From IMG/VR virus record IMGVR_UViG_3300027917_004314: DNA of 64,000 nucleotides. The stretch is one strand, 5' to 3'. The DNA is from a virus (taxonomy: Duplodnaviria > Caudoviricetes). Below the pieces are notes generated by a model. The model worked only from the letters and a program-made list of their open reading frames with translations. It did not search any database and was not told the origin of the DNA. Positions 1-64,000 of the stretch are shown here, piece after piece; positions within the stretch are counted from its first letter, which is position 1; each line of letters begins with the position of its first letter. The position numbers and the translations under genes are program-made.

Positions 1-645
1 GAAGGAGACGGGGTTCAATACCCCGTTTTTTCTTGTCCAGAACATGGCCCAGACAGTCGCAATGAATGGAAAATATGGTGGGAACAATACCGTGACCGAT
101 GGAGAGAAAAGAGATATTGGGATAAGCCGGCGGATAAGTTGTCCTGTATAATAGGGTATTTTTGTCATAAATATAAAGAGTTCTATGAATATGACTATAC
201 ATTTGATTATAGTAATCCAATTCCTTACAAGAGTAAAGATTTTGTAATAGCAAGAAGGATTCTGGCCATGTTTAATGCGGATGCTAACGATGTGCGAACA
301 TACATCAGATGGGTATTTGCTAAGAAACTAAAATCTCAAAAATATAATGTGACAAGTTTTGGATTCTTTGCTTCCGCACCATTTGTAAATGAATATAAGG
401 CTGCCAAAGCATATAGCCAAGTTTTAAGAAGGTCTACGAAGTTGCCAGATCATTTTCTAAATTGGTGTCGTGCTTATTATCCTGACGTTCTAGAAACACA
501 CAGCCTAGAAACCTGGAATGACCTTAATGGGTTGGTCACATTTATTAATAGCTATGGCAAGGATAATACTGAATATTGTGTAGTTAGAGAGGCGATACAT
601 AGGGGTATGCTTCCAGAACATGGATATAGAAGTTTGGAGGACTAA
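1..645 (+). CDS. hypothetical protein, 5'-truncated by the window edge
   Basis: Frame 1 is open from base 1 (EGDGVQYPVFSCPEHGPDSRNEWKIWW...) into the tracked 139..645 ORF; sits upstream of the replication genes. Confidence 0.75.
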   Translation, partial: EGDGVQYPVFSCPEHGPDSRNEWKIWWEQYRDRWREKRYWDKPADKLSCIIGYFCHKYKEFYEYDYTFDYSNPIPYKSKDFVIARRILAMFNADANDVRTYIRWVFAKKLKSQKYNVTSFGFFASAPFVNEYKAAKAYSQVLRRSTKLPDHFLNWCRAYYPDVLETHSLETWNDLNGLVTFINSYGKDNTEYCVVREAIHRGMLPEHGYRSLED

Positions 646-965
646 TGCTGCTACAACACATTTTATCGAAACACGTAGTAATAATAATGAGTAATGGACA
701 TGTGGCAAGAGGGTTTGTCCACAGTGAAGAGGATGGTTATCTTAAGCTAATAAGAACTGATAATCGTGAAGCAATTATAAAAGTTACGGATATTAGTGTT
801 GCCGAGATCGCGGCCGAGAATCAAATGGCCGACTATCAAGCGTTGGATCGCCAATATGTCCAATCAGATAACGACTTTTCCATGGTGGCATCGCCTATAG
901 AATCTGACAGTACGTACGCCAGTCAGACCGAGTTCGTTAGGCAGACTCCTAGAGGTCGAGAATGA
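645..965 (+). CDS. putative Sm/LSm (Hfq-like) fold protein with acidic tail
   Basis: VVIIMSNGHVARGFVHSEEDGYLKL...IIKVTDIS matches the Sm1/Sm2 pattern by eye; coupled to both neighbours. Confidence 0.45.
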   Translation: MLLQHILSKHVVIIMSNGHVARGFVHSEEDGYLKLIRTDNREAIIKVTDISVAEIAAENQMADYQALDRQYVQSDNDFSMVASPIESDSTYASQTEFVRQTPRGRE

Positions 966-1636
966 TATCCTATAAAAAGGTAGAGGCAGAAAAAAAGAAA
1001 ATAATCAGTAACTGTCGTGCGTGCGACGGGAATGGCTGCAACGCGTGTTTTGGATATGCTGCCTATATTGATAAAATGGCTGCGGCACACATTCCAGTTG
1101 ATTACTGGTTTCGTGATATGAAGGGTTTTTATGGTGAACAACACTTCAAAGATAATGTGTTATCATATATGAATAATTTACATACTGAGTTTAATAATGG
1201 ATTGACGTTATGTTTTACAGGCGAAAGAGGTCGTGGGAAAACGATGGCCGCTTGTGCTATACTTAAACAAGCGTTACTTGATAATTATACCGCTTTTTAT
1301 ACGACCATGGTGGAAGCCGTTGACAGGTTAATGACTCCAGATTCTTATGTTTTTAGAGAAGCCATCAAAAACATTGATTTTTTTGTTATTGATGAAGTGG
1401 ATCGGCGATTTTTCCCGTCGCGAGGCAGCATGGAGTTGTATGGCAATCACTTTGAAAGTATGCTTCGAAGTAGGACACAGAATAGGATGCCAACAATCAT
1501 ATGCACAAATTCTCAAGACACTAAACAGATTTTTGGTGGTGAATTTCAGAAATCATTTGCATCGCTAGAGTCGCAGTTTTTTAGGATACTGCATGCTGGT
1601 GGTAAAGATGCACGAAAAGGCGAGGAAAAGTTATGA
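962..1636 (+). CDS. DnaC/DnaI/IstB-like AAA+ helicase loader
   Basis: N-terminal CxxC-CxxC; Walker A GERGRGKT; Walker B FFVIDEVD; TIICTN; directly precedes DnaB. Confidence 0.85.
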   Translation: MISYKKVEAEKKKIISNCRACDGNGCNACFGYAAYIDKMAAAHIPVDYWFRDMKGFYGEQHFKDNVLSYMNNLHTEFNNGLTLCFTGERGRGKTMAACAILKQALLDNYTAFYTTMVEAVDRLMTPDSYVFREAIKNIDFFVIDEVDRRFFPSRGSMELYGNHFESMLRSRTQNRMPTIICTNSQDTKQIFGGEFQKSFASLESQFFRILHAGGKDARKGEEKL

Positions 1637-3048
1637 TTCCTGAACTCGATATAAGAATCTTAGGATATTTGTTTGCAAACAAATCGTTAACACTAAAAGT
1701 AATAAATTCTGTTTCAGTAGAATATTTAAAGCCCAAGTACCAGCCTTTCATGCATTTGATTAAAGCATGTACTAAATTATATAATGAAACACCTACTAAA
1801 CGAATGCTGGAAAGTCAAGAAGCGTGGGACAACAGTCTCGTAGAGTTTTACGAGCAGGCATTAGGTTTTAGAGACTCAGAAAATTTCGACCAGGCAGATT
1901 TTGCGCTGGACTATGAAGAACTGAAAACTCGATATAACAAGCAGACAATTCTTGTTATGGGTAAGGAAGTGTTCAAGTCAAATTGGGATGGCAGCGATTT
2001 TAAAGATTTAACTGAGGCAAACAGAGCGATCAAAAAAGCTATAGGAACGATAGATAGTATACACACCAATGAAGTCTTCAAGGAAGGTTCTTTGTCAGGA
2101 ACGGCAGCAGAAGCTAGGACACGATATCAGCAGATTAAAGACAATCCGGCACTAGCCAGAGGAATCCATGTCGGTATTAGGGAATTTGATAGAATTACAA
2201 ATGGCCTGCAGCCTGGCGAATTGGTGTTAATTGGCGGTGAATCCAGCGCAGGCAAATCGGCGCTCGCCATGAATATGGCTATAAACGCGTGGAAGGGTAG
2301 TAACCCGTTGCCGGACTCAGCAGATTTTACGTTAGATAATTTTGCGACGGACGGCGTAAATGTAATGTATTTTACAATTGAGATGCCGTGGGATCCGTTA
2401 AGGCGTCGTGTAGATGCATGTGTGTCTGGTGTTAAATTGTATGGCATACGTGATGGTACATTGAGCACAGATGAAGAGTCTCGGTTTGAGGCCGGGCTGG
2501 AATTTCAGGAACGATATCCGAAAGAATTTCAAATTATTGATATTCCTCGAGGATGTACAGTTGGCCAGATAGAATCCAAGTACATAGAGTTGTTGTATGA
2601 TTTCACGCCAGAACTCGTAGTTGTAGATTATATCAGCTTGATGAAGGTTGAACATGATATGGCATCCGACTGGCTCAATATTGGAAAACTTGCTGAGATG
2701 TTGCATGAATTTTGCAGAACATACAACATTCCATGTGTTACGCCTGTGCAGCTTAATAGACCTAAACAAGCTGGCGCAGCTGGAGATATCCAACCCCCCG
2801 ACCAACATAGGGTGGGGAGAAGTATAATGTTACCGCAAAATTGCAACATTATGCTCAATATTACTTCTAGACCAGATGAAGATACGCGATCTGATATGCC
2901 TATTAATATTGCAAAGATGCGGGACGGCGAAAAAGGGGCTTTCACGTTGTGGAAAAGGTTCGATATTATGAGGGTTTATAATGATGCTCCTGAAGGATGG
3001 AGCCCAGAATCATATGATGCCAGTGCGGAGGACGACGATCATGTCTGA
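1633..3048 (+). CDS. dnaB: replicative DNA helicase DnaB
   Basis: GLQPGELVLIGGESSAGKS, FTIEM, VVVDYISLM, PVQLNR, IAKMRDG motifs. Confidence 0.93.
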   Translation: MIPELDIRILGYLFANKSLTLKVINSVSVEYLKPKYQPFMHLIKACTKLYNETPTKRMLESQEAWDNSLVEFYEQALGFRDSENFDQADFALDYEELKTRYNKQTILVMGKEVFKSNWDGSDFKDLTEANRAIKKAIGTIDSIHTNEVFKEGSLSGTAAEARTRYQQIKDNPALARGIHVGIREFDRITNGLQPGELVLIGGESSAGKSALAMNMAINAWKGSNPLPDSADFTLDNFATDGVNVMYFTIEMPWDPLRRRVDACVSGVKLYGIRDGTLSTDEESRFEAGLEFQERYPKEFQIIDIPRGCTVGQIESKYIELLYDFTPELVVVDYISLMKVEHDMASDWLNIGKLAEMLHEFCRTYNIPCVTPVQLNRPKQAGAAGDIQPPDQHRVGRSIMLPQNCNIMLNITSRPDEDTRSDMPINIAKMRDGEKGAFTLWKRFDIMRVYNDAPEGWSPESYDASAEDDDHV

Positions 3049-3310
3049 CATAGAAATAGCTAAACTTCTTAATGTTAAGGTAGATACCAAGACAGGGCGA
3101 GTTTTTTTAGAGATGGAGGTTACAGATCCAACTTGGAAGCAAAAAATCTTAAGAGAATGGCAAGATGTAGAGGTGAAGCTTGTTATTGAAGAGAAACTTT
3201 TTAGTGACGAATTGATAAAAGATTGTGAAGATCGTCTAGAAAAAGGTTTCGGTAAAGAAGATTTTAAAAATATGTTGAAAAGTATGAAAAATTGGTTTCC
3301 TAAAGGATAA
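3041..3310 (+). CDS. hypothetical protein
   Basis: ATG 3041 after GGAGG; overlaps the end of dnaB. Confidence 0.7.
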   Translation: MSDIEIAKLLNVKVDTKTGRVFLEMEVTDPTWKQKILREWQDVEVKLVIEEKLFSDELIKDCEDRLEKGFGKEDFKNMLKSMKNWFPKG

Positions 3311-3314
3311 TAAC

Positions 3315-3575
3315 ATGCCGTTTTATGAATATAGATGTAAACAATGTAAACATGAATTCGAAGAATTTCAAAAAATGTCGGACGATCCGCTGACCGAATG
3401 TCCTGAGTGTAAAGGGATTGTGGTCAGGCTAATTTCTATCGGGATGTGTGACGTGAAATATGACGCACGGGAGCTGTATGAGAAGGTAATAAGGCCTGAA
3501 GCAAAAGAAATTGCCGACAAGATCAGGAACGGCGATGAAGATGCGGCGGCAGATATTTTTGGAGAGCCAAAATAG
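3315..3575 (+). CDS. FmdB-family zinc-ribbon protein
   Basis: MPFYEYRCKQCKHEFEEFQKMSDDPLTECPECKG..RLIS is the family N-terminal signature. Confidence 0.88.
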   Translation: MPFYEYRCKQCKHEFEEFQKMSDDPLTECPECKGIVVRLISIGMCDVKYDARELYEKVIRPEAKEIADKIRNGDEDAAADIFGEPK

Positions 3576-3584
3576 TTGGTTGAT

Positions 3585-3613
3585 TTTACATGCGCTCATA
3601 CGTATTATATTAT
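3585..3613 (+). promoter_or_regulatory. sigma70-like promoter upstream of the prkA operon
   Basis: TTTACA-N17-TATTAT in the intergenic gap. Confidence 0.5.
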
Positions 3614-3664
3614 ATGTGTTTAATTTTACCCTTGTGTATGGGGTTTTAGAACGAAGGAGATAAA

Positions 3665-5644
3665 ATGAAGGTTAAAAATTCTAATGGAAGGAAAGGAGAA
3701 CGGGAAATGAGCGAAATCACAGACATTTTTTCTGCCCTTGCGAAATGTAATGTTAAAGAGGATACCACTCCGTGGTCTGGGACTTTGAAAGATTATCTCC
3801 CTATGGTTATTGATGACCCAAATCTCAACGAGACTGCGCATGCTAGAATATGTAGAATGATTGAAAGTAAAGGGGTAGAGTTTGAAGACGAAGAGAAAAA
3901 AGAACACCCGCGCTATAAATTCTTCACTGACGATTTGTTTGGTATTAATCATGTAATAGAAAAAACTATGAAGTTTTTTAGAGGTGCGGCAGCAGGATCT
4001 GAAGTTAGAAAGAGGATATTGTTACTTTGGGGGCCAACCAGCTCTGGTAAAAGCGAATTTGTAATTCTATTAAAGAAGGGCTTAGAGGAGTTTTCAAAAA
4101 CCAAAGAAGGAAGAGTTTTTGCAATAGATGGTTGTCCCATGTTTGAAAATCCGTTGAATGCTATACCAATTCCGCAGAGGAAACTGCTGAAAGAAAAATA
4201 TGACCTTGTAATTGAGGGAGAGTTGTGTCCGCGTTGTGCTTATAAATTAGCACACGATCCGAAATTTTCTGGTAAGTGGGAAAATATTCCTGTTAAAAGA
4301 ATATTTCTTTCTGAAATGAATAGAACAGGCATTGGTACTTTTCAACCGGGGGATAGAAAAAGCCAATCGCAGTCAGAACTTGTTGGCTCTGTGAATTTTG
4401 CGCAATTGGAAGAATATGGTGTGGAATCACATCCACTCGCTTATAATTTTGACGGAGAATTAAATGTTGCAAACAGAGGCTTAATGGAATTTATTGAGCT
4501 ATTAAAAGTAGATCCCAAATTCCGACACATACTTTTAACCCTTACACAGGAGAAGAGAATCAAAGTAGAACGTTTTCCTCTTATTTTTGCTGATTTGTTT
4601 CCAATTGCACACAGTAATGAAACCGAATTTGTAAAATTCAAAGCCGATAAAGCCGAGGAAGCCTTACATGATCGAACCAGTTTAATGAAATTCCCCTACA
4701 ATCTAATCCTCAACGAAGAAGTAAGAATCTATGAGAAACTTATTTGTCATACGCCGGGCTTTAAAAATATTCATATTGCTCCACATACATTAAAAATTGC
4801 CTCGATGTTTGCTATTTTGTCCCGACTTACGGAACCAAAAGATAAAAGTATTACACTGCTGCAAAAAATGCAACTTTATAATGGGGAAGAAGTAGACGGG
4901 TTTAGCAAAGAAAATATAAAGGATCTACAAAAAGAATCAGAGCGGGAGGGGCTAGATGGTATTTCTCCAAGATATATCGTTAATTGCCTATCTGACTGCT
5001 TCGCTAAGCCTGGAGTTACATATGTTACCCCCATAAGTGCTTTGCGTAGTATAAAAGAGAACCTTCCAACTAATGCGAAACTAGAAAATGATGAAGTGTC
5101 TAGACTTGAGAATTTAATTTCAGATTGCATCGTTGAATATAATAAAATTGCAACCAACGAGGTACAAAAAGCGTTTTTCGTGAATTTTGAGCGCGAAATT
5201 AAAAACTTATTAGAGAACTATTTGGATAATGTTGGTGCCTACTTAGATGACCACAAGACGAAGAACGAGTGGGGTGATATGGTGGATCCAGATGAAAACC
5301 TGATGAGAAGTGTTGAAGAAAAGGTAGAAATTACTAACCCTGGTAAAGACTCATTCCGTGAAGAGGTTTATCGTAAAATGTTGGAATCTAAGAATAAAAC
5401 TGGTGAATATGGTTATCAAAATCATCCAAAACTAAGGGAAGCGCTGGAAAAACAATTGTTTGACGAACGTGCAGATGTAATACGTCTTACAGTATCTTCG
5501 AGAAATCCAGACCCTGAAGCTTTAAGAAAGCTTAATGAAGTGATCGATGCGCTGGTTGTACATTATGGATATAATGCGGACAGTGCTAATGAGTTATTAC
5601 GATATGTAAATAATATTATGTCCAAGACCGCTAACAAGGGGTAA
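3665..5644 (+). CDS. prkA: PrkA/YeaG-family AAA+ serine protein kinase
   Basis: LLLWGPTSSGKS, GELNVANRGLMEFIE, GISPRY; followed by YeaH and SpoVR as in the conserved operon (alternative start 3707). Confidence 0.93.
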   Translation: MKVKNSNGRKGEREMSEITDIFSALAKCNVKEDTTPWSGTLKDYLPMVIDDPNLNETAHARICRMIESKGVEFEDEEKKEHPRYKFFTDDLFGINHVIEKTMKFFRGAAAGSEVRKRILLLWGPTSSGKSEFVILLKKGLEEFSKTKEGRVFAIDGCPMFENPLNAIPIPQRKLLKEKYDLVIEGELCPRCAYKLAHDPKFSGKWENIPVKRIFLSEMNRTGIGTFQPGDRKSQSQSELVGSVNFAQLEEYGVESHPLAYNFDGELNVANRGLMEFIELLKVDPKFRHILLTLTQEKRIKVERFPLIFADLFPIAHSNETEFVKFKADKAEEALHDRTSLMKFPYNLILNEEVRIYEKLICHTPGFKNIHIAPHTLKIASMFAILSRLTEPKDKSITLLQKMQLYNGEEVDGFSKENIKDLQKESEREGLDGISPRYIVNCLSDCFAKPGVTYVTPISALRSIKENLPTNAKLENDEVSRLENLISDCIVEYNKIATNEVQKAFFVNFEREIKNLLENYLDNVGAYLDDHKTKNEWGDMVDPDENLMRSVEEKVEITNPGKDSFREEVYRKMLESKNKTGEYGYQNHPKLREALEKQLFDERADVIRLTVSSRNPDPEALRKLNEVIDALVVHYGYNADSANELLRYVNNIMSKTANKG

Positions 5645-5646
5645 TA

Positions 5647-6828
5647 ATGAGTGATGATTTTAAAGATATTTGGAGTTTGCGCAAACCTGGCGCTAAAGAT
5701 TCAAAGCGTCATAAAGAGCGCATACGGGAAGCTATAAAAGAAAATCTTCACGATCTCATCTCTGAGGAAAATATTATTTCGTCAAGCGGTGGAAAGAAAG
5801 TCAAGGTACCAATAAAATACCTCGACATGTGGCGGTTTAAATTCGGGAAAAATAACAAGCATAAGGGTGTTGGACATGGTAAGGGCGCACCAGGCGATGT
5901 TATTTATAAAGAGGACCCAATGAGTGGGCAAGGAAAAGCTGGTGATAAGGCCGGTGAAGAGGTATACGAAGAAGAAGTAGAAATCGAAGAAATCATAGAG
6001 ATGATGCTCGAAAACCTAGATTTGCCATGGATGGAAGAAAAGGAAAACGTTAGGGAAATAGAAACTGAAGAAACAGTATTCCAAGATATAGCTGAAAGGG
6101 GGTTGCCAGCAAACATAGATAAGAGAAGAACAATTTTGCGCAATCTTAAACGAAATGCACTTAAGGGCAAAATGCGAATTGGTGGTTTTGCCCTAGACGA
6201 TCTGCGCTACAGGGTGTGGGAGCAAGTCATAGAAAAACATTCAAATGCCGCTGTGTTTTTATTGATGGATAGATCTGGGAGTATGACATCCGAAAAAAAA
6301 TATATAGTAAAATCTTTTTTCTGGTGGATGGTGAAATTTCTAGAGAGAAAATATGAAAACGTTGAGTTGATTTTCATTGCACATGATACAGAGGCGCATG
6401 AGGTCGAAGAAGAGAACTTTTTTAAAATTTCACACGGCGGTGGCACAATGGTCAGCTCCGCGTTTAAACTGGCTCAGACCATTATTGAAGACAGATATTC
6501 TCATAAAACCTGGAACAATTATGTGTTTGCATTTTCTGATGGCGACAATTGGCCCGAAGATAATGTAAGATGTGTTCAGTCCATAAAGGACATTTTACCG
6601 TTTTGTCAGGCCGTCGGCTATGGAGAGGTTGATATAAACGACAGTTTTTACAAATGGGGCAGTTCTACCAGTTCTTCAATGTGGTCTAATTTGGCGCAAA
6701 TTTTTGAAAAAGATACAGAATTATCTGAAAATGAAAGGTTTATAGTGGCAACAATAGAGAAGCGAGAAGATATCTACGCCGGCCTTAGAAAGTTTTTGAA
6801 AGGAGTCGATAAACAAAATGAAAGATAG
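5647..6828 (+). CDS. yeaH: YeaH/YhbH (DUF444) vWA-domain protein
   Basis: GHGKGAPGD, LMDRSGSM (MIDAS), FIAHDTEA, GGTMVSSA, FSDGDNW. Confidence 0.9.
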   Translation: MSDDFKDIWSLRKPGAKDSKRHKERIREAIKENLHDLISEENIISSSGGKKVKVPIKYLDMWRFKFGKNNKHKGVGHGKGAPGDVIYKEDPMSGQGKAGDKAGEEVYEEEVEIEEIIEMMLENLDLPWMEEKENVREIETEETVFQDIAERGLPANIDKRRTILRNLKRNALKGKMRIGGFALDDLRYRVWEQVIEKHSNAAVFLLMDRSGSMTSEKKYIVKSFFWWMVKFLERKYENVELIFIAHDTEAHEVEEENFFKISHGGGTMVSSAFKLAQTIIEDRYSHKTWNNYVFAFSDGDNWPEDNVRCVQSIKDILPFCQAVGYGEVDINDSFYKWGSSTSSSMWSNLAQIFEKDTELSENERFIVATIEKREDIYAGLRKFLKGVDKQNER

Positions 6829-8248
6829 AATGGAAGAAATTTTACGGCTTGCAAAAAATCTCGGGCTAGATCCTTATCCAATTGTATATGAAACTGTAGA
6901 AAGAACTACAATGTTCAACGTATGTGCATACGGTCTTCCGACTAGGGCTAGACATTGGAGCTATGGACGATCTTATGATCATCAAAAAACACACGGCGAA
7001 ATGGGGCTATCAAAAGTCTATGAAATTATTTTGAATAATGACCCCTCATACGCATTCCTGTTAGATACCAACAGTGAGGTCCAGAATCTTTTTATTGCTG
7101 CGCATTGCATCGGTCACTCGGATTTTTTTAAAAATAACTGTATGTTTGCAGGTTCTAATCGAAATATGATACGACATGCCGCACAACATGCTGGAAGAAT
7201 TGAAGAATATATAGAACGATTTGGTTTCGAAAAGGTTGAGCACATTATGGATATAGGTTTTGCACTTGATAACAATATCGACTGGAACAAGGGGTTGCAC
7301 AGAAAGCCATATGGACAAAAGCATGTCGTGACCAAATACCGCAAGCGCGGAGAGTTTGATGATTTATTATATAGAGAGCAAAAGCCGACTGTAATTAGGA
7401 AGACGGTAAATGACAAGTTCCCGCCGCGTCCCGAACAAGATTTGCTATGGTTTTTAGTTAACTACGCTCCGCTTGATGATTGGGAGCGCGACGTTCTAGA
7501 TATTATCAGAGAAGAATCGTTTTATTTTTATCCACAAAAAATGACTAAAATTATGAACGAAGGTTGGGCTAGTTATTGGCACGCGGAGTTAATGTTCAGA
7601 TACGAAGGTCTTACTCCCGAAGAGCATATGGATTTTGTGCGCGACCATGAAAAAGTTGTTCAGCCTGGCATGAACCCGTTTAGAATAAATCCGTATTTTC
7701 TTGGATACAGAATTTTTAAGGATATAGAAAAGAGATGGGATGCAAAACATGGGAAAGGAGCTGGCCGCGAAAAAATGTTTCAGGTTAGGTGTGAGGATGA
7801 TGACATTTCGTTTCTGAGAAACTATCTTACTACAGAACTGGTCGAAGAATTAGAGCTATTCACGTATGGATATATGAAAGATTATCCCAAGGACCACGGC
7901 GGTTCAAAATATATCATAATTAAGGAAAGGCTCAGGGATGAAATCGTTGAAAGCATGATTAAACCGCTGTATAATGGCGGAGCCCCCAAAATTTCAATAA
8001 CAGGGGTTGGTCAAGAGGGCGAGCTAATTTTAAAACACGAGAGTGAAGAAATATGTACATTGGATTTTCGCTTTGCTGAAAAAACTATTGAGTATTTGTG
8101 GGATTTGTGGGCCGCTCCCATCGAACTGCATGTAAAAGACGATCCTGGTGATGACGTCGTGTTGTGTTTTGATGAAGCGGGTTTCTACCAAAAAGAGCGG
8201 ATAGATGAGCTTAATTTTGGTGAAGAAGACATAGAGTTGGAGATATAA
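6818..8248 (+). CDS. spoVR: SpoVR/YcgB family protein
   Basis: GLPTRARHWSYG, AHCIGHSDFFKNN, TKIMNEGWASYWH, INPYFLG. Confidence 0.93.
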   Translation: MKDRMEEILRLAKNLGLDPYPIVYETVERTTMFNVCAYGLPTRARHWSYGRSYDHQKTHGEMGLSKVYEIILNNDPSYAFLLDTNSEVQNLFIAAHCIGHSDFFKNNCMFAGSNRNMIRHAAQHAGRIEEYIERFGFEKVEHIMDIGFALDNNIDWNKGLHRKPYGQKHVVTKYRKRGEFDDLLYREQKPTVIRKTVNDKFPPRPEQDLLWFLVNYAPLDDWERDVLDIIREESFYFYPQKMTKIMNEGWASYWHAELMFRYEGLTPEEHMDFVRDHEKVVQPGMNPFRINPYFLGYRIFKDIEKRWDAKHGKGAGREKMFQVRCEDDDISFLRNYLTTELVEELELFTYGYMKDYPKDHGGSKYIIIKERLRDEIVESMIKPLYNGGAPKISITGVGQEGELILKHESEEICTLDFRFAEKTIEYLWDLWAAPIELHVKDDPGDDVVLCFDEAGFYQKERIDELNFGEEDIELEI

Positions 8249-8260
8249 GGGGATATAATT

Positions 8261-8824
8261 ATGGTAAAAATAGCAATTACCGGACACAGGCCTGACGCGT
8301 TCTTGGTGTCACACTATGCACCAGAAACAGTAATGCGAATCGCAGATGATCTGGTTGTGCAATTACAAAGAGAATACAAACATGAGCTATGTCTTAATCT
8401 CGGCGGCGCAATTGGTGTTGATCAATGGGTGGGGACAGCTTGTATGGCGCACGAAGTTAAATTTCATTTATACCTCCCGTTTCACCCAAGCGTTCAGGCA
8501 AAATATTGGTCCGATGAACAGAAAGCAGAGTTGGACAAACAAATGCAATATGCCGCCGGTATAAATATCGTAGAACCAAACCCGGAAGCTCCATATAATG
8601 TAGCATTATATCAAGAGAGAAATAGGAAAATGGTCGACGATGCCAATTTTACGATTGCTTTTTGGGTGGGCAAAAAGAGAGGCGGCACAGTAAATGCTAT
8701 TAAATATTCTTTAAAACAATCGAAATTTGTGTTAAATGCTATGGATGGCCTACGTCCACTTTTCAAAGAGGATATTAAAAATGGTTGGACGCCCCCTACA
8801 ACAAAGGGTTTTAAAGATGAGTAA
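8261..8824 (+). CDS. SLOG-superfamily protein (YspA/DUF1273-like)
   Basis: IAITGHRP, GGAIGVDQW, RNRKMVD, GGTVNAI. Confidence 0.82.
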   Translation: MVKIAITGHRPDAFLVSHYAPETVMRIADDLVVQLQREYKHELCLNLGGAIGVDQWVGTACMAHEVKFHLYLPFHPSVQAKYWSDEQKAELDKQMQYAAGINIVEPNPEAPYNVALYQERNRKMVDDANFTIAFWVGKKRGGTVNAIKYSLKQSKFVLNAMDGLRPLFKEDIKNGWTPPTTKGFKDE

Positions 8825-9452
8825 AAAAGACAATTCAAAATGGAACAAGTATTACGTCAACAATCACGAAGCTCTGGCGTTGGTAAAAATTTGGAAAACA
8901 AGCTCCGCTAAGAATAGAGCAGCTGTAGAGAGACATATAGTTCGAAGATTGTCATATTTAGTGTGTGCTAGAATTCGTCATTATAGAAGTCAGTCTTATT
9001 ACGAAGATTTGTTGCAGGAAGGGAAAGCGGGGTTGATAGAATCGATAAGAAGATTTGATTCAAGTCGTGGCATTAATTTTTTTAAATTTGGTAATTGGTA
9101 TATCAAAAATAAAGTAAATAGGTATCTTAAATCATGCAGAAAATATAATAGGTTCGAGGTACTTAGCGGTGAGATAAGTTGTATTCCAGAAGGTCGTCGT
9201 ATCAACCCAGACGCATGGTACGAAATGGAAGAGGGTAAGAGGATTTTAAGGTCTGCGCTCAATTCTTTGCCGGATATTGACAGGCAAATAGTATCAATGC
9301 GGTTTGGCATGGACGGCAATGGTAGCCGTACTTATCAGCAGATAGGGGATGTGTTTTCTGTATCGCGTCAATATGCAGAACAGGTCACTTCGCGGGCCAT
9401 TGCATCTCTTAGAAAAAACAATCAGGTTAAAAATTTCTTTTGTGAATTATAA
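8817..9452 (+). CDS. RNA polymerase sigma factor, sigma-70 family
   Basis: Region 2 EDLLQEGKAGLIESIRRFDSSRGINF; region 4 HTH RTYQQIGDVFSVSRQYAEQ; ATG 8817 overlaps the previous gene end. Confidence 0.9.
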   Translation: MSKKDNSKWNKYYVNNHEALALVKIWKTSSAKNRAAVERHIVRRLSYLVCARIRHYRSQSYYEDLLQEGKAGLIESIRRFDSSRGINFFKFGNWYIKNKVNRYLKSCRKYNRFEVLSGEISCIPEGRRINPDAWYEMEEGKRILRSALNSLPDIDRQIVSMRFGMDGNGSRTYQQIGDVFSVSRQYAEQVTSRAIASLRKNNQVKNFFCEL

Positions 9453-9465
9453 ATACGGTGGTGAA

Positions 9466-11841
9466 ATGGAGCTTATTTATCTGACCGACGATATAGATGC
9501 GGTAGTGGAACGAATTCTTTCGGACAATGAACTTGATAATTGTGGACTTGGTAAAAGAAAAGTAACAAGATGTTTAAAATCTTTCAGTGGTGATGAAATT
9601 GCATGTTCCGTCTTTTTTAAAAAATATGCTTTAAGAGACGAAAATAATATTATACTGGAGTCTACACTTGAGGAGGCTAAGGAAAGGTGGGCAAAAACTG
9701 TGTCCGAGGCGGAGAACTTATTTAAAAGAAAAAAGGGGCGCTTTCTGAAACCAAGTCCATATGAGTATTTTAGAGAGTTGTACGAATATTTTTTGCCAGC
9801 TGGAAGGCAGATGTTTGCGTTGGGCAACACTTATGTGACCAAAGCCACTTATACAAACTGTTATGTTACAAAAATCGAGGAAGACAGCATAGAAGGCATA
9901 TTTAATGCTGCTAAAAAAATTGCTCGCACATATTCGTACGGCGGAGGTATTGGTTTGTGTATAGGAGAGCTAAGACCTGCTCAATCTAAAGTTTCCAATA
10001 GTGCTAAATTTTCCACTGGAGCTGTCAGTTTTATGGAATTATACTCCAGAACTACGGGGCTGATAGGACAACTTTCTCGTCGAGGGGCTTTGATGATTAC
10101 TTTGCCAGTGAGTCATCCAGATATAGAAGAATTTATAGAAATTAAACATAATAATATTGACAAAGTAAAACATGCAAACCTTAGTGTTAAGATGACCGAT
10201 GACTTTATGCACGCCGTGATGGATAATAAAGATTTTACATTAAAATTTGTTACTCAACACGAAACGCTGGAAAAAACTATTAAAGCTCGTGAACTTTGGA
10301 ACAAAATTGTAAAATCAGCTCGCGACTCCGCAGAACCTGGCATTCTGTTTTGGGACAGGGCCGTAGAAACATCTCCGTCAGAAGTTTACCCAAGTCTGCG
10401 AATTCACTCAACAAATCCATGTGGAGAAGAAATTTTGGAGCCCGGCGGCGCTTGTATGTTGTCTTCTTTATTATTACACAAATTTGTTAAAAAGCCATTT
10501 ACAAATGAAGCTCAATTTGATTACGAATTATTTAGCGAAATGGTTAAAAGAGGAGTTCGTCATTTAGATAATATTGTTGAGCTAAATATGGATAGACATG
10601 GCTTAGAAGAACAAAAAAAGGCTTCTCAACTTGGTCGCAGAATAGGTTTGGGTGTTACTGGTTTGGGCGACATGTATATAGCCCTGGGGGTCAAGTATGA
10701 TTCCGCAGAGGCATTAAAGTTGGCCGAGCAAATTATGGATACAAAAAGACGTGCAGAATATGGTGCTTCTATAGACTTATCAATAGAACGAGGGCCATTT
10801 CCACTCTTTGACCCGAATAAACATTTTACTAGGGGGTTTGCTGCCACTTTGCCAGAAGAGCTTATAAAGATGGCTAAACTTCATGGTTTAAGGAACGTAG
10901 CTATATCCACAGTGGCTCCAAACGGATCGTTGTCAATTATAGCCCAATGTTCAAGTGGAATAGAACCAATATTTGCATTGAAATATCGTAGATTTGTTGA
11001 GATGGGCCAAAAAGAAAAGAAAAGGTTTATAATTCTACATCAAGGATTGGCCAGGTTTCTTGAAGTACATCCAAGTAATAGTAACGGTGACAGTTGGTCA
11101 ACTGATTTATCAGATTTACCAAATTATTGGGTTGTTGCACATGAGATAGATTACAAAAATAGAGTTAAGTTGCAGGGAATTATACAAAAATATACAGATG
11201 CAGGTATAAGTAGTACAATTAACTTACCTAGAGACATTGATGCTGAGACTGTGGGACAAATATATATAGATGCTTGGAAAGAAGGCTTAAAAGGTATCAC
11301 GGTATATAGAGAGGGTTCTCGTGAGGGCATTCTTTTAACGGATGAGTTTGCTAAGCTGGCTGGGTCACCTACCATGGATACAGCTATATATTGCGTACGT
11401 GCTGAGGGCGGCGACAAATTTTATATAATGATCTCTTACAAAAACAAAGATATTAAAAATCCGTATCAGGTTTTTGTGTTAAATTATAAAAGGTCCGAGC
11501 ACGATTCTTTTATAAAAATAAGCAACAGTCTGATAAAAATGCTTTTGGAAAGTGGCGTCCCGCAAAAAAGGGTGGATAAGTATATAACAAGGAGCACAAA
11601 TTCGTTGGCCAAACTCACTAGATTTATATCACTTTCAATGAAAACGGAGAATTTAGAAAAAGCTGTAGATATTCTCGAAGACCATGCATTTGTCGGCACT
11701 TTGGCTTACCAACTGCATGACATATTAAGTAAAAGTGTGGCAGTAAAGTCAGTTGTATGCAGAAATTGCGGCGGCTCTAACATGAGGATGGAGGAAGGAT
11801 GTATGCGGTGTCTTGATTGTGATTGGGCCGGGTGCACATGA
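9466..11841 (+). CDS. nrdJ: class II (adenosylcobalamin) ribonucleotide reductase
   Basis: LPAGRQM, NCYV, STNPCGEE, ACMLSSL, RRIGLGVTGLGD, TVAPNGSLS, C-terminal Zn ribbon; no beta subunit gene nearby; likely start 9466. Confidence 0.9.
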   Translation: MELIYLTDDIDAVVERILSDNELDNCGLGKRKVTRCLKSFSGDEIACSVFFKKYALRDENNIILESTLEEAKERWAKTVSEAENLFKRKKGRFLKPSPYEYFRELYEYFLPAGRQMFALGNTYVTKATYTNCYVTKIEEDSIEGIFNAAKKIARTYSYGGGIGLCIGELRPAQSKVSNSAKFSTGAVSFMELYSRTTGLIGQLSRRGALMITLPVSHPDIEEFIEIKHNNIDKVKHANLSVKMTDDFMHAVMDNKDFTLKFVTQHETLEKTIKARELWNKIVKSARDSAEPGILFWDRAVETSPSEVYPSLRIHSTNPCGEEILEPGGACMLSSLLLHKFVKKPFTNEAQFDYELFSEMVKRGVRHLDNIVELNMDRHGLEEQKKASQLGRRIGLGVTGLGDMYIALGVKYDSAEALKLAEQIMDTKRRAEYGASIDLSIERGPFPLFDPNKHFTRGFAATLPEELIKMAKLHGLRNVAISTVAPNGSLSIIAQCSSGIEPIFALKYRRFVEMGQKEKKRFIILHQGLARFLEVHPSNSNGDSWSTDLSDLPNYWVVAHEIDYKNRVKLQGIIQKYTDAGISSTINLPRDIDAETVGQIYIDAWKEGLKGITVYREGSREGILLTDEFAKLAGSPTMDTAIYCVRAEGGDKFYIMISYKNKDIKNPYQVFVLNYKRSEHDSFIKISNSLIKMLLESGVPQKRVDKYITRSTNSLAKLTRFISLSMKTENLEKAVDILEDHAFVGTLAYQLHDILSKSVAVKSVVCRNCGGSNMRMEEGCMRCLDCDWAGCT

Positions 11842-12188
11842 GCGAAACTATCATTTTAGCTGATCGAGGAGATCAGAATAGAGTTATCGCAGAAGAAAAG
11901 CGAGAATGGCTGGTCAATGTTTTGTTGGCGCTCGGAGTCAGGGAAGAGGCATTAGAGCTTGGGTCACACGAGCTTGTAAAATATCTTTCTATGGCAGGTA
12001 TAGAGGTGTGGAGTAATTGTGACGGGTCATTGGACATATATAGGTTCGATGGAGAAGACAACAAGAAAATTGTCGCCCAATGGAAAGTGCCAGATTTGAT
12101 ATTGATTAAAGATACACCACGAAAATGGTACTATGAAATACATCTAAACGAATGGGCCCTGCCGTTTCAGATGAAAAATAGGAGATAG
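11838..12188 (+). CDS. hypothetical protein
   Basis: ATGA overlap with the nrdJ stop. Confidence 0.75.
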   Translation: MSETIILADRGDQNRVIAEEKREWLVNVLLALGVREEALELGSHELVKYLSMAGIEVWSNCDGSLDIYRFDGEDNKKIVAQWKVPDLILIKDTPRKWYYEIHLNEWALPFQMKNRR

Positions 12189-12189
12189 C

Positions 12190-12651
12190 ATGTCAGAGTT
12201 TTATATGAAAAACGCAGATGGTAAATATATACCAATAAGTTTTAAGCAAATTATTACCAAAGATTGGGAAAATAAACTGATCGTTGTGCGAATAGGTAGC
12301 GATGAGTGCCCGGCCGAGGAATCAGAAATTGAGGAGACGTTAGATAGTTTAAACGACGCTGACGCTCTAGAAAGTCTAGAGAATACTAGTTTTCTAATTA
12401 CAATGCATAGCTTAAGTTTTGAAGTGCTAGACAGTGTAAAGGATGTGGCTTCTAAATGTGTAGCAGTTAAAGTTACCGGAGACGATGACCTTTCTCGCTT
12501 AGGAAAGTTGCAAAAAAAAGCTAGAGAACAGTTGAGAGGGAAGGCAAAGAAGGTTGTTGTATTACCTACTCCGCTAACAGTTGATGAATATAATAAAATT
12601 ATGGATATAAAAAAGAGGTGCGACACAAGAAGGAGCAGAAGGGGTAGTTAG
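12190..12651 (+). CDS. hypothetical protein
   Basis: AGGAG RBS; 153-aa ORF. Confidence 0.75.
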   Translation: MSEFYMKNADGKYIPISFKQIITKDWENKLIVVRIGSDECPAEESEIEETLDSLNDADALESLENTSFLITMHSLSFEVLDSVKDVASKCVAVKVTGDDDLSRLGKLQKKAREQLRGKAKKVVVLPTPLTVDEYNKIMDIKKRCDTRRSRRGS

Positions 12652-12713
12652 ACTACTAATATTTTTGTATAATACCAGCCGCAAGAAACCTACCTACAGG
12701 AGGCTAGTACATT

Positions 12714-14000
12714 TTGAAAAAATTTATTTTGGATGCGAATGTTTTGTTACACGATCCAAAAGCCCTCCAGGTGTTCGACGACAATGAGGTCGTCATTCCC
12801 GTCTCAGTACTAGATGAACTCGACAATGCTAAAACAAGACCAGATGAGCGCGGAAGAAACGCCAGGGCAGTAGTGCGCCTTTTGGATAAGTTGAGGGCAA
12901 GTGGATCTTTAAGCGAAGGGGTCAAGTTACATGAATCAATAATTAAAGTGGAATTGAATCACAGGGGTAATGTACCTCGAGGATTGTCGTCTGATAAGAC
13001 AGATAATCGCATTATTAGCACTGCATTAGGGCTTAAAGCGGAGTGCGATTGCCCTGTGATAGTCGTATCTAAAGACATTAATCTGAGAGTAAAATGTGAT
13101 GCCCTCAGCATAGAGGCGCAAGACTATGTTAAAGATAAAATTACTACAGATTTAGAGTCCATTTATAGTGGAGTTAAGACAGTCAGAGTTACTCCGCGTA
13201 CCATAGACCAATTGTACGATGAGGGGTATCTTGAAGGAGATCCTGGGTACGGCAAATGTTATCCCAATCAATTTGTCATACTAAAATCCCATAATAATCA
13301 ATCTGGTATAGCAAGATGTGTAGGATCTAATAGGTTTGAGAAGTTTAACCCACCACAAGAGATTTGGGACATTAGGCCAAGAAACGTGGAGCAAAAGTGC
13401 GCCATGGAACTTTTGATGGATCCCAATATCAAGCTGGTAACTCTCATAGGACGCGCTGGAGCTGGGAAAACATTGCTTGCCGCCGCTGCTGCTCTTCACC
13501 ATATCCTTAATAATTCTGGCACGTTCCAAAGAGCGCTAATTTCTAGGCCAATACAACCTATGGGTAGAGATATAGGTTTCCTTCCTGGCGACCTGGAAGA
13601 CAAACTTAAACCGTGGATGCAACCTATTTACGATAATTTGGAGTTTCTATTAGGCTCTGATTATCAGATGCTTAATGAATATAAGTATAATGGACTTATT
13701 CAGGTTGAACCACTTACCTACATAAGAGGCAGAAGCATACCTAAGTCCTTCATATTATTGGATGAAGCTCAAAATTTAACCGCCAAGGAAATCAAGACCG
13801 TTATTACGCGCATTGGCCAAGATAGTAAGATTGTCATAACTGGGGATATCGAGCAGATTGACAATCCTTACGTAGACTTTGCCGACAACGGACTGACGCA
13901 TGTTGTTGAAAGGTTTAAGGATAAGGCTGTTGCTGGCCACGTAACCTTGCGAAAAGGTGAGAGATCTGAGCTTGCCACCCTTGCCTCTGAAATCCTCTAA
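12714..14000 (+). CDS. phoH: PhoH2/YlaK-type PIN-PhoH ATPase
   Basis: PIN domain FILDANVLLHDP; Walker A GRAGAGKT; LLDEAQN; ITGDIEQID. Confidence 0.93.
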   Translation: MKKFILDANVLLHDPKALQVFDDNEVVIPVSVLDELDNAKTRPDERGRNARAVVRLLDKLRASGSLSEGVKLHESIIKVELNHRGNVPRGLSSDKTDNRIISTALGLKAECDCPVIVVSKDINLRVKCDALSIEAQDYVKDKITTDLESIYSGVKTVRVTPRTIDQLYDEGYLEGDPGYGKCYPNQFVILKSHNNQSGIARCVGSNRFEKFNPPQEIWDIRPRNVEQKCAMELLMDPNIKLVTLIGRAGAGKTLLAAAAALHHILNNSGTFQRALISRPIQPMGRDIGFLPGDLEDKLKPWMQPIYDNLEFLLGSDYQMLNEYKYNGLIQVEPLTYIRGRSIPKSFILLDEAQNLTAKEIKTVITRIGQDSKIVITGDIEQIDNPYVDFADNGLTHVVERFKDKAVAGHVTLRKGERSELATLASEIL

Positions 14001-14096
14001 GATATCATAAATATATTAATAATGTCACATTTATACGGATATCTATGGTATCCTTATTAGGATACGTGTAAATAAAATAGATGGGGTTATAACGAT

Positions 14097-15350
14097 ATGG
14101 CTGGTAGTAGAAGATTTCTTAATTTTCTGTATCCTGGTGGCACTTTTAATCATTATACGATAATTAATAGAATAATTGTGGAATTCGCCACGCAGGTGTT
14201 GGGGTGGACCCTCTATGATTCAAGTGGGTCTGGTTGGACTAGTGTTGTAGCTAGCGGGTCTTCTGCTGATACCACCTCATATCCTGATACGCTTGATATG
14301 ACCGGTTCTGGCAGGTCATGGTCTGCAGGTGATGAAGACATGCTTATTACATTAACCGGCGTATCTGGCGCAGATGCTGCAGAAGAACAGTGCAATGGTA
14401 TTTATAGAATTAAGGAAGTGGTTGATTCAAACACAATTAAGGTTAATATACAGCGTGGCGTCCATAGCGATGGCCTAATTGATGGTTACACAAATTTGAG
14501 CTGGCGTTTATTCGATCCTGAAAACTCTTCTTACAGTCCATCCGCTGCCGATTGGGCAGTCATTAGGTCTTCTTATTCACATGCGCCGTCGGAGCCGAAT
14601 TTTGATATTAGAATAGAAGTGGGCCCTAATGATAATACTTGGAAAATGTTGCCGCGATTTGAAATGGGACCATACGGAACTTGGGATAGCGGCAGTCATT
14701 CGTGGGGCGACAGCAGAAATACAGGACAACTTTTGCGGGGATCAAGCACCGCACTCGCAGCTAACGGCGTCGATTCGGTGTTTGCGTTTGGCGATAGTGA
14801 TCATATATGGATGTGGTGGAACCACGGCACTACCACAACATATTGGCATTGTCTCGGGTTAGGCCAGATAATTGACCCCTTTAACCCCAACGAAGATACA
14901 AACCCAGGATCTATTTACTATGCGCATGATAGCATGACATTACCTGATCAGATGGTCGGAATTGAGTCTGGCGGGACCAACTTTACGGACAAAGGTTATA
15001 TGTTAGCCGAAGATGATGCAACTTCAATCGTTTTTTATACGATGATTCCTTCTTGTCCTCCAGTAAATCACGCGGAATCTGCGATACCAATTTGGCATGG
15101 ATACCAAAGACGAATCTCGAGAAGAGGGAATGGGTATTTTAGAGCAGAAATATTAGCCGAGTCCATTACAGCTTCGCATATGGAAATTAGAGGGAGATTG
15201 GTTGATATGTGGGTGGGCGGGGCCTATCCGCCATTTGGGCGCCCATTTGGAAACTCATATATTCATTTGTTTAGCGGATTAAGCCATCCGTGGCATAATA
15301 GTGATGTACTTTATTTAGTGCCATATTCTTTTGATTGGCCGACTACGTAG
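14097..15350 (+). CDS. putative virion structural protein
   Basis: G/S/T/W/D-rich beta-type composition; GIYRIKEVVDSNTI segment resembles the next ORF. Confidence 0.55.
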   Translation: MAGSRRFLNFLYPGGTFNHYTIINRIIVEFATQVLGWTLYDSSGSGWTSVVASGSSADTTSYPDTLDMTGSGRSWSAGDEDMLITLTGVSGADAAEEQCNGIYRIKEVVDSNTIKVNIQRGVHSDGLIDGYTNLSWRLFDPENSSYSPSAADWAVIRSSYSHAPSEPNFDIRIEVGPNDNTWKMLPRFEMGPYGTWDSGSHSWGDSRNTGQLLRGSSTALAANGVDSVFAFGDSDHIWMWWNHGTTTTYWHCLGLGQIIDPFNPNEDTNPGSIYYAHDSMTLPDQMVGIESGGTNFTDKGYMLAEDDATSIVFYTMIPSCPPVNHAESAIPIWHGYQRRISRRGNGYFRAEILAESITASHMEIRGRLVDMWVGGAYPPFGRPFGNSYIHLFSGLSHPWHNSDVLYLVPYSFDWPTT

Positions 15351-15361
15351 GAGTGTGAGTT

Positions 15362-16594
15362 ATGGCGATACATTGGACTAGAGAACTAATACATACTGCA
15401 GGCGAGCCACGTAATGGATTTTCTTTGTGGGTTAAGCAAATTGTTATGATGATGTACCATATCGGTGGTTTCACTAATTTTAGCGAGTCGGTCAGTGGGG
15501 GCACTTGGGATCCAACAAGCTTTACCAAAAGCGGATCAGACGGCTATTTTACCGGCTCTGACAAACGGTTCACGGACAATGTGGCGTCGTCTTTTACGGT
15601 AACCGACACCGGGTCTTATATATTAATTAAGGATACTACCTATCCTAGAAATTCTGGCTGGTATAAAATGACTTACGTTGATTCTAGCAATATAGATCTT
15701 GACTTTCGTAGTGGTGCAACTGAGTATCCAGACGCTTCCGGCGGCTTATCTTGGTGGACACTAGATAAACTTAGCGGTTTTCCAGCTGGAAATGGCGATT
15801 ATTGCAGAATACGTGGAGATACTGGTTGGGAAATTGAATTTAAAAACTATTATCACGTAGGTCAGTGGCAAAGAACAAATATAGACATTAGAGTGAGTAT
15901 GGATGGTGATTGGTCTGGTAGCGGCAAAATTGTCGGGAGCTGGAGATATGGAACAGGCAGTACGTATGAAACCGATATTTCTGCGGAACAAGTGCGCTAT
16001 ATGATTGTTGATACAGATGCAAGTACAATAATATTTTGGCAAGAATTTAGTGTGGATGGTGGCAATATTGGCTTCGCTCATGTGCCTGTAATACCTTATG
16101 AATCGATTCCACCCAGAGACAACACTGAAAAATATGCTATGGCTGGGTCAGGATATGGCCCAACGGTTATTGGTACCAATCTAATTTCCATTACTTGGGC
16201 TCAGAGCGGTAATCGCTATTGGGGAGATGGTGTTCGCCACTGGAACGAACAAAATGGAGGTAACGATCGTGAATTGTGGCCGATAGATTATTCAAGATGG
16301 GCTAGTGCACAAGGACTAATTGGATGGACCGGCAGAGAGATTAATGCCCGAAGTGGTAGATGGGATGTGTTAAATGGCATACCAATGTGGGCAGATATTA
16401 GTAACTCTAATAATGAACATACGCCTTTCGCTTCTATGGGCGAGATTAACAATCTAATGTTTACTATACCAGGGTGGTCTGTTGCCGTATCTCCGCGCGC
16501 CGCGCTTGATATAGATTCTGCCGATGGTTATGCTTTTCATATTAGTTATGGCATTGGTGTGATCTGGCCGCTCAACATTACACCGCAGTATTAA
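15362..16594 (+). CDS. putative virion structural protein, paralog-like to 14097..15350
   Basis: Similar size and composition; GWYKMTYVDSSNI segment. Confidence 0.55.
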   Translation: MAIHWTRELIHTAGEPRNGFSLWVKQIVMMMYHIGGFTNFSESVSGGTWDPTSFTKSGSDGYFTGSDKRFTDNVASSFTVTDTGSYILIKDTTYPRNSGWYKMTYVDSSNIDLDFRSGATEYPDASGGLSWWTLDKLSGFPAGNGDYCRIRGDTGWEIEFKNYYHVGQWQRTNIDIRVSMDGDWSGSGKIVGSWRYGTGSTYETDISAEQVRYMIVDTDASTIIFWQEFSVDGGNIGFAHVPVIPYESIPPRDNTEKYAMAGSGYGPTVIGTNLISITWAQSGNRYWGDGVRHWNEQNGGNDRELWPIDYSRWASAQGLIGWTGREINARSGRWDVLNGIPMWADISNSNNEHTPFASMGEINNLMFTIPGWSVAVSPRAALDIDSADGYAFHISYGIGVIWPLNITPQY

Positions 16595-16600
16595 ATTATT

Positions 16601-17929
16601 ATGGCATCGTTTTCGGCTAATATAACTACAGAACAACTAGAAGACCCCAAGCTGGTGGCGGTCCACGAATACCAAGGATCGAATCAGGCAGCTTTGTGGC
16701 GAAACTCAGATTTTGGGTGGGATTTATTTGATCCACAACCTTCTTGGCGTACGGATTCTCAAGCCCAGGCTGTGTGGAGCGATGGATATGGGCGAATCGT
16801 AGTCCATGACTCTATTTCAACTAACCGTTTTATGCATTATGACGGATACTCCTGGTCAAATGTGTTAGGATTTCTACCGGACGCTTGGGTATGTGAAGCT
16901 TTGGGTGGCATGAGTATGTCAGAATTGTGGGCTGGCGGTGATGGTTATGTGGGATTTTATGATGGCTATTCGTGGACGGAAGCGCTAGGGCCTTTAGATG
17001 AACTGGTTCCAGTATACAGCATATGGTCCAAACGCTCTGAAATGATTACCAAAACGTGGGTAGTTGGCGGGTCCGCTGGTAATGAGGGCGTATATTACTA
17101 CGATGGCTATTCATGGACTAATTTCTATTCAGATATAGAGCTAGTTGACGAATATGTTGGTGTTCCGATGGCAGTTTGGGGCAGTTACTTAGCAGATGAT
17201 GTTTGGGTTGCCTTTGATCTTTGTGATAATCCTACCGTAAGTGGCCGAGTGGCTCATTATAATGGTGTAAGTTGGTCTATTATAGGTGGCGTGTTAGACG
17301 AGGGTCAACAAGTGTTGTGGGGCTTAACTTTTACTGCCAACGAATTATGGTCGGCAGGAGATGACAGCGCCGGTATCGCTCCTATCGTAGTTGGCTGGAA
17401 TGGTTCAACCTGGGACAATAAACTAACTGGCGATTATGTAGCACGTCGTATGCTCGGGCTTCAATCAGGACTAAGTAACGGCGTATATCTTGCTACTGGT
17501 ACCGGTGCTACCTCTAATGGCGCGGTTTACAGACGATGGGATCGCAGCGGGTTAGACGGGGAACATGTATGGCTTTCAGATCAAGTTATACCTCGGCAGT
17601 GGCGTGATTTGGCGGTTCTAGAAGATGCGCCAGTACAACCGTATTTTTATATGGAAATAGAGGAGGGGTATGGTTTAGGATATGAGACAGCTTTCGACGG
17701 TTATTTCTTGCCGCCATTTGAAAATTCTACCGTTACGTTTAGCGATGCTGACGGCTGGCAAGGTTACGATATTGAAATCATAAAAGATTCTTATTGGGAT
17801 CTGGGAAGAATCACTATGGATATAACCATTGATGCGTACAACAACCCAGTCAATTTAGAGCCAGAGCCTGGGTCTTTTGATCGAAGCAGAGACTCTGTGG
17901 TTAGATTTCGTTTAAGAAAAACGCCTTAG
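16601..17929 (+). CDS. putative virion beta-propeller protein
   Basis: Repeated (H/F/Y)YDGxSW blade-like units. Confidence 0.6.
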   Translation: MASFSANITTEQLEDPKLVAVHEYQGSNQAALWRNSDFGWDLFDPQPSWRTDSQAQAVWSDGYGRIVVHDSISTNRFMHYDGYSWSNVLGFLPDAWVCEALGGMSMSELWAGGDGYVGFYDGYSWTEALGPLDELVPVYSIWSKRSEMITKTWVVGGSAGNEGVYYYDGYSWTNFYSDIELVDEYVGVPMAVWGSYLADDVWVAFDLCDNPTVSGRVAHYNGVSWSIIGGVLDEGQQVLWGLTFTANELWSAGDDSAGIAPIVVGWNGSTWDNKLTGDYVARRMLGLQSGLSNGVYLATGTGATSNGAVYRRWDRSGLDGEHVWLSDQVIPRQWRDLAVLEDAPVQPYFYMEIEEGYGLGYETAFDGYFLPPFENSTVTFSDADGWQGYDIEIIKDSYWDLGRITMDITIDAYNNPVNLEPEPGSFDRSRDSVVRFRLRKTP

Positions 17930-18028
17930 GAGATTTTGTAGAGCCAGAAGCTGGCTCATATGACCAGCCAAAAGGTTCGGTGATCAAATTTCGGTTAAGA
18001 AGTGTTTAATTGTGGAGTGCCTATATAA

Positions 18029-20497
18029 ATGGTAACTTACTTATCAGATAAATTATTTTTGGATGGATACGCAACAAATGACGTATCATTTGGTTCCGAC
18101 AACTCTCCTTGTCAAGGGTGGAGTGATAGGCCGTTATGTCTTGCTGGCAAAACCATGGTCGGTGGTAGTCCAACCAAAGATACTTCACGAGGCGAGTTGG
18201 ATGTCTGGAACTGGAATTCGGCTCTTGATACCTGGGTACGCAAGCATCACATTACCCACCCAGATGATGCTCCAAATACTTTGTTCGGGTTTCATGTCGC
18301 TATGGACAAGACAATGCTGGTGCCGCTCGTCCTCGTCGTCGGGTGTTTCGGATACGCGACACAGACAGGTCGCGTCTACGTCTTTGAACGTGCCGACATC
18401 AACTCCGACTTCAGCTTGGTCACCAAGTTGGAGGCCAGCGACAAAGGGGCGAACGACCAATTCGGGTGGCGAGTCGCAGTAGACGAGATCAACGGTATCA
18501 TTGCTGTGACCGCCAGGGGCTGGGACGATCCAACGTACAGCAATGCCGGGAAGATCTACCTGTTCGAAAAGGACGGTGACTCGTGGCCTGGTAGTGTGGT
18601 TACCCCCGGCACCGAGGATGCCTCCGTTGTTCTGCCTGGTAGTGAGTTGCTCGGTGGTAACTACTATCTTGGCATCGGCCTAGCACTCCGCAATGGGCAC
18701 TTGCTCGCAACTGGTGGGGGGCAAGCGTACAAGAAGGTCAACTACTGGTTAAGGTCGTCTAAGACCAGCTGGCCACATCAGCAAACGCTTGACTACAGCA
18801 CCGATGTTGGATTGACAGACGTCGATATGGATGCCACCGCCACCTATGCTGTGACCGGCGTTGATGACAGCGATAGGATTCGTTTATTGAAGCGTACCGG
18901 ATCCGGGTCCTCAACGTGGGAAGAGAAGGACGTCGAGACCCGGGACGGCGGCGGTGGGGCGGGTTGGTTCGGCGTGATCGTCAAGTTGGCTCCAGATGGT
19001 ACAAGCGTGGCAACGTCCGCAGGTTTTTACGATGACGCTTACAACGAGCAGGGCCGAGCTTGGATTATCCCGATTGTTTCCGATGCTTTTGATACAGGCA
19101 ATGAGGAGATTTTTGCAGCAGCGGATGCAGAAGACTATCATTATTTTGGCAGTTCTCTTGATTGGAATGGCCACCACATAGCAATTGGCGCGTGCGGCGA
19201 TGATGAAGCTGCCGAGAATGCTGGAGCGTTATATTATGATCTGGCAGGCGAAGATTATCCAGGAGGCGGTTTTTTGGATAATCAAGATCCACCGCACGAT
19301 TCTTACGGGGCTCTGCCGTCTACGAACATATCTACGGACATATTAGGTCTGTACACGGGTATAAATCTCAACACAATAGATGCATATGTTAACGGAGCCT
19401 TAGCATTTACCGGTCCGTCAACCTTTATATCGCCATACAACGGACCCTCATCTTCAATTACTGCCACCACTGTGGACGGCTATGATGGTTATAACATAGT
19501 ATTCGACAATACAACCGATTTCAGTATAGGCTCGGCCGTTACTACTAGAATCGTATGTCAAGATAACTATGGAGCTTCTATAGATGAAAGTTGGACATTT
19601 CATATAGCACAAACCGTACTTTCATTGGTGCACGGCCCTTATGAAATTACCTTTGATATTACTTTTTCTGGCGAAGTATCCTCTAGTGCGCTAAATCCTG
19701 CTTACTATTTGTTTGATAATGGAATGTATGCCAGATTAGTAGAGCACATGGAAAACGATACGTATAGGCTGTGGACAGAACTTTATGAGGGTGATTCAAC
19801 ATTTAGCCTAACTGTTTCGCCCAATCTAAAAGACAGTTACGGCGGTTCTATATATACGGATCCCATAACTACCACACCTTTTTATTCTTCTGCCGATATG
19901 AGTAATTATGATGGAAAAGTTAGATCGTGGCGTCAGAGCAATTTGATAAGCGCAGATAGTCAGAGAATTTATTTAGCTGGCACAAGAGGAATAGATGTTT
20001 TTCGTAAAGTTACTGAAGTAAATCCAGTAAGATGGGGTCAAATATTAGACGAATACGGTATTAACGCCATGTTTGTGGCCAATTACACTAGCGACTTAGT
20101 GATTACTGATACAGTGCCGCCATACGTAACAGATCAGGATCCGCCGGCCTCGGGCACTTCTTACACTTCAGATCCTATATTGTTTACGGTTACAGACGTT
20201 TCTTCAGCGGTGGAAATCCCTTCCACCACCGTATATGTCAACGATGTCATAGCTTTTAATGGTGGCGACGGCGGCTGGGATAATGGATATACTGGCACTA
20301 TTACAGTGGAGTTTAGGAGACTTGATTTTGTTATAAACCCACCTGTACCATTCACTCCAGAGTCCACTGTAAGAGTTAGAGTGGTGGCATCAGATTTGCT
20401 CGGAAATCTTTTAGACATCACATATTCATTCACGGTTACTTCCACTACCGGGTTTGGGTTTTCAATATACGGCACGTCGTCATTTGGAGGGGTATAA
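18029..20497 (+). CDS. putative virion adhesin/tail protein with FG-GAP-like repeats and Ig-like domains
   Basis: FGFHVA, FGWRVA, FGVIVK, FGSSLD repeats with AGKIY/AGALY; DNQDPP/TDQDPP Ig-like modules. Confidence 0.7.
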   Translation: MVTYLSDKLFLDGYATNDVSFGSDNSPCQGWSDRPLCLAGKTMVGGSPTKDTSRGELDVWNWNSALDTWVRKHHITHPDDAPNTLFGFHVAMDKTMLVPLVLVVGCFGYATQTGRVYVFERADINSDFSLVTKLEASDKGANDQFGWRVAVDEINGIIAVTARGWDDPTYSNAGKIYLFEKDGDSWPGSVVTPGTEDASVVLPGSELLGGNYYLGIGLALRNGHLLATGGGQAYKKVNYWLRSSKTSWPHQQTLDYSTDVGLTDVDMDATATYAVTGVDDSDRIRLLKRTGSGSSTWEEKDVETRDGGGGAGWFGVIVKLAPDGTSVATSAGFYDDAYNEQGRAWIIPIVSDAFDTGNEEIFAAADAEDYHYFGSSLDWNGHHIAIGACGDDEAAENAGALYYDLAGEDYPGGGFLDNQDPPHDSYGALPSTNISTDILGLYTGINLNTIDAYVNGALAFTGPSTFISPYNGPSSSITATTVDGYDGYNIVFDNTTDFSIGSAVTTRIVCQDNYGASIDESWTFHIAQTVLSLVHGPYEITFDITFSGEVSSSALNPAYYLFDNGMYARLVEHMENDTYRLWTELYEGDSTFSLTVSPNLKDSYGGSIYTDPITTTPFYSSADMSNYDGKVRSWRQSNLISADSQRIYLAGTRGIDVFRKVTEVNPVRWGQILDEYGINAMFVANYTSDLVITDTVPPYVTDQDPPASGTSYTSDPILFTVTDVSSAVEIPSTTVYVNDVIAFNGGDGGWDNGYTGTITVEFRRLDFVINPPVPFTPESTVRVRVVASDLLGNLLDITYSFTVTSTTGFGFSIYGTSSFGGV

Positions 20498-20527
20498 AAC
20501 TATAAGGAGATGAGTTTTTAAAAAAAC

Positions 20528-22108
20528 ATGCCCACTTGGTATTTTGAAACAGGCAACCCGCCTTTCTATGATAATCAAAGTCCTCAAGATGGCTACTCTA
20601 ATGTGGACAAGTTTACACTTGTTTCCATAGATGTTGCAGACGCAGAATCTTACGTAGATTTATCAACGCTTGATGCGTATGTCAACGGTGCTGATGCTTA
20701 TAGAATTGGCGTTGGGTTTGTAGCTCCTTATGATGGATATTTTTCCAGCATTACACCTACGATTCTAGATGGTTATGATGGATATACTATTACCTTTGAT
20801 AGAACTGGATATTATCCTCCGCTATCTTACGTTACTTTTCGCATTGTGGTTGATGATTACGGCGGCAATACGCTGGACGAGTCATGGACTTTTCAAATTG
20901 AGACGTCATTAGATCCGTTTGTTGATAATGAGAGTCCTGCTAGAAATGCCACTGGCGTGTCTCAGTCGTCACTCATTTCCTTTGACGTGCTGGATCCAGA
21001 GGGCGAGATGGGCTCGGATACTATAAATATATATGTAGAAGGAAATCTTGCGTACGGTGGCGGTACATTTATATCGCCGTATGACGGTGTTAGCTCTTAT
21101 GTTTCCTTTACGAGTCAGCCCGGTGGAGATGGCTATCATGTTGTTATTGATAAAACCTCTGCGCTCGATGCTATAGTACCGGTCAGAGTTATAGCTAGCG
21201 ACCCAACCGGCGGCACCCTAGACGACTCCTGGGGTTTTACAACACTTTTTGAAAATATCAATGTCATCTATTACTCTGATGGGTATGGCATAAAGAAAAT
21301 ATATATTGCCAATATAGCTGGAGAAAGTCAGAGTCAAGCCGTTACGATTTTGGATTATCCGCTGATACCATCAAATAACGTAATCTCGCTTTCTGGTAAT
21401 TTCATATCCAGCAATTCTTATCTGGTTTCTTGCTATGACGACTATGGAGGTGTAATAGATGCTTATGGTATGGCTGACGATGCGTACGGAGTATCTGTCA
21501 TACGTAATGAGGCCGGTGTCACACAGTATTTAGATGGGTACAGCACCAATGACGGTGCTATAACTGATAAAGGAATTTTATATGTAATAAATAGAAATCT
21601 TAACAGAATAGAAGTCTACTATGGGGCTCATTTCAGAAGCGGCAGTAGAGGTCCAGACTTTATTTACAATACCGCGTCTTCACCGTCTTTGTTTCCAGGA
21701 GAAATTCTATGTATGCATGTAGAAGATGGGAATTCAGTTGTGCTAAGCGGTGGTGCTAGACTATTTGTTGGGACATCTCTGGGTATGACTCGCATTGATA
21801 CATATGATCAGCAAACGGTAGACGGATATAGCGACGGATATGATGGGTATGGTCTTGCCACAACATTTGGCATAATAGGAAGCGGCGCCGAATATGAATC
21901 AATTGGTGGAACAATTCCGAGGGTTACGGCCGTGTCCTCAGACGAATTGTCGACTATTTTCGTCGTAACGAATGATGGATATGGTGATGGCGGTTTAACA
22001 CAAATCGCTATTTCTGGAAATCGCAGATTGGCATTTTTGACGGAGGCCACCGGTTTTGTGCCGTCAAATGATATAAGAGATATTTTTGGTAAGAATTTTA
22101 GTAATTAA
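20528..22108 (+). CDS. putative virion protein with two Ig-like modules
   Basis: DNQSP...DESWTF and DNESP...DDSWGF modules resemble those in 18029..20497. Confidence 0.65.
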   Translation: MPTWYFETGNPPFYDNQSPQDGYSNVDKFTLVSIDVADAESYVDLSTLDAYVNGADAYRIGVGFVAPYDGYFSSITPTILDGYDGYTITFDRTGYYPPLSYVTFRIVVDDYGGNTLDESWTFQIETSLDPFVDNESPARNATGVSQSSLISFDVLDPEGEMGSDTINIYVEGNLAYGGGTFISPYDGVSSYVSFTSQPGGDGYHVVIDKTSALDAIVPVRVIASDPTGGTLDDSWGFTTLFENINVIYYSDGYGIKKIYIANIAGESQSQAVTILDYPLIPSNNVISLSGNFISSNSYLVSCYDDYGGVIDAYGMADDAYGVSVIRNEAGVTQYLDGYSTNDGAITDKGILYVINRNLNRIEVYYGAHFRSGSRGPDFIYNTASSPSLFPGEILCMHVEDGNSVVLSGGARLFVGTSLGMTRIDTYDQQTVDGYSDGYDGYGLATTFGIIGSGAEYESIGGTIPRVTAVSSDELSTIFVVTNDGYGDGGLTQIAISGNRRLAFLTEATGFVPSNDIRDIFGKNFSN

Positions 22109-22118
22109 GGAGAACAAC

Positions 22119-22391
22119 ATGGTAGTTGAAAAGCTTTCACTCACAGAGCTATTACTAACGAGACAATGGCTAATAATGGTCGGAAATTCGCGCGATTCTT
22201 GTGGCATGAAGAAAGAGCAGGCCGCAAAGGTTAGCCTTAGAATTCGTGAAGTAGATGCTGAATTAACTCGCAGAGTTATAGACGGCGACTTCAGTGTTAT
22301 CTGGTTTAATGACCCAGATTTTGAAAACACATTGCAAGAATTAAGAGAAAATAGGGAGATGTCTGAAGGAGATTCAGATGATGGAACATGA
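22119..22391 (+). CDS. hypothetical protein
   Basis: AAGGAG RBS, ATG 22119. Confidence 0.7.
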   Translation: MVVEKLSLTELLLTRQWLIMVGNSRDSCGMKKEQAAKVSLRIREVDAELTRRVIDGDFSVIWFNDPDFENTLQELRENREMSEGDSDDGT

Positions 22392-22659
22392 TAAAATAGT
22401 AGCCGCCATTTTGAAGGAAAAAATGGACCTGGAAAAAAATGGTTTCAAACCTAGAATTATTTTGCTTGGAAGCGAAATACATCAAATGATAGAAGATGAA
22501 TGGATTGAATCCGTAAAAGAGCTTCCTTGGGGCGATACATTAATATATGAAATGGAGCAAAAACGAGCTATTGGCAAAAATGTTTTTTTGGGCGATGGGT
22601 CTATGTTTGGCTTGTGGGTAATAAGAGTTGACACCATTGACAACTTTAAGGTTTATTGA
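22378..22659 (+). CDS. hypothetical protein
   Basis: Coupled ORF in the operon. Confidence 0.7.
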   Translation: MMEHDKIVAAILKEKMDLEKNGFKPRIILLGSEIHQMIEDEWIESVKELPWGDTLIYEMEQKRAIGKNVFLGDGSMFGLWVIRVDTIDNFKVY

Positions 22660-23415
22660 ATGATAGTTTATATAAAAGATAGAGAAGATATAGAAAATTT
22701 TAAATTGGTTGGCAAATGCACTGCGGAAATACTTTCAATATTACTTAACAAAGCAAAAGAAGGAGTAACTACTAGAGAACTTGATTCAGTGGCACAAACA
22801 GAATGCCAAAATCGCGGCGTCACGCCGGCATTTTTAAACTATCGCGGCTTCCCGGCCGCGATTTGCACATCTGTCAATAAAACTTTGGTGCACGGGGTTC
22901 CTGATGATACGGCCCTTGTAAACGGTGACATATTGTCGATAGATATTGGTGTAGAAAAACAAGGATATATAGGAGACTCAGCTGAGTCCATTATCGTGGG
23001 CGGCGAACCAAATGATTTGATAGAGAAATGTAGGATCGCTTTAAAAAATGGAATTGACAAGGTTAGGGCTGGCAACAGACTGAGCAACATATCACAAGCA
23101 ATTTATGACGTTTCTAGAAAAGCTGGATATTCGATAGCGCGTGGATATGGGGGGCATGGGATTGACAGACACCGTTTACATGCGGATCCCTTTGTGTCGA
23201 ACATTCCAGTTGAAGATGAAGACGACATAAAGTTGCGTCCAGGTATGATTATTGCCATAGAACCAATGTTAATCGCTTATAATAATGGAAAGACACGTGT
23301 GTCGGATCAAGACAACTGGTCCGTTATCGCAAGTGGCATGGCTGCTCATTGTGAACATACTATTTTAGTAACAGACGGGAAGCCATTTATTTTAACAGAT
23401 AGGAGTAATAATTGA
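22660..23415 (+). CDS. map: type I methionine aminopeptidase
   Basis: FPAAICTSVN, VHGVP, SIDIG, GDSAES, GHGI, AIEPM, HCEHTILVT metal-ligand motifs. Confidence 0.93.
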   Translation: MIVYIKDREDIENFKLVGKCTAEILSILLNKAKEGVTTRELDSVAQTECQNRGVTPAFLNYRGFPAAICTSVNKTLVHGVPDDTALVNGDILSIDIGVEKQGYIGDSAESIIVGGEPNDLIEKCRIALKNGIDKVRAGNRLSNISQAIYDVSRKAGYSIARGYGGHGIDRHRLHADPFVSNIPVEDEDDIKLRPGMIIAIEPMLIAYNNGKTRVSDQDNWSVIASGMAAHCEHTILVTDGKPFILTDRSNN

Positions 23416-24458
23416 TATCTCTAGATTCTTTGTTGTTGACCCCAAGCGGAGCCAAAAGGGCTGAAGAGATAGGGCCTGGAGATGACGTCTATATTTATAG
23501 GGGATCTAATATGGGTGTACAAGCTGTTACTTTTGTGAAAAGTGTTTCAAGTGAAGCCGTCGCTATAAAATATTACTCTAAAAACATATGCGTGGTGCCA
23601 AAAACAGCAAAAGTGATTGTTAGTGACGACAGAAGAAAACACTTATCAAAGGAAAAACAAGTGTCGGATGTTGGCCGGCATGACCTTGTTCATAGGAAAT
23701 TCGTAGATATTAGTATGGGCACAGCTGACGAGCCGCATGCCTATTCCATTGGCGCTTTACTCGGAGACGGTTGTTGTTGTGAAGGAAAAAACGCAATATA
23801 CATTAGCTCAGATAGCCGGCACATACCACAGTTTGTTGGAGAACAGCTAGGTGCCAAACATATAAGAAAACAAAGGGGAGATAACTACACATATATTATA
23901 AGCAATGGCATAGGGTGTGCGGGTAATGTGGGGCATCCGGCCGTTATTTGTCATCACTATAATAAGTGGTGTAAAAACAGAAAAGCACATCAAAAAATTG
24001 TTAACCTAGACATAATTAAGACATGGAATAGGGATAGCTGTATAAGATTTCTTTCCGGACTGTTGGACACAGACGGATCAATAGAAGTTGATGATATGCG
24101 CATTACCGTTAATTGGTTTAGTCAGTCGAAATCCATCATAGATGGTATATATTTTATAATTTTGTCGCTATGGCAGACTGAACCACTTATTTGTGTAGAT
24201 GGAAGGAGCAAATATGTGAACGGACCAGTGTACAAAATATATGTAAGGAAAAATTTATTCTCAAAAAGAATACTAGAGGAGTGTTCTCCACACCTATTAA
24301 AAAAGAAATGCGGTGAATTTGTCGGTAGGACACACAAAGCCTGTTATGGGTTTATAAAACCACAATTTATTTGTCAAGGCGAACAGCGTTTTTTAGATTT
24401 TGGCTTTGACGGCTTTTTTATAACTTCAAACCAAGGTGTTTTGGTGAGGGGAGATTAA
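23412..24458 (+). CDS. free-standing intein-like LAGLIDADG (DOD) homing endonuclease with degenerate Hint ends
   Basis: YSIGALLGDG and RFLSGLLDTDGSI blocks; N-terminus resembles intein block A, C-terminus resembles block G, but there is no Cys1 and no His-Asn. Confidence 0.75.
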   Translation: MISLDSLLLTPSGAKRAEEIGPGDDVYIYRGSNMGVQAVTFVKSVSSEAVAIKYYSKNICVVPKTAKVIVSDDRRKHLSKEKQVSDVGRHDLVHRKFVDISMGTADEPHAYSIGALLGDGCCCEGKNAIYISSDSRHIPQFVGEQLGAKHIRKQRGDNYTYIISNGIGCAGNVGHPAVICHHYNKWCKNRKAHQKIVNLDIIKTWNRDSCIRFLSGLLDTDGSIEVDDMRITVNWFSQSKSIIDGIYFIILSLWQTEPLICVDGRSKYVNGPVYKIYVRKNLFSKRILEECSPHLLKKKCGEFVGRTHKACYGFIKPQFICQGEQRFLDFGFDGFFITSNQGVLVRGD

Positions 24459-25123
24459 TGAAACCATTATTTATTTCTTTTGAAGGTATAGACGGGAGTT
24501 CTAAAACTACACAAGCAGAGTTGCTTTCAGGATGGATGGGTGAACGTGCTATTGGACACGTTTTAACTAAAGAACCAGGTACTCCGTATATAGTGGAGTG
24601 CAAGGTTATAAGAAACTTACTACTTAGCCCAGAATATAATCTTTCGGATAAGTCAGAATTATTTTTATTTCTAGCAGATAGGTCGCAACATGTACACAGT
24701 CTCATTAGACCGTCGCTAGATGCAGGAAAGCATGTAATATGCGATAGATATTCAGATTCAACACGAGTATATCAGTGTGCTAGAGGATTAAGCAGGGATA
24801 AGGTAGATATACTTTTAGACTTCGCTACTGATGGTTTGCTGCCAGACCTAACTTTTGTTTTAGACATTCCTGTGGATGTTGGGTTGGCAAGAGCAAAGGC
24901 CAAGAGCATTTACAAGGAAGGGGACAGGATGGAAAAGGCCGGTACCAAATTCCATGAAGATGTGCGGTACGGTTTCCTAAAGCTGGCGGAAAGCATCAAG
25001 GAACAACATAGATTTCAAATAATTAACGCCGCGCCCCCAAAGACCATAGAGCAGATCCATGATGAAATAGTTGAACACATCTCAAAAAGAATATGGATAA
25101 CTAATGTGATGGAGGAGGCATGA
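24458..25123 (+). CDS. tmk: thymidylate kinase
   Basis: FISFEGIDGSSKTTQ (P-loop variant), TKEPG, ICDRYSDSTRVYQ, PDLTFVLD. Confidence 0.92.
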   Translation: MKPLFISFEGIDGSSKTTQAELLSGWMGERAIGHVLTKEPGTPYIVECKVIRNLLLSPEYNLSDKSELFLFLADRSQHVHSLIRPSLDAGKHVICDRYSDSTRVYQCARGLSRDKVDILLDFATDGLLPDLTFVLDIPVDVGLARAKAKSIYKEGDRMEKAGTKFHEDVRYGFLKLAESIKEQHRFQIINAAPPKTIEQIHDEIVEHISKRIWITNVMEEA

Positions 25124-26157
25124 ACACATCTATTGTCGTTTGTGGGAAGAAATACGATATAGGGACAAGGGTTGTTTTATGGGATGAACCTGGCGGGCTA
25201 AATGCGTATGATACCTCCAAATATACCTACACTCAAACCGTACAGGATAGAAAAACCGGCAAAGAAAAGAAAAAGAAGGTAACGGTATCTGGGGTTAGAT
25301 ATAGTAGGAGAAACAAACTCAAGAAAAATTTATCGTTGAAACAGTTGCAGGGAATGGTAGACCAGTTTTTTTTACACCATTCTGGTCTATATAGAGCAGA
25401 AGATACATTTCATGTGCTACACCGACAGAGAAGACTATCCGTACATTTTATTTTGGACGATGATGGGATATTATATCAGACGTTAGATCTTAGAGAAAAG
25501 GCGTGGCATGGAGGGAAAAATAACCCCCAGTCTGTAGGCATTGAGATAGATTCTAGAGCGCATGCGGAAAGGTTTCCCAACGCCTATGATGAAGCCCATC
25601 AGAAGAAACATAGGGTGGGAAGTAGAAAGAAAAGAATCGATTTCGTCGGCAATCGTTGGATTTTGGGCTACGAATATAATGACAAACAATATATTACACT
25701 GATGCGGTTAGGAATTGTATTAAAGAAAACATTCCCGCTCATGAGTGGCTCTGCTGTTGGAACTTATATGGATTTTCCAAGAAATTCGAAAGGAAGGATT
25801 ATCACATCGGAGCTTAAAAAACCTCATAAACATAGTGGCCTTATCTGTCATTATAACAACAGCGCAACCAAAAACGATCCTATATCTTTAGACCACTACA
25901 GGTTAATTAAAGGCATCATGAATGATAATCCATATCAATCATCGACTTTTATGCGAACTGATAATTGGCGTGACAGACAAAAATGGTTAGCAGCGGTTGG
26001 TTATGATCCTGGGCCCGTTGATGGTGATTTTGGGCCAAAAACAAAAGTTGCTTTGCAAAAGTTTCAGAAGGATAATAAATTAAGCCCCGATGGAGTTTGG
26101 GGAGCAAAAACTGAGTACATGTTGGATTTAGTAACGAAAGAAAAAGGAGTAAGATAG
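25120..26157 (+). CDS. endolysin: Amidase_2 N-acetylmuramoyl-L-alanine amidase with C-terminal peptidoglycan-binding domain
   Basis: LHHSG, SVHFILD, AWHGG.NN..SVGIEI, ICHY...KNDP; GYDPGPVDGDFGPKT..ALQKFQ...DGVWG. Confidence 0.87.
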   Translation: MNTSIVVCGKKYDIGTRVVLWDEPGGLNAYDTSKYTYTQTVQDRKTGKEKKKKVTVSGVRYSRRNKLKKNLSLKQLQGMVDQFFLHHSGLYRAEDTFHVLHRQRRLSVHFILDDDGILYQTLDLREKAWHGGKNNPQSVGIEIDSRAHAERFPNAYDEAHQKKHRVGSRKKRIDFVGNRWILGYEYNDKQYITLMRLGIVLKKTFPLMSGSAVGTYMDFPRNSKGRIITSELKKPHKHSGLICHYNNSATKNDPISLDHYRLIKGIMNDNPYQSSTFMRTDNWRDRQKWLAAVGYDPGPVDGDFGPKTKVALQKFQKDNKLSPDGVWGAKTEYMLDLVTKEKGVR

Positions 26158-26159
26158 CT

Positions 26160-27035
26160 ATGGACGGCAGTAGACAAGGAATTATAGATGCAATTGAACA
26201 CGAGGCTGATCTAAAAAAGAAATATTTAAATTCTCAAATTGGGTGTCTGGACAAAGGGTTTGTGCGACTGGTGGACTTCATGGGTTCTGACGCCTCAGTT
26301 GTCCAAGCAGCGCGAGTTAGCACTAATAAAGGAACAACTGATAAGAAAAGAGATGAAATGCTGATTAGATATTTAATGCGTATGCGTCATACAAGTCCTT
26401 TTGAACAAGTGGAGTTTAAGTTTCATTGTAAATTGCCAATTTTTTGTGCTCGACAAATGGTGCGACATAGAACTGCCAGTTTGAATGAAATGAGCGGCCG
26501 GTATTCGCAAATGCCTGAAGAATATTACATACCAGAAATTGACAGGCTGCGAACACAAGATAAGGTAAATCTACAGGGTAGTGGCGAAGAGCAAATAGAA
26601 GAGGCCACTTGGATACAAGATTCTTTCAAGGATGAATGTAAACTGTCGTTCGAGAATTATAATAGTTACTTAAAATGCGGATTGGCTAGAGAAATAGCAC
26701 GTATTAATCTTCCGCTTTCTACCTACACCCAGTGGTATTGGAAGATGGATTTACATAATCTTTTTCATTTTCTTGCACTTAGACTGCATCCGCACGCCCA
26801 GTATGAAATGCGGCAATACGCTAAAGCGATTTTCGCATTGATACAACCAATTGTTCCAGTGTCTTGTCAGGCCTTCGCAGAATATAAATTGAATGCTAGA
26901 ACGTTTTCTGGCAAAGAAATGAATATTATAAAGGGGTTACTCAATAAAATTCATCCAAATGACATTTCTACGATGCTATGTGATAGCGGGCTCAGTAAAC
27001 AAGAGCAGGAAGAATTACTGGATAAAATAACATAA
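26160..27035 (+). CDS. thyX: FAD-dependent thymidylate synthase
   Basis: HTSPFEQ, RQMVRHRTASLNEMSGRY, AREIARINLP, HAQYEMR. Confidence 0.95.
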   Translation: MDGSRQGIIDAIEHEADLKKKYLNSQIGCLDKGFVRLVDFMGSDASVVQAARVSTNKGTTDKKRDEMLIRYLMRMRHTSPFEQVEFKFHCKLPIFCARQMVRHRTASLNEMSGRYSQMPEEYYIPEIDRLRTQDKVNLQGSGEEQIEEATWIQDSFKDECKLSFENYNSYLKCGLAREIARINLPLSTYTQWYWKMDLHNLFHFLALRLHPHAQYEMRQYAKAIFALIQPIVPVSCQAFAEYKLNARTFSGKEMNIIKGLLNKIHPNDISTMLCDSGLSKQEQEELLDKIT

Positions 27036-27123
27036 ATGTAACTAATAATTGTCGACTACGCCCGTTATTCTGGAATATATTGTTTTTATAGAAGGGAAAT
27101 AATAATTTGAGGTATTTATCAAA

Positions 27124-27405
27124 TTGCCGTTTGATTTTCTAGATGAATATAAAAAGATAAAAGTTGGCGGATTAGTGAGAATTAAGAACAAGTATCTTCC
27201 GCCAAATCATATACTCACTGGAGTGGTACCGGTGCATTCTGATTTTGTGGATTATATATTGAAGAATGAAAATGTATTTACCATTACGTGTATCCAAGAA
27301 TATTACGATGACGTATTAATTTCTGTATTTGAACTTAAACACGTTTTGGAATATTATCAAGTATCTCCATTTAGCAGACGGGTGTTAAATTGGCACAAAA
27401 CATGA
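27124..27405 (+). CDS. hypothetical protein
   Basis: GAGGT RBS, TTG start. Confidence 0.6.
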   Translation: MPFDFLDEYKKIKVGGLVRIKNKYLPPNHILTGVVPVHSDFVDYILKNENVFTITCIQEYYDDVLISVFELKHVLEYYQVSPFSRRVLNWHKT

Positions 27406-27614
27406 CAAAAGAAAAAATATTAAAATTCGAAGACGAAAGTTTTTTACGAGTAACAATAGAAGAAAACGGGGCAACAACTATTACTTTGCAGGCTAAGCAT
27501 CTGGGAAGCAATATTAAAACCACATCGGCTACTATAAATTTAAAGCCGGATGAAGTTATTGAGTTGGTTGCCTGGATGGGTCAGGAGTTAACGGATGAAT
27601 GCTCAAATGGTTGA
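27402..27614 (+). CDS. hypothetical protein
   Basis: ATGA overlap. Confidence 0.65.
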   Translation: MTKEKILKFEDESFLRVTIEENGATTITLQAKHLGSNIKTTSATINLKPDEVIELVAWMGQELTDECSNG

Positions 27615-28314
27615 ACGTGATTATTTGCCCATGTTGAGGCAGCTTGAAGAAAAAATCAAGAAAAATGTCCCAACATATGAGCTACGTTTTAAAAATGAAA
27701 GCACACTTATGAAAATAATGAGTAAAATTCTTTTTTTTAACAAGGGCTTTATGACGAAAGTTAAAACTGTGCTTGGTACGAAAGTATATTGGACAAGTAG
27801 GGAAGATTATGACCGAAACCCGCGCGAGACTTTTGGATCATTGGCACACGAATTCGTACATGTTATGGACTATAAAAGAAACCCAGTGAAATTTGCACTG
27901 GGTTATCTTTTTCCGCAAATTCTAGCTACGCCCGCACTATTGTTTGTGTTGTTGTCTCCCATATTGATTCCTTTGATTGTCTTCGGCGTGGTACCTGCTT
28001 GTGTACTGTGGGTGTTGCTTACAGCATTGTTCCTGGCACCAATACCATCTCTTGGTAGAAAATGGGCAGAAATGAGGGGCTACGGAATGAACATTAAACT
28101 TATGGTGTGGCTCTATGGCTTGTTTCCTAAACATTATAGAGAATGGTATGTCAGGCATTTTACGGGGCCAACATATTATTATATGTGGCCTTTCAAAAGA
28201 AGCATAGAAGAAGAAATAGATAAGTGGTCAGATCCATTTAATTTAGATTGTCTTGATGATACAAACCCAGCATACAGGGAAGTATATGACTTGTTGTTTC
28301 AACTAAGAGCATGA
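27595..28314 (+). CDS. putative membrane-associated HEXXH zinc metallopeptidase
   Basis: LAHEFVHV, then two hydrophobic helices and a WAEMRGY Glu. Confidence 0.6.
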   Translation: MNAQMVERDYLPMLRQLEEKIKKNVPTYELRFKNESTLMKIMSKILFFNKGFMTKVKTVLGTKVYWTSREDYDRNPRETFGSLAHEFVHVMDYKRNPVKFALGYLFPQILATPALLFVLLSPILIPLIVFGVVPACVLWVLLTALFLAPIPSLGRKWAEMRGYGMNIKLMVWLYGLFPKHYREWYVRHFTGPTYYYMWPFKRSIEEEIDKWSDPFNLDCLDDTNPAYREVYDLLFQLRA

Positions 28315-29432
28315 AAATATTCGATTTAATTATCATAGGCTCAGGACCTGCCGGGACTGCTGCCGCCAAGGTTGTTTCATCAAAAGGCATGTCAGTTCTT
28401 TTAATAGAACGTGGGAAAGATTTAAATAGGCGAAGAGACCTAACTTGCGGGTGGTTTGGGCACGGTTTGTACGCCATGAATCGACTGGAATTGGAAGACC
28501 CAGTACTTCAAAATGCTAAAGCTATCAGAGAAGCGTTCAAAATAGTACAAAACGTTTCCCTAGAGAGACCTACAGTCCTAAAAGCCAAGGGTTTTGGAGA
28601 GGGGAAATATTGTGTTCTTCCCGATGGTTTTGGCAGAGAGTTAGCGACATATTTTTTTAATGCCATTTCGAGAAATGGAACCATCGCATTTAACACAGAT
28701 GCCGAGAAAATTACTCGCGATGGCAACGTATTCTACATAAAGACAAACAGAGGTACATATGCTGGGTCCAGGTGTTTAATAACCACGGGCAAAAACTCCC
28801 TGGAATGGTTAGAAAAAATATGTGTCCAATTCGGCATCGAGCCAGTTGAGCAGCCGGTGAGAATTGGCGTAAGAGTTGAAGTTCCAACGTTCAGGATGCG
28901 CAAAGTAATATCTGAGATTGGAGATATAAAATTAGATTGCGGTGAGGCAAGTACAGACGACGCTCGTCTCAATGCTTTCGTTGGTGAGTGGGAAGACTCT
29001 AATTTACTGTCTGCTTTCGGGCATTGCATGCCGGGTAAAAAATCTGAAAGGACCAATTTTATGGTTGGGCTTGACTCGGATGAAGAAGGTATCAGGGACG
29101 CACGGATTGCTAATGTATTATCTAATGATAAAATCCGCCCAGAGAGAGTTAGTGAATATGTAGAAGGAAGATCGGCACTTGAACACATAAATACATTTCG
29201 AATGCTTAGAGAAGCGTTCAGAAATTTAGAGAAAGTGTTTCCTGCATTTATGTCATACGCAATAATGTATGCGCCGGAGATACGATTAAGGGGCATACTG
29301 GATGTTGATCAATATATGAAAACCAAGGTGCCAGGCCTATATGGGGCCGGAGAGTGCACTTCTAGAGTAAGCTCTTTAATAGGAGCCATAGCGTCTGGCT
29401 TAATTGTCGGGCGAACTATATTAAAGGAGTAG
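28311..29432 (+). CDS. FAD-dependent oxidoreductase (COG2509-like)
   Basis: DLIIIGSGPAG, IGVRVEVP, YAPEIR, GLYGAGE. Confidence 0.82.
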   Translation: MKIFDLIIIGSGPAGTAAAKVVSSKGMSVLLIERGKDLNRRRDLTCGWFGHGLYAMNRLELEDPVLQNAKAIREAFKIVQNVSLERPTVLKAKGFGEGKYCVLPDGFGRELATYFFNAISRNGTIAFNTDAEKITRDGNVFYIKTNRGTYAGSRCLITTGKNSLEWLEKICVQFGIEPVEQPVRIGVRVEVPTFRMRKVISEIGDIKLDCGEASTDDARLNAFVGEWEDSNLLSAFGHCMPGKKSERTNFMVGLDSDEEGIRDARIANVLSNDKIRPERVSEYVEGRSALEHINTFRMLREAFRNLEKVFPAFMSYAIMYAPEIRLRGILDVDQYMKTKVPGLYGAGECTSRVSSLIGAIASGLIVGRTILKE

Positions 29433-29437
29433 AAAAA

Positions 29438-30160
29438 ATGAGTAATGAAGAAGCTGTGAAGGCAGCTAAAAAAGCTGAAGAAGCACTGAATAAAGTTAGA
29501 GAAGCCGAGGCTGCTAAATTACAAGCTGAATTGGCATTTGAGGCCGCCAAGCTAGAGGCGAAAGCAGCTGCTGAAGCTGCTAAATTGGCTGGCAAAAAGA
29601 AAACTGAAGAAGCGCCCGCAACAAAGCTGGCGGATCCACCTGAAGAAGCGGTGGTTTTGGAAAAAGCTGATCCCAGGGAAATATTTGAGAACAACGAACC
29701 ATTAATTACGGACATTGAAGAGGTTCCAGAAGATAAAGATGTTGTAGAAGCTTCAAAAGAGACCAGTGGCGCAGATAAAAAGTTGGTCTTAGCTTTTCTA
29801 CAGAAAAAATCCTGGGATTTAAGAAAAACAATTCCTGGTGTTGTAGATATAAGATTTGAGGATGATCCGCCTAGAGTAATTTTTGCTGCAGCGTCGTCTG
29901 AAGTTAAAATACCTGAGCTTGAGTATAACGGCGTTAAAATAGATTCTGAGCTTGAGGTAAGAGCGGCAACCAAAACTGGAACAGTTTCCGTAGGAGAAGA
30001 CGGCAGCGAAGATGGCGCATATCATAGAAGCATTTCTGGCGAAGGAGCGAAAGTGTTGGGAGTTACAGAGGCTATGGGCCCACATTCTAGCAAAGAAGCT
30101 AAACAACGAGCAGCATATGAAGCGTGGCTGAAGAGGCATCCTGGTATTAAGAGGTCGTAA
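29438..30160 (+). CDS. hypothetical protein with Ala/Glu/Lys-rich helical N-terminus
   Basis: AGGAG RBS; low-complexity coiled-coil-like start. Confidence 0.75.
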   Translation: MSNEEAVKAAKKAEEALNKVREAEAAKLQAELAFEAAKLEAKAAAEAAKLAGKKKTEEAPATKLADPPEEAVVLEKADPREIFENNEPLITDIEEVPEDKDVVEASKETSGADKKLVLAFLQKKSWDLRKTIPGVVDIRFEDDPPRVIFAAASSEVKIPELEYNGVKIDSELEVRAATKTGTVSVGEDGSEDGAYHRSISGEGAKVLGVTEAMGPHSSKEAKQRAAYEAWLKRHPGIKRS

Positions 30161-30162
30161 AA

Positions 30163-30360
30163 ATGGTTGATTTTACTACCCTCATGAATCGCGGTCATAG
30201 AAGATTCCTAGCACACCAAAAGAAAAGAAATTTTGGGCCATGCGAAGATTGCGGGGAATATTCTTTGCTTCTAGAATATAAAGACCCTACAGATAAAGAT
30301 GCGAACTGGCTCGTCTGCGATTATTGTTACAAAAAACTGGAAACTGACGAGGATGAATAA
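30163..30360 (+). CDS. small zinc-finger protein
   Basis: CEDC...CDYC. Confidence 0.65.
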   Translation: MVDFTTLMNRGHRRFLAHQKKRNFGPCEDCGEYSLLLEYKDPTDKDANWLVCDYCYKKLETDEDE

Positions 30361-30371
30361 AAGGCGGAGTT

Positions 30372-30671
30372 ATGAAATTGGTTAATAGCAAAGATATTAA
30401 ACAAATCGTTGATGATAAATCCGATCCAGGAGATCTATACGATTTTTTAGAAGAAGAATTAAAAAGCCCCTGCTGGGAAGTTAATGTTGACTGGGAGAAC
30501 GGCAAGCTTAGATTTCTAATTGATTCCAGGGAGCTAATGAATTATCCGTTATCTAAGCTTAATAAAGACGATATTAATTTACCCAACATATATGAGTGGC
30601 TTCAGATACTTAAGACCGAGGATATAAAGCTGCTTAGAAATACACTAAAAACTTTCGAGAAAAGGAAATGA
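30372..30671 (+). CDS. hypothetical protein (MKLVNSK N-terminus)
   Basis: GGAG RBS. Confidence 0.7.
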   Translation: MKLVNSKDIKQIVDDKSDPGDLYDFLEEELKSPCWEVNVDWENGKLRFLIDSRELMNYPLSKLNKDDINLPNIYEWLQILKTEDIKLLRNTLKTFEKRK

Positions 30672-31150
30672 AGGATAAAATCATGGCAAAAGAAGGAAAT
30701 GCGTTAGTTAGTAAGACTATATTGATAGTGTCACTGTGTGTGCTTGGGCTTGTTGCAGCGGTAGCCGGCGGATATTTATTGTGTGATCATCTCTGGGCTG
30801 GTGCGACTTGCAGCGAAGAAAGTCGTATACAATTATCAGCAAAGATGATAACAGATTTTGAGCAAGGCAAAGCGTTGTTTTGTGATTTATCAGAAGACGA
30901 AAGATTTGCGATTTGTCCCACTTATAGACTAACTGAGAAGTTTGACGATGGTGGTACAATTACAACGTACATATGTAGCCATACCACAGCGTATGCAGAG
31001 ACGCGCGATTTGGGTACGGAATCTAGGGCTAAGATTAATGAAAAATTAGAACTTTTTAGAGAAGTGGCAGATATCGAGGCTCATTGTACTACTAAAAGAG
31101 GAGTGGTGTACAAAATTGTCCAAGATGCACAAGAACCGACATTATACTAA
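30668..31150 (+). CDS. hypothetical membrane-anchored protein
   Basis: N-terminal hydrophobic helix; ATGA overlap. Confidence 0.7.
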   Translation: MKDKIMAKEGNALVSKTILIVSLCVLGLVAAVAGGYLLCDHLWAGATCSEESRIQLSAKMITDFEQGKALFCDLSEDERFAICPTYRLTEKFDDGGTITTYICSHTTAYAETRDLGTESRAKINEKLELFREVADIEAHCTTKRGVVYKIVQDAQEPTLY

Positions 31151-31424
31151 TGATTCGACGGGCCAGATACCACAAATACTCGAGAGTCTAATGAAAGCTC
31201 TGCACGATTTAGAAGTTGTGATGGAAAATTCTGCAGTTAAGGATAACCCAAGAGTGCAAGCTGCTAGAGAGAAACTGATCGAAACCATAAGGAAAGAAGT
31301 AGTTGCCACAGCAGACTTGGCCGCGTCAATTAAATTGGCCTATCCGCTATTAGAGCAACTGCAGAATGTTATGCCGGTCTCGTTTCCGTTTTCTAAAAAG
31401 GAAGATGATGAGGATAAATCCTAA
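31116..31424 (+). CDS. hypothetical protein (true start uncertain, possibly 31191)
   Basis: Helical ORF filling the operon. Confidence 0.55.
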   Translation: MSKMHKNRHYTNDSTGQIPQILESLMKALHDLEVVMENSAVKDNPRVQAAREKLIETIRKEVVATADLAASIKLAYPLLEQLQNVMPVSFPFSKKEDDEDKS

Positions 31425-31444
31425 CAGGGAGTGTCTACGGGATT

Positions 31445-31858
31445 TTGAAAAAAATCTTTCCGGCGCACAAGCCAAAACAATTGGAGTTTATTCAGCAGCG
31501 ACATACCAAGGATTGTGGTGTGGCTTGCGCAGCTATGCTCGCAGATCGAATGTATAAAGAGATAGAAGCTATTTTCCATATTTTAGAGAAATCTACAAGA
31601 AGCATATATCCCGATGATGTATTTGAAGTGTTGGATGAAATTGGCTATGACTATGATGAGGTGGCTCATCTGCCAAAAAGAGGCAGAGCGCTCGTAGCCA
31701 TAGAATGGAAAAATGAAGGTTTTACTGGCCATTATGTCGTTTGGGATAGTTCAAGGGGTCAATTTTTAGATCCCTTGCACGGTGTAATGGGCAAAAGAGA
31801 GATGCTGAAGTATGCTTCTATTGATTATATATGGAGAATAATAAGGAGAAAGAAGTGA
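31445..31858 (+). CDS. peptidase C39-like cysteine protease domain
   Basis: QQRHTKDCGVACAAM and GHYVVWD catalytic motifs. Confidence 0.8.
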   Translation: MKKIFPAHKPKQLEFIQQRHTKDCGVACAAMLADRMYKEIEAIFHILEKSTRSIYPDDVFEVLDEIGYDYDEVAHLPKRGRALVAIEWKNEGFTGHYVVWDSSRGQFLDPLHGVMGKREMLKYASIDYIWRIIRRKK

Positions 31859-32106
31859 AGCTGCTTAACGTAAAAAAATTGAAAAAAACCTCTGAGTATT
31901 CGATCTCTACGGCGAGTCCAATATTCAGGATAAAGGTTGTTAAGAAAGAACCATTAAAAATGCCCACAGCCTTCTCTTTTTTTATTCAGTATGTGTATGG
32001 CGTGGAGATCATACCATCATATAGAACTATACAAAAGAGCCAACGGGCTCTGAACAGAAAAGGTATGGGTAATATAGATGAGATTAATAAATACGAAAAA
32101 AGGTAA
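31855..32106 (+). CDS. hypothetical protein (VKLLNVKK N-terminus)
   Basis: AAGGAG RBS, GTGA overlap. Confidence 0.6.
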   Translation: MKLLNVKKLKKTSEYSISTASPIFRIKVVKKEPLKMPTAFSFFIQYVYGVEIIPSYRTIQKSQRALNRKGMGNIDEINKYEKR

Positions 32107-32662
32107 TCAACAACTCATAAGGCTCGTTGGACTGACCCCGGGAACTAGACTGGGCATATATTATGCCGATGCTATTGGCAGCGATAGAATTTTGTACACA
32201 GAATTTGCGGTCGGAAATATTGGAGATTATAATACGGCTCAAAGTAAAATAGTTCTTCTAAAAGATTACTTTAGAAGTGTGAGTCCGCTTCCCAGGGACA
32301 TACCAAAAAAAGGCGTCCTGAGAATTAGAAACCCTGACTCTGGTGCGTATATGAGGTTCCCGTATTGGTCAGTAAACAGGGCATCTAATATATTTTTTCT
32401 TAATAATGCTATCGGAAATATAACTGGTGGCAAAGATTTAGTAGAGGGACGCGAAGTGTTCATACCGTTTGTTGAACAACAAATCGTTGAAGGGTCAGAA
32501 ATATCTTATACAATTCAAAACGATGGCCAAGATATATCTGTGGTTATTAGGGCTAGAAAAAAAGGTTATCTCCCCATGCAACGGATAGCTTCCGCATCAA
32601 CATATATGCTCTTGAACCAACAAATCGACCCGATCTTTGAGCCGCTTGACAACCGCTCGTAA
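32078..32662 (+). CDS. hypothetical protein (MRLINTKK N-terminus)
   Basis: 194-aa ORF. Confidence 0.7.
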   Translation: MRLINTKKGNQQLIRLVGLTPGTRLGIYYADAIGSDRILYTEFAVGNIGDYNTAQSKIVLLKDYFRSVSPLPRDIPKKGVLRIRNPDSGAYMRFPYWSVNRASNIFFLNNAIGNITGGKDLVEGREVFIPFVEQQIVEGSEISYTIQNDGQDISVVIRARKKGYLPMQRIASASTYMLLNQQIDPIFEPLDNRS

Positions 32663-32702
32663 AGACTTATGTTATTAAGACTATAACATAAGGAGGCAAG
32701 AA

Positions 32703-33443
32703 ATGATGATGAAAATTAATAATATAGAACAAGCTCTTGAGATTATTGCAGAAAGTATCAGGCAGTCAACAGTGAGTGTAGAAATTCTCGCACCAGGTGC
32801 TAGTTCAAAAGAACAGCTGCTACATATCGTACATCAAATCAAGAAAGAAATATTCTGGAAAAGCATACGGTTAATGGCTTTTGGTGTGTTATTCCCAGAC
32901 AAAATATATCGCTCTAAAAAGAAAGAGTTCAAGAAAATCAAACGAGCCTGCAAGTTTATACTTAAATATAAGGGCTTGGACGAATATTTAGGAAAATTAT
33001 CATGGACGCATTTATTCGAGTTTGGCCCGTTTGCAAATGTTAGTTGGGTGCTTAAATACTATAGTTCTGGTGATTTACAAAGATCACAATCCAAATATAG
33101 AAGTGCAGATTCTAAAGGGCGTCCGCTTTTTGGTGGGTGTTTTGAGCGTTCTGGAGCAAAGTTAAAAGAGAATGAAACATACAGAGTGATCAGAATTGTT
33201 GATGAAAAAACAGGCCAAGACACATTTACAGTAGAAAAAAGGGAAAAGACACCGATAGAACAGAGACTTAAGATGCTTCCGATGTCTGCAACTATAGTAG
33301 TGTCCGAAAACGATAATATAATGATTGTCAAAAACATCTTAGAAGAGACACTAAAACAACTAAATCTGGAGCTTAATAAAGATTCAGAAGAAAAAATTGT
33401 CAAAAATGTGAGCAAAAAGATGGGGTTTCATGAAGATGAATGA
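32703..33443 (+). CDS. hypothetical protein
   Basis: AAGGAGG RBS. Confidence 0.75.
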   Translation: MMMKINNIEQALEIIAESIRQSTVSVEILAPGASSKEQLLHIVHQIKKEIFWKSIRLMAFGVLFPDKIYRSKKKEFKKIKRACKFILKYKGLDEYLGKLSWTHLFEFGPFANVSWVLKYYSSGDLQRSQSKYRSADSKGRPLFGGCFERSGAKLKENETYRVIRIVDEKTGQDTFTVEKREKTPIEQRLKMLPMSATIVVSENDNIMIVKNILEETLKQLNLELNKDSEEKIVKNVSKKMGFHEDE

Positions 33444-33741
33444 TAGGCTTAAAGAGTGGTTTGATACGAAAGGAAGAAGACTGGCTGAACTAAAAGCTGC
33501 TGGCGGCCAGGAGTATATGATTTTGGGGTACACGGAAAAGCTCACTAAAAAAGAGCTTGAAGAATTTAAGACTCTTGGAATACAAATGGATGCGCTTATC
33601 TGGGCGTTCATGCCGGACAATCTCGATGATCAAGAAAATTATATCCTAGAAATTAAAGAATTCTTTTCTGATATAGAAGATCCGTATTTTAAAGCAAAAG
33701 AGATTGTGAAAGGCAAAAAACTACCTAGAGGATACGCTTAA
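33430..33741 (+). CDS. hypothetical protein
   Basis: Coupled ORF. Confidence 0.65.
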   Translation: MKMNDRLKEWFDTKGRRLAELKAAGGQEYMILGYTEKLTKKELEEFKTLGIQMDALIWAFMPDNLDDQENYILEIKEFFSDIEDPYFKAKEIVKGKKLPRGYA

Positions 33742-33930
33742 ATGGCAAAAGTCATAAATTCTAAGGAGATAAGGGCCAAAAAACTTGTTGATGCTCTTAT
33801 CAAATCTATATCAAGACACTTCCAAAAACATCTGAATAAGTGTGTTGGTGATATCGCCACTGATCCCAACGGAAATTTTGATGTTTTCACCGATCCTATT
33901 TTACCCAAAAATAATAATAAAAAGTTATAA
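33742..33930 (+). CDS. hypothetical protein (MAKVINSK N-terminus)
   Basis: Abuts the previous stop. Confidence 0.6.
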   Translation: MAKVINSKEIRAKKLVDALIKSISRHFQKHLNKCVGDIATDPNGNFDVFTDPILPKNNNKKL

Positions 33931-33952
33931 ACATTGAGGAGGGTTATGGAAT

Positions 33953-34174
33953 TTGACAACTGTAATCAATAGTTCACAAAAAATATCTTATAAGGTTTAT
34001 GTAAGAGGTGTGGGCATGCGAATGGTTACGTTTGAGACGCTCCGGGTACCATGGTGGTACCGCATATTTCGGAAGCCAAATGGCAGGTTAATAGCGCTCG
34101 AAGAAATGGATGAGGGTTATCGAAGAGGGTGGAGCTTCGTGGCTTCGATCTTGATACCAGACGAATTAAAATGA
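33953..34174 (+). CDS. hypothetical protein
   Basis: GAGGAGG upstream; TTG start. Confidence 0.5.
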   Translation: MTTVINSSQKISYKVYVRGVGMRMVTFETLRVPWWYRIFRKPNGRLIALEEMDEGYRRGWSFVASILIPDELK

Positions 34175-34335
34175 AATTATTAAATGCGGGCAAACCATTG
34201 CTAATACATGAGTTAAAACAATGCCATGAATGCAAGCATATCTTTGTTTACAGTAGAAACATTATCAACCCCAAGCTAAATAAAATACTAATATATTGTC
34301 CAAATTGTGGGTATAAGATACGCATTTATCTATGA
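34171..34335 (+). CDS. zinc-ribbon protein (MKLLN family)
   Basis: ATGA overlap; CHEC...CPNC. Confidence 0.7.
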   Translation: MKLLNAGKPLLIHELKQCHECKHIFVYSRNIINPKLNKILIYCPNCGYKIRIYL

Positions 34336-34595
34336 GATGTTTTAATCCAAATAATAAAAACAGAGCCATAGTAAAAGAATTTTTCTGGACTTCTCAGTTT
34401 AATTGGCAGGGCAATAGGTATGTCAGCGCGGGTTCACATACGTTTACAGTAAAGTATCTTTGCCCCCGCTGTCGGTATCGGTCAGTGCAGATTACAGAAT
34501 ATGATGACGATGGGCCGTGGGAAATCGAATGCCCGCACTGTGGTCTTGATGTATTTATTCCGGCATCCGCCGAATTGACTAATAGGAAAAGATAA
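34332..34595 (+). CDS. zinc-ribbon protein
   Basis: CPRC...CPHC; ATGA overlap. Confidence 0.7.
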   Translation: MRCFNPNNKNRAIVKEFFWTSQFNWQGNRYVSAGSHTFTVKYLCPRCRYRSVQITEYDDDGPWEIECPHCGLDVFIPASAELTNRKR

Positions 34596-34936
34596 TGAAA
34601 GAAAAGAATAGCAACGACATATATATCAAAAAGATATCTGACAATCCAATACAAAATGGGCCAGATGAAAAGGATGCTTCGGATTTATATGTTACTTCTC
34701 CGTATCCATGGACACCAGTGTATGATATAGGCTCCTCAAAGGCAGAATATGTGCCCAGATGTGTTTCAATAAAGTTGCAGTTTTATTGTCCTACATGCTT
34801 TTCTATGTTTGTAATAGAACGTTCATATTTTAGGACAACTGATAAAATGACTTGTTTTTGTGGGACTAAGCTAAAATTTGAGAAGGCGCAGTGTTTTCGT
34901 ATGAGGAACGAGGAGTTTTTTTATGAAATTGCTTAA
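34595..34936 (+). CDS. zinc-ribbon protein
   Basis: CPTC...CFC. Confidence 0.65.
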   Translation: MKEKNSNDIYIKKISDNPIQNGPDEKDASDLYVTSPYPWTPVYDIGSSKAEYVPRCVSIKLQFYCPTCFSMFVIERSYFRTTDKMTCFCGTKLKFEKAQCFRMRNEEFFYEIA

Positions 34937-35108
34937 TGCAAAACGGAAATCTGAGAAATATGAAAGATTAGAAAAAAGTCTAAATATGTTAGTGGAAGAC
35001 GGTTATATAAAGGGCTGGAAAGATCTAAAGATTGATGGTAACGGTATATCGTATACAATAGTGCCTGTCGAACCTGTGAAATTCTGGGTATGTGACATAA
35101 AACTGTGA
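34923..35108 (+). CDS. hypothetical protein (MKLLNAK N-terminus)
   Basis: Coupled ORF. Confidence 0.6.
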   Translation: MKLLNAKRKSEKYERLEKSLNMLVEDGYIKGWKDLKIDGNGISYTIVPVEPVKFWVCDIKL

Positions 35109-35265
35109 GATTACTAAACTCCAGAGGCGGAACAGTAGTTGTGTCGCTTGCGAAAAATGTGCAGCAGCATTATATTTTTATATACGCCGGAATTATAAAA
35201 ATGCAAGCACATCTGTTTTTTGTCCATCTTGTGGGCAAGATTTGCTTGTGACCATAAAATCATGA
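35105..35265 (+). pseudogene. frameshifted MKLLN-family zinc-ribbon gene
   Basis: The GTG frame gives VRLLNSRG; the CEKC...CPSC ribbon lies in the -1 frame, which has no start codon and ends at TGA 35265. Confidence 0.55.
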
Positions 35266-35474
35266 GGGTTTTGAATAAAAAAACAAAAGTCCTGACATTT
35301 GACGAAGAACAAGACGATCCGCCTAATGGATTCCATTTTTTCTTGTCATGTCATTGTTTCCATTGTGCAGAAATGATTTATATCTACTGCAATAAAACGA
35401 AGCCGCGAAGATTTAATACGAATTGCCCATCTTGCGGGGCGGCAGCAAGTTGGTTTACTTCCCATGGATCATGA
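35262..35474 (+). CDS. zinc-ribbon protein (MRVLNKK), paralog 1
   Basis: CFHC..MIYIYC...CPSC. Confidence 0.75.
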   Translation: MRVLNKKTKVLTFDEEQDDPPNGFHFFLSCHCFHCAEMIYIYCNKTKPRRFNTNCPSCGAAASWFTSHGS

Positions 35475-35725
35475 AGATATTAAATAGCAAAATAAAAGTT
35501 CTGTCTTTCGTTAGCACAATTACAACTCACGAAGGTTTCTTTTTTTGGGGTAGTTGGACGTGTGACAGCTGCGATAAGAAAATGTTTATATACTGTAGTC
35601 ACAAGGGTCCTCATAAGTGGCTAAAAACACAATGCCCGCATTGCTCCGAGAAAGTATTTATAATGACGGTTCATGGGATTTTCGATGCACTTTCCACCAA
35701 GCTGGCCAAAACGCACAAATTATGA
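35471..35725 (+). CDS. zinc-ribbon protein (MKILNSK), paralog 2
   Basis: CDSC.KKMFIYC...CPHC. Confidence 0.75.
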   Translation: MKILNSKIKVLSFVSTITTHEGFFFWGSWTCDSCDKKMFIYCSHKGPHKWLKTQCPHCSEKVFIMTVHGIFDALSTKLAKTHKL

Positions 35726-35913
35726 AACTCCTGAACTCAAAAGTAAAAATTACGGTATTCGCAAAAAGAAAAACTCCATATCACGGCTTTCGACTTATCT
35801 GGGCCAGCAAATGTTGGGGCTGCAAAAAAGAAATGTACGTCTACTGTAACAAGAAATGCTCCTCGCCTTTTTGGTTTAATTGTCCCCATTGCAACTTCCC
35901 TTATTACGTATAA
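35722..35913 (+). CDS. zinc-ribbon protein (MKLLNSK), paralog 3
   Basis: CWGCKKEMYVYC...CPHC. Confidence 0.75.
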   Translation: MKLLNSKVKITVFAKRKTPYHGFRLIWASKCWGCKKEMYVYCNKKCSSPFWFNCPHCNFPYYV

Positions 35914-35924
35914 CCTATTAATAA

Positions 35925-35944
35925 CCTAGCATAATTATGCTAGG
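35925..35944. promoter_or_regulatory. perfect 20-bp palindrome CCTAGCATAATTATGCTAGG (operator or hairpin candidate)
   Basis: In the intergenic gap before the topoisomerase polyprotein, flanked by TATTAATA on both sides. Confidence 0.45.
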
Positions 35945-35978
35945 AGTATATTAATATTACGGCTGGTGGATTTAAATA

Positions 35979-38636
35979 ATGGTTTTTTACATCTCTAAAA
36001 GAGCTGGGGAAGTTGTTGAATTCCCTGAGAAAACACAACAAATGCATCGTTTCAGGACGGCTCCAGATACTAGTATTCACAAGTATTTTCACCCAGAAAA
36101 TTTTACAACATGGGATGACTACCTGACAGACGACCCTAAAATGGATCCTGCTGAATATATACATACATGGAAGGTATTTCATTTTGCAGATGGCACTGTA
36201 GCTGCGTCTCTTAACGTGCGCGGCGACCAAAAAACGTTCTCTTTGTATCTGCAATGGCCTGATTTCTTTGGGAAAGCTTTTCCGGCTGCCCAGACTAGAG
36301 ATGATACTTATATCATAAATTTTGAAAATCAGCCGATTTACATGCTCCCTGTTCTGTTAAAGAGTTTAAACCCTCTCCTGCGGGCTGTCAGCGCCTATGA
36401 GGCATATGTGGAAGAGGATGATGAGTATGAAGCGGACGATGATACAGCAAAGTCAGATCTTACAGATCTCAGAAAATATTTCCCCGTTTCTACTTTTGCT
36501 ACCATGGACGCCGATAAACCAGAATGGTTTATTAACAAATATGAAGCGAATGAAATCAAAGCACGTTTGCGTTTCGAAGAAGGAGACGTTACGTTTATCG
36601 TTGCAAGAGCTATTTTCTCAGATATATTCGGTTTTCGACTCGCATGGCCGCAATCTTTTCGAATGGGCGGTTTTAAAGAAAATGAATCACAAAGTAGTGT
36701 GTTTCATGGCACTAGCCTTAAAAAAGAAGAGTTCGAAGAACTCCTGCCGCAAATTTACGATTTGATTGGTGAATTTACATTGAAAAAAGAGCTGGAACGC
36801 CCACAGCGTCCAGTTCAACGACTAGAATCGCTTTTACCCAAGGAATTGTTTAGAGGATGGGATTTTGTAGAGTATTATAGCCACGTGTTGAATGCTTCTA
36901 TTTCCCGCCCTACCTTTCACTTATTAATAACATATGAACCAAAAATGTTAAGCGTGCCTGGCTTTTATGAAATCCGAGTCGGGCCGGCAGCACATAATAT
37001 CTGGACAGAAACAGAAGATGAGTTCCCTTCAGAAAAATTGCTCAAATTAATAAAAACAAAAGGCGAAGAAAATCAGCCGGTAAAACTACAAAATCAGCAT
37101 TTTCCAATATCTAAGCGCGCTAAATCAAAATATATCGAAAAAAAAGAAGAAGAATCCGGCAATATAACATATATCTACTCGGAAAAACACATCAAAGAAA
37201 GAAATAAGAAAAAAGCTAAGAAAATCTTGGAACTAGAAAAATCTATCAAAGATGTGAGAAAACAGGTCCAAAAAGATATCTCATCCAAAGAACCTGTGCT
37301 CGAAGATATAGCCGCCGTCGTTGGACTGATCGATGATACATACGAAAGAGTGGGAAACCCAAGCTCCGCTAAAGAAGATCACCACGGCGTTACAACCTGG
37401 AGAAAGAAACACGTCACGTTCTCCAAAGGAAAAGCTACTATTAAATATGTAGGAAAATCCGGCGTCAAACAAGAAAAAATTGTGGAATCAAACCCCCTCG
37501 TCGCTGCTCTTAAAAGAGCTATAAAAGATAAAAAACCAAATGATGAAATATTTCCTGATATTAATGGCAGACTGGTAAACCTTTACCTTAAACCTTATAA
37601 TATAACTGCCAAAGATATAAGAGGATTCCACGCCAACGAAGAGATGAAAAAAGCTCTTAAATCAAATAGGAATGGAACTCTACCAAAAGATCAAAAGGAG
37701 AAAGAGAAGAAGCTTAAAGAAGAGTTCAAAGAAGCTTTAGAAATAGCCGCAAAAAAAGTAGGACACGAGCCCGCTACCCTTAAAAACCAATATCTTATCC
37801 CATCTATAGAAGAACATTATCTAACTTCCGGCAAAATTAAAGTGCAAGCACAACTTAAACTTGCCCAAGAATTAGACCTCAGAAAATTGTTCCCACCGGC
37901 AACATTTGGAAGTATGGGAGGAGATAAAATCTGGAAATTTGTGATTTTTGAGCCAAATGCGGTAGTTACCAACTTATTTACGAAACATGGCTCAATGGAG
38001 TTTTATGTAAAGCTCTCAACCCACGAGAATAAATATATTCTACATATTGATTGGCCCAAACATTACGATATTAAAGGATTAAAAACGCTACCACTAAAAC
38101 CGGATGAGTCCAAAATAGGACAGAGGCTCTTCGGACCACAAGGCTGGGTCCAAATTGATGACTATATAACACAAGATCAATTGTTGAACCTTGTCCCAGA
38201 AATCCATGAACTTATTGGATCTTTAACGCTTGAAACAGAAAAAGAGCTAGAACATGTCGAAAATATGATCGAAAGAGTATTTCCTCATAATGTTTTCGAA
38301 GGTTGGAGCTTAATATATGATAAACTAGCACATAGATATACATTGTCAGGAAATACTTTTTCTCCAACATGCCACTTTTCTATATCAGAATTTCCAAGCC
38401 GCGATGCGTTCTATGTCTCGATAAGTTGGCCAAGAGATTTGGGAAGACTCCTAGTACCCACTAGTAGATCAAAACATGAGTTTACATCTGGTGGATATAT
38501 GTCGTTCGACGACGAAGATAAATTAGATAAGCTTAAGAAAGTGATCAAATACCTTGGAGATTTGGCTAAAGCAAATACCCTAGATCTACCAGAACCAGAA
38601 CCGCTTCAACAGGAGAACCCTGAACCAGAACAATGA
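35979..38636 (+). CDS. multidomain protein: type IB DNA topoisomerase (about 37122-37850) embedded between novel repeat domains
   Basis: Topo IB catalytic residues in order: YERVGN (R), VGKSG (K), AKDIRG (R), VGHEPAT (H), NQYLIP (Y); also HHGVTTW..KHV. Confidence 0.85.
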   Translation: MVFYISKRAGEVVEFPEKTQQMHRFRTAPDTSIHKYFHPENFTTWDDYLTDDPKMDPAEYIHTWKVFHFADGTVAASLNVRGDQKTFSLYLQWPDFFGKAFPAAQTRDDTYIINFENQPIYMLPVLLKSLNPLLRAVSAYEAYVEEDDEYEADDDTAKSDLTDLRKYFPVSTFATMDADKPEWFINKYEANEIKARLRFEEGDVTFIVARAIFSDIFGFRLAWPQSFRMGGFKENESQSSVFHGTSLKKEEFEELLPQIYDLIGEFTLKKELERPQRPVQRLESLLPKELFRGWDFVEYYSHVLNASISRPTFHLLITYEPKMLSVPGFYEIRVGPAAHNIWTETEDEFPSEKLLKLIKTKGEENQPVKLQNQHFPISKRAKSKYIEKKEEESGNITYIYSEKHIKERNKKKAKKILELEKSIKDVRKQVQKDISSKEPVLEDIAAVVGLIDDTYERVGNPSSAKEDHHGVTTWRKKHVTFSKGKATIKYVGKSGVKQEKIVESNPLVAALKRAIKDKKPNDEIFPDINGRLVNLYLKPYNITAKDIRGFHANEEMKKALKSNRNGTLPKDQKEKEKKLKEEFKEALEIAAKKVGHEPATLKNQYLIPSIEEHYLTSGKIKVQAQLKLAQELDLRKLFPPATFGSMGGDKIWKFVIFEPNAVVTNLFTKHGSMEFYVKLSTHENKYILHIDWPKHYDIKGLKTLPLKPDESKIGQRLFGPQGWVQIDDYITQDQLLNLVPEIHELIGSLTLETEKELEHVENMIERVFPHNVFEGWSLIYDKLAHRYTLSGNTFSPTCHFSISEFPSRDAFYVSISWPRDLGRLLVPTSRSKHEFTSGGYMSFDDEDKLDKLKKVIKYLGDLAKANTLDLPEPEPLQQENPEPEQ

Positions 38637-39574
38637 TTAAATATATCTCGCAAAAATTGTCCATACCAGAAAGATATCTGAAAACTCTATCCCAACAACA
38701 ATTAAAGAATATCAAGATCCTAGTGGACCTGAATAAACTAAAAGAGGCTAGAGACCTATATGTCAAATATCAGATCCAAAACTACCGACAGAAAAAAGCC
38801 ATGTCTAAACGAGCAATAGAAGTTGTTAATGTTACTCGTAAAATGCCAGAAGAAGTCGAAGAACAAGAAAAAGAAATGGAAGAATGGTCTCAACAAAAAG
38901 GCTTCGACCTAAGAGAATTGTTCCCAAAAGAAGCATTCGTTATGCCTCAATGGGAATTTGCAGTTTTTAATACATACCAAGTATGGGCAGATACCATCGG
39001 AGGCCTTAGCCCATCTAAAGATCCAGAATACAATATACATAAAAGAATCGAATTTCTGGCGGAAGCTACATCGCCGTCCCGACAACCATACCCTAAAAAT
39101 GCTACGTTTATGATATATATGAGCTTTCCCAAAATAGCTAATATGGAAAGTAGTGTGTTCGAAATAGAAAAAGGATACGCAGGAATAGAATTTGTCCGCA
39201 TCGAAGACCTTAATTTAGAACAATTGAAAAAACTGGCGCCCTATATATTGAATTTCATTAATAAAGCTAGCTCTCGTGTTCTTGCAGTAAAAGCATATAA
39301 GGATTTCCCGCTGTCTAAACGAGCAGGAGAAATAATACCCTTCCCAACAAAAGAAACCGAAACCATACAATCCGAACCCGCTCAAATTCTGCCCCTACCA
39401 AAAATTAAACAGAAAAAACTCAAAGGTTTCATGGATCTAACTATCGATTACCTGAAATCTATTATAGATAAATACCAGAGCGGAGAAATGTCAGCAGCAG
39501 AATTCGCTAGCAGATTGACGTACCTCGCCGCCGAAACCCAAGAACATATGTTTGATGAACCTATAAAAACATGA
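38633..39574 (+). CDS. repeat-domain protein with SKRA motifs (putative internal head protein)
   Basis: DLRELFPKEAF unit; two SKRA motifs. Confidence 0.75.
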   Translation: MIKYISQKLSIPERYLKTLSQQQLKNIKILVDLNKLKEARDLYVKYQIQNYRQKKAMSKRAIEVVNVTRKMPEEVEEQEKEMEEWSQQKGFDLRELFPKEAFVMPQWEFAVFNTYQVWADTIGGLSPSKDPEYNIHKRIEFLAEATSPSRQPYPKNATFMIYMSFPKIANMESSVFEIEKGYAGIEFVRIEDLNLEQLKKLAPYILNFINKASSRVLAVKAYKDFPLSKRAGEIIPFPTKETETIQSEPAQILPLPKIKQKKLKGFMDLTIDYLKSIIDKYQSGEMSAAEFASRLTYLAAETQEHMFDEPIKT

Positions 39575-41160
39575 GATTATCTAAACGAGACTTCTACCTC
39601 TCAAAACGAGCGGCAGACAACATGGATCTAACTCAAATACTACCTAAACAAATATTCGGCGGAATGGGTGGAGCTGGAGCAGCAATCCCCTGGACAATAC
39701 TACAATATACGCCAAAATCAATAGCAGCTTATCTAAATACTACACAACCATCAAACTCGCCAATAACAGAAACCAGAAAAATATTCTTTAAAACAGAATT
39801 ATATCAAAATGCCTTCATAGTTGTCATCTCATGGCCTCCAAAATATAAAATAGATACAAACCTGGAAGTAAAGTACAAAATAGAAGACAATGATGAAGAT
39901 TACTCAGATTTTCTAGAGGAATACCAAGACGAAGTACTATATGTGTCCCAAACAGTTACAAAAGAAGAACTAATGGCCCTAAAAGATGAAATAGCATATA
40001 TATTGGGACAACTTAATCATCAACTAAATCAAGAACTTGAGGAGTTTCAGCCACCAAGCGTTGTTGAAAGAATTTTCCCCAGAAGCTTGTTTTCAGGATG
40101 GGATTTCCTGGAATTACATGAAGATGAAGGGTTTACAACTATACACGCCGAAGCATTTTTCAATAGCATTAAAAGTATTGATGTTAGCTTGGTCATACAA
40201 GAAAAATTGAACGACGAAATAGGTTTCTATATTCACCATAAAAACGATTCCGTAGAATACGATATCTCATTAGATGATGAAAACAAACTAAACGAGCTAA
40301 AACAATGGATTAAAGAAATAGGAGAAGAAAACCAACGAAGCAAAGTGGCTCCCATTACACACCTCTCAAAACGAGCACAACAAGATGTTAACCTTTTTCA
40401 AATATTTCCTAAAGATAAGTTCCCTAATTGGATAGAATCTCGGATCTCTAAGCCAGATAATCTCTATAGACAACTGCCCTTGCCACCAGGAATAAATGAC
40501 GCCGGATTCCGAGCTGAACTAATACCAGACCCAACAAAAGATATCCATGATTACGATATCTTCCAAGAAGGTATGTACGAAGAAGAATACCAAGAAGCAA
40601 TGAATACCTTTAAACCACCAAAAACACACGCGGAAGTGTCCCTGTACTACGACCCAACCATTAGTTCGTACGAAGAAAAAGATTTCATAAAAATTACAAA
40701 ACCAGAAGAAAATTGGGAAAGTAAATGGAAAGAATTCAAAGAAATCGTAACTATAGAAGAATTACCAGCACTGGCTAACAAAATTATGCCACTAATAGAA
40801 CACCTGTCAGAAATATACTACACCATGCAAGATAAATTCGAAGAATCCCTTCCAGTAGATTCGCCATACAGAATATTGCCTCCGCAAATATTCCCAGGAT
40901 GGAAAACACACATAACACCAAATGAAAAAATGCTCGTCGCCGGCATGGAAACTAAAAAACGATTCCAAATCATCCAAACAAGATTGACTATAGAAAATGA
41001 CCAAGCAACACTAGAACTACTCTGGCCTGAAGAATTCCTCCATAGAGCAGGACTCAAACAAACAAAAATAACCGCGCCAATAAATAATATCCCAAACCTA
41101 CAACGTATAGTAGATACTATCAAATTTATAGGACAACAAAAATTGAAAGGAAATATATAA
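39571..41160 (+). CDS. repeat-domain protein with SKRA motifs (putative internal head protein)
   Basis: Four (I/L)(L/F)PxxxF units; SKRD plus two SKRA. Confidence 0.78.
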   Translation: MRLSKRDFYLSKRAADNMDLTQILPKQIFGGMGGAGAAIPWTILQYTPKSIAAYLNTTQPSNSPITETRKIFFKTELYQNAFIVVISWPPKYKIDTNLEVKYKIEDNDEDYSDFLEEYQDEVLYVSQTVTKEELMALKDEIAYILGQLNHQLNQELEEFQPPSVVERIFPRSLFSGWDFLELHEDEGFTTIHAEAFFNSIKSIDVSLVIQEKLNDEIGFYIHHKNDSVEYDISLDDENKLNELKQWIKEIGEENQRSKVAPITHLSKRAQQDVNLFQIFPKDKFPNWIESRISKPDNLYRQLPLPPGINDAGFRAELIPDPTKDIHDYDIFQEGMYEEEYQEAMNTFKPPKTHAEVSLYYDPTISSYEEKDFIKITKPEENWESKWKEFKEIVTIEELPALANKIMPLIEHLSEIYYTMQDKFEESLPVDSPYRILPPQIFPGWKTHITPNEKMLVAGMETKKRFQIIQTRLTIENDQATLELLWPEEFLHRAGLKQTKITAPINNIPNLQRIVDTIKFIGQQKLKGNI

Positions 41161-41450
41161 TGCAAAAACTCTACCCAATCCAATCAACCTTTAATTGGCC
41201 AAATGAATATAAAATCTATGAATCTATCACCACAAAACAAGATATATTAAACGTACTGCCAAAACATGATGTGACGCATGGAGTTAAAACCCTCTATCGT
41301 GAAAAACCGAAAAAATATTACCCCACAGTAAGATCTATGCAAAAAGCTGTACACATCCCGCGACTGCCAAAAAAAGAGCTAGAGAAAATAATAGCCAAAG
41401 TTAGAAAGAAATATCCACAACAATTAACCCTCCCAGGCTATAAAATATAA
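41160..41450 (+). CDS. hypothetical protein carrying part of the same repeat (NWPNEY...ITTKQDILNVLP)
   Basis: The translation reads on the + strand (ATG 41160, TAA 41450), although the supplied track labels it minus. Confidence 0.65.
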   Translation: MQKLYPIQSTFNWPNEYKIYESITTKQDILNVLPKHDVTHGVKTLYREKPKKYYPTVRSMQKAVHIPRLPKKELEKIIAKVRKKYPQQLTLPGYKI

Positions 41451-41820
41451 TCAGATTTATCTGACCCAAACGTACTAATATCATTACACTTTTTAAGCCT
41501 AAATACCCCCTCTGCAACTAACCAATATCATTAAAGAAATATACATACAAATATTATACAAGAACCCACCACAAAGGTATCCATAAATATCCAAATAAAG
41601 AGCATATAAAAAAGACATTACATACACACATAAGAGTAATATATACTACCACTACTCCCATTATCACTTACTTATACTAACTATAAGAATAAAATACTAC
41701 AACATTACCCTAAAATAACTCATGATGTGAAATAACATTACCCAAAATAGCTCTATAATATGAAACTCTATACAAAATTCCCTTTTCGGGGGGGGCCGTG
41801 CGCGGTGGGGACACTGTGCT
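41451..41820. other. AT-rich non-coding region and abrupt GC-skew/GC-content junction (candidate origin or genome end)
   Basis: 41641-41700 has 1 G and 15 C; G8 run at 41788-41795; short direct repeats AACATTACCC(T)AAAATA and AATATCATTA. Confidence 0.55.
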
Positions 41821-42054
41821 TTTATGGCACCCGTGAAGAATTTGCAACAAGTGTGAAATTAATTCACTAAACTTAACGTTGCGAAATCATTAAACTTCCA
41901 AGAACGTGAAGCTTTTCCGCTTTCAGGGGTTGAAGGCATCGCTCTGTCTGCGACGGGCGGTGGTTTCCTATGGCAAGGATCGTGCCATCCTTGACCATAG
42001 TATGGGCTTGTTGTGTCTCCTTCTGGATACTAACATCCAACAAGGAGAATCGCA

Positions 42055-42462
42055 ATGGCGAGCAACAACGAGAACGGCGAGAAGAGGGTCCCCGTCATGA
42101 TCAACGCGACGGTGGCACTCGAGGGGTCGAAGGCTTTCTTCGCGGGGATGGATACCCTCCCCAAGGACTTCGAACAGTTGGACGAGAAGGGCCAGGAGCG
42201 GGCGTTGACCGAGGCCGACAAGGTCGGCCAGAAGAGGAAGGCCGCGACCCAGAAGAAGATGGACGAGTTGGAGGCGAAGGGCCAGCAGTTCGTGCTGACC
42301 ATCAACATCAACGGCCAGCTCGTCAGCGGCGCCGTCGACTGGAATTCGGAGAAGACCGGTCTCCGGGCCAGGATCAACCTCGGCCGCACGACCGCCAAGC
42401 AGGCGGTGGCCAAGGCGACCGCCAAGAAGAACAACAACCTCCGCACCTTCCTGGGTCTCTAG
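42055..42462 (+). CDS. hypothetical early protein with strongly GC3-rich codon usage
   Basis: AAGGAGA RBS; nearly all codons end in G/C. Confidence 0.8.
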   Translation: MASNNENGEKRVPVMINATVALEGSKAFFAGMDTLPKDFEQLDEKGQERALTEADKVGQKRKAATQKKMDELEAKGQQFVLTININGQLVSGAVDWNSEKTGLRARINLGRTTAKQAVAKATAKKNNNLRTFLGL

Positions 42463-42680
42463 AGACCCATCACCCACAGGAGGAGCACGCAAGACCATCC
42501 GGTACAAGGGACATGGACGCTGGGCGTCCCATATACATCCGTGTATGTGGTGCTGTGTTCGATACCAGGTGTCCCTCTAATGCTGTGTCTTTATACGCAT
42601 TTGCGTAAATGACGCAGTGGGTCTAACAAGGTTTTGCTCCTAGAGAAGTTGGGAGGAGGAGTCGTGGGCTTTGCCCACAT

Positions 42681-42784
42681 GGACGTATAGCTCAATGGTA
42701 GAGCACTCGTGGGACCTATGTGTGATCGATTACACATAGGTTTTCTCCAGGAGGATATAGGTTCGATTCCTATTGCGTTCGCCG
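42681..42784 (+). ncRNA. tRNA-like RNA with anticodon arm extended into a long hairpin
   Basis: Acceptor GGACGTA/TGCGTTC; D arm GCTC-AATGGTA-GAGC; T arm ATAGG-TTCGATT-CCTAT; 13-bp inner hairpin 42714-42741. Confidence 0.7.
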
Positions 42785-43054
42785 CTAGAGGCGTAATAGG
42801 CAAAAGCCTCTAGTTTCAATGGGTTTGAGCGAAAGGAGGGTTGTTGGAGATCGCAATGACTCTCCCCGTCTGTATCTCAGGGACGGGGAGTCGCATATAA
42901 CTGGGTGGGTACTTATGTTCTTGTGTACCCGTAAGTGCCTGTAATAGTAGGGTTCTGCGTGAAACTTGTGTTGTGATGACATGGGGATTAGCGTGGAGAC
43001 ATGCTATTGGGATTTTCCCCCAGACGGCTTACGAAGGTCGCGCAACAAGAACGT

Positions 43055-43170
43055 GGTATAGATCTCGGCTAGGTGGTTGACCTTAGCAGGTTGATCAAAC
43101 TCGCAGGACAGAGATCTGGATTGGTTTGGGCCACCGATCTTTGTGGGTTCGACTCCCACATGTACCGCCA
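43055..43170 (+). ncRNA. tRNA-like RNA, 116 nt, non-canonical interior
   Basis: GGTATA/TGTACC, then GCCA; T arm GTGGG-TTCGACT-CCCAC. Confidence 0.5.
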
Positions 43171-43549
43171 AGCTCTCGTGTGTTGTGTATCCATGATACA
43201 CACCTGGATGGTGAAAGCCAAGGTGAATACACGAGAACTTTTTAGCCGCCCTATGGCTTGAGATGAAGGGCGGAAGAATGCAAAGCCGCACACGTACACA
43301 TATAGGCGGTACGCATCTTCTTAGCCCTAAATCAACAGAGTACTGCGTGGCTAAATGTCTTGGAGCGTCAGGCTGTAGAGGATCTTGGCCAAGTACGTAC
43401 CTCTGATCCTTACAGTGGAAGAACTTATCTAAGCTTGGTACACTTAGGTGAAAAGAGCTATGCTGACGTATGTGAAGGTAGGCGGGGACCTTTACCTTGG
43501 CCCTACAAGAGCGGCTAAATAATGCATGTTTCTAATGCTTTAAACATCT

Positions 43550-43623
43550 TGCCCCATAGCTCAACGGTAGAGCAAGCGGCTTATAACCGTTAGATCCAGG
43601 TTCAACTCCTGGTGGGGCGACCA
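43550..43623 (+). tRNA. tRNA-Ile (anticodon TAT)
   Basis: Full cloverleaf, loop CT-TAT-AA, encoded CCA. Confidence 0.9.
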
Positions 43624-43625
43624 AT

Positions 43626-43702
43626 GGATCCTTAGCTCAGTTGGTTAGAGCTGCCGGCTCATAACCGGTCGGTCGCTGGTTCGAATCCAGCAGGGTCCAC
43701 CA
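43626..43702 (+). tRNA. tRNA with CAT anticodon, probably Ile2 (lysidine); elongator Met not excluded
   Basis: Cloverleaf, loop CT-CAT-AA, encoded CCA; body resembles bacterial Ile2 tRNAs. Confidence 0.88.
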
Positions 43703-43711
43703 AACACCAAT

Positions 43712-43787
<76 letters not shown>

Positions 43788-44067
43788 AATATGATCCAGC
43801 GCCATTGGCGCTCATCACCATGAAAGATCTACCATATATACATACACTTATGTGTGTGATCCTAGATCCGAAGCGAGGGTGGGTGCCGTAAACCTGTGAA
43901 TTTAAAGCGTTATATGAGGGCACCGGGGGGGCTCTCGTGCTATACGTAAAAATTCCCAAAATGGCGTATAAGTTCTTGGGAATACTGGTGTTATGGCTCT
44001 TAAGCCTATTATCTCCTTCCCCGATGAATAGGGGATTCGGCCCAAGAGGGCCGTAAAAGGAGATAGC

Positions 44068-44304
44068 ATGATTAAGACGGCAAAGGAACTGAGAGACTCG
44101 GGTCTCGGCACGGCTGAGGTCCGAAGCAACCTGGACGCTTCTGGCTGGACCCTTCTGCATACAGAAGTCGTCAGGTACTGTCACGACGATGGTAGCCCTG
44201 TGGGCTACCAGTGGTGGCGGAACCCGTCCGCCGAGATCGTACACACGCGTCTAACGTGTGTGGGAGTAATCGCAGCCTCGGCAGTGGCCGTGCTGCAGTT
44301 GTAG
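44068..44304 (+). CDS. hypothetical protein
   Basis: AAGGAG RBS. Confidence 0.65.
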   Translation: MIKTAKELRDSGLGTAEVRSNLDASGWTLLHTEVVRYCHDDGSPVGYQWWRNPSAEIVHTRLTCVGVIAASAVAVLQL

Positions 44305-44384
44305 CAACTAGAAGCCGAACAGCAGGTAACACCTGGTAAGGAAGAGAGCTGTCTAGCACTGCCAGGGGCTTCTATGAAGAGTTG

Positions 44385-44486
44385 CAATACATTTCCTTGC
44401 AACTTAGGGAAACTCCTACATAAACATGGTGGTAGGGGCTCAGCCCAGGGCGTTAGCCAAGCCTTAAGTTGTAGGGAAATGTGTTG
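44385..44486 (+). ncRNA. long G-U-containing hairpin RNA element
   Basis: About 24-bp stem 44385-44408/44462-44486; mismatches at DNA level are G-U pairs on the + strand. Confidence 0.55.
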
Positions 44487-45127
44487 TAGAGTTTTAAGAT
44501 CCCGATTTTGTTCTGGAAAAAATTTTTCTGGAACAGGCGTATAACTTTTTGTTATGTAGTACGGAAGAGAGACGATGGATTAGGTTGGTGCTCAAGTGTC
44601 CAGAGTGTGGGCATCACCTTTGTTAGTTTTAGCTTATGGGCTGAGGTGTTACAAGGACCTACTGGTCCTCCATCTCTCATGGACCCCTGCGTGAACGGGC
44701 ACGTAGGGAGAGATGTAAAGGCTCCATGTAGTCTGTATAGGATAGGTGGGAGGCTCCTGCCGAGCTTGGAATACCACCCTGACTTATTGGGGCGAGGAGC
44801 GAGGCTAATAGGAGACTTGGCACCTCAACTCATAAGTGTAATACAACTCCAACAATCTGAGGGCGTTGGCGTAGTTAGGCATGCCATGTTGACGCGCTTG
44901 GTCTTTCCTACCTCGGGCAACCAAGGAGACTTGGGCAACAACGAAGTAGATGTGGCCATGGTGATACGTGTCCATGGTTTAGGGGAATTGTGAGACCTCG
45001 CAAACCTACACAGCGTTCCCGGTCCTCATTGTCTTGCTCCCATTTGAGCGGGGATGAGGGTGAGAAAGAGAGGCTGAGTTATAGATCTTCTTTGCTTGGG
45101 AATCCGGAACTCAAGCAAGGAGGAGCA

Positions 45128-45691
45128 ATGGAGATTCGACGTATGTGGACCATGATCGCTACGATCTGTTGTCTTTCTAAGCGTGGCGATAAGTGGGTTG
45201 CCAAGGTATCGGAAGGGAGCAAGGTAATCCTCTTGGACAAAAGCTCTCGTCATTCTGTCGAGCCGGGCATGAAGGTGCCTGTGGACATCGCCAAGGAGAT
45301 CGAGAGTTGCATGTTCGGTCGCATCGAGACCGGCATCTTCATCAACGGTCGCGGGGTCTGGCTTCCCCTCGATATCGAATTCGAGAATGACAGAGCGGTC
45401 CTAGAGGCTGCCAAGGTCATCAAGAAGAAGTGGGACGAAGACGCCGAGAAGCACAAGGCGGAAGCGGCGAAGTATGCTGCTGAGCAGGCCGAACGAAAGC
45501 TAGTGGTCGAAAGACTGCTGGACTTGGCGACTCGAAAGCCTGCTGGCAATTACATGAGTCGCATTCAGAAGAGGGACAAGGCTCCCTTGACTTCTGAGGA
45601 GAAGGAGACGATCCGAGCGTATTTCCAGCTGCCGCCGTGGGGAGTGACCGATCGCGGCGAATTCATCGTCACGGACTCTTGCACTGACTAG
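45128..45691 (+). CDS. hypothetical protein
   Basis: AAGGAGGAG RBS, ATG 45128. Confidence 0.75.
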   Translation: MEIRRMWTMIATICCLSKRGDKWVAKVSEGSKVILLDKSSRHSVEPGMKVPVDIAKEIESCMFGRIETGIFINGRGVWLPLDIEFENDRAVLEAAKVIKKKWDEDAEKHKAEAAKYAAEQAERKLVVERLLDLATRKPAGNYMSRIQKRDKAPLTSEEKETIRAYFQLPPWGVTDRGEFIVTDSCTD

Positions 45692-45698
45692 AGTTCAA

Positions 45699-45774
45699 GA
45701 AACCTAACCTGCTCTGGGCAGGCTCCATGATAAGGACATGGAGGAAAGCGGTTCGAATCCGCTAGGTTTCGCCA
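45699..45774 (+). ncRNA. anticodon-less tRNA-like element, GRRACCT/AGGTTTC family, copy 1
   Basis: GAAACCT/AGGTTTC-G-CCA; CCTGC-TCTGG-GCAGG; 7-bp middle stem; AGCGG-TTCGAAT-CCGCT. Confidence 0.8.
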
Positions 45775-45790
45775 TCAACAAGGAGGAGGC

Positions 45791-46003
45791 ATGGAGGTCG
45801 AGCGTTTCAAGTGCCCAGGGTGTGGGGCACTAAACGCTCCTGAGATGCAATTGGAAAAGCATCGCGGGAGATTGGGCTTTTTGTTGTACCGCAAAGAGCC
45901 CGGTCGTGATGGGTTATACGGTGATGAGGACTGCGCTTTTGTGGCGTGGTGCGATAAGTGCCAGGCGACTCATCATGACGGGCGTTACTCTGCGCCGAAG
46001 TAA
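45791..46003 (+). CDS. zinc-ribbon protein
   Basis: GGAGG RBS; CPGC...CDKC. Confidence 0.7.
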   Translation: MEVERFKCPGCGALNAPEMQLEKHRGRLGFLLYRKEPGRDGLYGDEDCAFVAWCDKCQATHHDGRYSAPK

Positions 46004-46020
46004 CAACTAAGGAGGAGGTG

Positions 46021-46140
46021 GTGTACCACGTTTACATCGTATATTGCATCTTGGTATGGATGGAGTACACGATCACATCCATCATTCCTGGCGGTAGGAC
46101 TTTGGCGATCATCGATGCAATCTTCAAGAAACTTCTGTAG
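46021..46140 (+). CDS. small hydrophobic peptide (39 aa)
   Basis: AGGAGGAGG RBS, GTG start. Confidence 0.5.
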   Translation: MYHVYIVYCILVWMEYTITSIIPGGRTLAIIDAIFKKLL

Positions 46141-46153
46141 CCCGGATTTCAAC

Positions 46154-46231
46154 GAGACCTAGCCCATATGTTGGTGGGGACCGGCGATCTTTGATCGCGG
46201 TTGTGGTGGTTCGACTCCATCAGGTTTCGCT
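46154..46231 (+). ncRNA. anticodon-less tRNA-like element, family copy 2
   Basis: GAGACCT/AGGTTTC; middle stem with TTT loop; GGTGG-TTCGACT-CCATC. Confidence 0.75.
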
Positions 46232-46248
46232 GCCGAAAGGAGACGGTA

Positions 46249-46359
46249 ATGGAGTGTCCAGTGTGCAAAGGTAAGGGAGAAGTCTACAGCGCACTCCATG
46301 GTAAGAAGACGTGTCCTTGCTGCTTTGGGCGCGGGCATGTGAAGAAGCGTAACAGATAA
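46249..46359 (+). CDS. DnaJ-type zinc-finger microprotein (36 aa)
   Basis: CPVCKGKG...CPCCFGRG; AAGGAG RBS. Confidence 0.65.
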   Translation: MECPVCKGKGEVYSALHGKKTCPCCFGRGHVKKRNR

Positions 46360-46373
46360 AAGGAGGTATCCGT

Positions 46374-46580
46374 ATGGACAGACTAATCCGGTCTCTCGGA
46401 TGGCAACTTGGAAAGAAGTTGCCACAGGGACCCTTGTGGTCCGAAGAGCCTCACCAGGAGGACTTGGGAAGGCTCCGCGACCTGCTTGGCCGCGAGCCGA
46501 CCCTTGATGAGGCGGAGACCTTTTCCTGGGAGTTCAGGCTTTCCAGGAGAAGGCAGCAGGCGACGGCGTACCGGGGGTAG
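46374..46580 (+). CDS. hypothetical protein
   Basis: AGGAGG RBS. Confidence 0.65.
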   Translation: MDRLIRSLGWQLGKKLPQGPLWSEEPHQEDLGRLRDLLGREPTLDEAETFSWEFRLSRRRQQATAYRG

Positions 46581-46937
46581 AGTACAGCGACCGGCTAGCA
46601 TGGTGGTCTTGGGACCAAGCTGGTCGCGCCGGGTGCAGCAAATCAATCTGCCTTTAAAACAGGCTTCCACGCGCAAAATTGTGAGATCGCGCACAGTGTG
46701 GAAGTGCGCTAGAGTTCGGTTGCTGCATGGTAAAGTGGGAGGGTGCTTTACCAATCTATTGGCACCGGCGCGTTAGACTCTGCTCGTCTTTGGACGGCGT
46801 GAGGTGTGCCCTCGAAAGGGGTTTACAAGAGAAGGCTAACGCAGGTGGGATCGCAGGAAGTGGGGCATCTCACCAACTTTTAGTTTTGGGTATAATGTAA
46901 TTCGGCGTGGCAATTTGCGCATACTAGTATGCATTAT

Positions 46938-47014
46938 CGACCCTTAGCGCAGTCCGGTAGCGCAGGCGTCTTATAAGCGTCAGGTCCCGGGTTCGAATCC
47001 CGGAGGGTCGACCA
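46938..47014 (+). tRNA. tRNA-Ile (TAT), second divergent copy
   Basis: CGACCCT/AGGGTCG-A-CCA; loop CT-TAT-AA. Confidence 0.88.
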
Positions 47015-47027
47015 AAAGGAGGACAGG

Positions 47028-47288
47028 ATGAAGTACACTATCTTGCTGATAATTCTTGCCATTCGTTGGGCGGGTCGAGAGGAGGGCTTCGAACTGCCGA
47101 ATCTCATTTCCTATATCCTCACGGATATGCACTACCCTATTTCTCCACCAGAGGTGGGAAAGTTGTTGGGTGAGTTGGAGAGAGACGGGCTGATAGAAGA
47201 GGCTTCTGGGCGGCCGGATCTCACTAGCAAAGGGGATGAGTACCTCTCAGACAAGTTAAAAGAGAGGGCTCTACGTCTACACAGATAA
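47028..47288 (+). CDS. putative winged-helix protein
   Basis: SPPEVGKLLGELERDGLIEE...LTSKGDEYL; GGAGG RBS. Confidence 0.6.
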   Translation: MKYTILLIILAIRWAGREEGFELPNLISYILTDMHYPISPPEVGKLLGELERDGLIEEASGRPDLTSKGDEYLSDKLKERALRLHR

Positions 47289-47292
47289 AGAT

Positions 47293-47391
47293 GGGCCTGT
47301 AGCTCAATTGGTAGAGGGGAAACATGGGGTGACCGCAATGCCTAGTGGCCCCGCTGGGAGGTTGCCGGTTCGAATCCGGCCAGGTCCACTA
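47293..47391 (+). ncRNA. tRNA-like RNA with irregular extended anticodon arm
   Basis: GGGCCTG/CAGGTCC; GCTC-AATTGGTA-GAGG; GCCGG-TTCGAAT-CCGGC. Confidence 0.7.
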
Positions 47392-47591
47392 CAAAGAAAT
47401 TAACGGTTCCCACACGGATGATCCCTAGATCCTCATCTAACGTGGGTGTGTGTACAAAGGGTGCGCGATACAGGCAGCGTTGTTGGCGCATTGGCAGGCT
47501 CGGAGCTGTCCTGACACTTGCAGGTAGAGATCTTCCATTCTAGGGCTCTGGAAGCTCTACTATTGTTATTTTCCGTATAAGGAAGTGATTC

Positions 47592-47897
47592 ATGTGTAAG
47601 GATGGAACGACCGAGAGTGTCGAGCAGCTAAGGGACGAAGTGGTGAGACTACGTAAGTTGGAGTCTGACACCTGGAACTCTTACAAGAAACTGTGGAATA
47701 CCTACAGCCAGCTCAAAAAACATAACGACGAGGTGTGGGAAGCCTATGAGAAATCGCACCACGCGCATTGCAGTGATTTGGATGAGCTGAGTGAGCTACA
47801 TGCTAAGCAAAGGCGGCAGTGGTTATTTTTTGCGCTGGGTCTCTCAGTGTTCTGGGCCATCATCAACTTGCTAACGATATGGTATTATAGCTGCTAG
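47592..47897 (+). CDS. coiled-coil protein with C-terminal transmembrane helix
   Basis: Heptad-like N-terminus, hydrophobic C-terminus. Confidence 0.65.
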   Translation: MCKDGTTESVEQLRDEVVRLRKLESDTWNSYKKLWNTYSQLKKHNDEVWEAYEKSHHAHCSDLDELSELHAKQRRQWLFFALGLSVFWAIINLLTIWYYSC

Positions 47898-47926
47898 CTT
47901 TTTCACCCGACAACAAGGAGAGCATA

Positions 47927-48205
47927 ATGCTCATCAAAATTCCTAGCAGCAGACGTGGACACAGATGCGACTGCTGTCAGGTCGCAATTGCGACTCTTAA
48001 ACATACTTCTGGCATCTTTGTCCAGTTGGTGTGTGATGGGTGCAAGCAGCGCTATTGGTGGAGGTTTGGGATAGAGGACGTGGTGTCGGAAGACACGGAG
48101 TCCGTGTACCTCCGCAGCCCTGGGCTGCTAGGACTTAACGGAAGGACATACCGTTGCTGCAAGAAGTGCTGCAAGCGGTGGGAGAATTGTAGTTGTAGGA
48201 GGTAG
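47927..48205 (+). CDS. Cys-rich hypothetical protein
   Basis: AAGGAG RBS; several CxxC. Confidence 0.65.
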   Translation: MLIKIPSSRRGHRCDCCQVAIATLKHTSGIFVQLVCDGCKQRYWWRFGIEDVVSEDTESVYLRSPGLLGLNGRTYRCCKKCCKRWENCSCRR

Positions 48206-48206
48206 C

Positions 48207-48467
48207 GTGCGAGAGATACCGGAAAAACTTTGGACTACGTCCGACTGTTTAACATGTCGACACATAGGACGTTGGCCAGATGGGAACGTTGAAGTGCCAA
48301 GGATCTACGTCTACGCGGGCTGGATACGATGTGGTAGGTGGCGCAGTCCTGGACGCTGGGCATATCCAAACTCGCATGATGTGAAGTGGAACAGCGGGCC
48401 ATGCGGGGACTATGAGCGTTCTAGATGGGCCGCTTTTAGAAAGTGGCTTAAAACGATACTTAAGTAG
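48207..48467 (+). CDS. hypothetical protein
   Basis: GGAGG RBS, GTG start. Confidence 0.6.
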   Translation: MREIPEKLWTTSDCLTCRHIGRWPDGNVEVPRIYVYAGWIRCGRWRSPGRWAYPNSHDVKWNSGPCGDYERSRWAAFRKWLKTILK

Positions 48468-48473
48468 CAGTAT

Positions 48474-48548
48474 GGCCCTGTGGTCCAGCGGTCAGGACAT
48501 CGGTCTTTCACGCCGATAACCCGAGTTCGACTCTCGGCAGGGTCACTA
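48474..48548 (+). tRNA. tRNA-Glu (TTC)
   Basis: GGCCCTG/CAGGGTC; loop CT-TTC-AC; no encoded CCA. Confidence 0.9.
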
Positions 48549-48565
48549 AGGAAAGGAGGTACATC

Positions 48566-48784
48566 ATGTTTGACAGAGTGGATCTGCACGTGATGCATCC
48601 CGATGGAATGATGGAGCGAGTGGTTGTGCTTCATCAGGAGGCCGATTTCTTTGGTTTGGTGGCCAGGGAAATCGCCTTGCAAAAGAGGCGCGGTTGTGTC
48701 GTCAGGGGAGTTTCGACGGAGCAACATGCGCTCATCCCGCCGATGCTCATGCCGGGAAGACTTCCGGTTGGAGCCTTGAGATGA
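48566..48784 (+). CDS. hypothetical protein
   Basis: AGGAGG RBS. Confidence 0.65.
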   Translation: MFDRVDLHVMHPDGMMERVVVLHQEADFFGLVAREIALQKRRGCVVRGVSTEQHALIPPMLMPGRLPVGALR

Positions 48785-48845
48785 GTTTCTCCGTTCTCTA
48801 AAAACGGAGTGGTGGAGGAGCGACGGGGAAACCTGTCGCCCCCTT

Positions 48846-48949
48846 GGGCCAAAGATGCTGGTGCATCACGACCTCCGTAACGGGTCGTATGGAGTTCGAT
48901 TCTCTTTAGCCTTGGAGGTGTGCAGGTTCGATCCCTGCTTGGCCCACGG
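48846..48949 (+). ncRNA. tRNA-like RNA with two T-loop hairpins
   Basis: GGGCCAA/TTGGCCC; GGAG-TTCGATT-CTCT and GCAGG-TTCGATC-CCTGC. Confidence 0.6.
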
Positions 48950-49003
48950 CCCTCCCGTTAGCGACGGGGTCAGGGAATTACGAGCCGGTTAGCGACCGGC
49001 GCT

Positions 49004-49154
49004 GGTCGATTCTCGTGCTTCATGGTTTTTGGGACTTATTGTGTCCGCTGCAAGTTCTAGGCTATGACAGCAGGGAGAGCGCCTCTAGGATAGGCGGAGT
49101 TCTTGGCACTAGCCATGTGCAAACGGTGCGCAGGTTCAATTCCTGCATCGACCA
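49004..49154 (+). ncRNA. 151-nt structured RNA closed by a tRNA-like acceptor stem and T arm
   Basis: GGTCGAT/ATCGACC-A; GCAGG-TTCAATT-CCTGC; internal hairpins. Confidence 0.6.
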
Positions 49155-49258
49155 CTGAAGCTGGCAGGTAAGATGCTGAAGGTGTCCATAAGAAAGTACC
49201 AGCCTTTAGCAGGACGGAGTAGGACTTAAATCGGGCAGTTCCGCTGCCAGCTTCTTTT

Positions 49259-49608
49259 GGGCTCGACAAGGTTTCGACGTGGGTGATGGAGCATAGGGAT
49301 GCAAGCCGGGGATGGTTACAGCCTCGTTAAAAAGTGACCACACAATAACTTCCAACGAAGTTGAATTCAGAGCTGCTGCATAGCAGTTCCGTTCTACCAG
49401 CTCTCCCGTCTGTGACGGCTGGATAGAGCGACGACGGACAGGCTGGGCGCTAGCAATCTCGGCTAGCTAGCGCTAAGATTCAGTCGGGAAACGAAGTCAA
49501 GAAGCCTGCTGCTGGGCGTCTCGGTGGGTATACAAAACATCAGCTAAGCTTGTAGAATCTCGTGTGAAGCACTTGCGGACCCGGGTTCGATTCCCGGCGA
49601 GTCCACGA
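49259..49608 (+). ncRNA. ssrA: tmRNA, tag peptide (A)SNEVEFRAAA
   Basis: GGGCTCG/CGAGTCC with G3-U70; 5' GAC-AAGG-TTTCGAC; ATAACT resume context; tag ORF 49351-49383; T arm CCGGG-TTCGATT-CCCGG. Confidence 0.92.
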
Positions 49609-49729
49609 TGCGGTGTCGCTCTATGAGGGCACGCAGAAGTCCCACAGCCGTTTAGTCCGAGGTCTTCTATCCGTGACGGGATGGAAGTCGCTGTGGGCGT
49701 CAATTTTCGTACAACCAAAAGGAGGTCGC

Positions 49730-49933
49730 ATGGATACGAGGAAGCGTAGAAGACGCAACCAGCGTAGACGGGAGAGACGTCGTAAGCAGAGGGAGAGTCA
49801 GGGTCCGAAGAAGCTGACCAAGGGCCAGCGGAAGGCCCGCCTGCAGCAGTCGATGAAGCAGAGGCGCAAGTATCAGCGGCCAGACGGTGCTGACTACATC
49901 GTGTTGCTCGAAAGGCGGGCGTCGAAAGCGTAG
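49730..49933 (+). CDS. very Arg/Lys-rich small protein
   Basis: AAGGAGG RBS; RKRRRRNQRRRERRRKQR. Confidence 0.7.
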   Translation: MDTRKRRRRNQRRRERRRKQRESQGPKKLTKGQRKARLQQSMKQRRKYQRPDGADYIVLLERRASKA

Positions 49934-50027
49934 TAGCGCATGGCGGTAGGTCTACCACGGCAAGTGCGAGGCACTTTGCCCTGAGAAGTTCCAGCCCAAA
50001 TCCACCTTTGAATTTCCAGAGGAATAA

Positions 50028-50186
50028 ATGGACGCATACAGAGACTATTTGCGCCTGTTAAAACAATTACATAGACTAGATCGCAAAGGTAAGCTCGACT
50101 CTGACCAGGCAGAAGCTATTAGAGAAAAGATGGATGGCTTGTGGAGGGAGTTGAGCAACGAGGAGCGAAAGCGTGCTGGACGTTAG
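50028..50186 (+). CDS. hypothetical protein (52 aa)
   Basis: GAGGA RBS. Confidence 0.55.
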   Translation: MDAYRDYLRLLKQLHRLDRKGKLDSDQAEAIREKMDGLWRELSNEERKRAGR

Positions 50187-50203
50187 TCGGCGAAGCTTTC
50201 TGA

Positions 50204-50245
50204 GGGCGATTAGCTCAGTTGGAAGGGCGATTAGCTCAGTTGGAA
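50204..50245 (+). repeat. exact 21-nt tandem duplication of the tRNA-Val 5' end
   Basis: GGGCGATTAGCTCAGTTGGAA twice. Confidence 0.9.
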
Positions 50246-50300
50246 GAGCAATTGGTTTACACCCAATAGGTCGTAGGTTCGAGCCCTGCATCGCCTACCG
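50225..50300 (+). tRNA. tRNA-Val (TAC)
   Basis: GGGCGAT/ATCGCCT; loop TT-TAC-AC. Confidence 0.88.
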
Positions 50301-50321
50301 ACTCTAGCCAGGAGGATGAAA

Positions 50322-50489
50322 ATGAGTCGCATTGTGGCATTGATGAAGATGGCCATGTTCGCCATGAGGCAGATTCCTCGCCAGCTTCCTGAGCCTCGCG
50401 TAATTTCTCGCGAGGTTGTTGCGCAGGACAGCGATGGTCTGCGGCGCGTCGAGTTCAAGGAGACGAGGGTCTTGACCCTTTATTTCTAG
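50322..50489 (+). CDS. hypothetical protein (55 aa)
   Basis: GGAGG RBS. Confidence 0.5.
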   Translation: MSRIVALMKMAMFAMRQIPRQLPEPRVISREVVAQDSDGLRRVEFKETRVLTLYF

Positions 50490-50628
50490 GCTTGCGTCGT
50501 ACCCTAGCCGGCAGGTTGGGGAAAGCGTCTGGGCTTTGGTTTGGACATTTTCCCCAATCTGCAAGCATAATGCTCTCTGGCCCCCCTGGGTAACAGTGCC
50601 CAGGGGGGCAGTAACAGTGGAGGCTTTT

Positions 50629-50874
50629 ATGCTAATGAGAACTTTAAACAACGGCAATTCTGAGTGGCTGCCAGAGAAGGCATGTCGCATGGCTTATTGG
50701 AATCCTACGGCGGGGACCTTAATCCTTTCTGGTCCTGGTCCAGACAGCGGAGGCGAGGTCGTATCAAGATGCTACAAAGCGCCGGCTGACTGGGAAGGTC
50801 GCCCTCATAAGGTTGTCCGCGCATGGATGACCTATGGTCATTTGCCGCTTCGTCCTTGGCGTAGAGCGATATAG
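50629..50874 (+). CDS. hypothetical protein
   Basis: GGAGG RBS just after an 11-bp GC hairpin (50580-50609). Confidence 0.6.
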   Translation: MLMRTLNNGNSEWLPEKACRMAYWNPTAGTLILSGPGPDSGGEVVSRCYKAPADWEGRPHKVVRAWMTYGHLPLRPWRRAI

Positions 50875-50883
50875 GAGACAGTC

Positions 50884-51243
50884 ATGGTTCCTAAGAAAGG
50901 AGATATAGTTAGATTTAGTCCGGAATTCATCAAGTATTTGGAAGACCGTGGGGACTCTAGCTGGTTTGAGCGATGGTATACGGACCTAGAGATAGAGAGC
51001 TGTTGGCGCAGAACAAATGGCGACTATAGAGTGGCTTGGAAGAAGATAGCCGGCAAAGATAGCGACGATATTAACTATATAGGCCTTGATGAGAATGGGG
51101 TTGGTACACACTCTGGCGTTGTGATATTCGTCCCGGTCCATGCGTCGTCTTGCGCCACAGATCCTATCTGCACTGATTGCAACGTTCCAATGGAGTACGT
51201 GAACTTTGCTTACAAGTGCCCGCGATGTTGGAAGCGAGCTTAG
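50884..51243 (+). CDS. hypothetical protein with C-terminal zinc ribbon
   Basis: AGGAG RBS; CTDC...CPRC. Confidence 0.7.
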   Translation: MVPKKGDIVRFSPEFIKYLEDRGDSSWFERWYTDLEIESCWRRTNGDYRVAWKKIAGKDSDDINYIGLDENGVGTHSGVVIFVPVHASSCATDPICTDCNVPMEYVNFAYKCPRCWKRA

Positions 51244-51753
51244 GCTTCATAAGCTAGAGCGAACAGGAAAATTCTTAGAGTGCTGGTGCCTTTTTTCCGT
51301 TCTTTTGAACTAAAGACGGGTAAGCGCACATTCATCGTGCCGCCGAAGGAGAACGCGAAACAAGAACCTGGCACATACTGAGTTTCTTTTTTGCTTTAGC
51401 TTATGAGGCTTATATCTAGCGCGGTACAGTGCGGCTGAGGTCGCAGACATATGTCTATGCTCTGCCAGCCCTTTGGGCCATGAGAAGAGAGCTATACGGC
51501 TAGGATATAATAGCGGTTGAGGGTAAGTAAGTGTCCCCACAAAGAAGCGTCATTGGCTTTGTACCAGGCGTGAGAATGGTACGCACAACCGTGATGGGGT
51601 AGATCCGCTATATAAATAAACCCTACGAAGAGTTCAAGTGTTCATAGTTGCCCCAGATCAGAGTGGTGCGCCTCTTAAACCGGGTGCGGCAGTGAGCGAT
51701 GGCGGAAGACTCCATGCCGGATGATAGCCTAGACCGGCAATTTTTAGGAGAGT

Positions 51754-52275
51754 GTGATGGCTAAGAGACATTATTTTAGGATGTTGCGAACGGATACACA
51801 GATTGCTTCGATGTGGTCTTTATGTGGTATGGCTGCCGGTTATTCTGATGGAGCTAGTCACGTGGCCACAGATATAGAAAACACAGATTGTAAGACGTGT
51901 ATTCGTATTTATAATAAAGATAAACAAAGTACAGTTCATTATTTAGTTGGTAGATTAGGAGATCCTTCTCTATGTGGGCGTTGGGTAGGATCTGCGCTTC
52001 GAGAACTCGAACCTACTGGCAAAATAACGGAGTTGCCAGAACTGGTTACTTGTAAGACGTGTCTGAAGTATATGGGTGAGTCTACTTCAAACGATCTTCT
52101 ACATGTTATTGAATACTTTAAGAAGCAAAGCGACTCTTTCGATGTAGTACCTGTCGGTGGTGAAGTAGGAGCACTTAAAATAGTCACTGTTGAGGACAAT
52201 ATTGACAACCTTAGAGTGTTAGTAGATTTATTATTAGAGAGAGCACCTGGTTTCTTAAAGCCACCAAAGGAATGA
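51754..52275 (+). CDS. protein with two H..CG..CKTC zinc-binding modules
   Basis: SLCG...DCKTC and SLCG...VTCKTC; paralog of 60275. Confidence 0.72.
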   Translation: MMAKRHYFRMLRTDTQIASMWSLCGMAAGYSDGASHVATDIENTDCKTCIRIYNKDKQSTVHYLVGRLGDPSLCGRWVGSALRELEPTGKITELPELVTCKTCLKYMGESTSNDLLHVIEYFKKQSDSFDVVPVGGEVGALKIVTVEDNIDNLRVLVDLLLERAPGFLKPPKE

Positions 52276-52325
52276 GTGTTGATAGAATTTGGTCTGAAGG
52301 GGTTCGAATCCTCTATCACTCGCCA
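52274..52325 (+). ncRNA. minimal tRNA-like element lacking an anticodon arm
   Basis: GAGTGTT/ATCACTC-G-CCA; small D-like hairpin with TGG loop; AGGGG-TTCGAAT-CCTCT. Confidence 0.6.
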
Positions 52326-52344
52326 ACTTTAGAAGGAGTTTCGC

Positions 52345-52554
52345 ATGAAGTTCTTCGCCGTGCATTACTCTGCTGGTAATAGCATGGACGTTAGGATAAG
52401 TCTTCGACTTAACCTGCATACGTCTATTGCTTCTGACATCGGGATTCTCGTTGCCGGTCAAAACAGGTATCTGCTCTGTACGTGCAGCGACCGTGCGGCG
52501 AAGTCGCTGTTAGGTTTGTTGCAGCGGCATCCTCAGTTTCACATGGTTTCGTAG
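52345..52554 (+). CDS. hypothetical protein
   Basis: AAGGAG RBS. Confidence 0.6.
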   Translation: MKFFAVHYSAGNSMDVRISLRLNLHTSIASDIGILVAGQNRYLLCTCSDRAAKSLLGLLQRHPQFHMVS

Positions 52555-52570
52555 TAACGGAAAGAAGGCA

Positions 52571-52807
52571 ATGAATAGACTGTTTCGTAGAATCGATGAC
52601 TGGTGTCGAGGTGTAGCTGCTCACATCATTGTGGCCCCCATGAGATTGTTCGATAATGGAGAAGCGAACATTCCTACCGAGATAGCGTTCTTGTGGTTTC
52701 TCATGATCGTGTGTCTGCCGGTCACTGGCCCCATATCGCTGCCTTTTTGGGCAGTGGCATATGTGGCTAGCAAGGCTGCCGGGCCGGAAGAAGAGGATGT
52801 GGGATGA
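52571..52807 (+). CDS. hypothetical membrane protein
   Basis: Hydrophobic segment. Confidence 0.6.
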   Translation: MNRLFRRIDDWCRGVAAHIIVAPMRLFDNGEANIPTEIAFLWFLMIVCLPVTGPISLPFWAVAYVASKAAGPEEEDVG

Positions 52808-53019
52808 CTGTAGAGGGTTTGGTCGGTAGGTTAAAAACACAGAAAGTGTATGCGGGACAGGTGCAGAGCGGAGATATCCTGGTAGAAGGCACTCCAACAT
52901 TTATCCAGGCCGTGGCTTTCGTTGCGGATAGGGCGATCTTTGTTTTTGAGGATGGAAGCAGGAGAGTCTACTGGGACTACGAAATGGTCAGTATTGTCGA
53001 CCGTGGTTGTTTTAAGTAA
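52804..53019 (+). CDS. hypothetical protein
   Basis: ATGA overlap. Confidence 0.6.
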   Translation: MTVEGLVGRLKTQKVYAGQVQSGDILVEGTPTFIQAVAFVADRAIFVFEDGSRRVYWDYEMVSIVDRGCFK

Positions 53020-53237
53020 CGCGGCGTGGCAAGCGGCATGAGCACGGGCTGCCCACACGGGGTAGGCTACGGGGCCGGACTCCCACGCCGCCATATATAA
53101 GGAAACGCGGGGCGGCGGCTCGTTTATCAACAAAAAAACGTCGAGCTTGCAGCAATTTGGGCCGCCGCCCCGATTTTCCGGGTTTGCTGCCCGAAAAAAT
53201 TTTCTTACATAGCCGTTAAAACGGTCGAGGGAGTAAA

Positions 53238-53425
53238 GGCTAAGTCTTGCGTTATCTAGGCTGATGATACTTCTTCCCGGTTTGCCCCTATGAAGGGTAA
53301 GCATGGTTGCTGGGAAGTCTTAGGCCGTGGTAGCGAGGTAGAGCGGTACCGGAACTAGGCAACGGTTTGGGCGTGTTTCCGGGACATGCAGCGCCGCGTG
53401 GGTTCGATTCCTACCTTAGCCTCCA
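53238..53425 (+). ncRNA. 188-nt structured RNA closed by a tRNA-like acceptor stem, T arm and CCA
   Basis: GGCTAAG/CTTAGCC-T-CCA; GTGGG-TTCGATT-CCTAC. Confidence 0.62.
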
Positions 53426-53594
53426 AGTACGTCTAGCAGCCGGTAACGATGGGATGGTTGTCCGGTTATCGCCAAAGATCAACTCGTTACAATGGTCGGC
53501 TCGAGCCGCCGAGTTGTAGGACATCGACTGGGCAGATGGCTGCATAAATCTACCCCATGACGTTCAATTTTTCACTTTTAACCAAGGAGGAGAT

Positions 53595-54038
53595 ATGGTA
53601 ACGGCGTACTACGTCATCTGTGTGCTCGCGTCTGTGTTTGTATACACGGTTCTCGGGTTGGTCTTCTACTCGCAAATCGTGGGGTGGTGGTGGGAGTTCG
53701 AGACGGTCATATCTTCAGCCGGCGCGACCTTTCGGCTGAAAAATCCGGCAGCAGGAAGCTATTGTGCTGCTGCTGCCATCTTCTGGCCTTTATCGCTGGC
53801 GGCGGCAATCGTGTCGCTAGTCATGAAAATCGTGATTCACGGCATCATACGCATCGCCGACATGACGTTGGGGCGCTTCTGGCGATTGCTCAAACGCTTG
53901 TTTAGTTCCATTCTAGGGGCGTTAATTCTGCCGCAAAGAGCCGCCTTCCCTGACATAATGGGTACATCGTTGGAGCCACTTGAGCCGGCGACCTGCGACA
54001 TGTGTCGGGAAAAGTTATCCCAGGCCCCGTACCGCTAG
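53595..54038 (+). CDS. hypothetical membrane protein
   Basis: AAGGAGGAG RBS; 2-3 hydrophobic helices. Confidence 0.7.
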   Translation: MVTAYYVICVLASVFVYTVLGLVFYSQIVGWWWEFETVISSAGATFRLKNPAAGSYCAAAAIFWPLSLAAAIVSLVMKIVIHGIIRIADMTLGRFWRLLKRLFSSILGALILPQRAAFPDIMGTSLEPLEPATCDMCREKLSQAPYR

Positions 54039-54046
54039 GAGGTCAC

Positions 54047-54274
54047 ATGGCACAGCAACACAAGCCACTAGCAGCAGTGGTTGCGCTGCTCGATGATGGA
54101 GCGAAGGAAGATAGAATGATCGCCTACTTCCATCATCTCAACAAGACTCGCCGAACCGCCGAAGTAGTGCAGATATTTGAGGAGTTTTTCCAGGGCAGCG
54201 AGCATGTCCTAGAGAACAAGTTCCCGAGTCTGCACGAGCTTCTGCGGAAACATCGCGAGGCAACCCAGACTTAA
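54047..54274 (+). CDS. hypothetical protein
   Basis: AGGAGG RBS, ATG 54047. Confidence 0.65.
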   Translation: MAQQHKPLAAVVALLDDGAKEDRMIAYFHHLNKTRRTAEVVQIFEEFFQGSEHVLENKFPSLHELLRKHREATQT

Positions 54275-54275
54275 C

Positions 54276-54343
54276 GAAACCTATCTGCTGGCGGGGCAGG
54301 GGCTTTTAGCCTGATGGTGGTTCGAATTCACCAGGCTTTGCCA
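54276..54343 (+). ncRNA. anticodon-less tRNA-like element, family copy 3
   Basis: GAAACCT/AGGCTTT-G-CCA; CTGCT-GGCGG-GGCAG; GGGCT-TTT-AGCCT; GGTGG-TTCGAAT-TCACC. Confidence 0.75.
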
Positions 54344-54366
54344 GGAGAATAACCAAGGAGACTACT

Positions 54367-54789
54367 ATGGCTGTTGATAAAAGAAGGGTTGCAATGCCTG
54401 ACTGCTGGTCTCCGGTACGGAAGTTGGCCAGCGAGTTGGCAGATGGTTGCCAGCTTCAGAAGGGTGCCATTAGCTTGAAGCGAGATGGAGATTGCAAGTA
54501 TACGCTCGCTCTTCGTAGTGGGCAGAAGCCTTTCACTTGTCCAGTGAAAGCGGTCTTCATGTTCATCTACTACGCCGGTGGCCCCGAGTCTATCGAGGTT
54601 ATCGAGTACAAGGAACCGGAGCATAATTGGCGGGCTTATATCAACACTAGTGGGGCGTATGAAGGTGGAGATGATGTTGTCGTTTGCCCCCAGTGTTTGA
54701 AGGAGGACCCGTCATTGGAGGCTGATATCTATTGCTCTACCAGAGAGCCTTGTCTGAAGCATCAAGACCCGGCCAAGAACGGCCGGTAA
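54367..54789 (+). CDS. Cys-containing hypothetical protein
   Basis: AAGGAG RBS. Confidence 0.7.
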   Translation: MAVDKRRVAMPDCWSPVRKLASELADGCQLQKGAISLKRDGDCKYTLALRSGQKPFTCPVKAVFMFIYYAGGPESIEVIEYKEPEHNWRAYINTSGAYEGGDDVVVCPQCLKEDPSLEADIYCSTREPCLKHQDPAKNGR

Positions 54790-54950
54790 GATCTCATGCC
54801 GCATGGCAGCGTTAACGTTAGGTCTGGATGCGTTGTTGCCATGCGTGAAGTCGTATAGGTTTGATGAGGACCTTTGGCTTCGGCTACCTCCCTCGCCTAG
54901 CGTGCGGTCAGTTTGACGAGGCGGAATAATAATCCAGATCACACTGACGT

Positions 54951-55064
54951 ACTATCGTAGTTTAGCGGAAAAGCGACCAAGGCCTACCGCATAACTTCTT
55001 AGAGGTGCTTGCGGATTCATAGGTTGGGGTAGACGAGAAGTTCGACTCTTCTCCGATAGTGCCA
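54951..55064 (+). ncRNA. tRNA-like RNA with long extended anticodon arm
   Basis: ACTATCG/CGATAGT-G-CCA; GTTT-AGCGGAA-AAGC; GAGAAG-TTCGACT-CTTCTC. Confidence 0.7.
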
Positions 55065-55075
55065 AGGAGGTCAAA

Positions 55076-55435
55076 ATGGCAAAGTATCATTATTCCTCTT
55101 ATTGGGGAACATGGAGCCGTAGGCTCTCAAGTGACCACGAGAGCGGGCCATACGTGGAAGTAAACCTCACTCCAATCAAGGATGCGAACTATGCTTCTAG
55201 GTGGGACGATGAGGTAATACCAATCATCATTCGCACTCATTGCACGGCTTCAACGCCGAGAGACATCGATACCAACATCCTGCCGCTTGCAGTTGGTGAG
55301 GACATGGTAAAATTTCTTGGAGTTGAGCTGACCAAGAAGCTGTTGGATTACGACTTTCTCGCCGACATCGATCCTGAACTTCTCAGGACCAAGATGACGG
55401 GCGGAGGCGTGCCATTCCGCGACTTGGTGAAGTGA
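55076..55435 (+). CDS. hypothetical protein
   Basis: AGGAGG RBS. Confidence 0.7.
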   Translation: MAKYHYSSYWGTWSRRLSSDHESGPYVEVNLTPIKDANYASRWDDEVIPIIIRTHCTASTPRDIDTNILPLAVGEDMVKFLGVELTKKLLDYDFLADIDPELLRTKMTGGGVPFRDLVK

Positions 55436-55467
55436 AGTGCTACACGAGATAACCAAGGAGGCCAACA

Positions 55468-55908
55468 ATGCCTTTTAGAGTTGAGGCGAGAGAGAGATAC
55501 ATGAATGGTCGCCTCGTTGTCCAGATTTACGAGGACGACGATGGGCCGTTCTCCGGAATGCCGTATTGTACGCTGAGCACCAATGTACCTGGAGTGGAGC
55601 TGGAAGACGACGAGTTCGTACTGAACCATGACCTTAACGGTCCTTTGTTCGACGAACTCAGGACCGAGATCCTGGCGAAGTGGTGTGAGGACACCGGTAA
55701 GCGGTGTAGTTACGGGTTCGTTCGCGACCAGCCGATTTGGAGGGTCGCGTTAGACGATACTAAGGTATCAGCTGATAAACTCAAGGCAGTTCCTTTTCCT
55801 GAATGCGGCGGCAAATGTGCAGCCGTCGAATACCTCGGTGTGGGCGAGTGTGAGGCTGTTTGTCCACATAAGTTTGATGGCAATGGTGATCCTATAGCCG
55901 ATTTTTAA
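55468..55908 (+). CDS. hypothetical protein, N-terminal half DUF4313-like
   Basis: PYCTLSTNV..ELEDDEFV....TGKRCSYGF pattern; AAGGAGG RBS. Confidence 0.55.
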   Translation: MPFRVEARERYMNGRLVVQIYEDDDGPFSGMPYCTLSTNVPGVELEDDEFVLNHDLNGPLFDELRTEILAKWCEDTGKRCSYGFVRDQPIWRVALDDTKVSADKLKAVPFPECGGKCAAVEYLGVGECEAVCPHKFDGNGDPIADF

Positions 55909-56107
55909 AGATAGGTTTACGGTGACAATAGACAGGTAAAAGATCTCGATGGCAAGACTTGGGGCGTGTGCAACTTTATCACCTGCAAAGCTTGCGACGG
56001 CGATGATGTCTTGGACCGCTGGGTTCAGGCCAACGAGGAAGCCCACCAGAGATTTTGGTGGCTATTATGATCACGCTAAGGTGACGCAATGAGTAAAGGG
56101 ACTGAAG

Positions 56108-56227
56108 ATGAGAAAAATCGTTAAGCTTATTCGCAGGCTGTGGTTTTGTGATCCACCTCCCTTTGCTCGCTGCGAGATTTGTGGCGAGGACATTGAGGAG
56201 TGCAACACAAGAGATCATATGCGTTGA
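56108..56227 (+). CDS. small Cys-containing peptide (39 aa)
   Basis: CEIC motif; stops 1 nt before tRNA-like copy 4. Confidence 0.45.
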   Translation: MRKIVKLIRRLWFCDPPPFARCEICGEDIEECNTRDHMR

Positions 56228-56228
56228 T

Positions 56229-56297
56229 GGGACCTATCTGCTAGTGGAGCAGGAGTCTTTATGACTCGAGGCTGGTTCGAATCCAGTAGGTTTCACT
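56229..56297 (+). ncRNA. anticodon-less tRNA-like element, family copy 4
   Basis: GGGACCT/AGGTTTC; CTGCT-AGTGG-AGCAG; GAGTC-TTTAT-GACTC; GCTGG-TTCGAAT-CCAGT. Confidence 0.8.
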
Positions 56298-56313
56298 GAC
56301 TGAGGAGGATACA

Positions 56314-57084
56314 ATGGAGAAGACAGTGGACACTGCGTTCGTTTTCATTTGCTGCTTTGGCTTCAAATCTCACTACTGCCCATCGGATCTCGCTGATGGC
56401 TTGGTAGAGGACTTGGAGTCCAGGGAAGCTGACATCAGGTTCATCGAGAGCACGGACAAGGGCTACATCGACCTGCCCGGGATGTGCATGGCTGACAGGC
56501 CGATGGAGGAGGTGGTGCTTGGGGAGTTCAGACTTTCCATTCCGTCCCAGGACTTCGCATCCATGCTGAGTCGACTCAAGGCTGCTCCGCTAAGGAAATT
56601 TGCGGACGGCAGCGAGTACTTCAAACTTCACGGCTTCCATCAGTGCCTCGTGGTGAGCCCGGAGCAGCGCGATGAGCTTATCCGCATCATGGACGAGATG
56701 GTGGCCGACGCCGAGAAGCGAGCCGATGAGGCGGTTGTGGAGTTTGGCAAGCGCATGGAGAAAGTCGTCGAGAATCGTAATGTGTGCATCCTCGGCGACT
56801 CGGAAAGGAAGACGGTTGTACACCACGATGGCGGTGAGGAGTATCCCGAGGGAGTCACGATGGGGGATGGATCGGTCATGAAATATCGACCTCTCGCCAC
56901 CATCAAGTGCATGTACTGTGGTAGGCTTGCTACCATGGCGAAGTTTCAGGACGGCTCTGTCGGCGGCATCCATGAGACTCCAGAGTGCGCCGAGTTCGCG
57001 GCCATGGACGTGTTGGTCTTTTTCCGCGAGAATCGGAAGAAGATGGAACAAGAGGTTGACGAGGGTAAGTTCAAGCCCAATTAG
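56314..57084 (+). CDS. hypothetical protein
   Basis: GAGGAGG RBS; GC3-rich. Confidence 0.78.
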   Translation: MEKTVDTAFVFICCFGFKSHYCPSDLADGLVEDLESREADIRFIESTDKGYIDLPGMCMADRPMEEVVLGEFRLSIPSQDFASMLSRLKAAPLRKFADGSEYFKLHGFHQCLVVSPEQRDELIRIMDEMVADAEKRADEAVVEFGKRMEKVVENRNVCILGDSERKTVVHHDGGEEYPEGVTMGDGSVMKYRPLATIKCMYCGRLATMAKFQDGSVGGIHETPECAEFAAMDVLVFFRENRKKMEQEVDEGKFKPN

Positions 57085-57315
57085 GAGGCTACGTTGCGCA
57101 GTGGTAGGCACAAAAAGGTAATAGAGGCACAACCGTTTGGAGTCGGCAAATGGCTGTTATTCTTGGAATGCGGCCATGAGCTGATTCTCCCAAGGCGCAA
57201 AAGGAAGAGTGCGCCGAGGACGGCGGCATGCAAAGAGTGCCGCAGAAAGCCCTGAGTTGTTGAGTGCCGCTTGTACTTTAGCGAGTGCAAGCGATACTAA
57301 ACAAAGGAGGCAGAG

Positions 57316-57582
57316 ATGAAGGTAGCGTTTTGCGACAAGTGTAAGAAGCGGCTGCCAGGTGAGTTGTGGCATGGCCCACCGTGTCAGTGTCCTGGCAGCG
57401 AGAAGATCACCCAGATGTGGGAGAAAATCGGCGAAGCAACACTCGGAATTCCGGCCAGCGAGGACAACGATCTCACGCCTCTCCAGGGTTTAAGCGTGCT
57501 GGCGTACGTGGAGCGGAAGAGGAGAGACCCCGAGGAGTGGTGGAGGGAGCAGTACCTCATCGCCCAGATCAACAAGATGTGA
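57316..57582 (+). CDS. hypothetical zinc-finger protein
   Basis: AAGGAGG RBS; CDKC...CQC. Confidence 0.68.
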   Translation: MKVAFCDKCKKRLPGELWHGPPCQCPGSEKITQMWEKIGEATLGIPASEDNDLTPLQGLSVLAYVERKRRDPEEWWREQYLIAQINKM

Positions 57583-57589
57583 GGTCCAG

Positions 57590-58009
57590 ATGCGAAATAA
57601 AGACATTCGTGGTTCAGTTTGCTACGACTGGAGAGACCGGATCGAACTGGTGATCGACAACGCTGGGCGGTGGCATCTGTGTCGTATTGTCCATATGGAC
57701 CTCGTGCCAATCGAGGACGTAACGGACAAGCTAGACGAGCTAAACCAGGAGCGAGTCTCCGTTGCTTGGCAGTACGGCCAGATTGACAATCACATCAAAG
57801 CTATGAGGGCTCGCGAGAACTTCCTGGGGTGCCTGAGAGAGCTTGAGGCTGAAGCCTTCTGGCAGAAGGAGAGACGTAATTTCGGCAATGCTGCCGAGTA
57901 CCAGAGGCTGGTCAAGAAATACGAGTCCGTCGCGGACGCTGTATGGACACGAGAGTGGTATGAGGGCTTGGAGATCATGCAATCGGTACTGGCGCGACTA
58001 GAGCCGTAG
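57590..58009 (+). CDS. hypothetical protein
   Basis: GAGGT RBS. Confidence 0.68.
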   Translation: MRNKDIRGSVCYDWRDRIELVIDNAGRWHLCRIVHMDLVPIEDVTDKLDELNQERVSVAWQYGQIDNHIKAMRARENFLGCLRELEAEAFWQKERRNFGNAAEYQRLVKKYESVADAVWTREWYEGLEIMQSVLARLEP

Positions 58010-58019
58010 GAGGCGAAAG

Positions 58020-58274
58020 ATGAAGCTATATTACGTGAGGCACCAAGCAGAGTGTGTCAGATTTGATACGGTGTCAATCGACTCTGGAGTCGCAAAGCGT
58101 TCGTGGGCCATATGTGGTAGAGATGCTGCTGGCAATCCTTGTATCATTAAAGGAGAGGGTAGCATTGCCGGCATCGCGAGTTTTCGCGAGACGATGTCTG
58201 TACATGAGGTGCCACGCGAGCAGTACATCAGGGCGTTGGAGGCGGCGACCAGATTGGCTCCGCCCGCGAGCTAG
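58020..58274 (+). CDS. hypothetical protein
   Basis: AGGAGG RBS. Confidence 0.65.
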   Translation: MKLYYVRHQAECVRFDTVSIDSGVAKRSWAICGRDAAGNPCIIKGEGSIAGIASFRETMSVHEVPREQYIRALEAATRLAPPAS

Positions 58275-58285
58275 GAGACATAGAC

Positions 58286-58903
58286 TTGTCTAAAAGATAT
58301 CGCAGACACTTATACCTGGCCCCTCCTAGCAATTTTTGTTTTTCGTACTGTGGAATATCTATTTCTCCATCTTGGAGATTGTCGTCAAGAAACTGCGAGT
58401 GGTGTAAGTTATGCTTAAAGTACGCGACTGCAAAGAATTCCTTTGCGGCGACCACGTTGAATGTAGCAGGGCGATCGATGTTTATAGTTGCCAAGACGAA
58501 CATATATTATTTGAATCCATCTAAATTCTTGAATGCTGCTACTCAGTTAGATACCATTGCACATGGTCAGATGGTATACAGAGGTATTCCATATCCATCG
58601 AGTAGTTGTGGTTTCCCATCTGCCGTTGCGCGATTGGGTGGCTTTATTATTATAACCACAGATGGCCGACACGGACGAGGCGATTGGTTTGAATTCAGAC
58701 AATGGATGTACGAGATCTTTTGGTCCATGCTTACAGCGGATGCTGACAGCCTAGAGTGTAAATGTGCTTGGGAAGTATTAACGAGTCGCGAGAACAGCGA
58801 CCCTGGCGATGCATTAGTTGGGTTGATGCACGTTGGCAATACTGGACCGATAACAGACCATTTTAAGGAATGGGCGAAAGCATTTGGTCATACTATATTA
58901 TGA
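58286..58903 (+). CDS. hypothetical protein with N-terminal H..CG..CxxC module
   Basis: AGGAG RBS, TTG start. Confidence 0.65.
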   Translation: MSKRYRRHLYLAPPSNFCFSYCGISISPSWRLSSRNCEWCKLCLKYATAKNSFAATTLNVAGRSMFIVAKTNIYYLNPSKFLNAATQLDTIAHGQMVYRGIPYPSSSCGFPSAVARLGGFIIITTDGRHGRGDWFEFRQWMYEIFWSMLTADADSLECKCAWEVLTSRENSDPGDALVGLMHVGNTGPITDHFKEWAKAFGHTIL

Positions 58904-58961
58904 TTGTTGAGTGCCTCGTGGGTTCTGAGGAACCCAGGCGGGACCTAACAAAGGAGGAGAG

Positions 58962-59204
58962 ATGTCCAAGACCAGAAGGCAGCGTATCGAGGCGAAGCTG
59001 ACCAGTGCGAAGGAGAACTTGAAGAGCCAGGTCGAGGTGATGGCGAAGAAAAACCGCAAGCAGGCCGGGATGCTCGCTGACCGGAACGGGACCCTCCGGG
59101 TCCTCGTTTCCATGCTCACTCCCGAGCAGCACGCCGAGATCGAGAAGCTCGATGACGAGAAGCACGCGGAGGTCAAGAAGCTGGTGAAGGAGTTCATGCC
59201 GTAG
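58962..59204 (+). CDS. helical hypothetical protein, GC3-rich
   Basis: AAGGAGGAG RBS. Confidence 0.72.
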   Translation: MSKTRRQRIEAKLTSAKENLKSQVEVMAKKNRKQAGMLADRNGTLRVLVSMLTPEQHAEIEKLDDEKHAEVKKLVKEFMP

Positions 59205-59211
59205 CGGGGCA

Positions 59212-59284
59212 GGGGATGTAGCTCAGACGGCAGAGCCCCACGATAACGTGGAGGGCGTAGGTTCGACTCCTACCATCCCCTCTA
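59212..59284 (+). ncRNA. tRNA-like RNA with a 4-nt anticodon loop (degenerate Ile-GAT-like)
   Basis: GGGGATG/CATCCCC; canonical D and T arms; CCACG-ATAA-CGTGG. Confidence 0.75.
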
Positions 59285-59309
59285 AGCAGGCGACTAGACG
59301 AAAGGTCTG

Positions 59310-60248
59310 GTGGAAAGGAAGAACGTGATGCCTTCTCCTAGGCTTGAAAAAGGTGGAGTATCAGATAAATCAGACTGGGTGGTCAATTGCAACACGCACA
59401 AGTGTCCCTTTGGGTGTGTCTATTGTGCCAGCAATGGTCTCAAAAATATCAGGGGAAAGAAGTTCAGTTGGGATGAGGGGAAGGTAACAATTCGCCGTTT
59501 AGATAGACATTGTGGCACAAACATATCCGAAAGTCTTTGGGAAATCAGGCCGGGGGACGTAGTTCAAGTTCCCAGCTCTCATGACATAACCTCATGCAAG
59601 ATGGCCATGAAACTGGTAAAGCCAATCAGAGAGATTTTGGAGCGCGACGGCATAGTAGTGGTCCACTCGAAAATGAGTCTCAGCGTAGCTAAGATAATAG
59701 GATCTGAATTATACAAGTACCGGAAGAAAAACCTAGTAATTCAGATCACTATCGGAACAACTAACGCGAAGCTGATGTCTGCTGTTGAACCAAAGGCTCC
59801 AGGGTTGCAGGAAAGGCTTGGGTCTCTACAGTTTCTTTACAAGCTCGGGTTTAGGACTGGTGTGGCGTGCACGCCAGCGCTAGATGTCGATGTAAAGAGT
59901 ACGCACAGAATGGTTTCACCGTATACCAAAATGCGGTTTCATATAGGATCGATTAGGCTGGTGGGGAACGGCGCACTCGGCGACCGCGCGATGCATGCTT
60001 TTAATCGTGCATATGGTTGCCGGGATGCCAATGTCGCCAACGTACATCCGGAGAGTTGTAAGGCAAGAAAAATACTATCCGATTGGCTGTACAGTTACGG
60101 CGACCTCTTCGACGCCAATTGGGCCGAACGGGTGATTGGCTTTGCAAAGCGGCGTAAGAAGGTTGTGTGCGAACGAGACGTATATGACCTTACCAAGGCT
60201 TGGCACTTCTTTGTGGCACCACGGTATACGCTGTTTGATTTTCTATAG
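59310..60248 (+). CDS. radical SAM protein, spore photoproduct lyase (SplB/COG1533)-like
   Basis: CPFGCVYC; VEPKAP...RL..L..L...GFRTGV..TP. Confidence 0.75.
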   Translation: MERKNVMPSPRLEKGGVSDKSDWVVNCNTHKCPFGCVYCASNGLKNIRGKKFSWDEGKVTIRRLDRHCGTNISESLWEIRPGDVVQVPSSHDITSCKMAMKLVKPIREILERDGIVVVHSKMSLSVAKIIGSELYKYRKKNLVIQITIGTTNAKLMSAVEPKAPGLQERLGSLQFLYKLGFRTGVACTPALDVDVKSTHRMVSPYTKMRFHIGSIRLVGNGALGDRAMHAFNRAYGCRDANVANVHPESCKARKILSDWLYSYGDLFDANWAERVIGFAKRRKKVVCERDVYDLTKAWHFFVAPRYTLFDFL

Positions 60249-60274
60249 ATTTTGCTTAGTGCTGGAGAGAAGTA

Positions 60275-60742
60275 ATGGCAAACAAGAAGGTTCATTGGCG
60301 AGCGATGCCACGGCGATTTGGAAGAGAGGGCTCGCCTGATACTATGTGTGGTCACTACGGTACTACTACCAACATACTGAAGCGAGTAACGTGCAAGACC
60401 TGTATTAGGATTCTAAAAAAGGCTGGGAAAGAGATTCCAGGTCCTATGCCAGACCTTCATTTATATAGCCCATCGTTTAGCCTTAGACATGGGGCAAACG
60501 GCAAGGCTCAGCTTGTCATCACGACTGTCCCAAAGGATCCTGACGATCTGCGCCCCTTTATGGATTTGGTCCTAGAAAGGGGATACGATTACATACTGCC
60601 GCCGGCAGTTGCAAAAGAAGTAAATAAAGAGACGGCCAAGAAGAAGGTAGCCAAGAAGAAAGTGGTTAAGAGGAAGAATGTAGGGAAAAGAGCCATAGGG
60701 GGTAGAAGGAGAAGGACATTTGTGCCAGTCGTTTATCGCTGA
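60275..60742 (+). CDS. H..CG..CKTC zinc-module protein with basic tail, paralog of 51754
   Basis: VHW...TMCG...VTCKTC; DDLRPFMDLVLERG resembles DNLRVLVDLLLERA. Confidence 0.72.
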   Translation: MANKKVHWRAMPRRFGREGSPDTMCGHYGTTTNILKRVTCKTCIRILKKAGKEIPGPMPDLHLYSPSFSLRHGANGKAQLVITTVPKDPDDLRPFMDLVLERGYDYILPPAVAKEVNKETAKKKVAKKKVVKRKNVGKRAIGGRRRRTFVPVVYR

Positions 60743-60819
60743 CATGTCCAAGTTCCCGTTCGGCGGCCAGTCGATTTTGTGTCGCTACTTTCTTGTATCC
60801 CATGAAAAAGGAGAGTGCA

Positions 60820-61047
60820 ATGATTCCAAATACGCATTACTATGAGACGCCAGACGGCGAGTTTACCTACGTCACGAAGCGTCTGTTTCTCGCATACCAT
60901 TCCGAGGAAGAGTGGAAGGTTTTCTCGAAGTGGATGACGGGGCAGACCGTCGGGCTAGTAGGTGGTCAGCAGGCGATCTACTCATGGGACTACGAGAGGT
61001 GGGCTCGTCAGGGAAAGCAGACCGAGCAAGGACCGGATTGGGATTAA
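60820..61047 (+). CDS. hypothetical protein
   Basis: AAGGAG RBS, ATG 60820. Confidence 0.68.
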   Translation: MIPNTHYYETPDGEFTYVTKRLFLAYHSEEEWKVFSKWMTGQTVGLVGGQQAIYSWDYERWARQGKQTEQGPDWD

Positions 61048-61072
61048 AGAGGCTTGAGAAACAATACAAGTT

Positions 61073-61133
61073 GGCCGCTGAACGTTAAGTGGTAACGTGT
61101 CAGTAATATCGGTTCGATTCCGAACGGCGGCCC
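61073..61133 (+). ncRNA. minimal tRNA-like element lacking an anticodon arm
   Basis: GGCCGCTG/CGGCGGCC; CGTTA-AGTGG-TAACG; TCGG-TTCGATT-CCGA. Confidence 0.68.
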
Positions 61134-61152
61134 TAGAGAAAGGAGGCCAATA

Positions 61153-61326
61153 ATGGCGCGAAGGAAGAGGAGCTTCATCAGCTGGCTGATTTTGATCGTG
61201 GTCCTCACCATGGCGGTTGTGGGTGGTTACCACCTCTACAACAGCGACACGGGGCAGGCGACCTCGCGAGTGGTGAAGGAGGCGGTGAAGGCCGGTCACA
61301 ACCAGGCAAAGAAGGAGATCGACTAG
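61153..61326 (+). CDS. small single-pass membrane protein (57 aa)
   Basis: AAGGAGG RBS; basic N-terminus plus TM helix. Confidence 0.65.
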   Translation: MARRKRSFISWLILIVVLTMAVVGGYHLYNSDTGQATSRVVKEAVKAGHNQAKKEID

Positions 61327-61338
61327 AAAGGAGGCCTA

Positions 61339-61569
61339 ATGAAACGTTATCGTGCGTGGAAGGTTCACTGTACCAAGAGTACATTCACCGAGGCAAACGC
61401 TGTGCGGGACGAGTTGCTGGCCAGCGATGAGCCGATTTATCTGGAGGAGCATACCTTGTGTCCTTCGGACAAGCCGGTGAAGGTGCGGAGGAAGCCAAAC
61501 GGCACCTTCGACGTGAAGGTTCTGACCATCGACAAAGAGGTGGAGGACGACGATGCCCAAGGAGTTTGA
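61339..61569 (+). CDS. hypothetical protein
   Basis: AAGGAGG RBS. Confidence 0.68.
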   Translation: MKRYRAWKVHCTKSTFTEANAVRDELLASDEPIYLEEHTLCPSDKPVKVRRKPNGTFDVKVLTIDKEVEDDDAQGV

Positions 61570-62008
61570 CGTTCTACTCATATCCGTCATGGGGAGCTGC
61601 AGCGGCGAAGCCTGTGTGAACGGGATGAGGAGTTCTACCACCGGTCTCCACGGGGTTGAAGAGAACTTCGAGAGAGTCAAATCGGGTGGATGGATCGTAG
61701 ACCTCCGCGCCGTCCAAGACCCCGTGGTGAAGGTCATCAGGGCCCCGATGTTGGGGTTGAACCTGCAGCCGGACGAAGTGGACAGGTTGTCGAAGGAAGA
61801 ACTCGACAGCAGCCTCGTCGCTCAGGCTGTAAAGTCTCAGCCCGGTAATCCTCTCGGGGCCATCGTGCGTCTCGAAGAGGCGTGCAGGGAGCAGGGTTTC
61901 TCGTCTCTCGACACTGTGGGCATTGACATATGGCTGCAGTACTGGAGGGAGAACGGCGCGAAGATCGGAAGGGTGGACGACGGCGAGGTGAAGTGGGAAG
62001 GAGGCTAA
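61553..62008 (+). CDS. hypothetical protein
   Basis: GGAGG RBS; GC3-rich. Confidence 0.7.
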   Translation: MPKEFDVLLISVMGSCSGEACVNGMRSSTTGLHGVEENFERVKSGGWIVDLRAVQDPVVKVIRAPMLGLNLQPDEVDRLSKEELDSSLVAQAVKSQPGNPLGAIVRLEEACREQGFSSLDTVGIDIWLQYWRENGAKIGRVDDGEVKWEGG

Positions 62009-62010
62009 GA

Positions 62011-62271
62011 ATGCTGAGGTACTGTCTGGTCATTCGGGAGAGCGAGTCGAGCGAAGACCACATCATGGCGACGGCGCCCAAAACGTTCGGGTCTGTGAAG
62101 GAGGCGTACGAGCACTTCTCTTCTTGCCTGAGCGGGCTGAGTGTTCATCCTTCTTTGCCCGAGAGCATGCCGTGTGGCGGATTCCTTGTTGCCGACGCCC
62201 CAGACTTCCCTGGAAGATTCTGGGAGATCGTAGGGGTGTTGAGTAGCGAGACGCCGCGCGACCTGACATAG
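62011..62271 (+). CDS. hypothetical protein
   Basis: AAGGAGG RBS, ATG 62011. Confidence 0.62.
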   Translation: MLRYCLVIRESESSEDHIMATAPKTFGSVKEAYEHFSSCLSGLSVHPSLPESMPCGGFLVADAPDFPGRFWEIVGVLSSETPRDLT

Positions 62272-62282
62272 ACTGCCAAGAC

Positions 62283-62354
62283 GGAACCTATCCGACAATG
62301 GGTCGGGGCATATAGAGTATGCTGAAGAGGGTTCAACTCCCTCAGGTTTCGCTA
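62283..62354 (+). ncRNA. anticodon-less tRNA-like element, family copy 5
   Basis: GGAACCT/AGGTTTC; CCGAC-AATGG-GTCGG; GGCATA-TAGAG-TATGCT; GAGGG-TTCAACT-CCCTC. Confidence 0.8.
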
Positions 62355-62365
62355 AGGAGGAAACA

Positions 62366-62824
62366 ATGGATAAGTTCAGAGAGAGTCTGTTGACGCTAAA
62401 AGAAAACGGCCATAAAGTGGTGGACATGCTGCGCGCTCATCGTTCATCTGCAGAAACCCTCTTGGAGCTTGGAGTGGTGGAGACAACCGATGTTTTGGAC
62501 CGCATTAATCGCGAGATCGAACATTTTTTAATTTTGCCGTACATAGAGGCGGCTAGGGCGTCTCGCGAGGAGGAGTTCAAAGCGATGGGGACAGACGGTA
62601 CGATCCGGCTACCGGATGAATGGGAGCCGATCCCCGACGACGCTCACCTTTTCACCAAGAGTGATTTTATCCAGATGTGTATGGCCGGCGTTATCATTGA
62701 TGACGATGGCACGGGTTGCTACGCCCTTCCCGGCGGGATGACTCACATCGAAGTCTCTCCGTCTGATGTTGTTGGAGGACTCTGGGAACAGCCATGGACG
62801 CACGTTGTGTGGTTCGACAAGTAA
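62366..62824 (+). CDS. hypothetical protein
   Basis: AGGAGG RBS. Confidence 0.72.
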   Translation: MDKFRESLLTLKENGHKVVDMLRAHRSSAETLLELGVVETTDVLDRINREIEHFLILPYIEAARASREEEFKAMGTDGTIRLPDEWEPIPDDAHLFTKSDFIQMCMAGVIIDDDGTGCYALPGGMTHIEVSPSDVVGGLWEQPWTHVVWFDK

Positions 62825-62857
62825 CTTATTTTCAGGAGACGGTTGTGGGTCAGCTGA

Positions 62858-63057
62858 CTAGTTGGTTGAATGCAGCTACTAACTGGATGTGGGTGCAGAT
62901 AAATTGGATTCCCAGTTCGGTTTATTCTGTGGAATATTGCAGACCCGTATTCTGGGGCAAGCCTGTTGCCAACGTGGCGTTCCACTGCGTCCAGAGCATT
63001 GACTCACGAGAAGAGTCACACCAAGTGGCGGGTTGGTAGCTGCGTTCAGCCAATTAG
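62858..63057 (+). ncRNA. about 200-nt multibranched RNA closed by a 27-bp helix
   Basis: 62858-62884 pairs with 63031-63057 with 5 G-U pairs and no mismatches; internal hairpins. Confidence 0.65.
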
Positions 63058-63069
63058 AGGAGAAACGTC

Positions 63070-63765
63070 ATGAAACACTACCAGCGTGTTAATAAATATG
63101 GTGGGTACAGGAAAATGGAGAGTTCCGTTGTCAATTTGGGTGGACTTTGGAGAAACGCCTTGCGCGTTGCATTTGGCGGAATAAATCTGTTTCCGCTACC
63201 AGTGAAGCCAGATAGTGGTTTTACCATTTATGCGAGTTTTGGACGCAAGTTCGATGCGATGAGCGAGCAAGTCATCCCCGTCACGACAACTTTTCATCTA
63301 CGTAAAAGCCGAGCATATAGGCTTTTAACTGAGAGTATACTTGAAGAGGCAGACAATTCAATACGGCCAAGACTCGTTGACAAACGAGGATGGAGTCCGG
63401 GCCCCGTTATTTTCAATGTCGTCTGGAGACATACTGGAGGCACTGGCAACTTTGCCAAGAATTTCCTCGTAGAAGCTGGAGGAGAGTTGTGGTTGCTTGT
63501 CAAGTTGAAGAACAGGTACAACCTTTTTCACGGCGACAAGGAGATTTTGGCAGTTATCCCAGACCACATGTTTCCGTCGGCGTCGGATGCGCTGTATAAG
63601 TTTGAGCAAACTGGACGTGGCGTATGGTTTCCAGAAAGCCGAGATCAATGGGTGCGGGAGAATTTTCCGTCCAAGCATCCTCCGTGGCGTATGCCACAAT
63701 CAAGTTGGTATCGACATCAAGCAAGGCTTCCAGACAATACTAGAGAGTTTGTTGGGGTATGGTAA
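63070..63765 (+). CDS. hypothetical protein
   Basis: GAGGAG RBS. Confidence 0.72.
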   Translation: MKHYQRVNKYGGYRKMESSVVNLGGLWRNALRVAFGGINLFPLPVKPDSGFTIYASFGRKFDAMSEQVIPVTTTFHLRKSRAYRLLTESILEEADNSIRPRLVDKRGWSPGPVIFNVVWRHTGGTGNFAKNFLVEAGGELWLLVKLKNRYNLFHGDKEILAVIPDHMFPSASDALYKFEQTGRGVWFPESRDQWVRENFPSKHPPWRMPQSSWYRHQARLPDNTREFVGVW

Positions 63766-63775
63766 GGAGGACATC

Positions 63776-64000
63776 ATGTATGTCGTTAAATCAAGAGATA
63801 CGCAGTGGAAGTATGTTTGCGGAGTTTGCGGCAAATGGTGTATGGTCGATTTCTATCAAATTGTAGTACCTTTAGCTGATAGTGGTCTCATGTATCGCTA
63901 TGCTTGTTGTAAAAAGCATGCTGCAGAGATCCAAGAGACTCCGGGCGCTGCAAAACCTGAGAAAGGATCAATATTTCCAAGCAGTTCTGCATGGTTGTAG
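63776..64000 (+). CDS. zinc-finger hypothetical protein
   Basis: AAGGAGG RBS; CGVC...CCKKH. Confidence 0.62.
   Translation: MYVVKSRDTQWKYVCGVCGKWCMVDFYQIVVPLADSGLMYRYACCKKHAAEIQETPGAAKPEKGSIFPSSSAWL

Follow-up and report, generated by a model that had tools for sequence, protein, structure and literature searches.

Anticodon-deficient tRNA-like elements in an early-type gene array of a large marine-sediment phage: candidate RNA-processing signals

Transfer RNA genes carried by phages are usually attributed to codon supply or to escape from anticodon nucleases. What purpose could be served by phage genes that have the shape of a tRNA and no anticodon? This question is raised by three elements, here called A, B and C, in a 64,000-nt window (the whole stretch of DNA analysed) of a phage-like contig, 460,921 bp long, that comes from an uncultured source, a marine sediment metagenome. 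The original prediction treated the three as a progressive loss of the anticodon arm, derived independently of one another and sharing a mimic function with the GRRACCT family. The elements and their neighbours are listed below.

51757..52275, plus strand: 172-aa orphan ORF of about 40% GC, with a TGA stop whose last two bases are the first two of A
52274..52325, plus strand: A, with a perfect T arm, acceptor 3' strand and GCCA, and weak 5' closure
52345..52554, plus strand: 69-aa orphan ORF, 19 nt 3' of A
58962..59204, plus strand: 80-aa ORF immediately 5' of B, conserved, which anchors the orthology of B
59212..59281, plus strand: B, a tRNA-shaped RNA gene with an Ala(GGC)-like body, G3:C70 and U73
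59293..59311, plus strand: 7-bp hairpin between B and the ribosome-binding site (RBS) of the next gene, identified by folding and sequence comparison
59328..60248, plus strand: 306-aa protein with a CxxxCxxC (radical-SAM-like) motif
61073..61133, plus strand: C, a tRNA-like three-way junction in which the anticodon arm is absent and CCA is not encoded
61153..61326, plus strand: 57-aa ORF starting 19 nt 3' of C

The elements and their setting

All genes between 49.5 and 63.5 kb lie on the plus strand and form a long array of small, early-type genes read in one direction, in which promoter-like and terminator-like sites are not above chance. Most intergenic gaps longer than 60 nt in this array contain a tRNA or a tRNA-like element, which ends 14–26 nt 5' of the next start codon; A and C each stand 19 nt before an ATG (52345 and 61153), exactly as predicted. 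The T-loop motif occurs at 19 plus-strand sites in 42.7–62.4 kb, against about four expected across the whole window. The real tmRNA of the window was located by Rfam at 49259-49608. The tRNA-Val at 50204 carries a 21-nt tandem duplication at its 5' end, a tRNA-gene scar.

Sequencing-run searches listed near-identical DNA runs for this sequence and no RNA run. Megablast of 11–12-kb stretches against 50,697 phage records gave zero matches, tblastn with the radical-SAM-like protein and a 529-aa ORF matched nothing, and the top match of DnaB was Bacillus phage G at just 23% identity. A 155-aa ORF had distant matches only, and L025 is without a tRNA-like element. The radical-SAM-like protein had no match in Pfam or PDB by sequence search, and related loci were not found in IMG/VR or JGI contigs by protein or alignment query; its structure model (pLDDT 47.6, low confidence) was too poor for a fold search. 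In the relatives P0002 and P0003 (77% and 54% identity), gaps of 184 nt and 117 nt lie 5' of the gene. The comparisons below were made with one relative phage (L036/L003), against which the region is heavily rearranged.

B was predicted to be a near-perfect tRNA with only ATAA in its loop, and this is what was found, with a true end at 59281 rather than 59284, which is 3 nt too far. Its four stems are all Watson-Crick, and the anticodon stem (59238-59242/59247-59251) is topped by the 4-nt loop AUAA (59243-59246), where a canonical tRNA has a 7-nt loop, containing U33 and the 3-nt anticodon, on a 5-bp stem. The Rfam tRNA model (RF00005) scores B at 56 bits (E 2e-9), above the 29-bit gathering threshold, and aligns it with a clean 3-nt deletion within the anticodon loop; ARAGORN reports a tRNA-??? 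with a 2-nt 'anticodon'. The fold z is -2.15 and the T-arm motif reads GGTTCGACTCC. B is most similar to a phage tRNA-Ala(GGC) (L023:5427-5502), with 77% identity, or 67% once positions fixed by the search pattern are excluded, and the two share the anticodon stem CACGAU...CGUG as well as A32-U33 where the loop begins. B looks, from its sequence, derived from a tRNA of the Ala(GGC) type. Because the three anticodon bases are absent, and G3:C70 and U73 stand in place of G3:U70 and A73, the sequence indicates that B can neither accept alanine nor decode.

C was said to retain acceptor, D-like and T arms and to lack an anticodon arm, and its minimum-free-energy structure is exactly that fold. It consists of an 8-bp acceptor (GGCCGCUG), a 6-bp D hairpin (61082-61098) with GG in its loop, a 9-nt linker that replaces the anticodon arm and with it the canonical loop, and a T arm (61108-61124; motif GGTTCGATTCC) whose stem has 4 bp and an A-A mismatch. 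The fold z is -2.40. The Rfam tRNA model scores C at 21.6 bits (E 0.01), under the gathering threshold of 29 bits, in an alignment that begins at 61074, has C61132 as discriminator and matches acceptor, D and T arms, with 6 nt replacing 18 anticodon-arm positions. The acceptor is of the tRNA-His type: G-1 (G61073) pairs with C73 (C61132), the same architecture as in the phage tRNA-His genes of L020 and L023. In simulation, closure together with a D-like hairpin arose 5' of a given T arm by chance in about 0.06% of cases (p ~0.0006), and none of about 60 control phage tRNAs showed a short full closure. The relative (L003/L004) lacks C at the syntenic junction, where only a 13-nt gap precedes the homologue of the 57-aa ORF (67% identity, E 2e-26). 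C is a well-formed member of the set that may be a young relic.

A is the weakest case. The predicted letters, T arm and GCCA end are present: the T arm (AGGGG/UUCGAAU/CCUCU; motif GGTTCGAATCC) is followed by the 3' strand of the acceptor, G73 and an encoded CCA, and the element begins within the TGA stop at 52273-52275. The remainder of the predicted tRNA-like form is weak. The acceptor pairs at six of seven positions, with a U-U mismatch, the 'D arm' has 4 bp, one of them G-U, and a 1-nt linker takes the place of the anticodon arm, so that the loop of a canonical tRNA is missing. A plain hairpin (-12.7 kcal/mol) is more stable than the tRNA-like fold (-8.7 kcal/mol), the fold z is -0.5, and the Rfam tRNA model gave no match even at E 10. 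The simulated chance of this configuration is about 0.5% (p ~0.005). As a tRNA-like element A is suggestive only, and it may be just a tRNA 3' fragment.

The 3-kb block in which A is located contains orphan genes and is absent from the relative; the 172-aa ORF is without a homologue among 5.8 billion proteins, and the homologue search with the 69-aa ORF was empty. The 5' heptamer of A, GAGTGTT, is repeated 60 nt upstream. The 3' end including CCA had 0 matches in GTDB genomes; minus CCA, the sole tRNA genes matched there were Treponema tRNA-Arg(CCG), a weak lead, by sequence, to a possible parent. Two other origins were tried and rejected. For an intron-split tRNA in which A would be the 3' exon, an E-value Rfam scan gave no group I intron match and a credible 5' half was not found at 51278; for a 112-nt capped RNA starting from the second GAGTGTT, the fold z was -0.7.

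Conservation of B and the origins of the elements

A positional orthologue of B was found in the relative at L036:9689-9759, with a homologue of the 80-aa ORF on its 5' side (L036:9375-9632; 48% identity over 80 aa, E 4e-22, BLASTP) and the same radical-SAM-like gene on its 3' side. In the window the radical-SAM-like gene has non-decoding B as its 5' neighbour; in the relative a canonical tRNA-Lys takes that place. A conserved hairpin and RBS, shared by the two phages, separate either neighbour from the gene (59285-59330 against L003 705-770). The original prediction proposed conservation of pairing in homologues as a check, and for B the outcome agrees with it: each of the 16 pairs in the acceptor, D and T arms is intact in both phages, with four double compensatory changes and one G-U, while the relative has lost four of the five anticodon-stem pairs. 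Identity is about 75% in the body and about 31%, the random level, in the anticodon region; the neighbouring ORF has 54–64% per codon position. The orthologue has G3:C70 and A73. Since acceptor, D and T arms stay paired through compensatory changes and the anticodon region is random and unpaired in the relative, the comparison indicates that B is selected for shape only, the anticodon arm excluded. The claim that random decay does not account for the elements is supported for B, whose orthologue kept its helices as the anticodon arm melted, and for B alone. B is very likely functional, judging by this pattern, and most likely a cut-here signal for host tRNA-trimming enzymes.

The GGTTCRANYCC motif and the G53:C61 pair occur in all three elements, as does GG within a D-like loop. 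Independent origin, as originally proposed, is supported, A, B and C being unrelated in sequence to one another and to the GRRACCT family. The hallmark of that family is the acceptor GRRACCU / AGGUUUC with a shared type of D arm; the acceptors here are GAGUGUU in A, GGGGAUG in B and GGCCGCUG in C, B has a stem identity of 6–9/24 with family members, and blastn matched nothing. Homologues of A and C were not found, and both lie in lineage-specific gene blocks, absent from the relative. The supposed progressive loss is a series of shapes among unrelated elements. The only real time series are those of B and its orthologue and of the GRRACCT element at 62283 and its orthologue (L003:2857-2923), in which acceptor, D and T arms are kept with a compensatory D-stem change and the anticodon arm has about 8 nt against 15 nt in the window. 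A mimic function common to A, B, C and the GRRACCT family may be supposed.

The GRRACCT T-arm/acceptor pattern had 0 matches in IMG/VR and 15 in metagenome contigs, none of the 15 with the AGGTTTC strand and several apparently protein-coding. A published description of anticodon-less tRNA-like phage elements was not found in the literature. Every non-canonical element examined from the T-arm/acceptor scan of the window is changed in its anticodon arm, in a scan that is blind to broken T or acceptor arms and with D arms checked in some elements only.

Proposed processing signals and alternative explanations

Our tentative preference is to regard A, B and C as non-decoding, tRNA-derived substrates that RNase P and RNase Z would recognize by shape alone, much like the t-elements of plant mitochondria. 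The retained parts are those read by the processing machinery, namely the acceptor stacked on the T arm and the elbow of D-loop and T-loop, and an acceptor stem with a T stem-loop is sufficient for RNase P cleavage (PMC11143913). As the elements sit in a long one-directional array of early type, they are proposed to be transcribed within polycistronic RNA and excised from it: host RNase P would cut the 5' side and RNase Z or RNase E the 3' side, and cleavage would presumably benefit the phage. It counts against the proposal that RNase P, cutting at the 5' end of A, would split the TGA in front of it (U|GA), so that the mRNA would lack a stop codon; the nad6 and ccmC t-elements of plants have the same effect (PMC1920247). 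The structures, the loss of decoding and the selection of B on shape and not on the anticodon arm are shown here; such selection fits any partner that reads a tRNA body, among which RNase P and RNase Z are not unique. The tight spacing before the RBS also occurs at canonical tRNAs here and may reflect genome packing and not function.

It is unlikely, taken over all three, that A, C and in principle B are relics, that is, decaying tRNA genes or recombination fragments without a function of their own. For B this is rejected, its body being conserved above the neighbouring coding sequence with four compensated pairs and a randomised anticodon region. A and C are missing from the relative and lie among orphan or swapped genes, in a region heavily rearranged between the two phages and bearing tRNA-gene scars such as the duplication in tRNA-Val. 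A in particular could be a tRNA 3' end left by rearrangement, with a fortuitous upstream complement: a short 6/7 closure occurs by chance beside about 6% of T arms, A has an unremarkable fold energy and no tRNA-model match, and its heptamer is duplicated upstream. C is harder to obtain in this way, as the low chance of full closure with a 6-bp D hairpin (~0.06%) means that a deletion would need to have excised the anticodon arm cleanly, and the changes confined to the anticodon arm in the examined elements, within the limits of that scan, likewise speak against general decay.

Distinctly unlikely, in our view, is a role as decoys or sponges that titrate a protein recognizing the tRNA body and not the anticodon, such as a host tRNA-targeting defence nuclease, an acceptor-end-modifying toxin, or a CCA-adding-family nucleotidyltransferase or other phage or host enzyme. 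Selection of B for shape agrees with it, as do the many copies of several independent origins in an early-type region and the large tRNA sets known from huge phages. However, most known anti-phage tRNA nucleases cleave the anticodon loop, which is absent in A and C and drifts freely in the lineage of B; moreover, a partner protein was not found within the window, and single copies of A, B and C are few for a stoichiometric sponge. Least probable by far is that the elements are charged, non-decoding carriers, with C histidylated after CCA addition for non-ribosomal use or as a drain on charged tRNA. An 8-bp histidine microhelix is a substrate of HisRS, and C has this anticodon-independent identity set (G61073 with C61132 in an 8-bp acceptor) in the architecture of the L020 and L023 tRNA-His genes; yet the extra G:C pair has a chance of about 1/16, C has no encoded CCA, B has lost its alanine identity pair, which makes charging unlikely as a common theme, and an aminoacyl-transferase gene was not found nearby.

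A broader reading, which we regard as possible if somewhat doubtful, is that this megaphage lineage from marine sediment keeps under purifying selection an undescribed class of tRNA-shaped RNAs of several independent origins, with the Ala-type B, the His-type C, the GRRACCT family and others as members. Only the acceptor/T/D 'top and elbow' would be constrained, the anticodon arm being free to shrink or vanish, and host tRNA-processing or tRNA-binding machinery would be used for operon punctuation or for neutralising a body-reading defence. In B, a phage retains a tRNA body after losing both anticodon and amino-acid identity, and conservation is limited to regions recognized by RNase P, RNase Z and the CCA enzyme. 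Punctuation by tRNAs is known from mitochondria. If the elements are processing signals, such punctuation would also organise the early transcripts of large phages, and annotation pipelines would miss or mislabel such genes, as ARAGORN did in missing A and C and calling B 'tRNA-???'. B and its orthologue provide a concrete and cheap object for in-vitro cleavage assays.

Comparison with known systems

The canonical phage tRNA-Ala(GGC) is like B in its body and differs by the three anticodon bases that B lacks. At mascRNA on MALAT1, RNase P forms the 3' end of the upstream RNA, and the small RNA itself is completed by RNase Z and the CCA enzyme. MascRNA and menRNA (MALAT1, MEN-beta; RF01684) resemble the phage elements in acceptor, T arm, D-like region and reduced anticodon arm, but they are elements of vertebrate nuclear lncRNAs, and with 16.1 bits for C (E 0.36) and 11.3 bits for A (E 6.4) against a gathering threshold of 42.5 the phage elements are non-members. 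The tRNA cluster of phage T4 encodes the non-decoding stable RNAs C and D. M3 RNA of phi80 and C4 RNA of P1/P7 are RNase P substrates (PMC11143913). All of these are phage-encoded, non-decoding small RNAs processed by tRNA machinery; they differ from A, B and C in architecture, and sequence similarity is absent. The tRNA-like domains of tmRNA and of the Y-RNA-like RNA YrlA (RF00023, RF02553; Chen et al., 2014, PMC4201824) occur in both bacteria and phages and similarly combine acceptor, T arm and a D-type elbow without an anticodon loop. There, however, the module caps a tag reading frame or a Ro-binding helix, whereas A, B and C have no such domain, and the Rfam scan gave no YrlA match at their sites.

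A close parallel is offered by the t-elements of plant mitochondria, as described by Forner et al. (2007; PMC1920247): tRNA-like structures of non-canonical cloverleaf form in polycistronic RNA, for which the GGTTCRANYCC T-arm motif was defined and whose experimentally mapped ends fall on mRNA termini generated by RNase P and RNase Z. They belong to plant organelles and not to phages, with no sequence relationship, so that the likeness is one of 'works like' and not of 'member of'; their cleavage has been mapped, whereas A, B and C are known from sequence alone, and B and C differ in retaining a D arm and elbow. What is shared is the GGTTCRANYCC motif within a non-canonical cloverleaf, present in all three phage elements, and in some t-elements also the overlap with a reading frame by which the mRNA loses its stop, as A would cause.

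The tRNA-like region and its relatives

A marine sediment metagenome yielded the 460,921-bp contig to which the window belongs. Positions 1-42,000 have a GC content of about 38% and carry large genes, including those for PrkA/SpoVR, ribonucleotide reductase, DnaB and topoisomerase IB. A PIN-domain/PhoH-like ATPase fusion, possibly an RNA helicase-nuclease, is encoded in this AT-rich half at 12714-14000. Positions 42,000-64,000 have a GC content of about 52% and contain a tmRNA (165 bits), many tRNA and tRNA-like genes, and ORFs that are all small, plus-strand and of unknown function. At about 41,800-42,000, where the tRNA-like region starts, GC content rises abruptly from about 37% to about 55%, and the coding strand is unchanged. 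With one mismatch allowed, the T-loop motif GGTTCRAWTCC occurs at 19 plus-strand sites between 42.7 and 62.4 kb, against an expectation of about 4 in the whole window on both strands. Only part of these sites are seen as tRNAs by ARAGORN, which made 12 calls in addition to the tmRNA, and by Rfam, with 9 tRNA matches; several of the calls are themselves non-canonical. Strong secondary structure is also found in two gaps: the intergenic stretch 50490-50628 forms a pair of very long and almost perfect hairpins (-73.6 kcal/mol; z about -7.9 relative to mononucleotide shuffles) and shares a short piece with L036:4466-4498 of a relative phage, and the 231-nt gene-free stretch 57085-57315 has several strong hairpins (z about -4.7) and no Rfam match.

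The lineage of this phage is rare, and no near relatives were found in INPHARED or IMG/VR. A search with a radical-SAM-like gene of the window led to two 3-kb JGI contigs, L003 and L004 (61% amino acid identity), and a 46.6-kb contig, L036, was reached by way of a gene on L003. Synteny between L036 and the window runs from the topoisomerase IB gene into the tRNA-like region, with heavy rearrangement. Its first 10.5 kb (1-10583) hold at least ten elements with a T arm plus acceptor, only one of which, a tRNA-Lys, reaches the Rfam tRNA threshold. Several members there of the GRRACCT family, named by acceptor sequence, have anticodon stems with 3-4-nt loop caps. An orthologue of the GRRACCT element at 62283 occurs in L003 and L004; it shares the acceptor and T arm, and its D stem is compensated, but its anticodon arm has shortened from 15 to about 8 nt. 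On another marine-sediment contig, L025, a 494-nt non-coding stretch (600-1093) holds two tandem structured units of about 105 nt (ATGGATGGGGA...GACGAAAGACTAGGAGAG...) with no tRNA features.

Three non-canonical elements

Three tRNA-like elements of the window had been predicted to have lost the anticodon arm to different degrees.

Non-canonical tRNA-like elements of the window
A, 52274-52325, plus strand: perfect T arm, acceptor 3' strand, G73 and encoded CCA
B, 59212-59281, plus strand: complete cloverleaf; anticodon stem CCACG/CGUGG closed by a 4-nt AUAA
C, 61073-61133, plus strand: 8-bp acceptor, 6-bp D hairpin (GG in loop), 9-nt single-stranded linker, T arm with GGTTCGATTCC

The description of B as a near-perfect tRNA with only a 4-nt loop was confirmed by its cloverleaf (z = -2.15) and by a 56-bit match to the Rfam tRNA model with a clean 3-nt gap in the anticodon loop; ARAGORN calls it 'tRNA-???'. 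For C, the minimum-energy fold (z = -2.40) is exactly the one predicted, with acceptor, D and T arms but no anticodon arm. The tRNA model likewise aligns these three parts and leaves 6 nt in place of 18 anticodon-arm positions, although in a local search the match (21.6 bits, E 0.01) falls below the gathering score. When the T arm and 3' strand were fixed and the upstream sequence was random, closure with a D-like hairpin as in C arose in 0.06% of simulated trials, and no short full closure was seen in any of about 60 tRNAs from five unrelated phage tRNA clusters. The acceptor of C is of the tRNA-His style: G61073 pairs with C61132, an arrangement shared by phage tRNA-His genes on contigs L020 and L023, which hints at the parent of C. 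The octamer of its acceptor 3' strand, CGGCGGCC, recurs at 60756-60770, where it follows a TTCC-like stretch in the preceding intergenic gap, and could be a remnant of a second C-type element.

The case for A as a mini-tRNA stands only in part. The T arm and CCA are present, and its configuration had a simulated chance of 0.5%. Its 5' strand is paired at 6/7 positions (one U-U mismatch), its D-like stem has 4 bp including one G-U, and its tRNA-like fold (-8.7 kcal/mol; z = -0.5) is less stable than a simple hairpin (-12.7 kcal/mol). No match to the tRNA model was obtained even at E 10, and the evidence leaves A suggestive rather than secure as a tRNA-like element. The predicted placement holds: A overlaps the TGA at 52273-52275, and the next ATG lies 19 nt past A and past C alike.

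A and C are lineage-specific; blastn of both against the relative gave nothing meaningful. The segment of A (about 50.3-53.2 kb) is only about 325 nt in L036, and a search of 5.8 billion proteins gave no homologue of either ORF flanking A. L003/L004 retain the 57-aa ORF that lies downstream of C (67% identity), and there it follows a different gene after a gap of only 13 nt, so C is absent. Among one genome per GTDB species, the acceptor of A is shared only with Treponema tRNA-Arg(CCG), a weak lead to its parent. Its 5' heptamer has a second copy 60 nt upstream and, since other tRNA scars occur in the region, A may be a rearrangement product. Immediately upstream of the tRNA-Val(UAC) gene, its first 21-22 nt (GGGCGATTAGCTCAGTTGGAAG) are repeated in tandem (50204-50299), a slippage or recombination scar within the tRNA cluster. 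The orphan ORF ending in A is roughly 40% GC, and the 513 nt upstream of it, which lack called genes (51244-51756), gave no Rfam match, group I intron models at E 10 included.

Conservation and origin of element B

L036 carries a homologue of the 80-aa ORF that directly precedes B (48% identity, E 4e-22), and this homologue is followed by a tRNA-like element, L036:9689-9759, that is identical to L003:85-157. With the radical-SAM-like gene downstream here too, this element is the positional orthologue of B. When the two elements were aligned, 16/16 acceptor, D and T pairs are formed in both sequences, with four double compensatory changes (two acceptor, one D, one T) and one further G-C to G-U change, and 4/5 pairs of the orthologue's anticodon stem are broken. 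Outside the anticodon region the two are about 75% identical, inside it about 31%; the ORF adjoining B is 55, 64 and 54% identical to its relative at codon positions 1, 2 and 3. The tRNA body of B has thus been held by selection since the phages diverged, with the anticodon arm drifting freely. The original prediction had argued against random decay, and for B the homologue bears this out, the body helices being intact and the anticodon arm alone decayed.

A pattern built from the shared 5' half retrieved phage tRNA-Ala and tRNA-Val genes. The best match to B was tRNA-Ala(GGC) at L023:5427-5502 (77% identity overall, 67% outside the part fixed by the pattern), whose anticodon arm reads GCACG-AUGGCAU-CGUGU against CCACG-AU---AA-CGUGG in B. 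Element B thus resembles an Ala(GGC)-type tRNA minus its anticodon triplet. The alanine identity pair is lost as well, with G3:C70 in place of G3:U70, together with U73. Lacking the triplet, B cannot decode, and with G3:C70 and U73 it should not be chargeable as tRNA-Ala.

The gene downstream of B encodes a 306-aa protein with a CPFGCVYC (CxxxCxxC) motif. Among 5.8 billion proteins it has just three relatives, and neither Pfam nor PDB gave a match to it.

Positions of the radical-SAM-like gene
Window, 59328-60248
L003, 768-1681
L036, 10371-10583

In every case a tRNA-shaped element, or a gap that could hold one, comes before it, as does a conserved 5'-UTR hairpin (59293-59311 in the window). 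In two closer relatives, from SRR14739665 and SRR14739668/9, the gap in front of the gene measures 184 nt and 117 nt, respectively. The slot before the gene holds the non-decoding B in the window versus a real tRNA-Lys in the relative, each followed by the same hairpin and RBS, which suggests that any tRNA shape serves there.

Possible roles and known parallels

In every non-canonical element recovered via T arm and acceptor the altered part is the anticodon arm, an inventory blind to elements with broken T or acceptor arms, since these arms were the search handle. The D arm played no part in the recovery of A, B, C and the GRRACCT members, and in all of them it is paired and contains GG, weakly so in A. 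The parts kept, namely a 12-13-layer acceptor/T stack, the GG...UUCRA elbow and the G1:C72 end, are those read by RNase P, RNase Z and the CCA-adding enzyme. For RNase P, an acceptor joined to a T stem-loop is a sufficient substrate, and phage RNAs and mRNAs are natural targets of that enzyme (PMC11143913). Promoter-like and terminator-like sites are not in excess in the tRNA-like region and there is a single coding strand, so that the elements would be excised from polycistronic RNA. We tentatively propose, at somewhat less than an even chance and inferring all that lies beyond the DNA-encoded fold, that A, B and C are shape-only tRNA-processing signals cut from such RNA.

That the elements are relics is unlikely overall and would apply mainly to A and C, the lineage-specific pair; the compensated helices belong to B. 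A decoy or sponge, titrating a partner that reads the tRNA body, would also draw on a conserved body and is rated rather improbable. Least of all do we expect a charged carrier, a role that would concern C with its His-type acceptor and is very improbable.

No paper on anticodon-armless tRNA-like genes in phages was found in a literature search. The present case adds a megaphage orthologue pair with arm-specific decay, a traceable Ala-type parent whose identity pair is lost as well, and an armless form of His type. The closest known parallel is the t-element of plant mitochondria, which is defined by the same T-arm motif and by a non-canonical cloverleaf. The ends of t-elements match mRNA termini, and t-elements sometimes overlap reading frames (PMC1920247). 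The mascRNA on MALAT1 works in the same way as these plant-mitochondrial elements.
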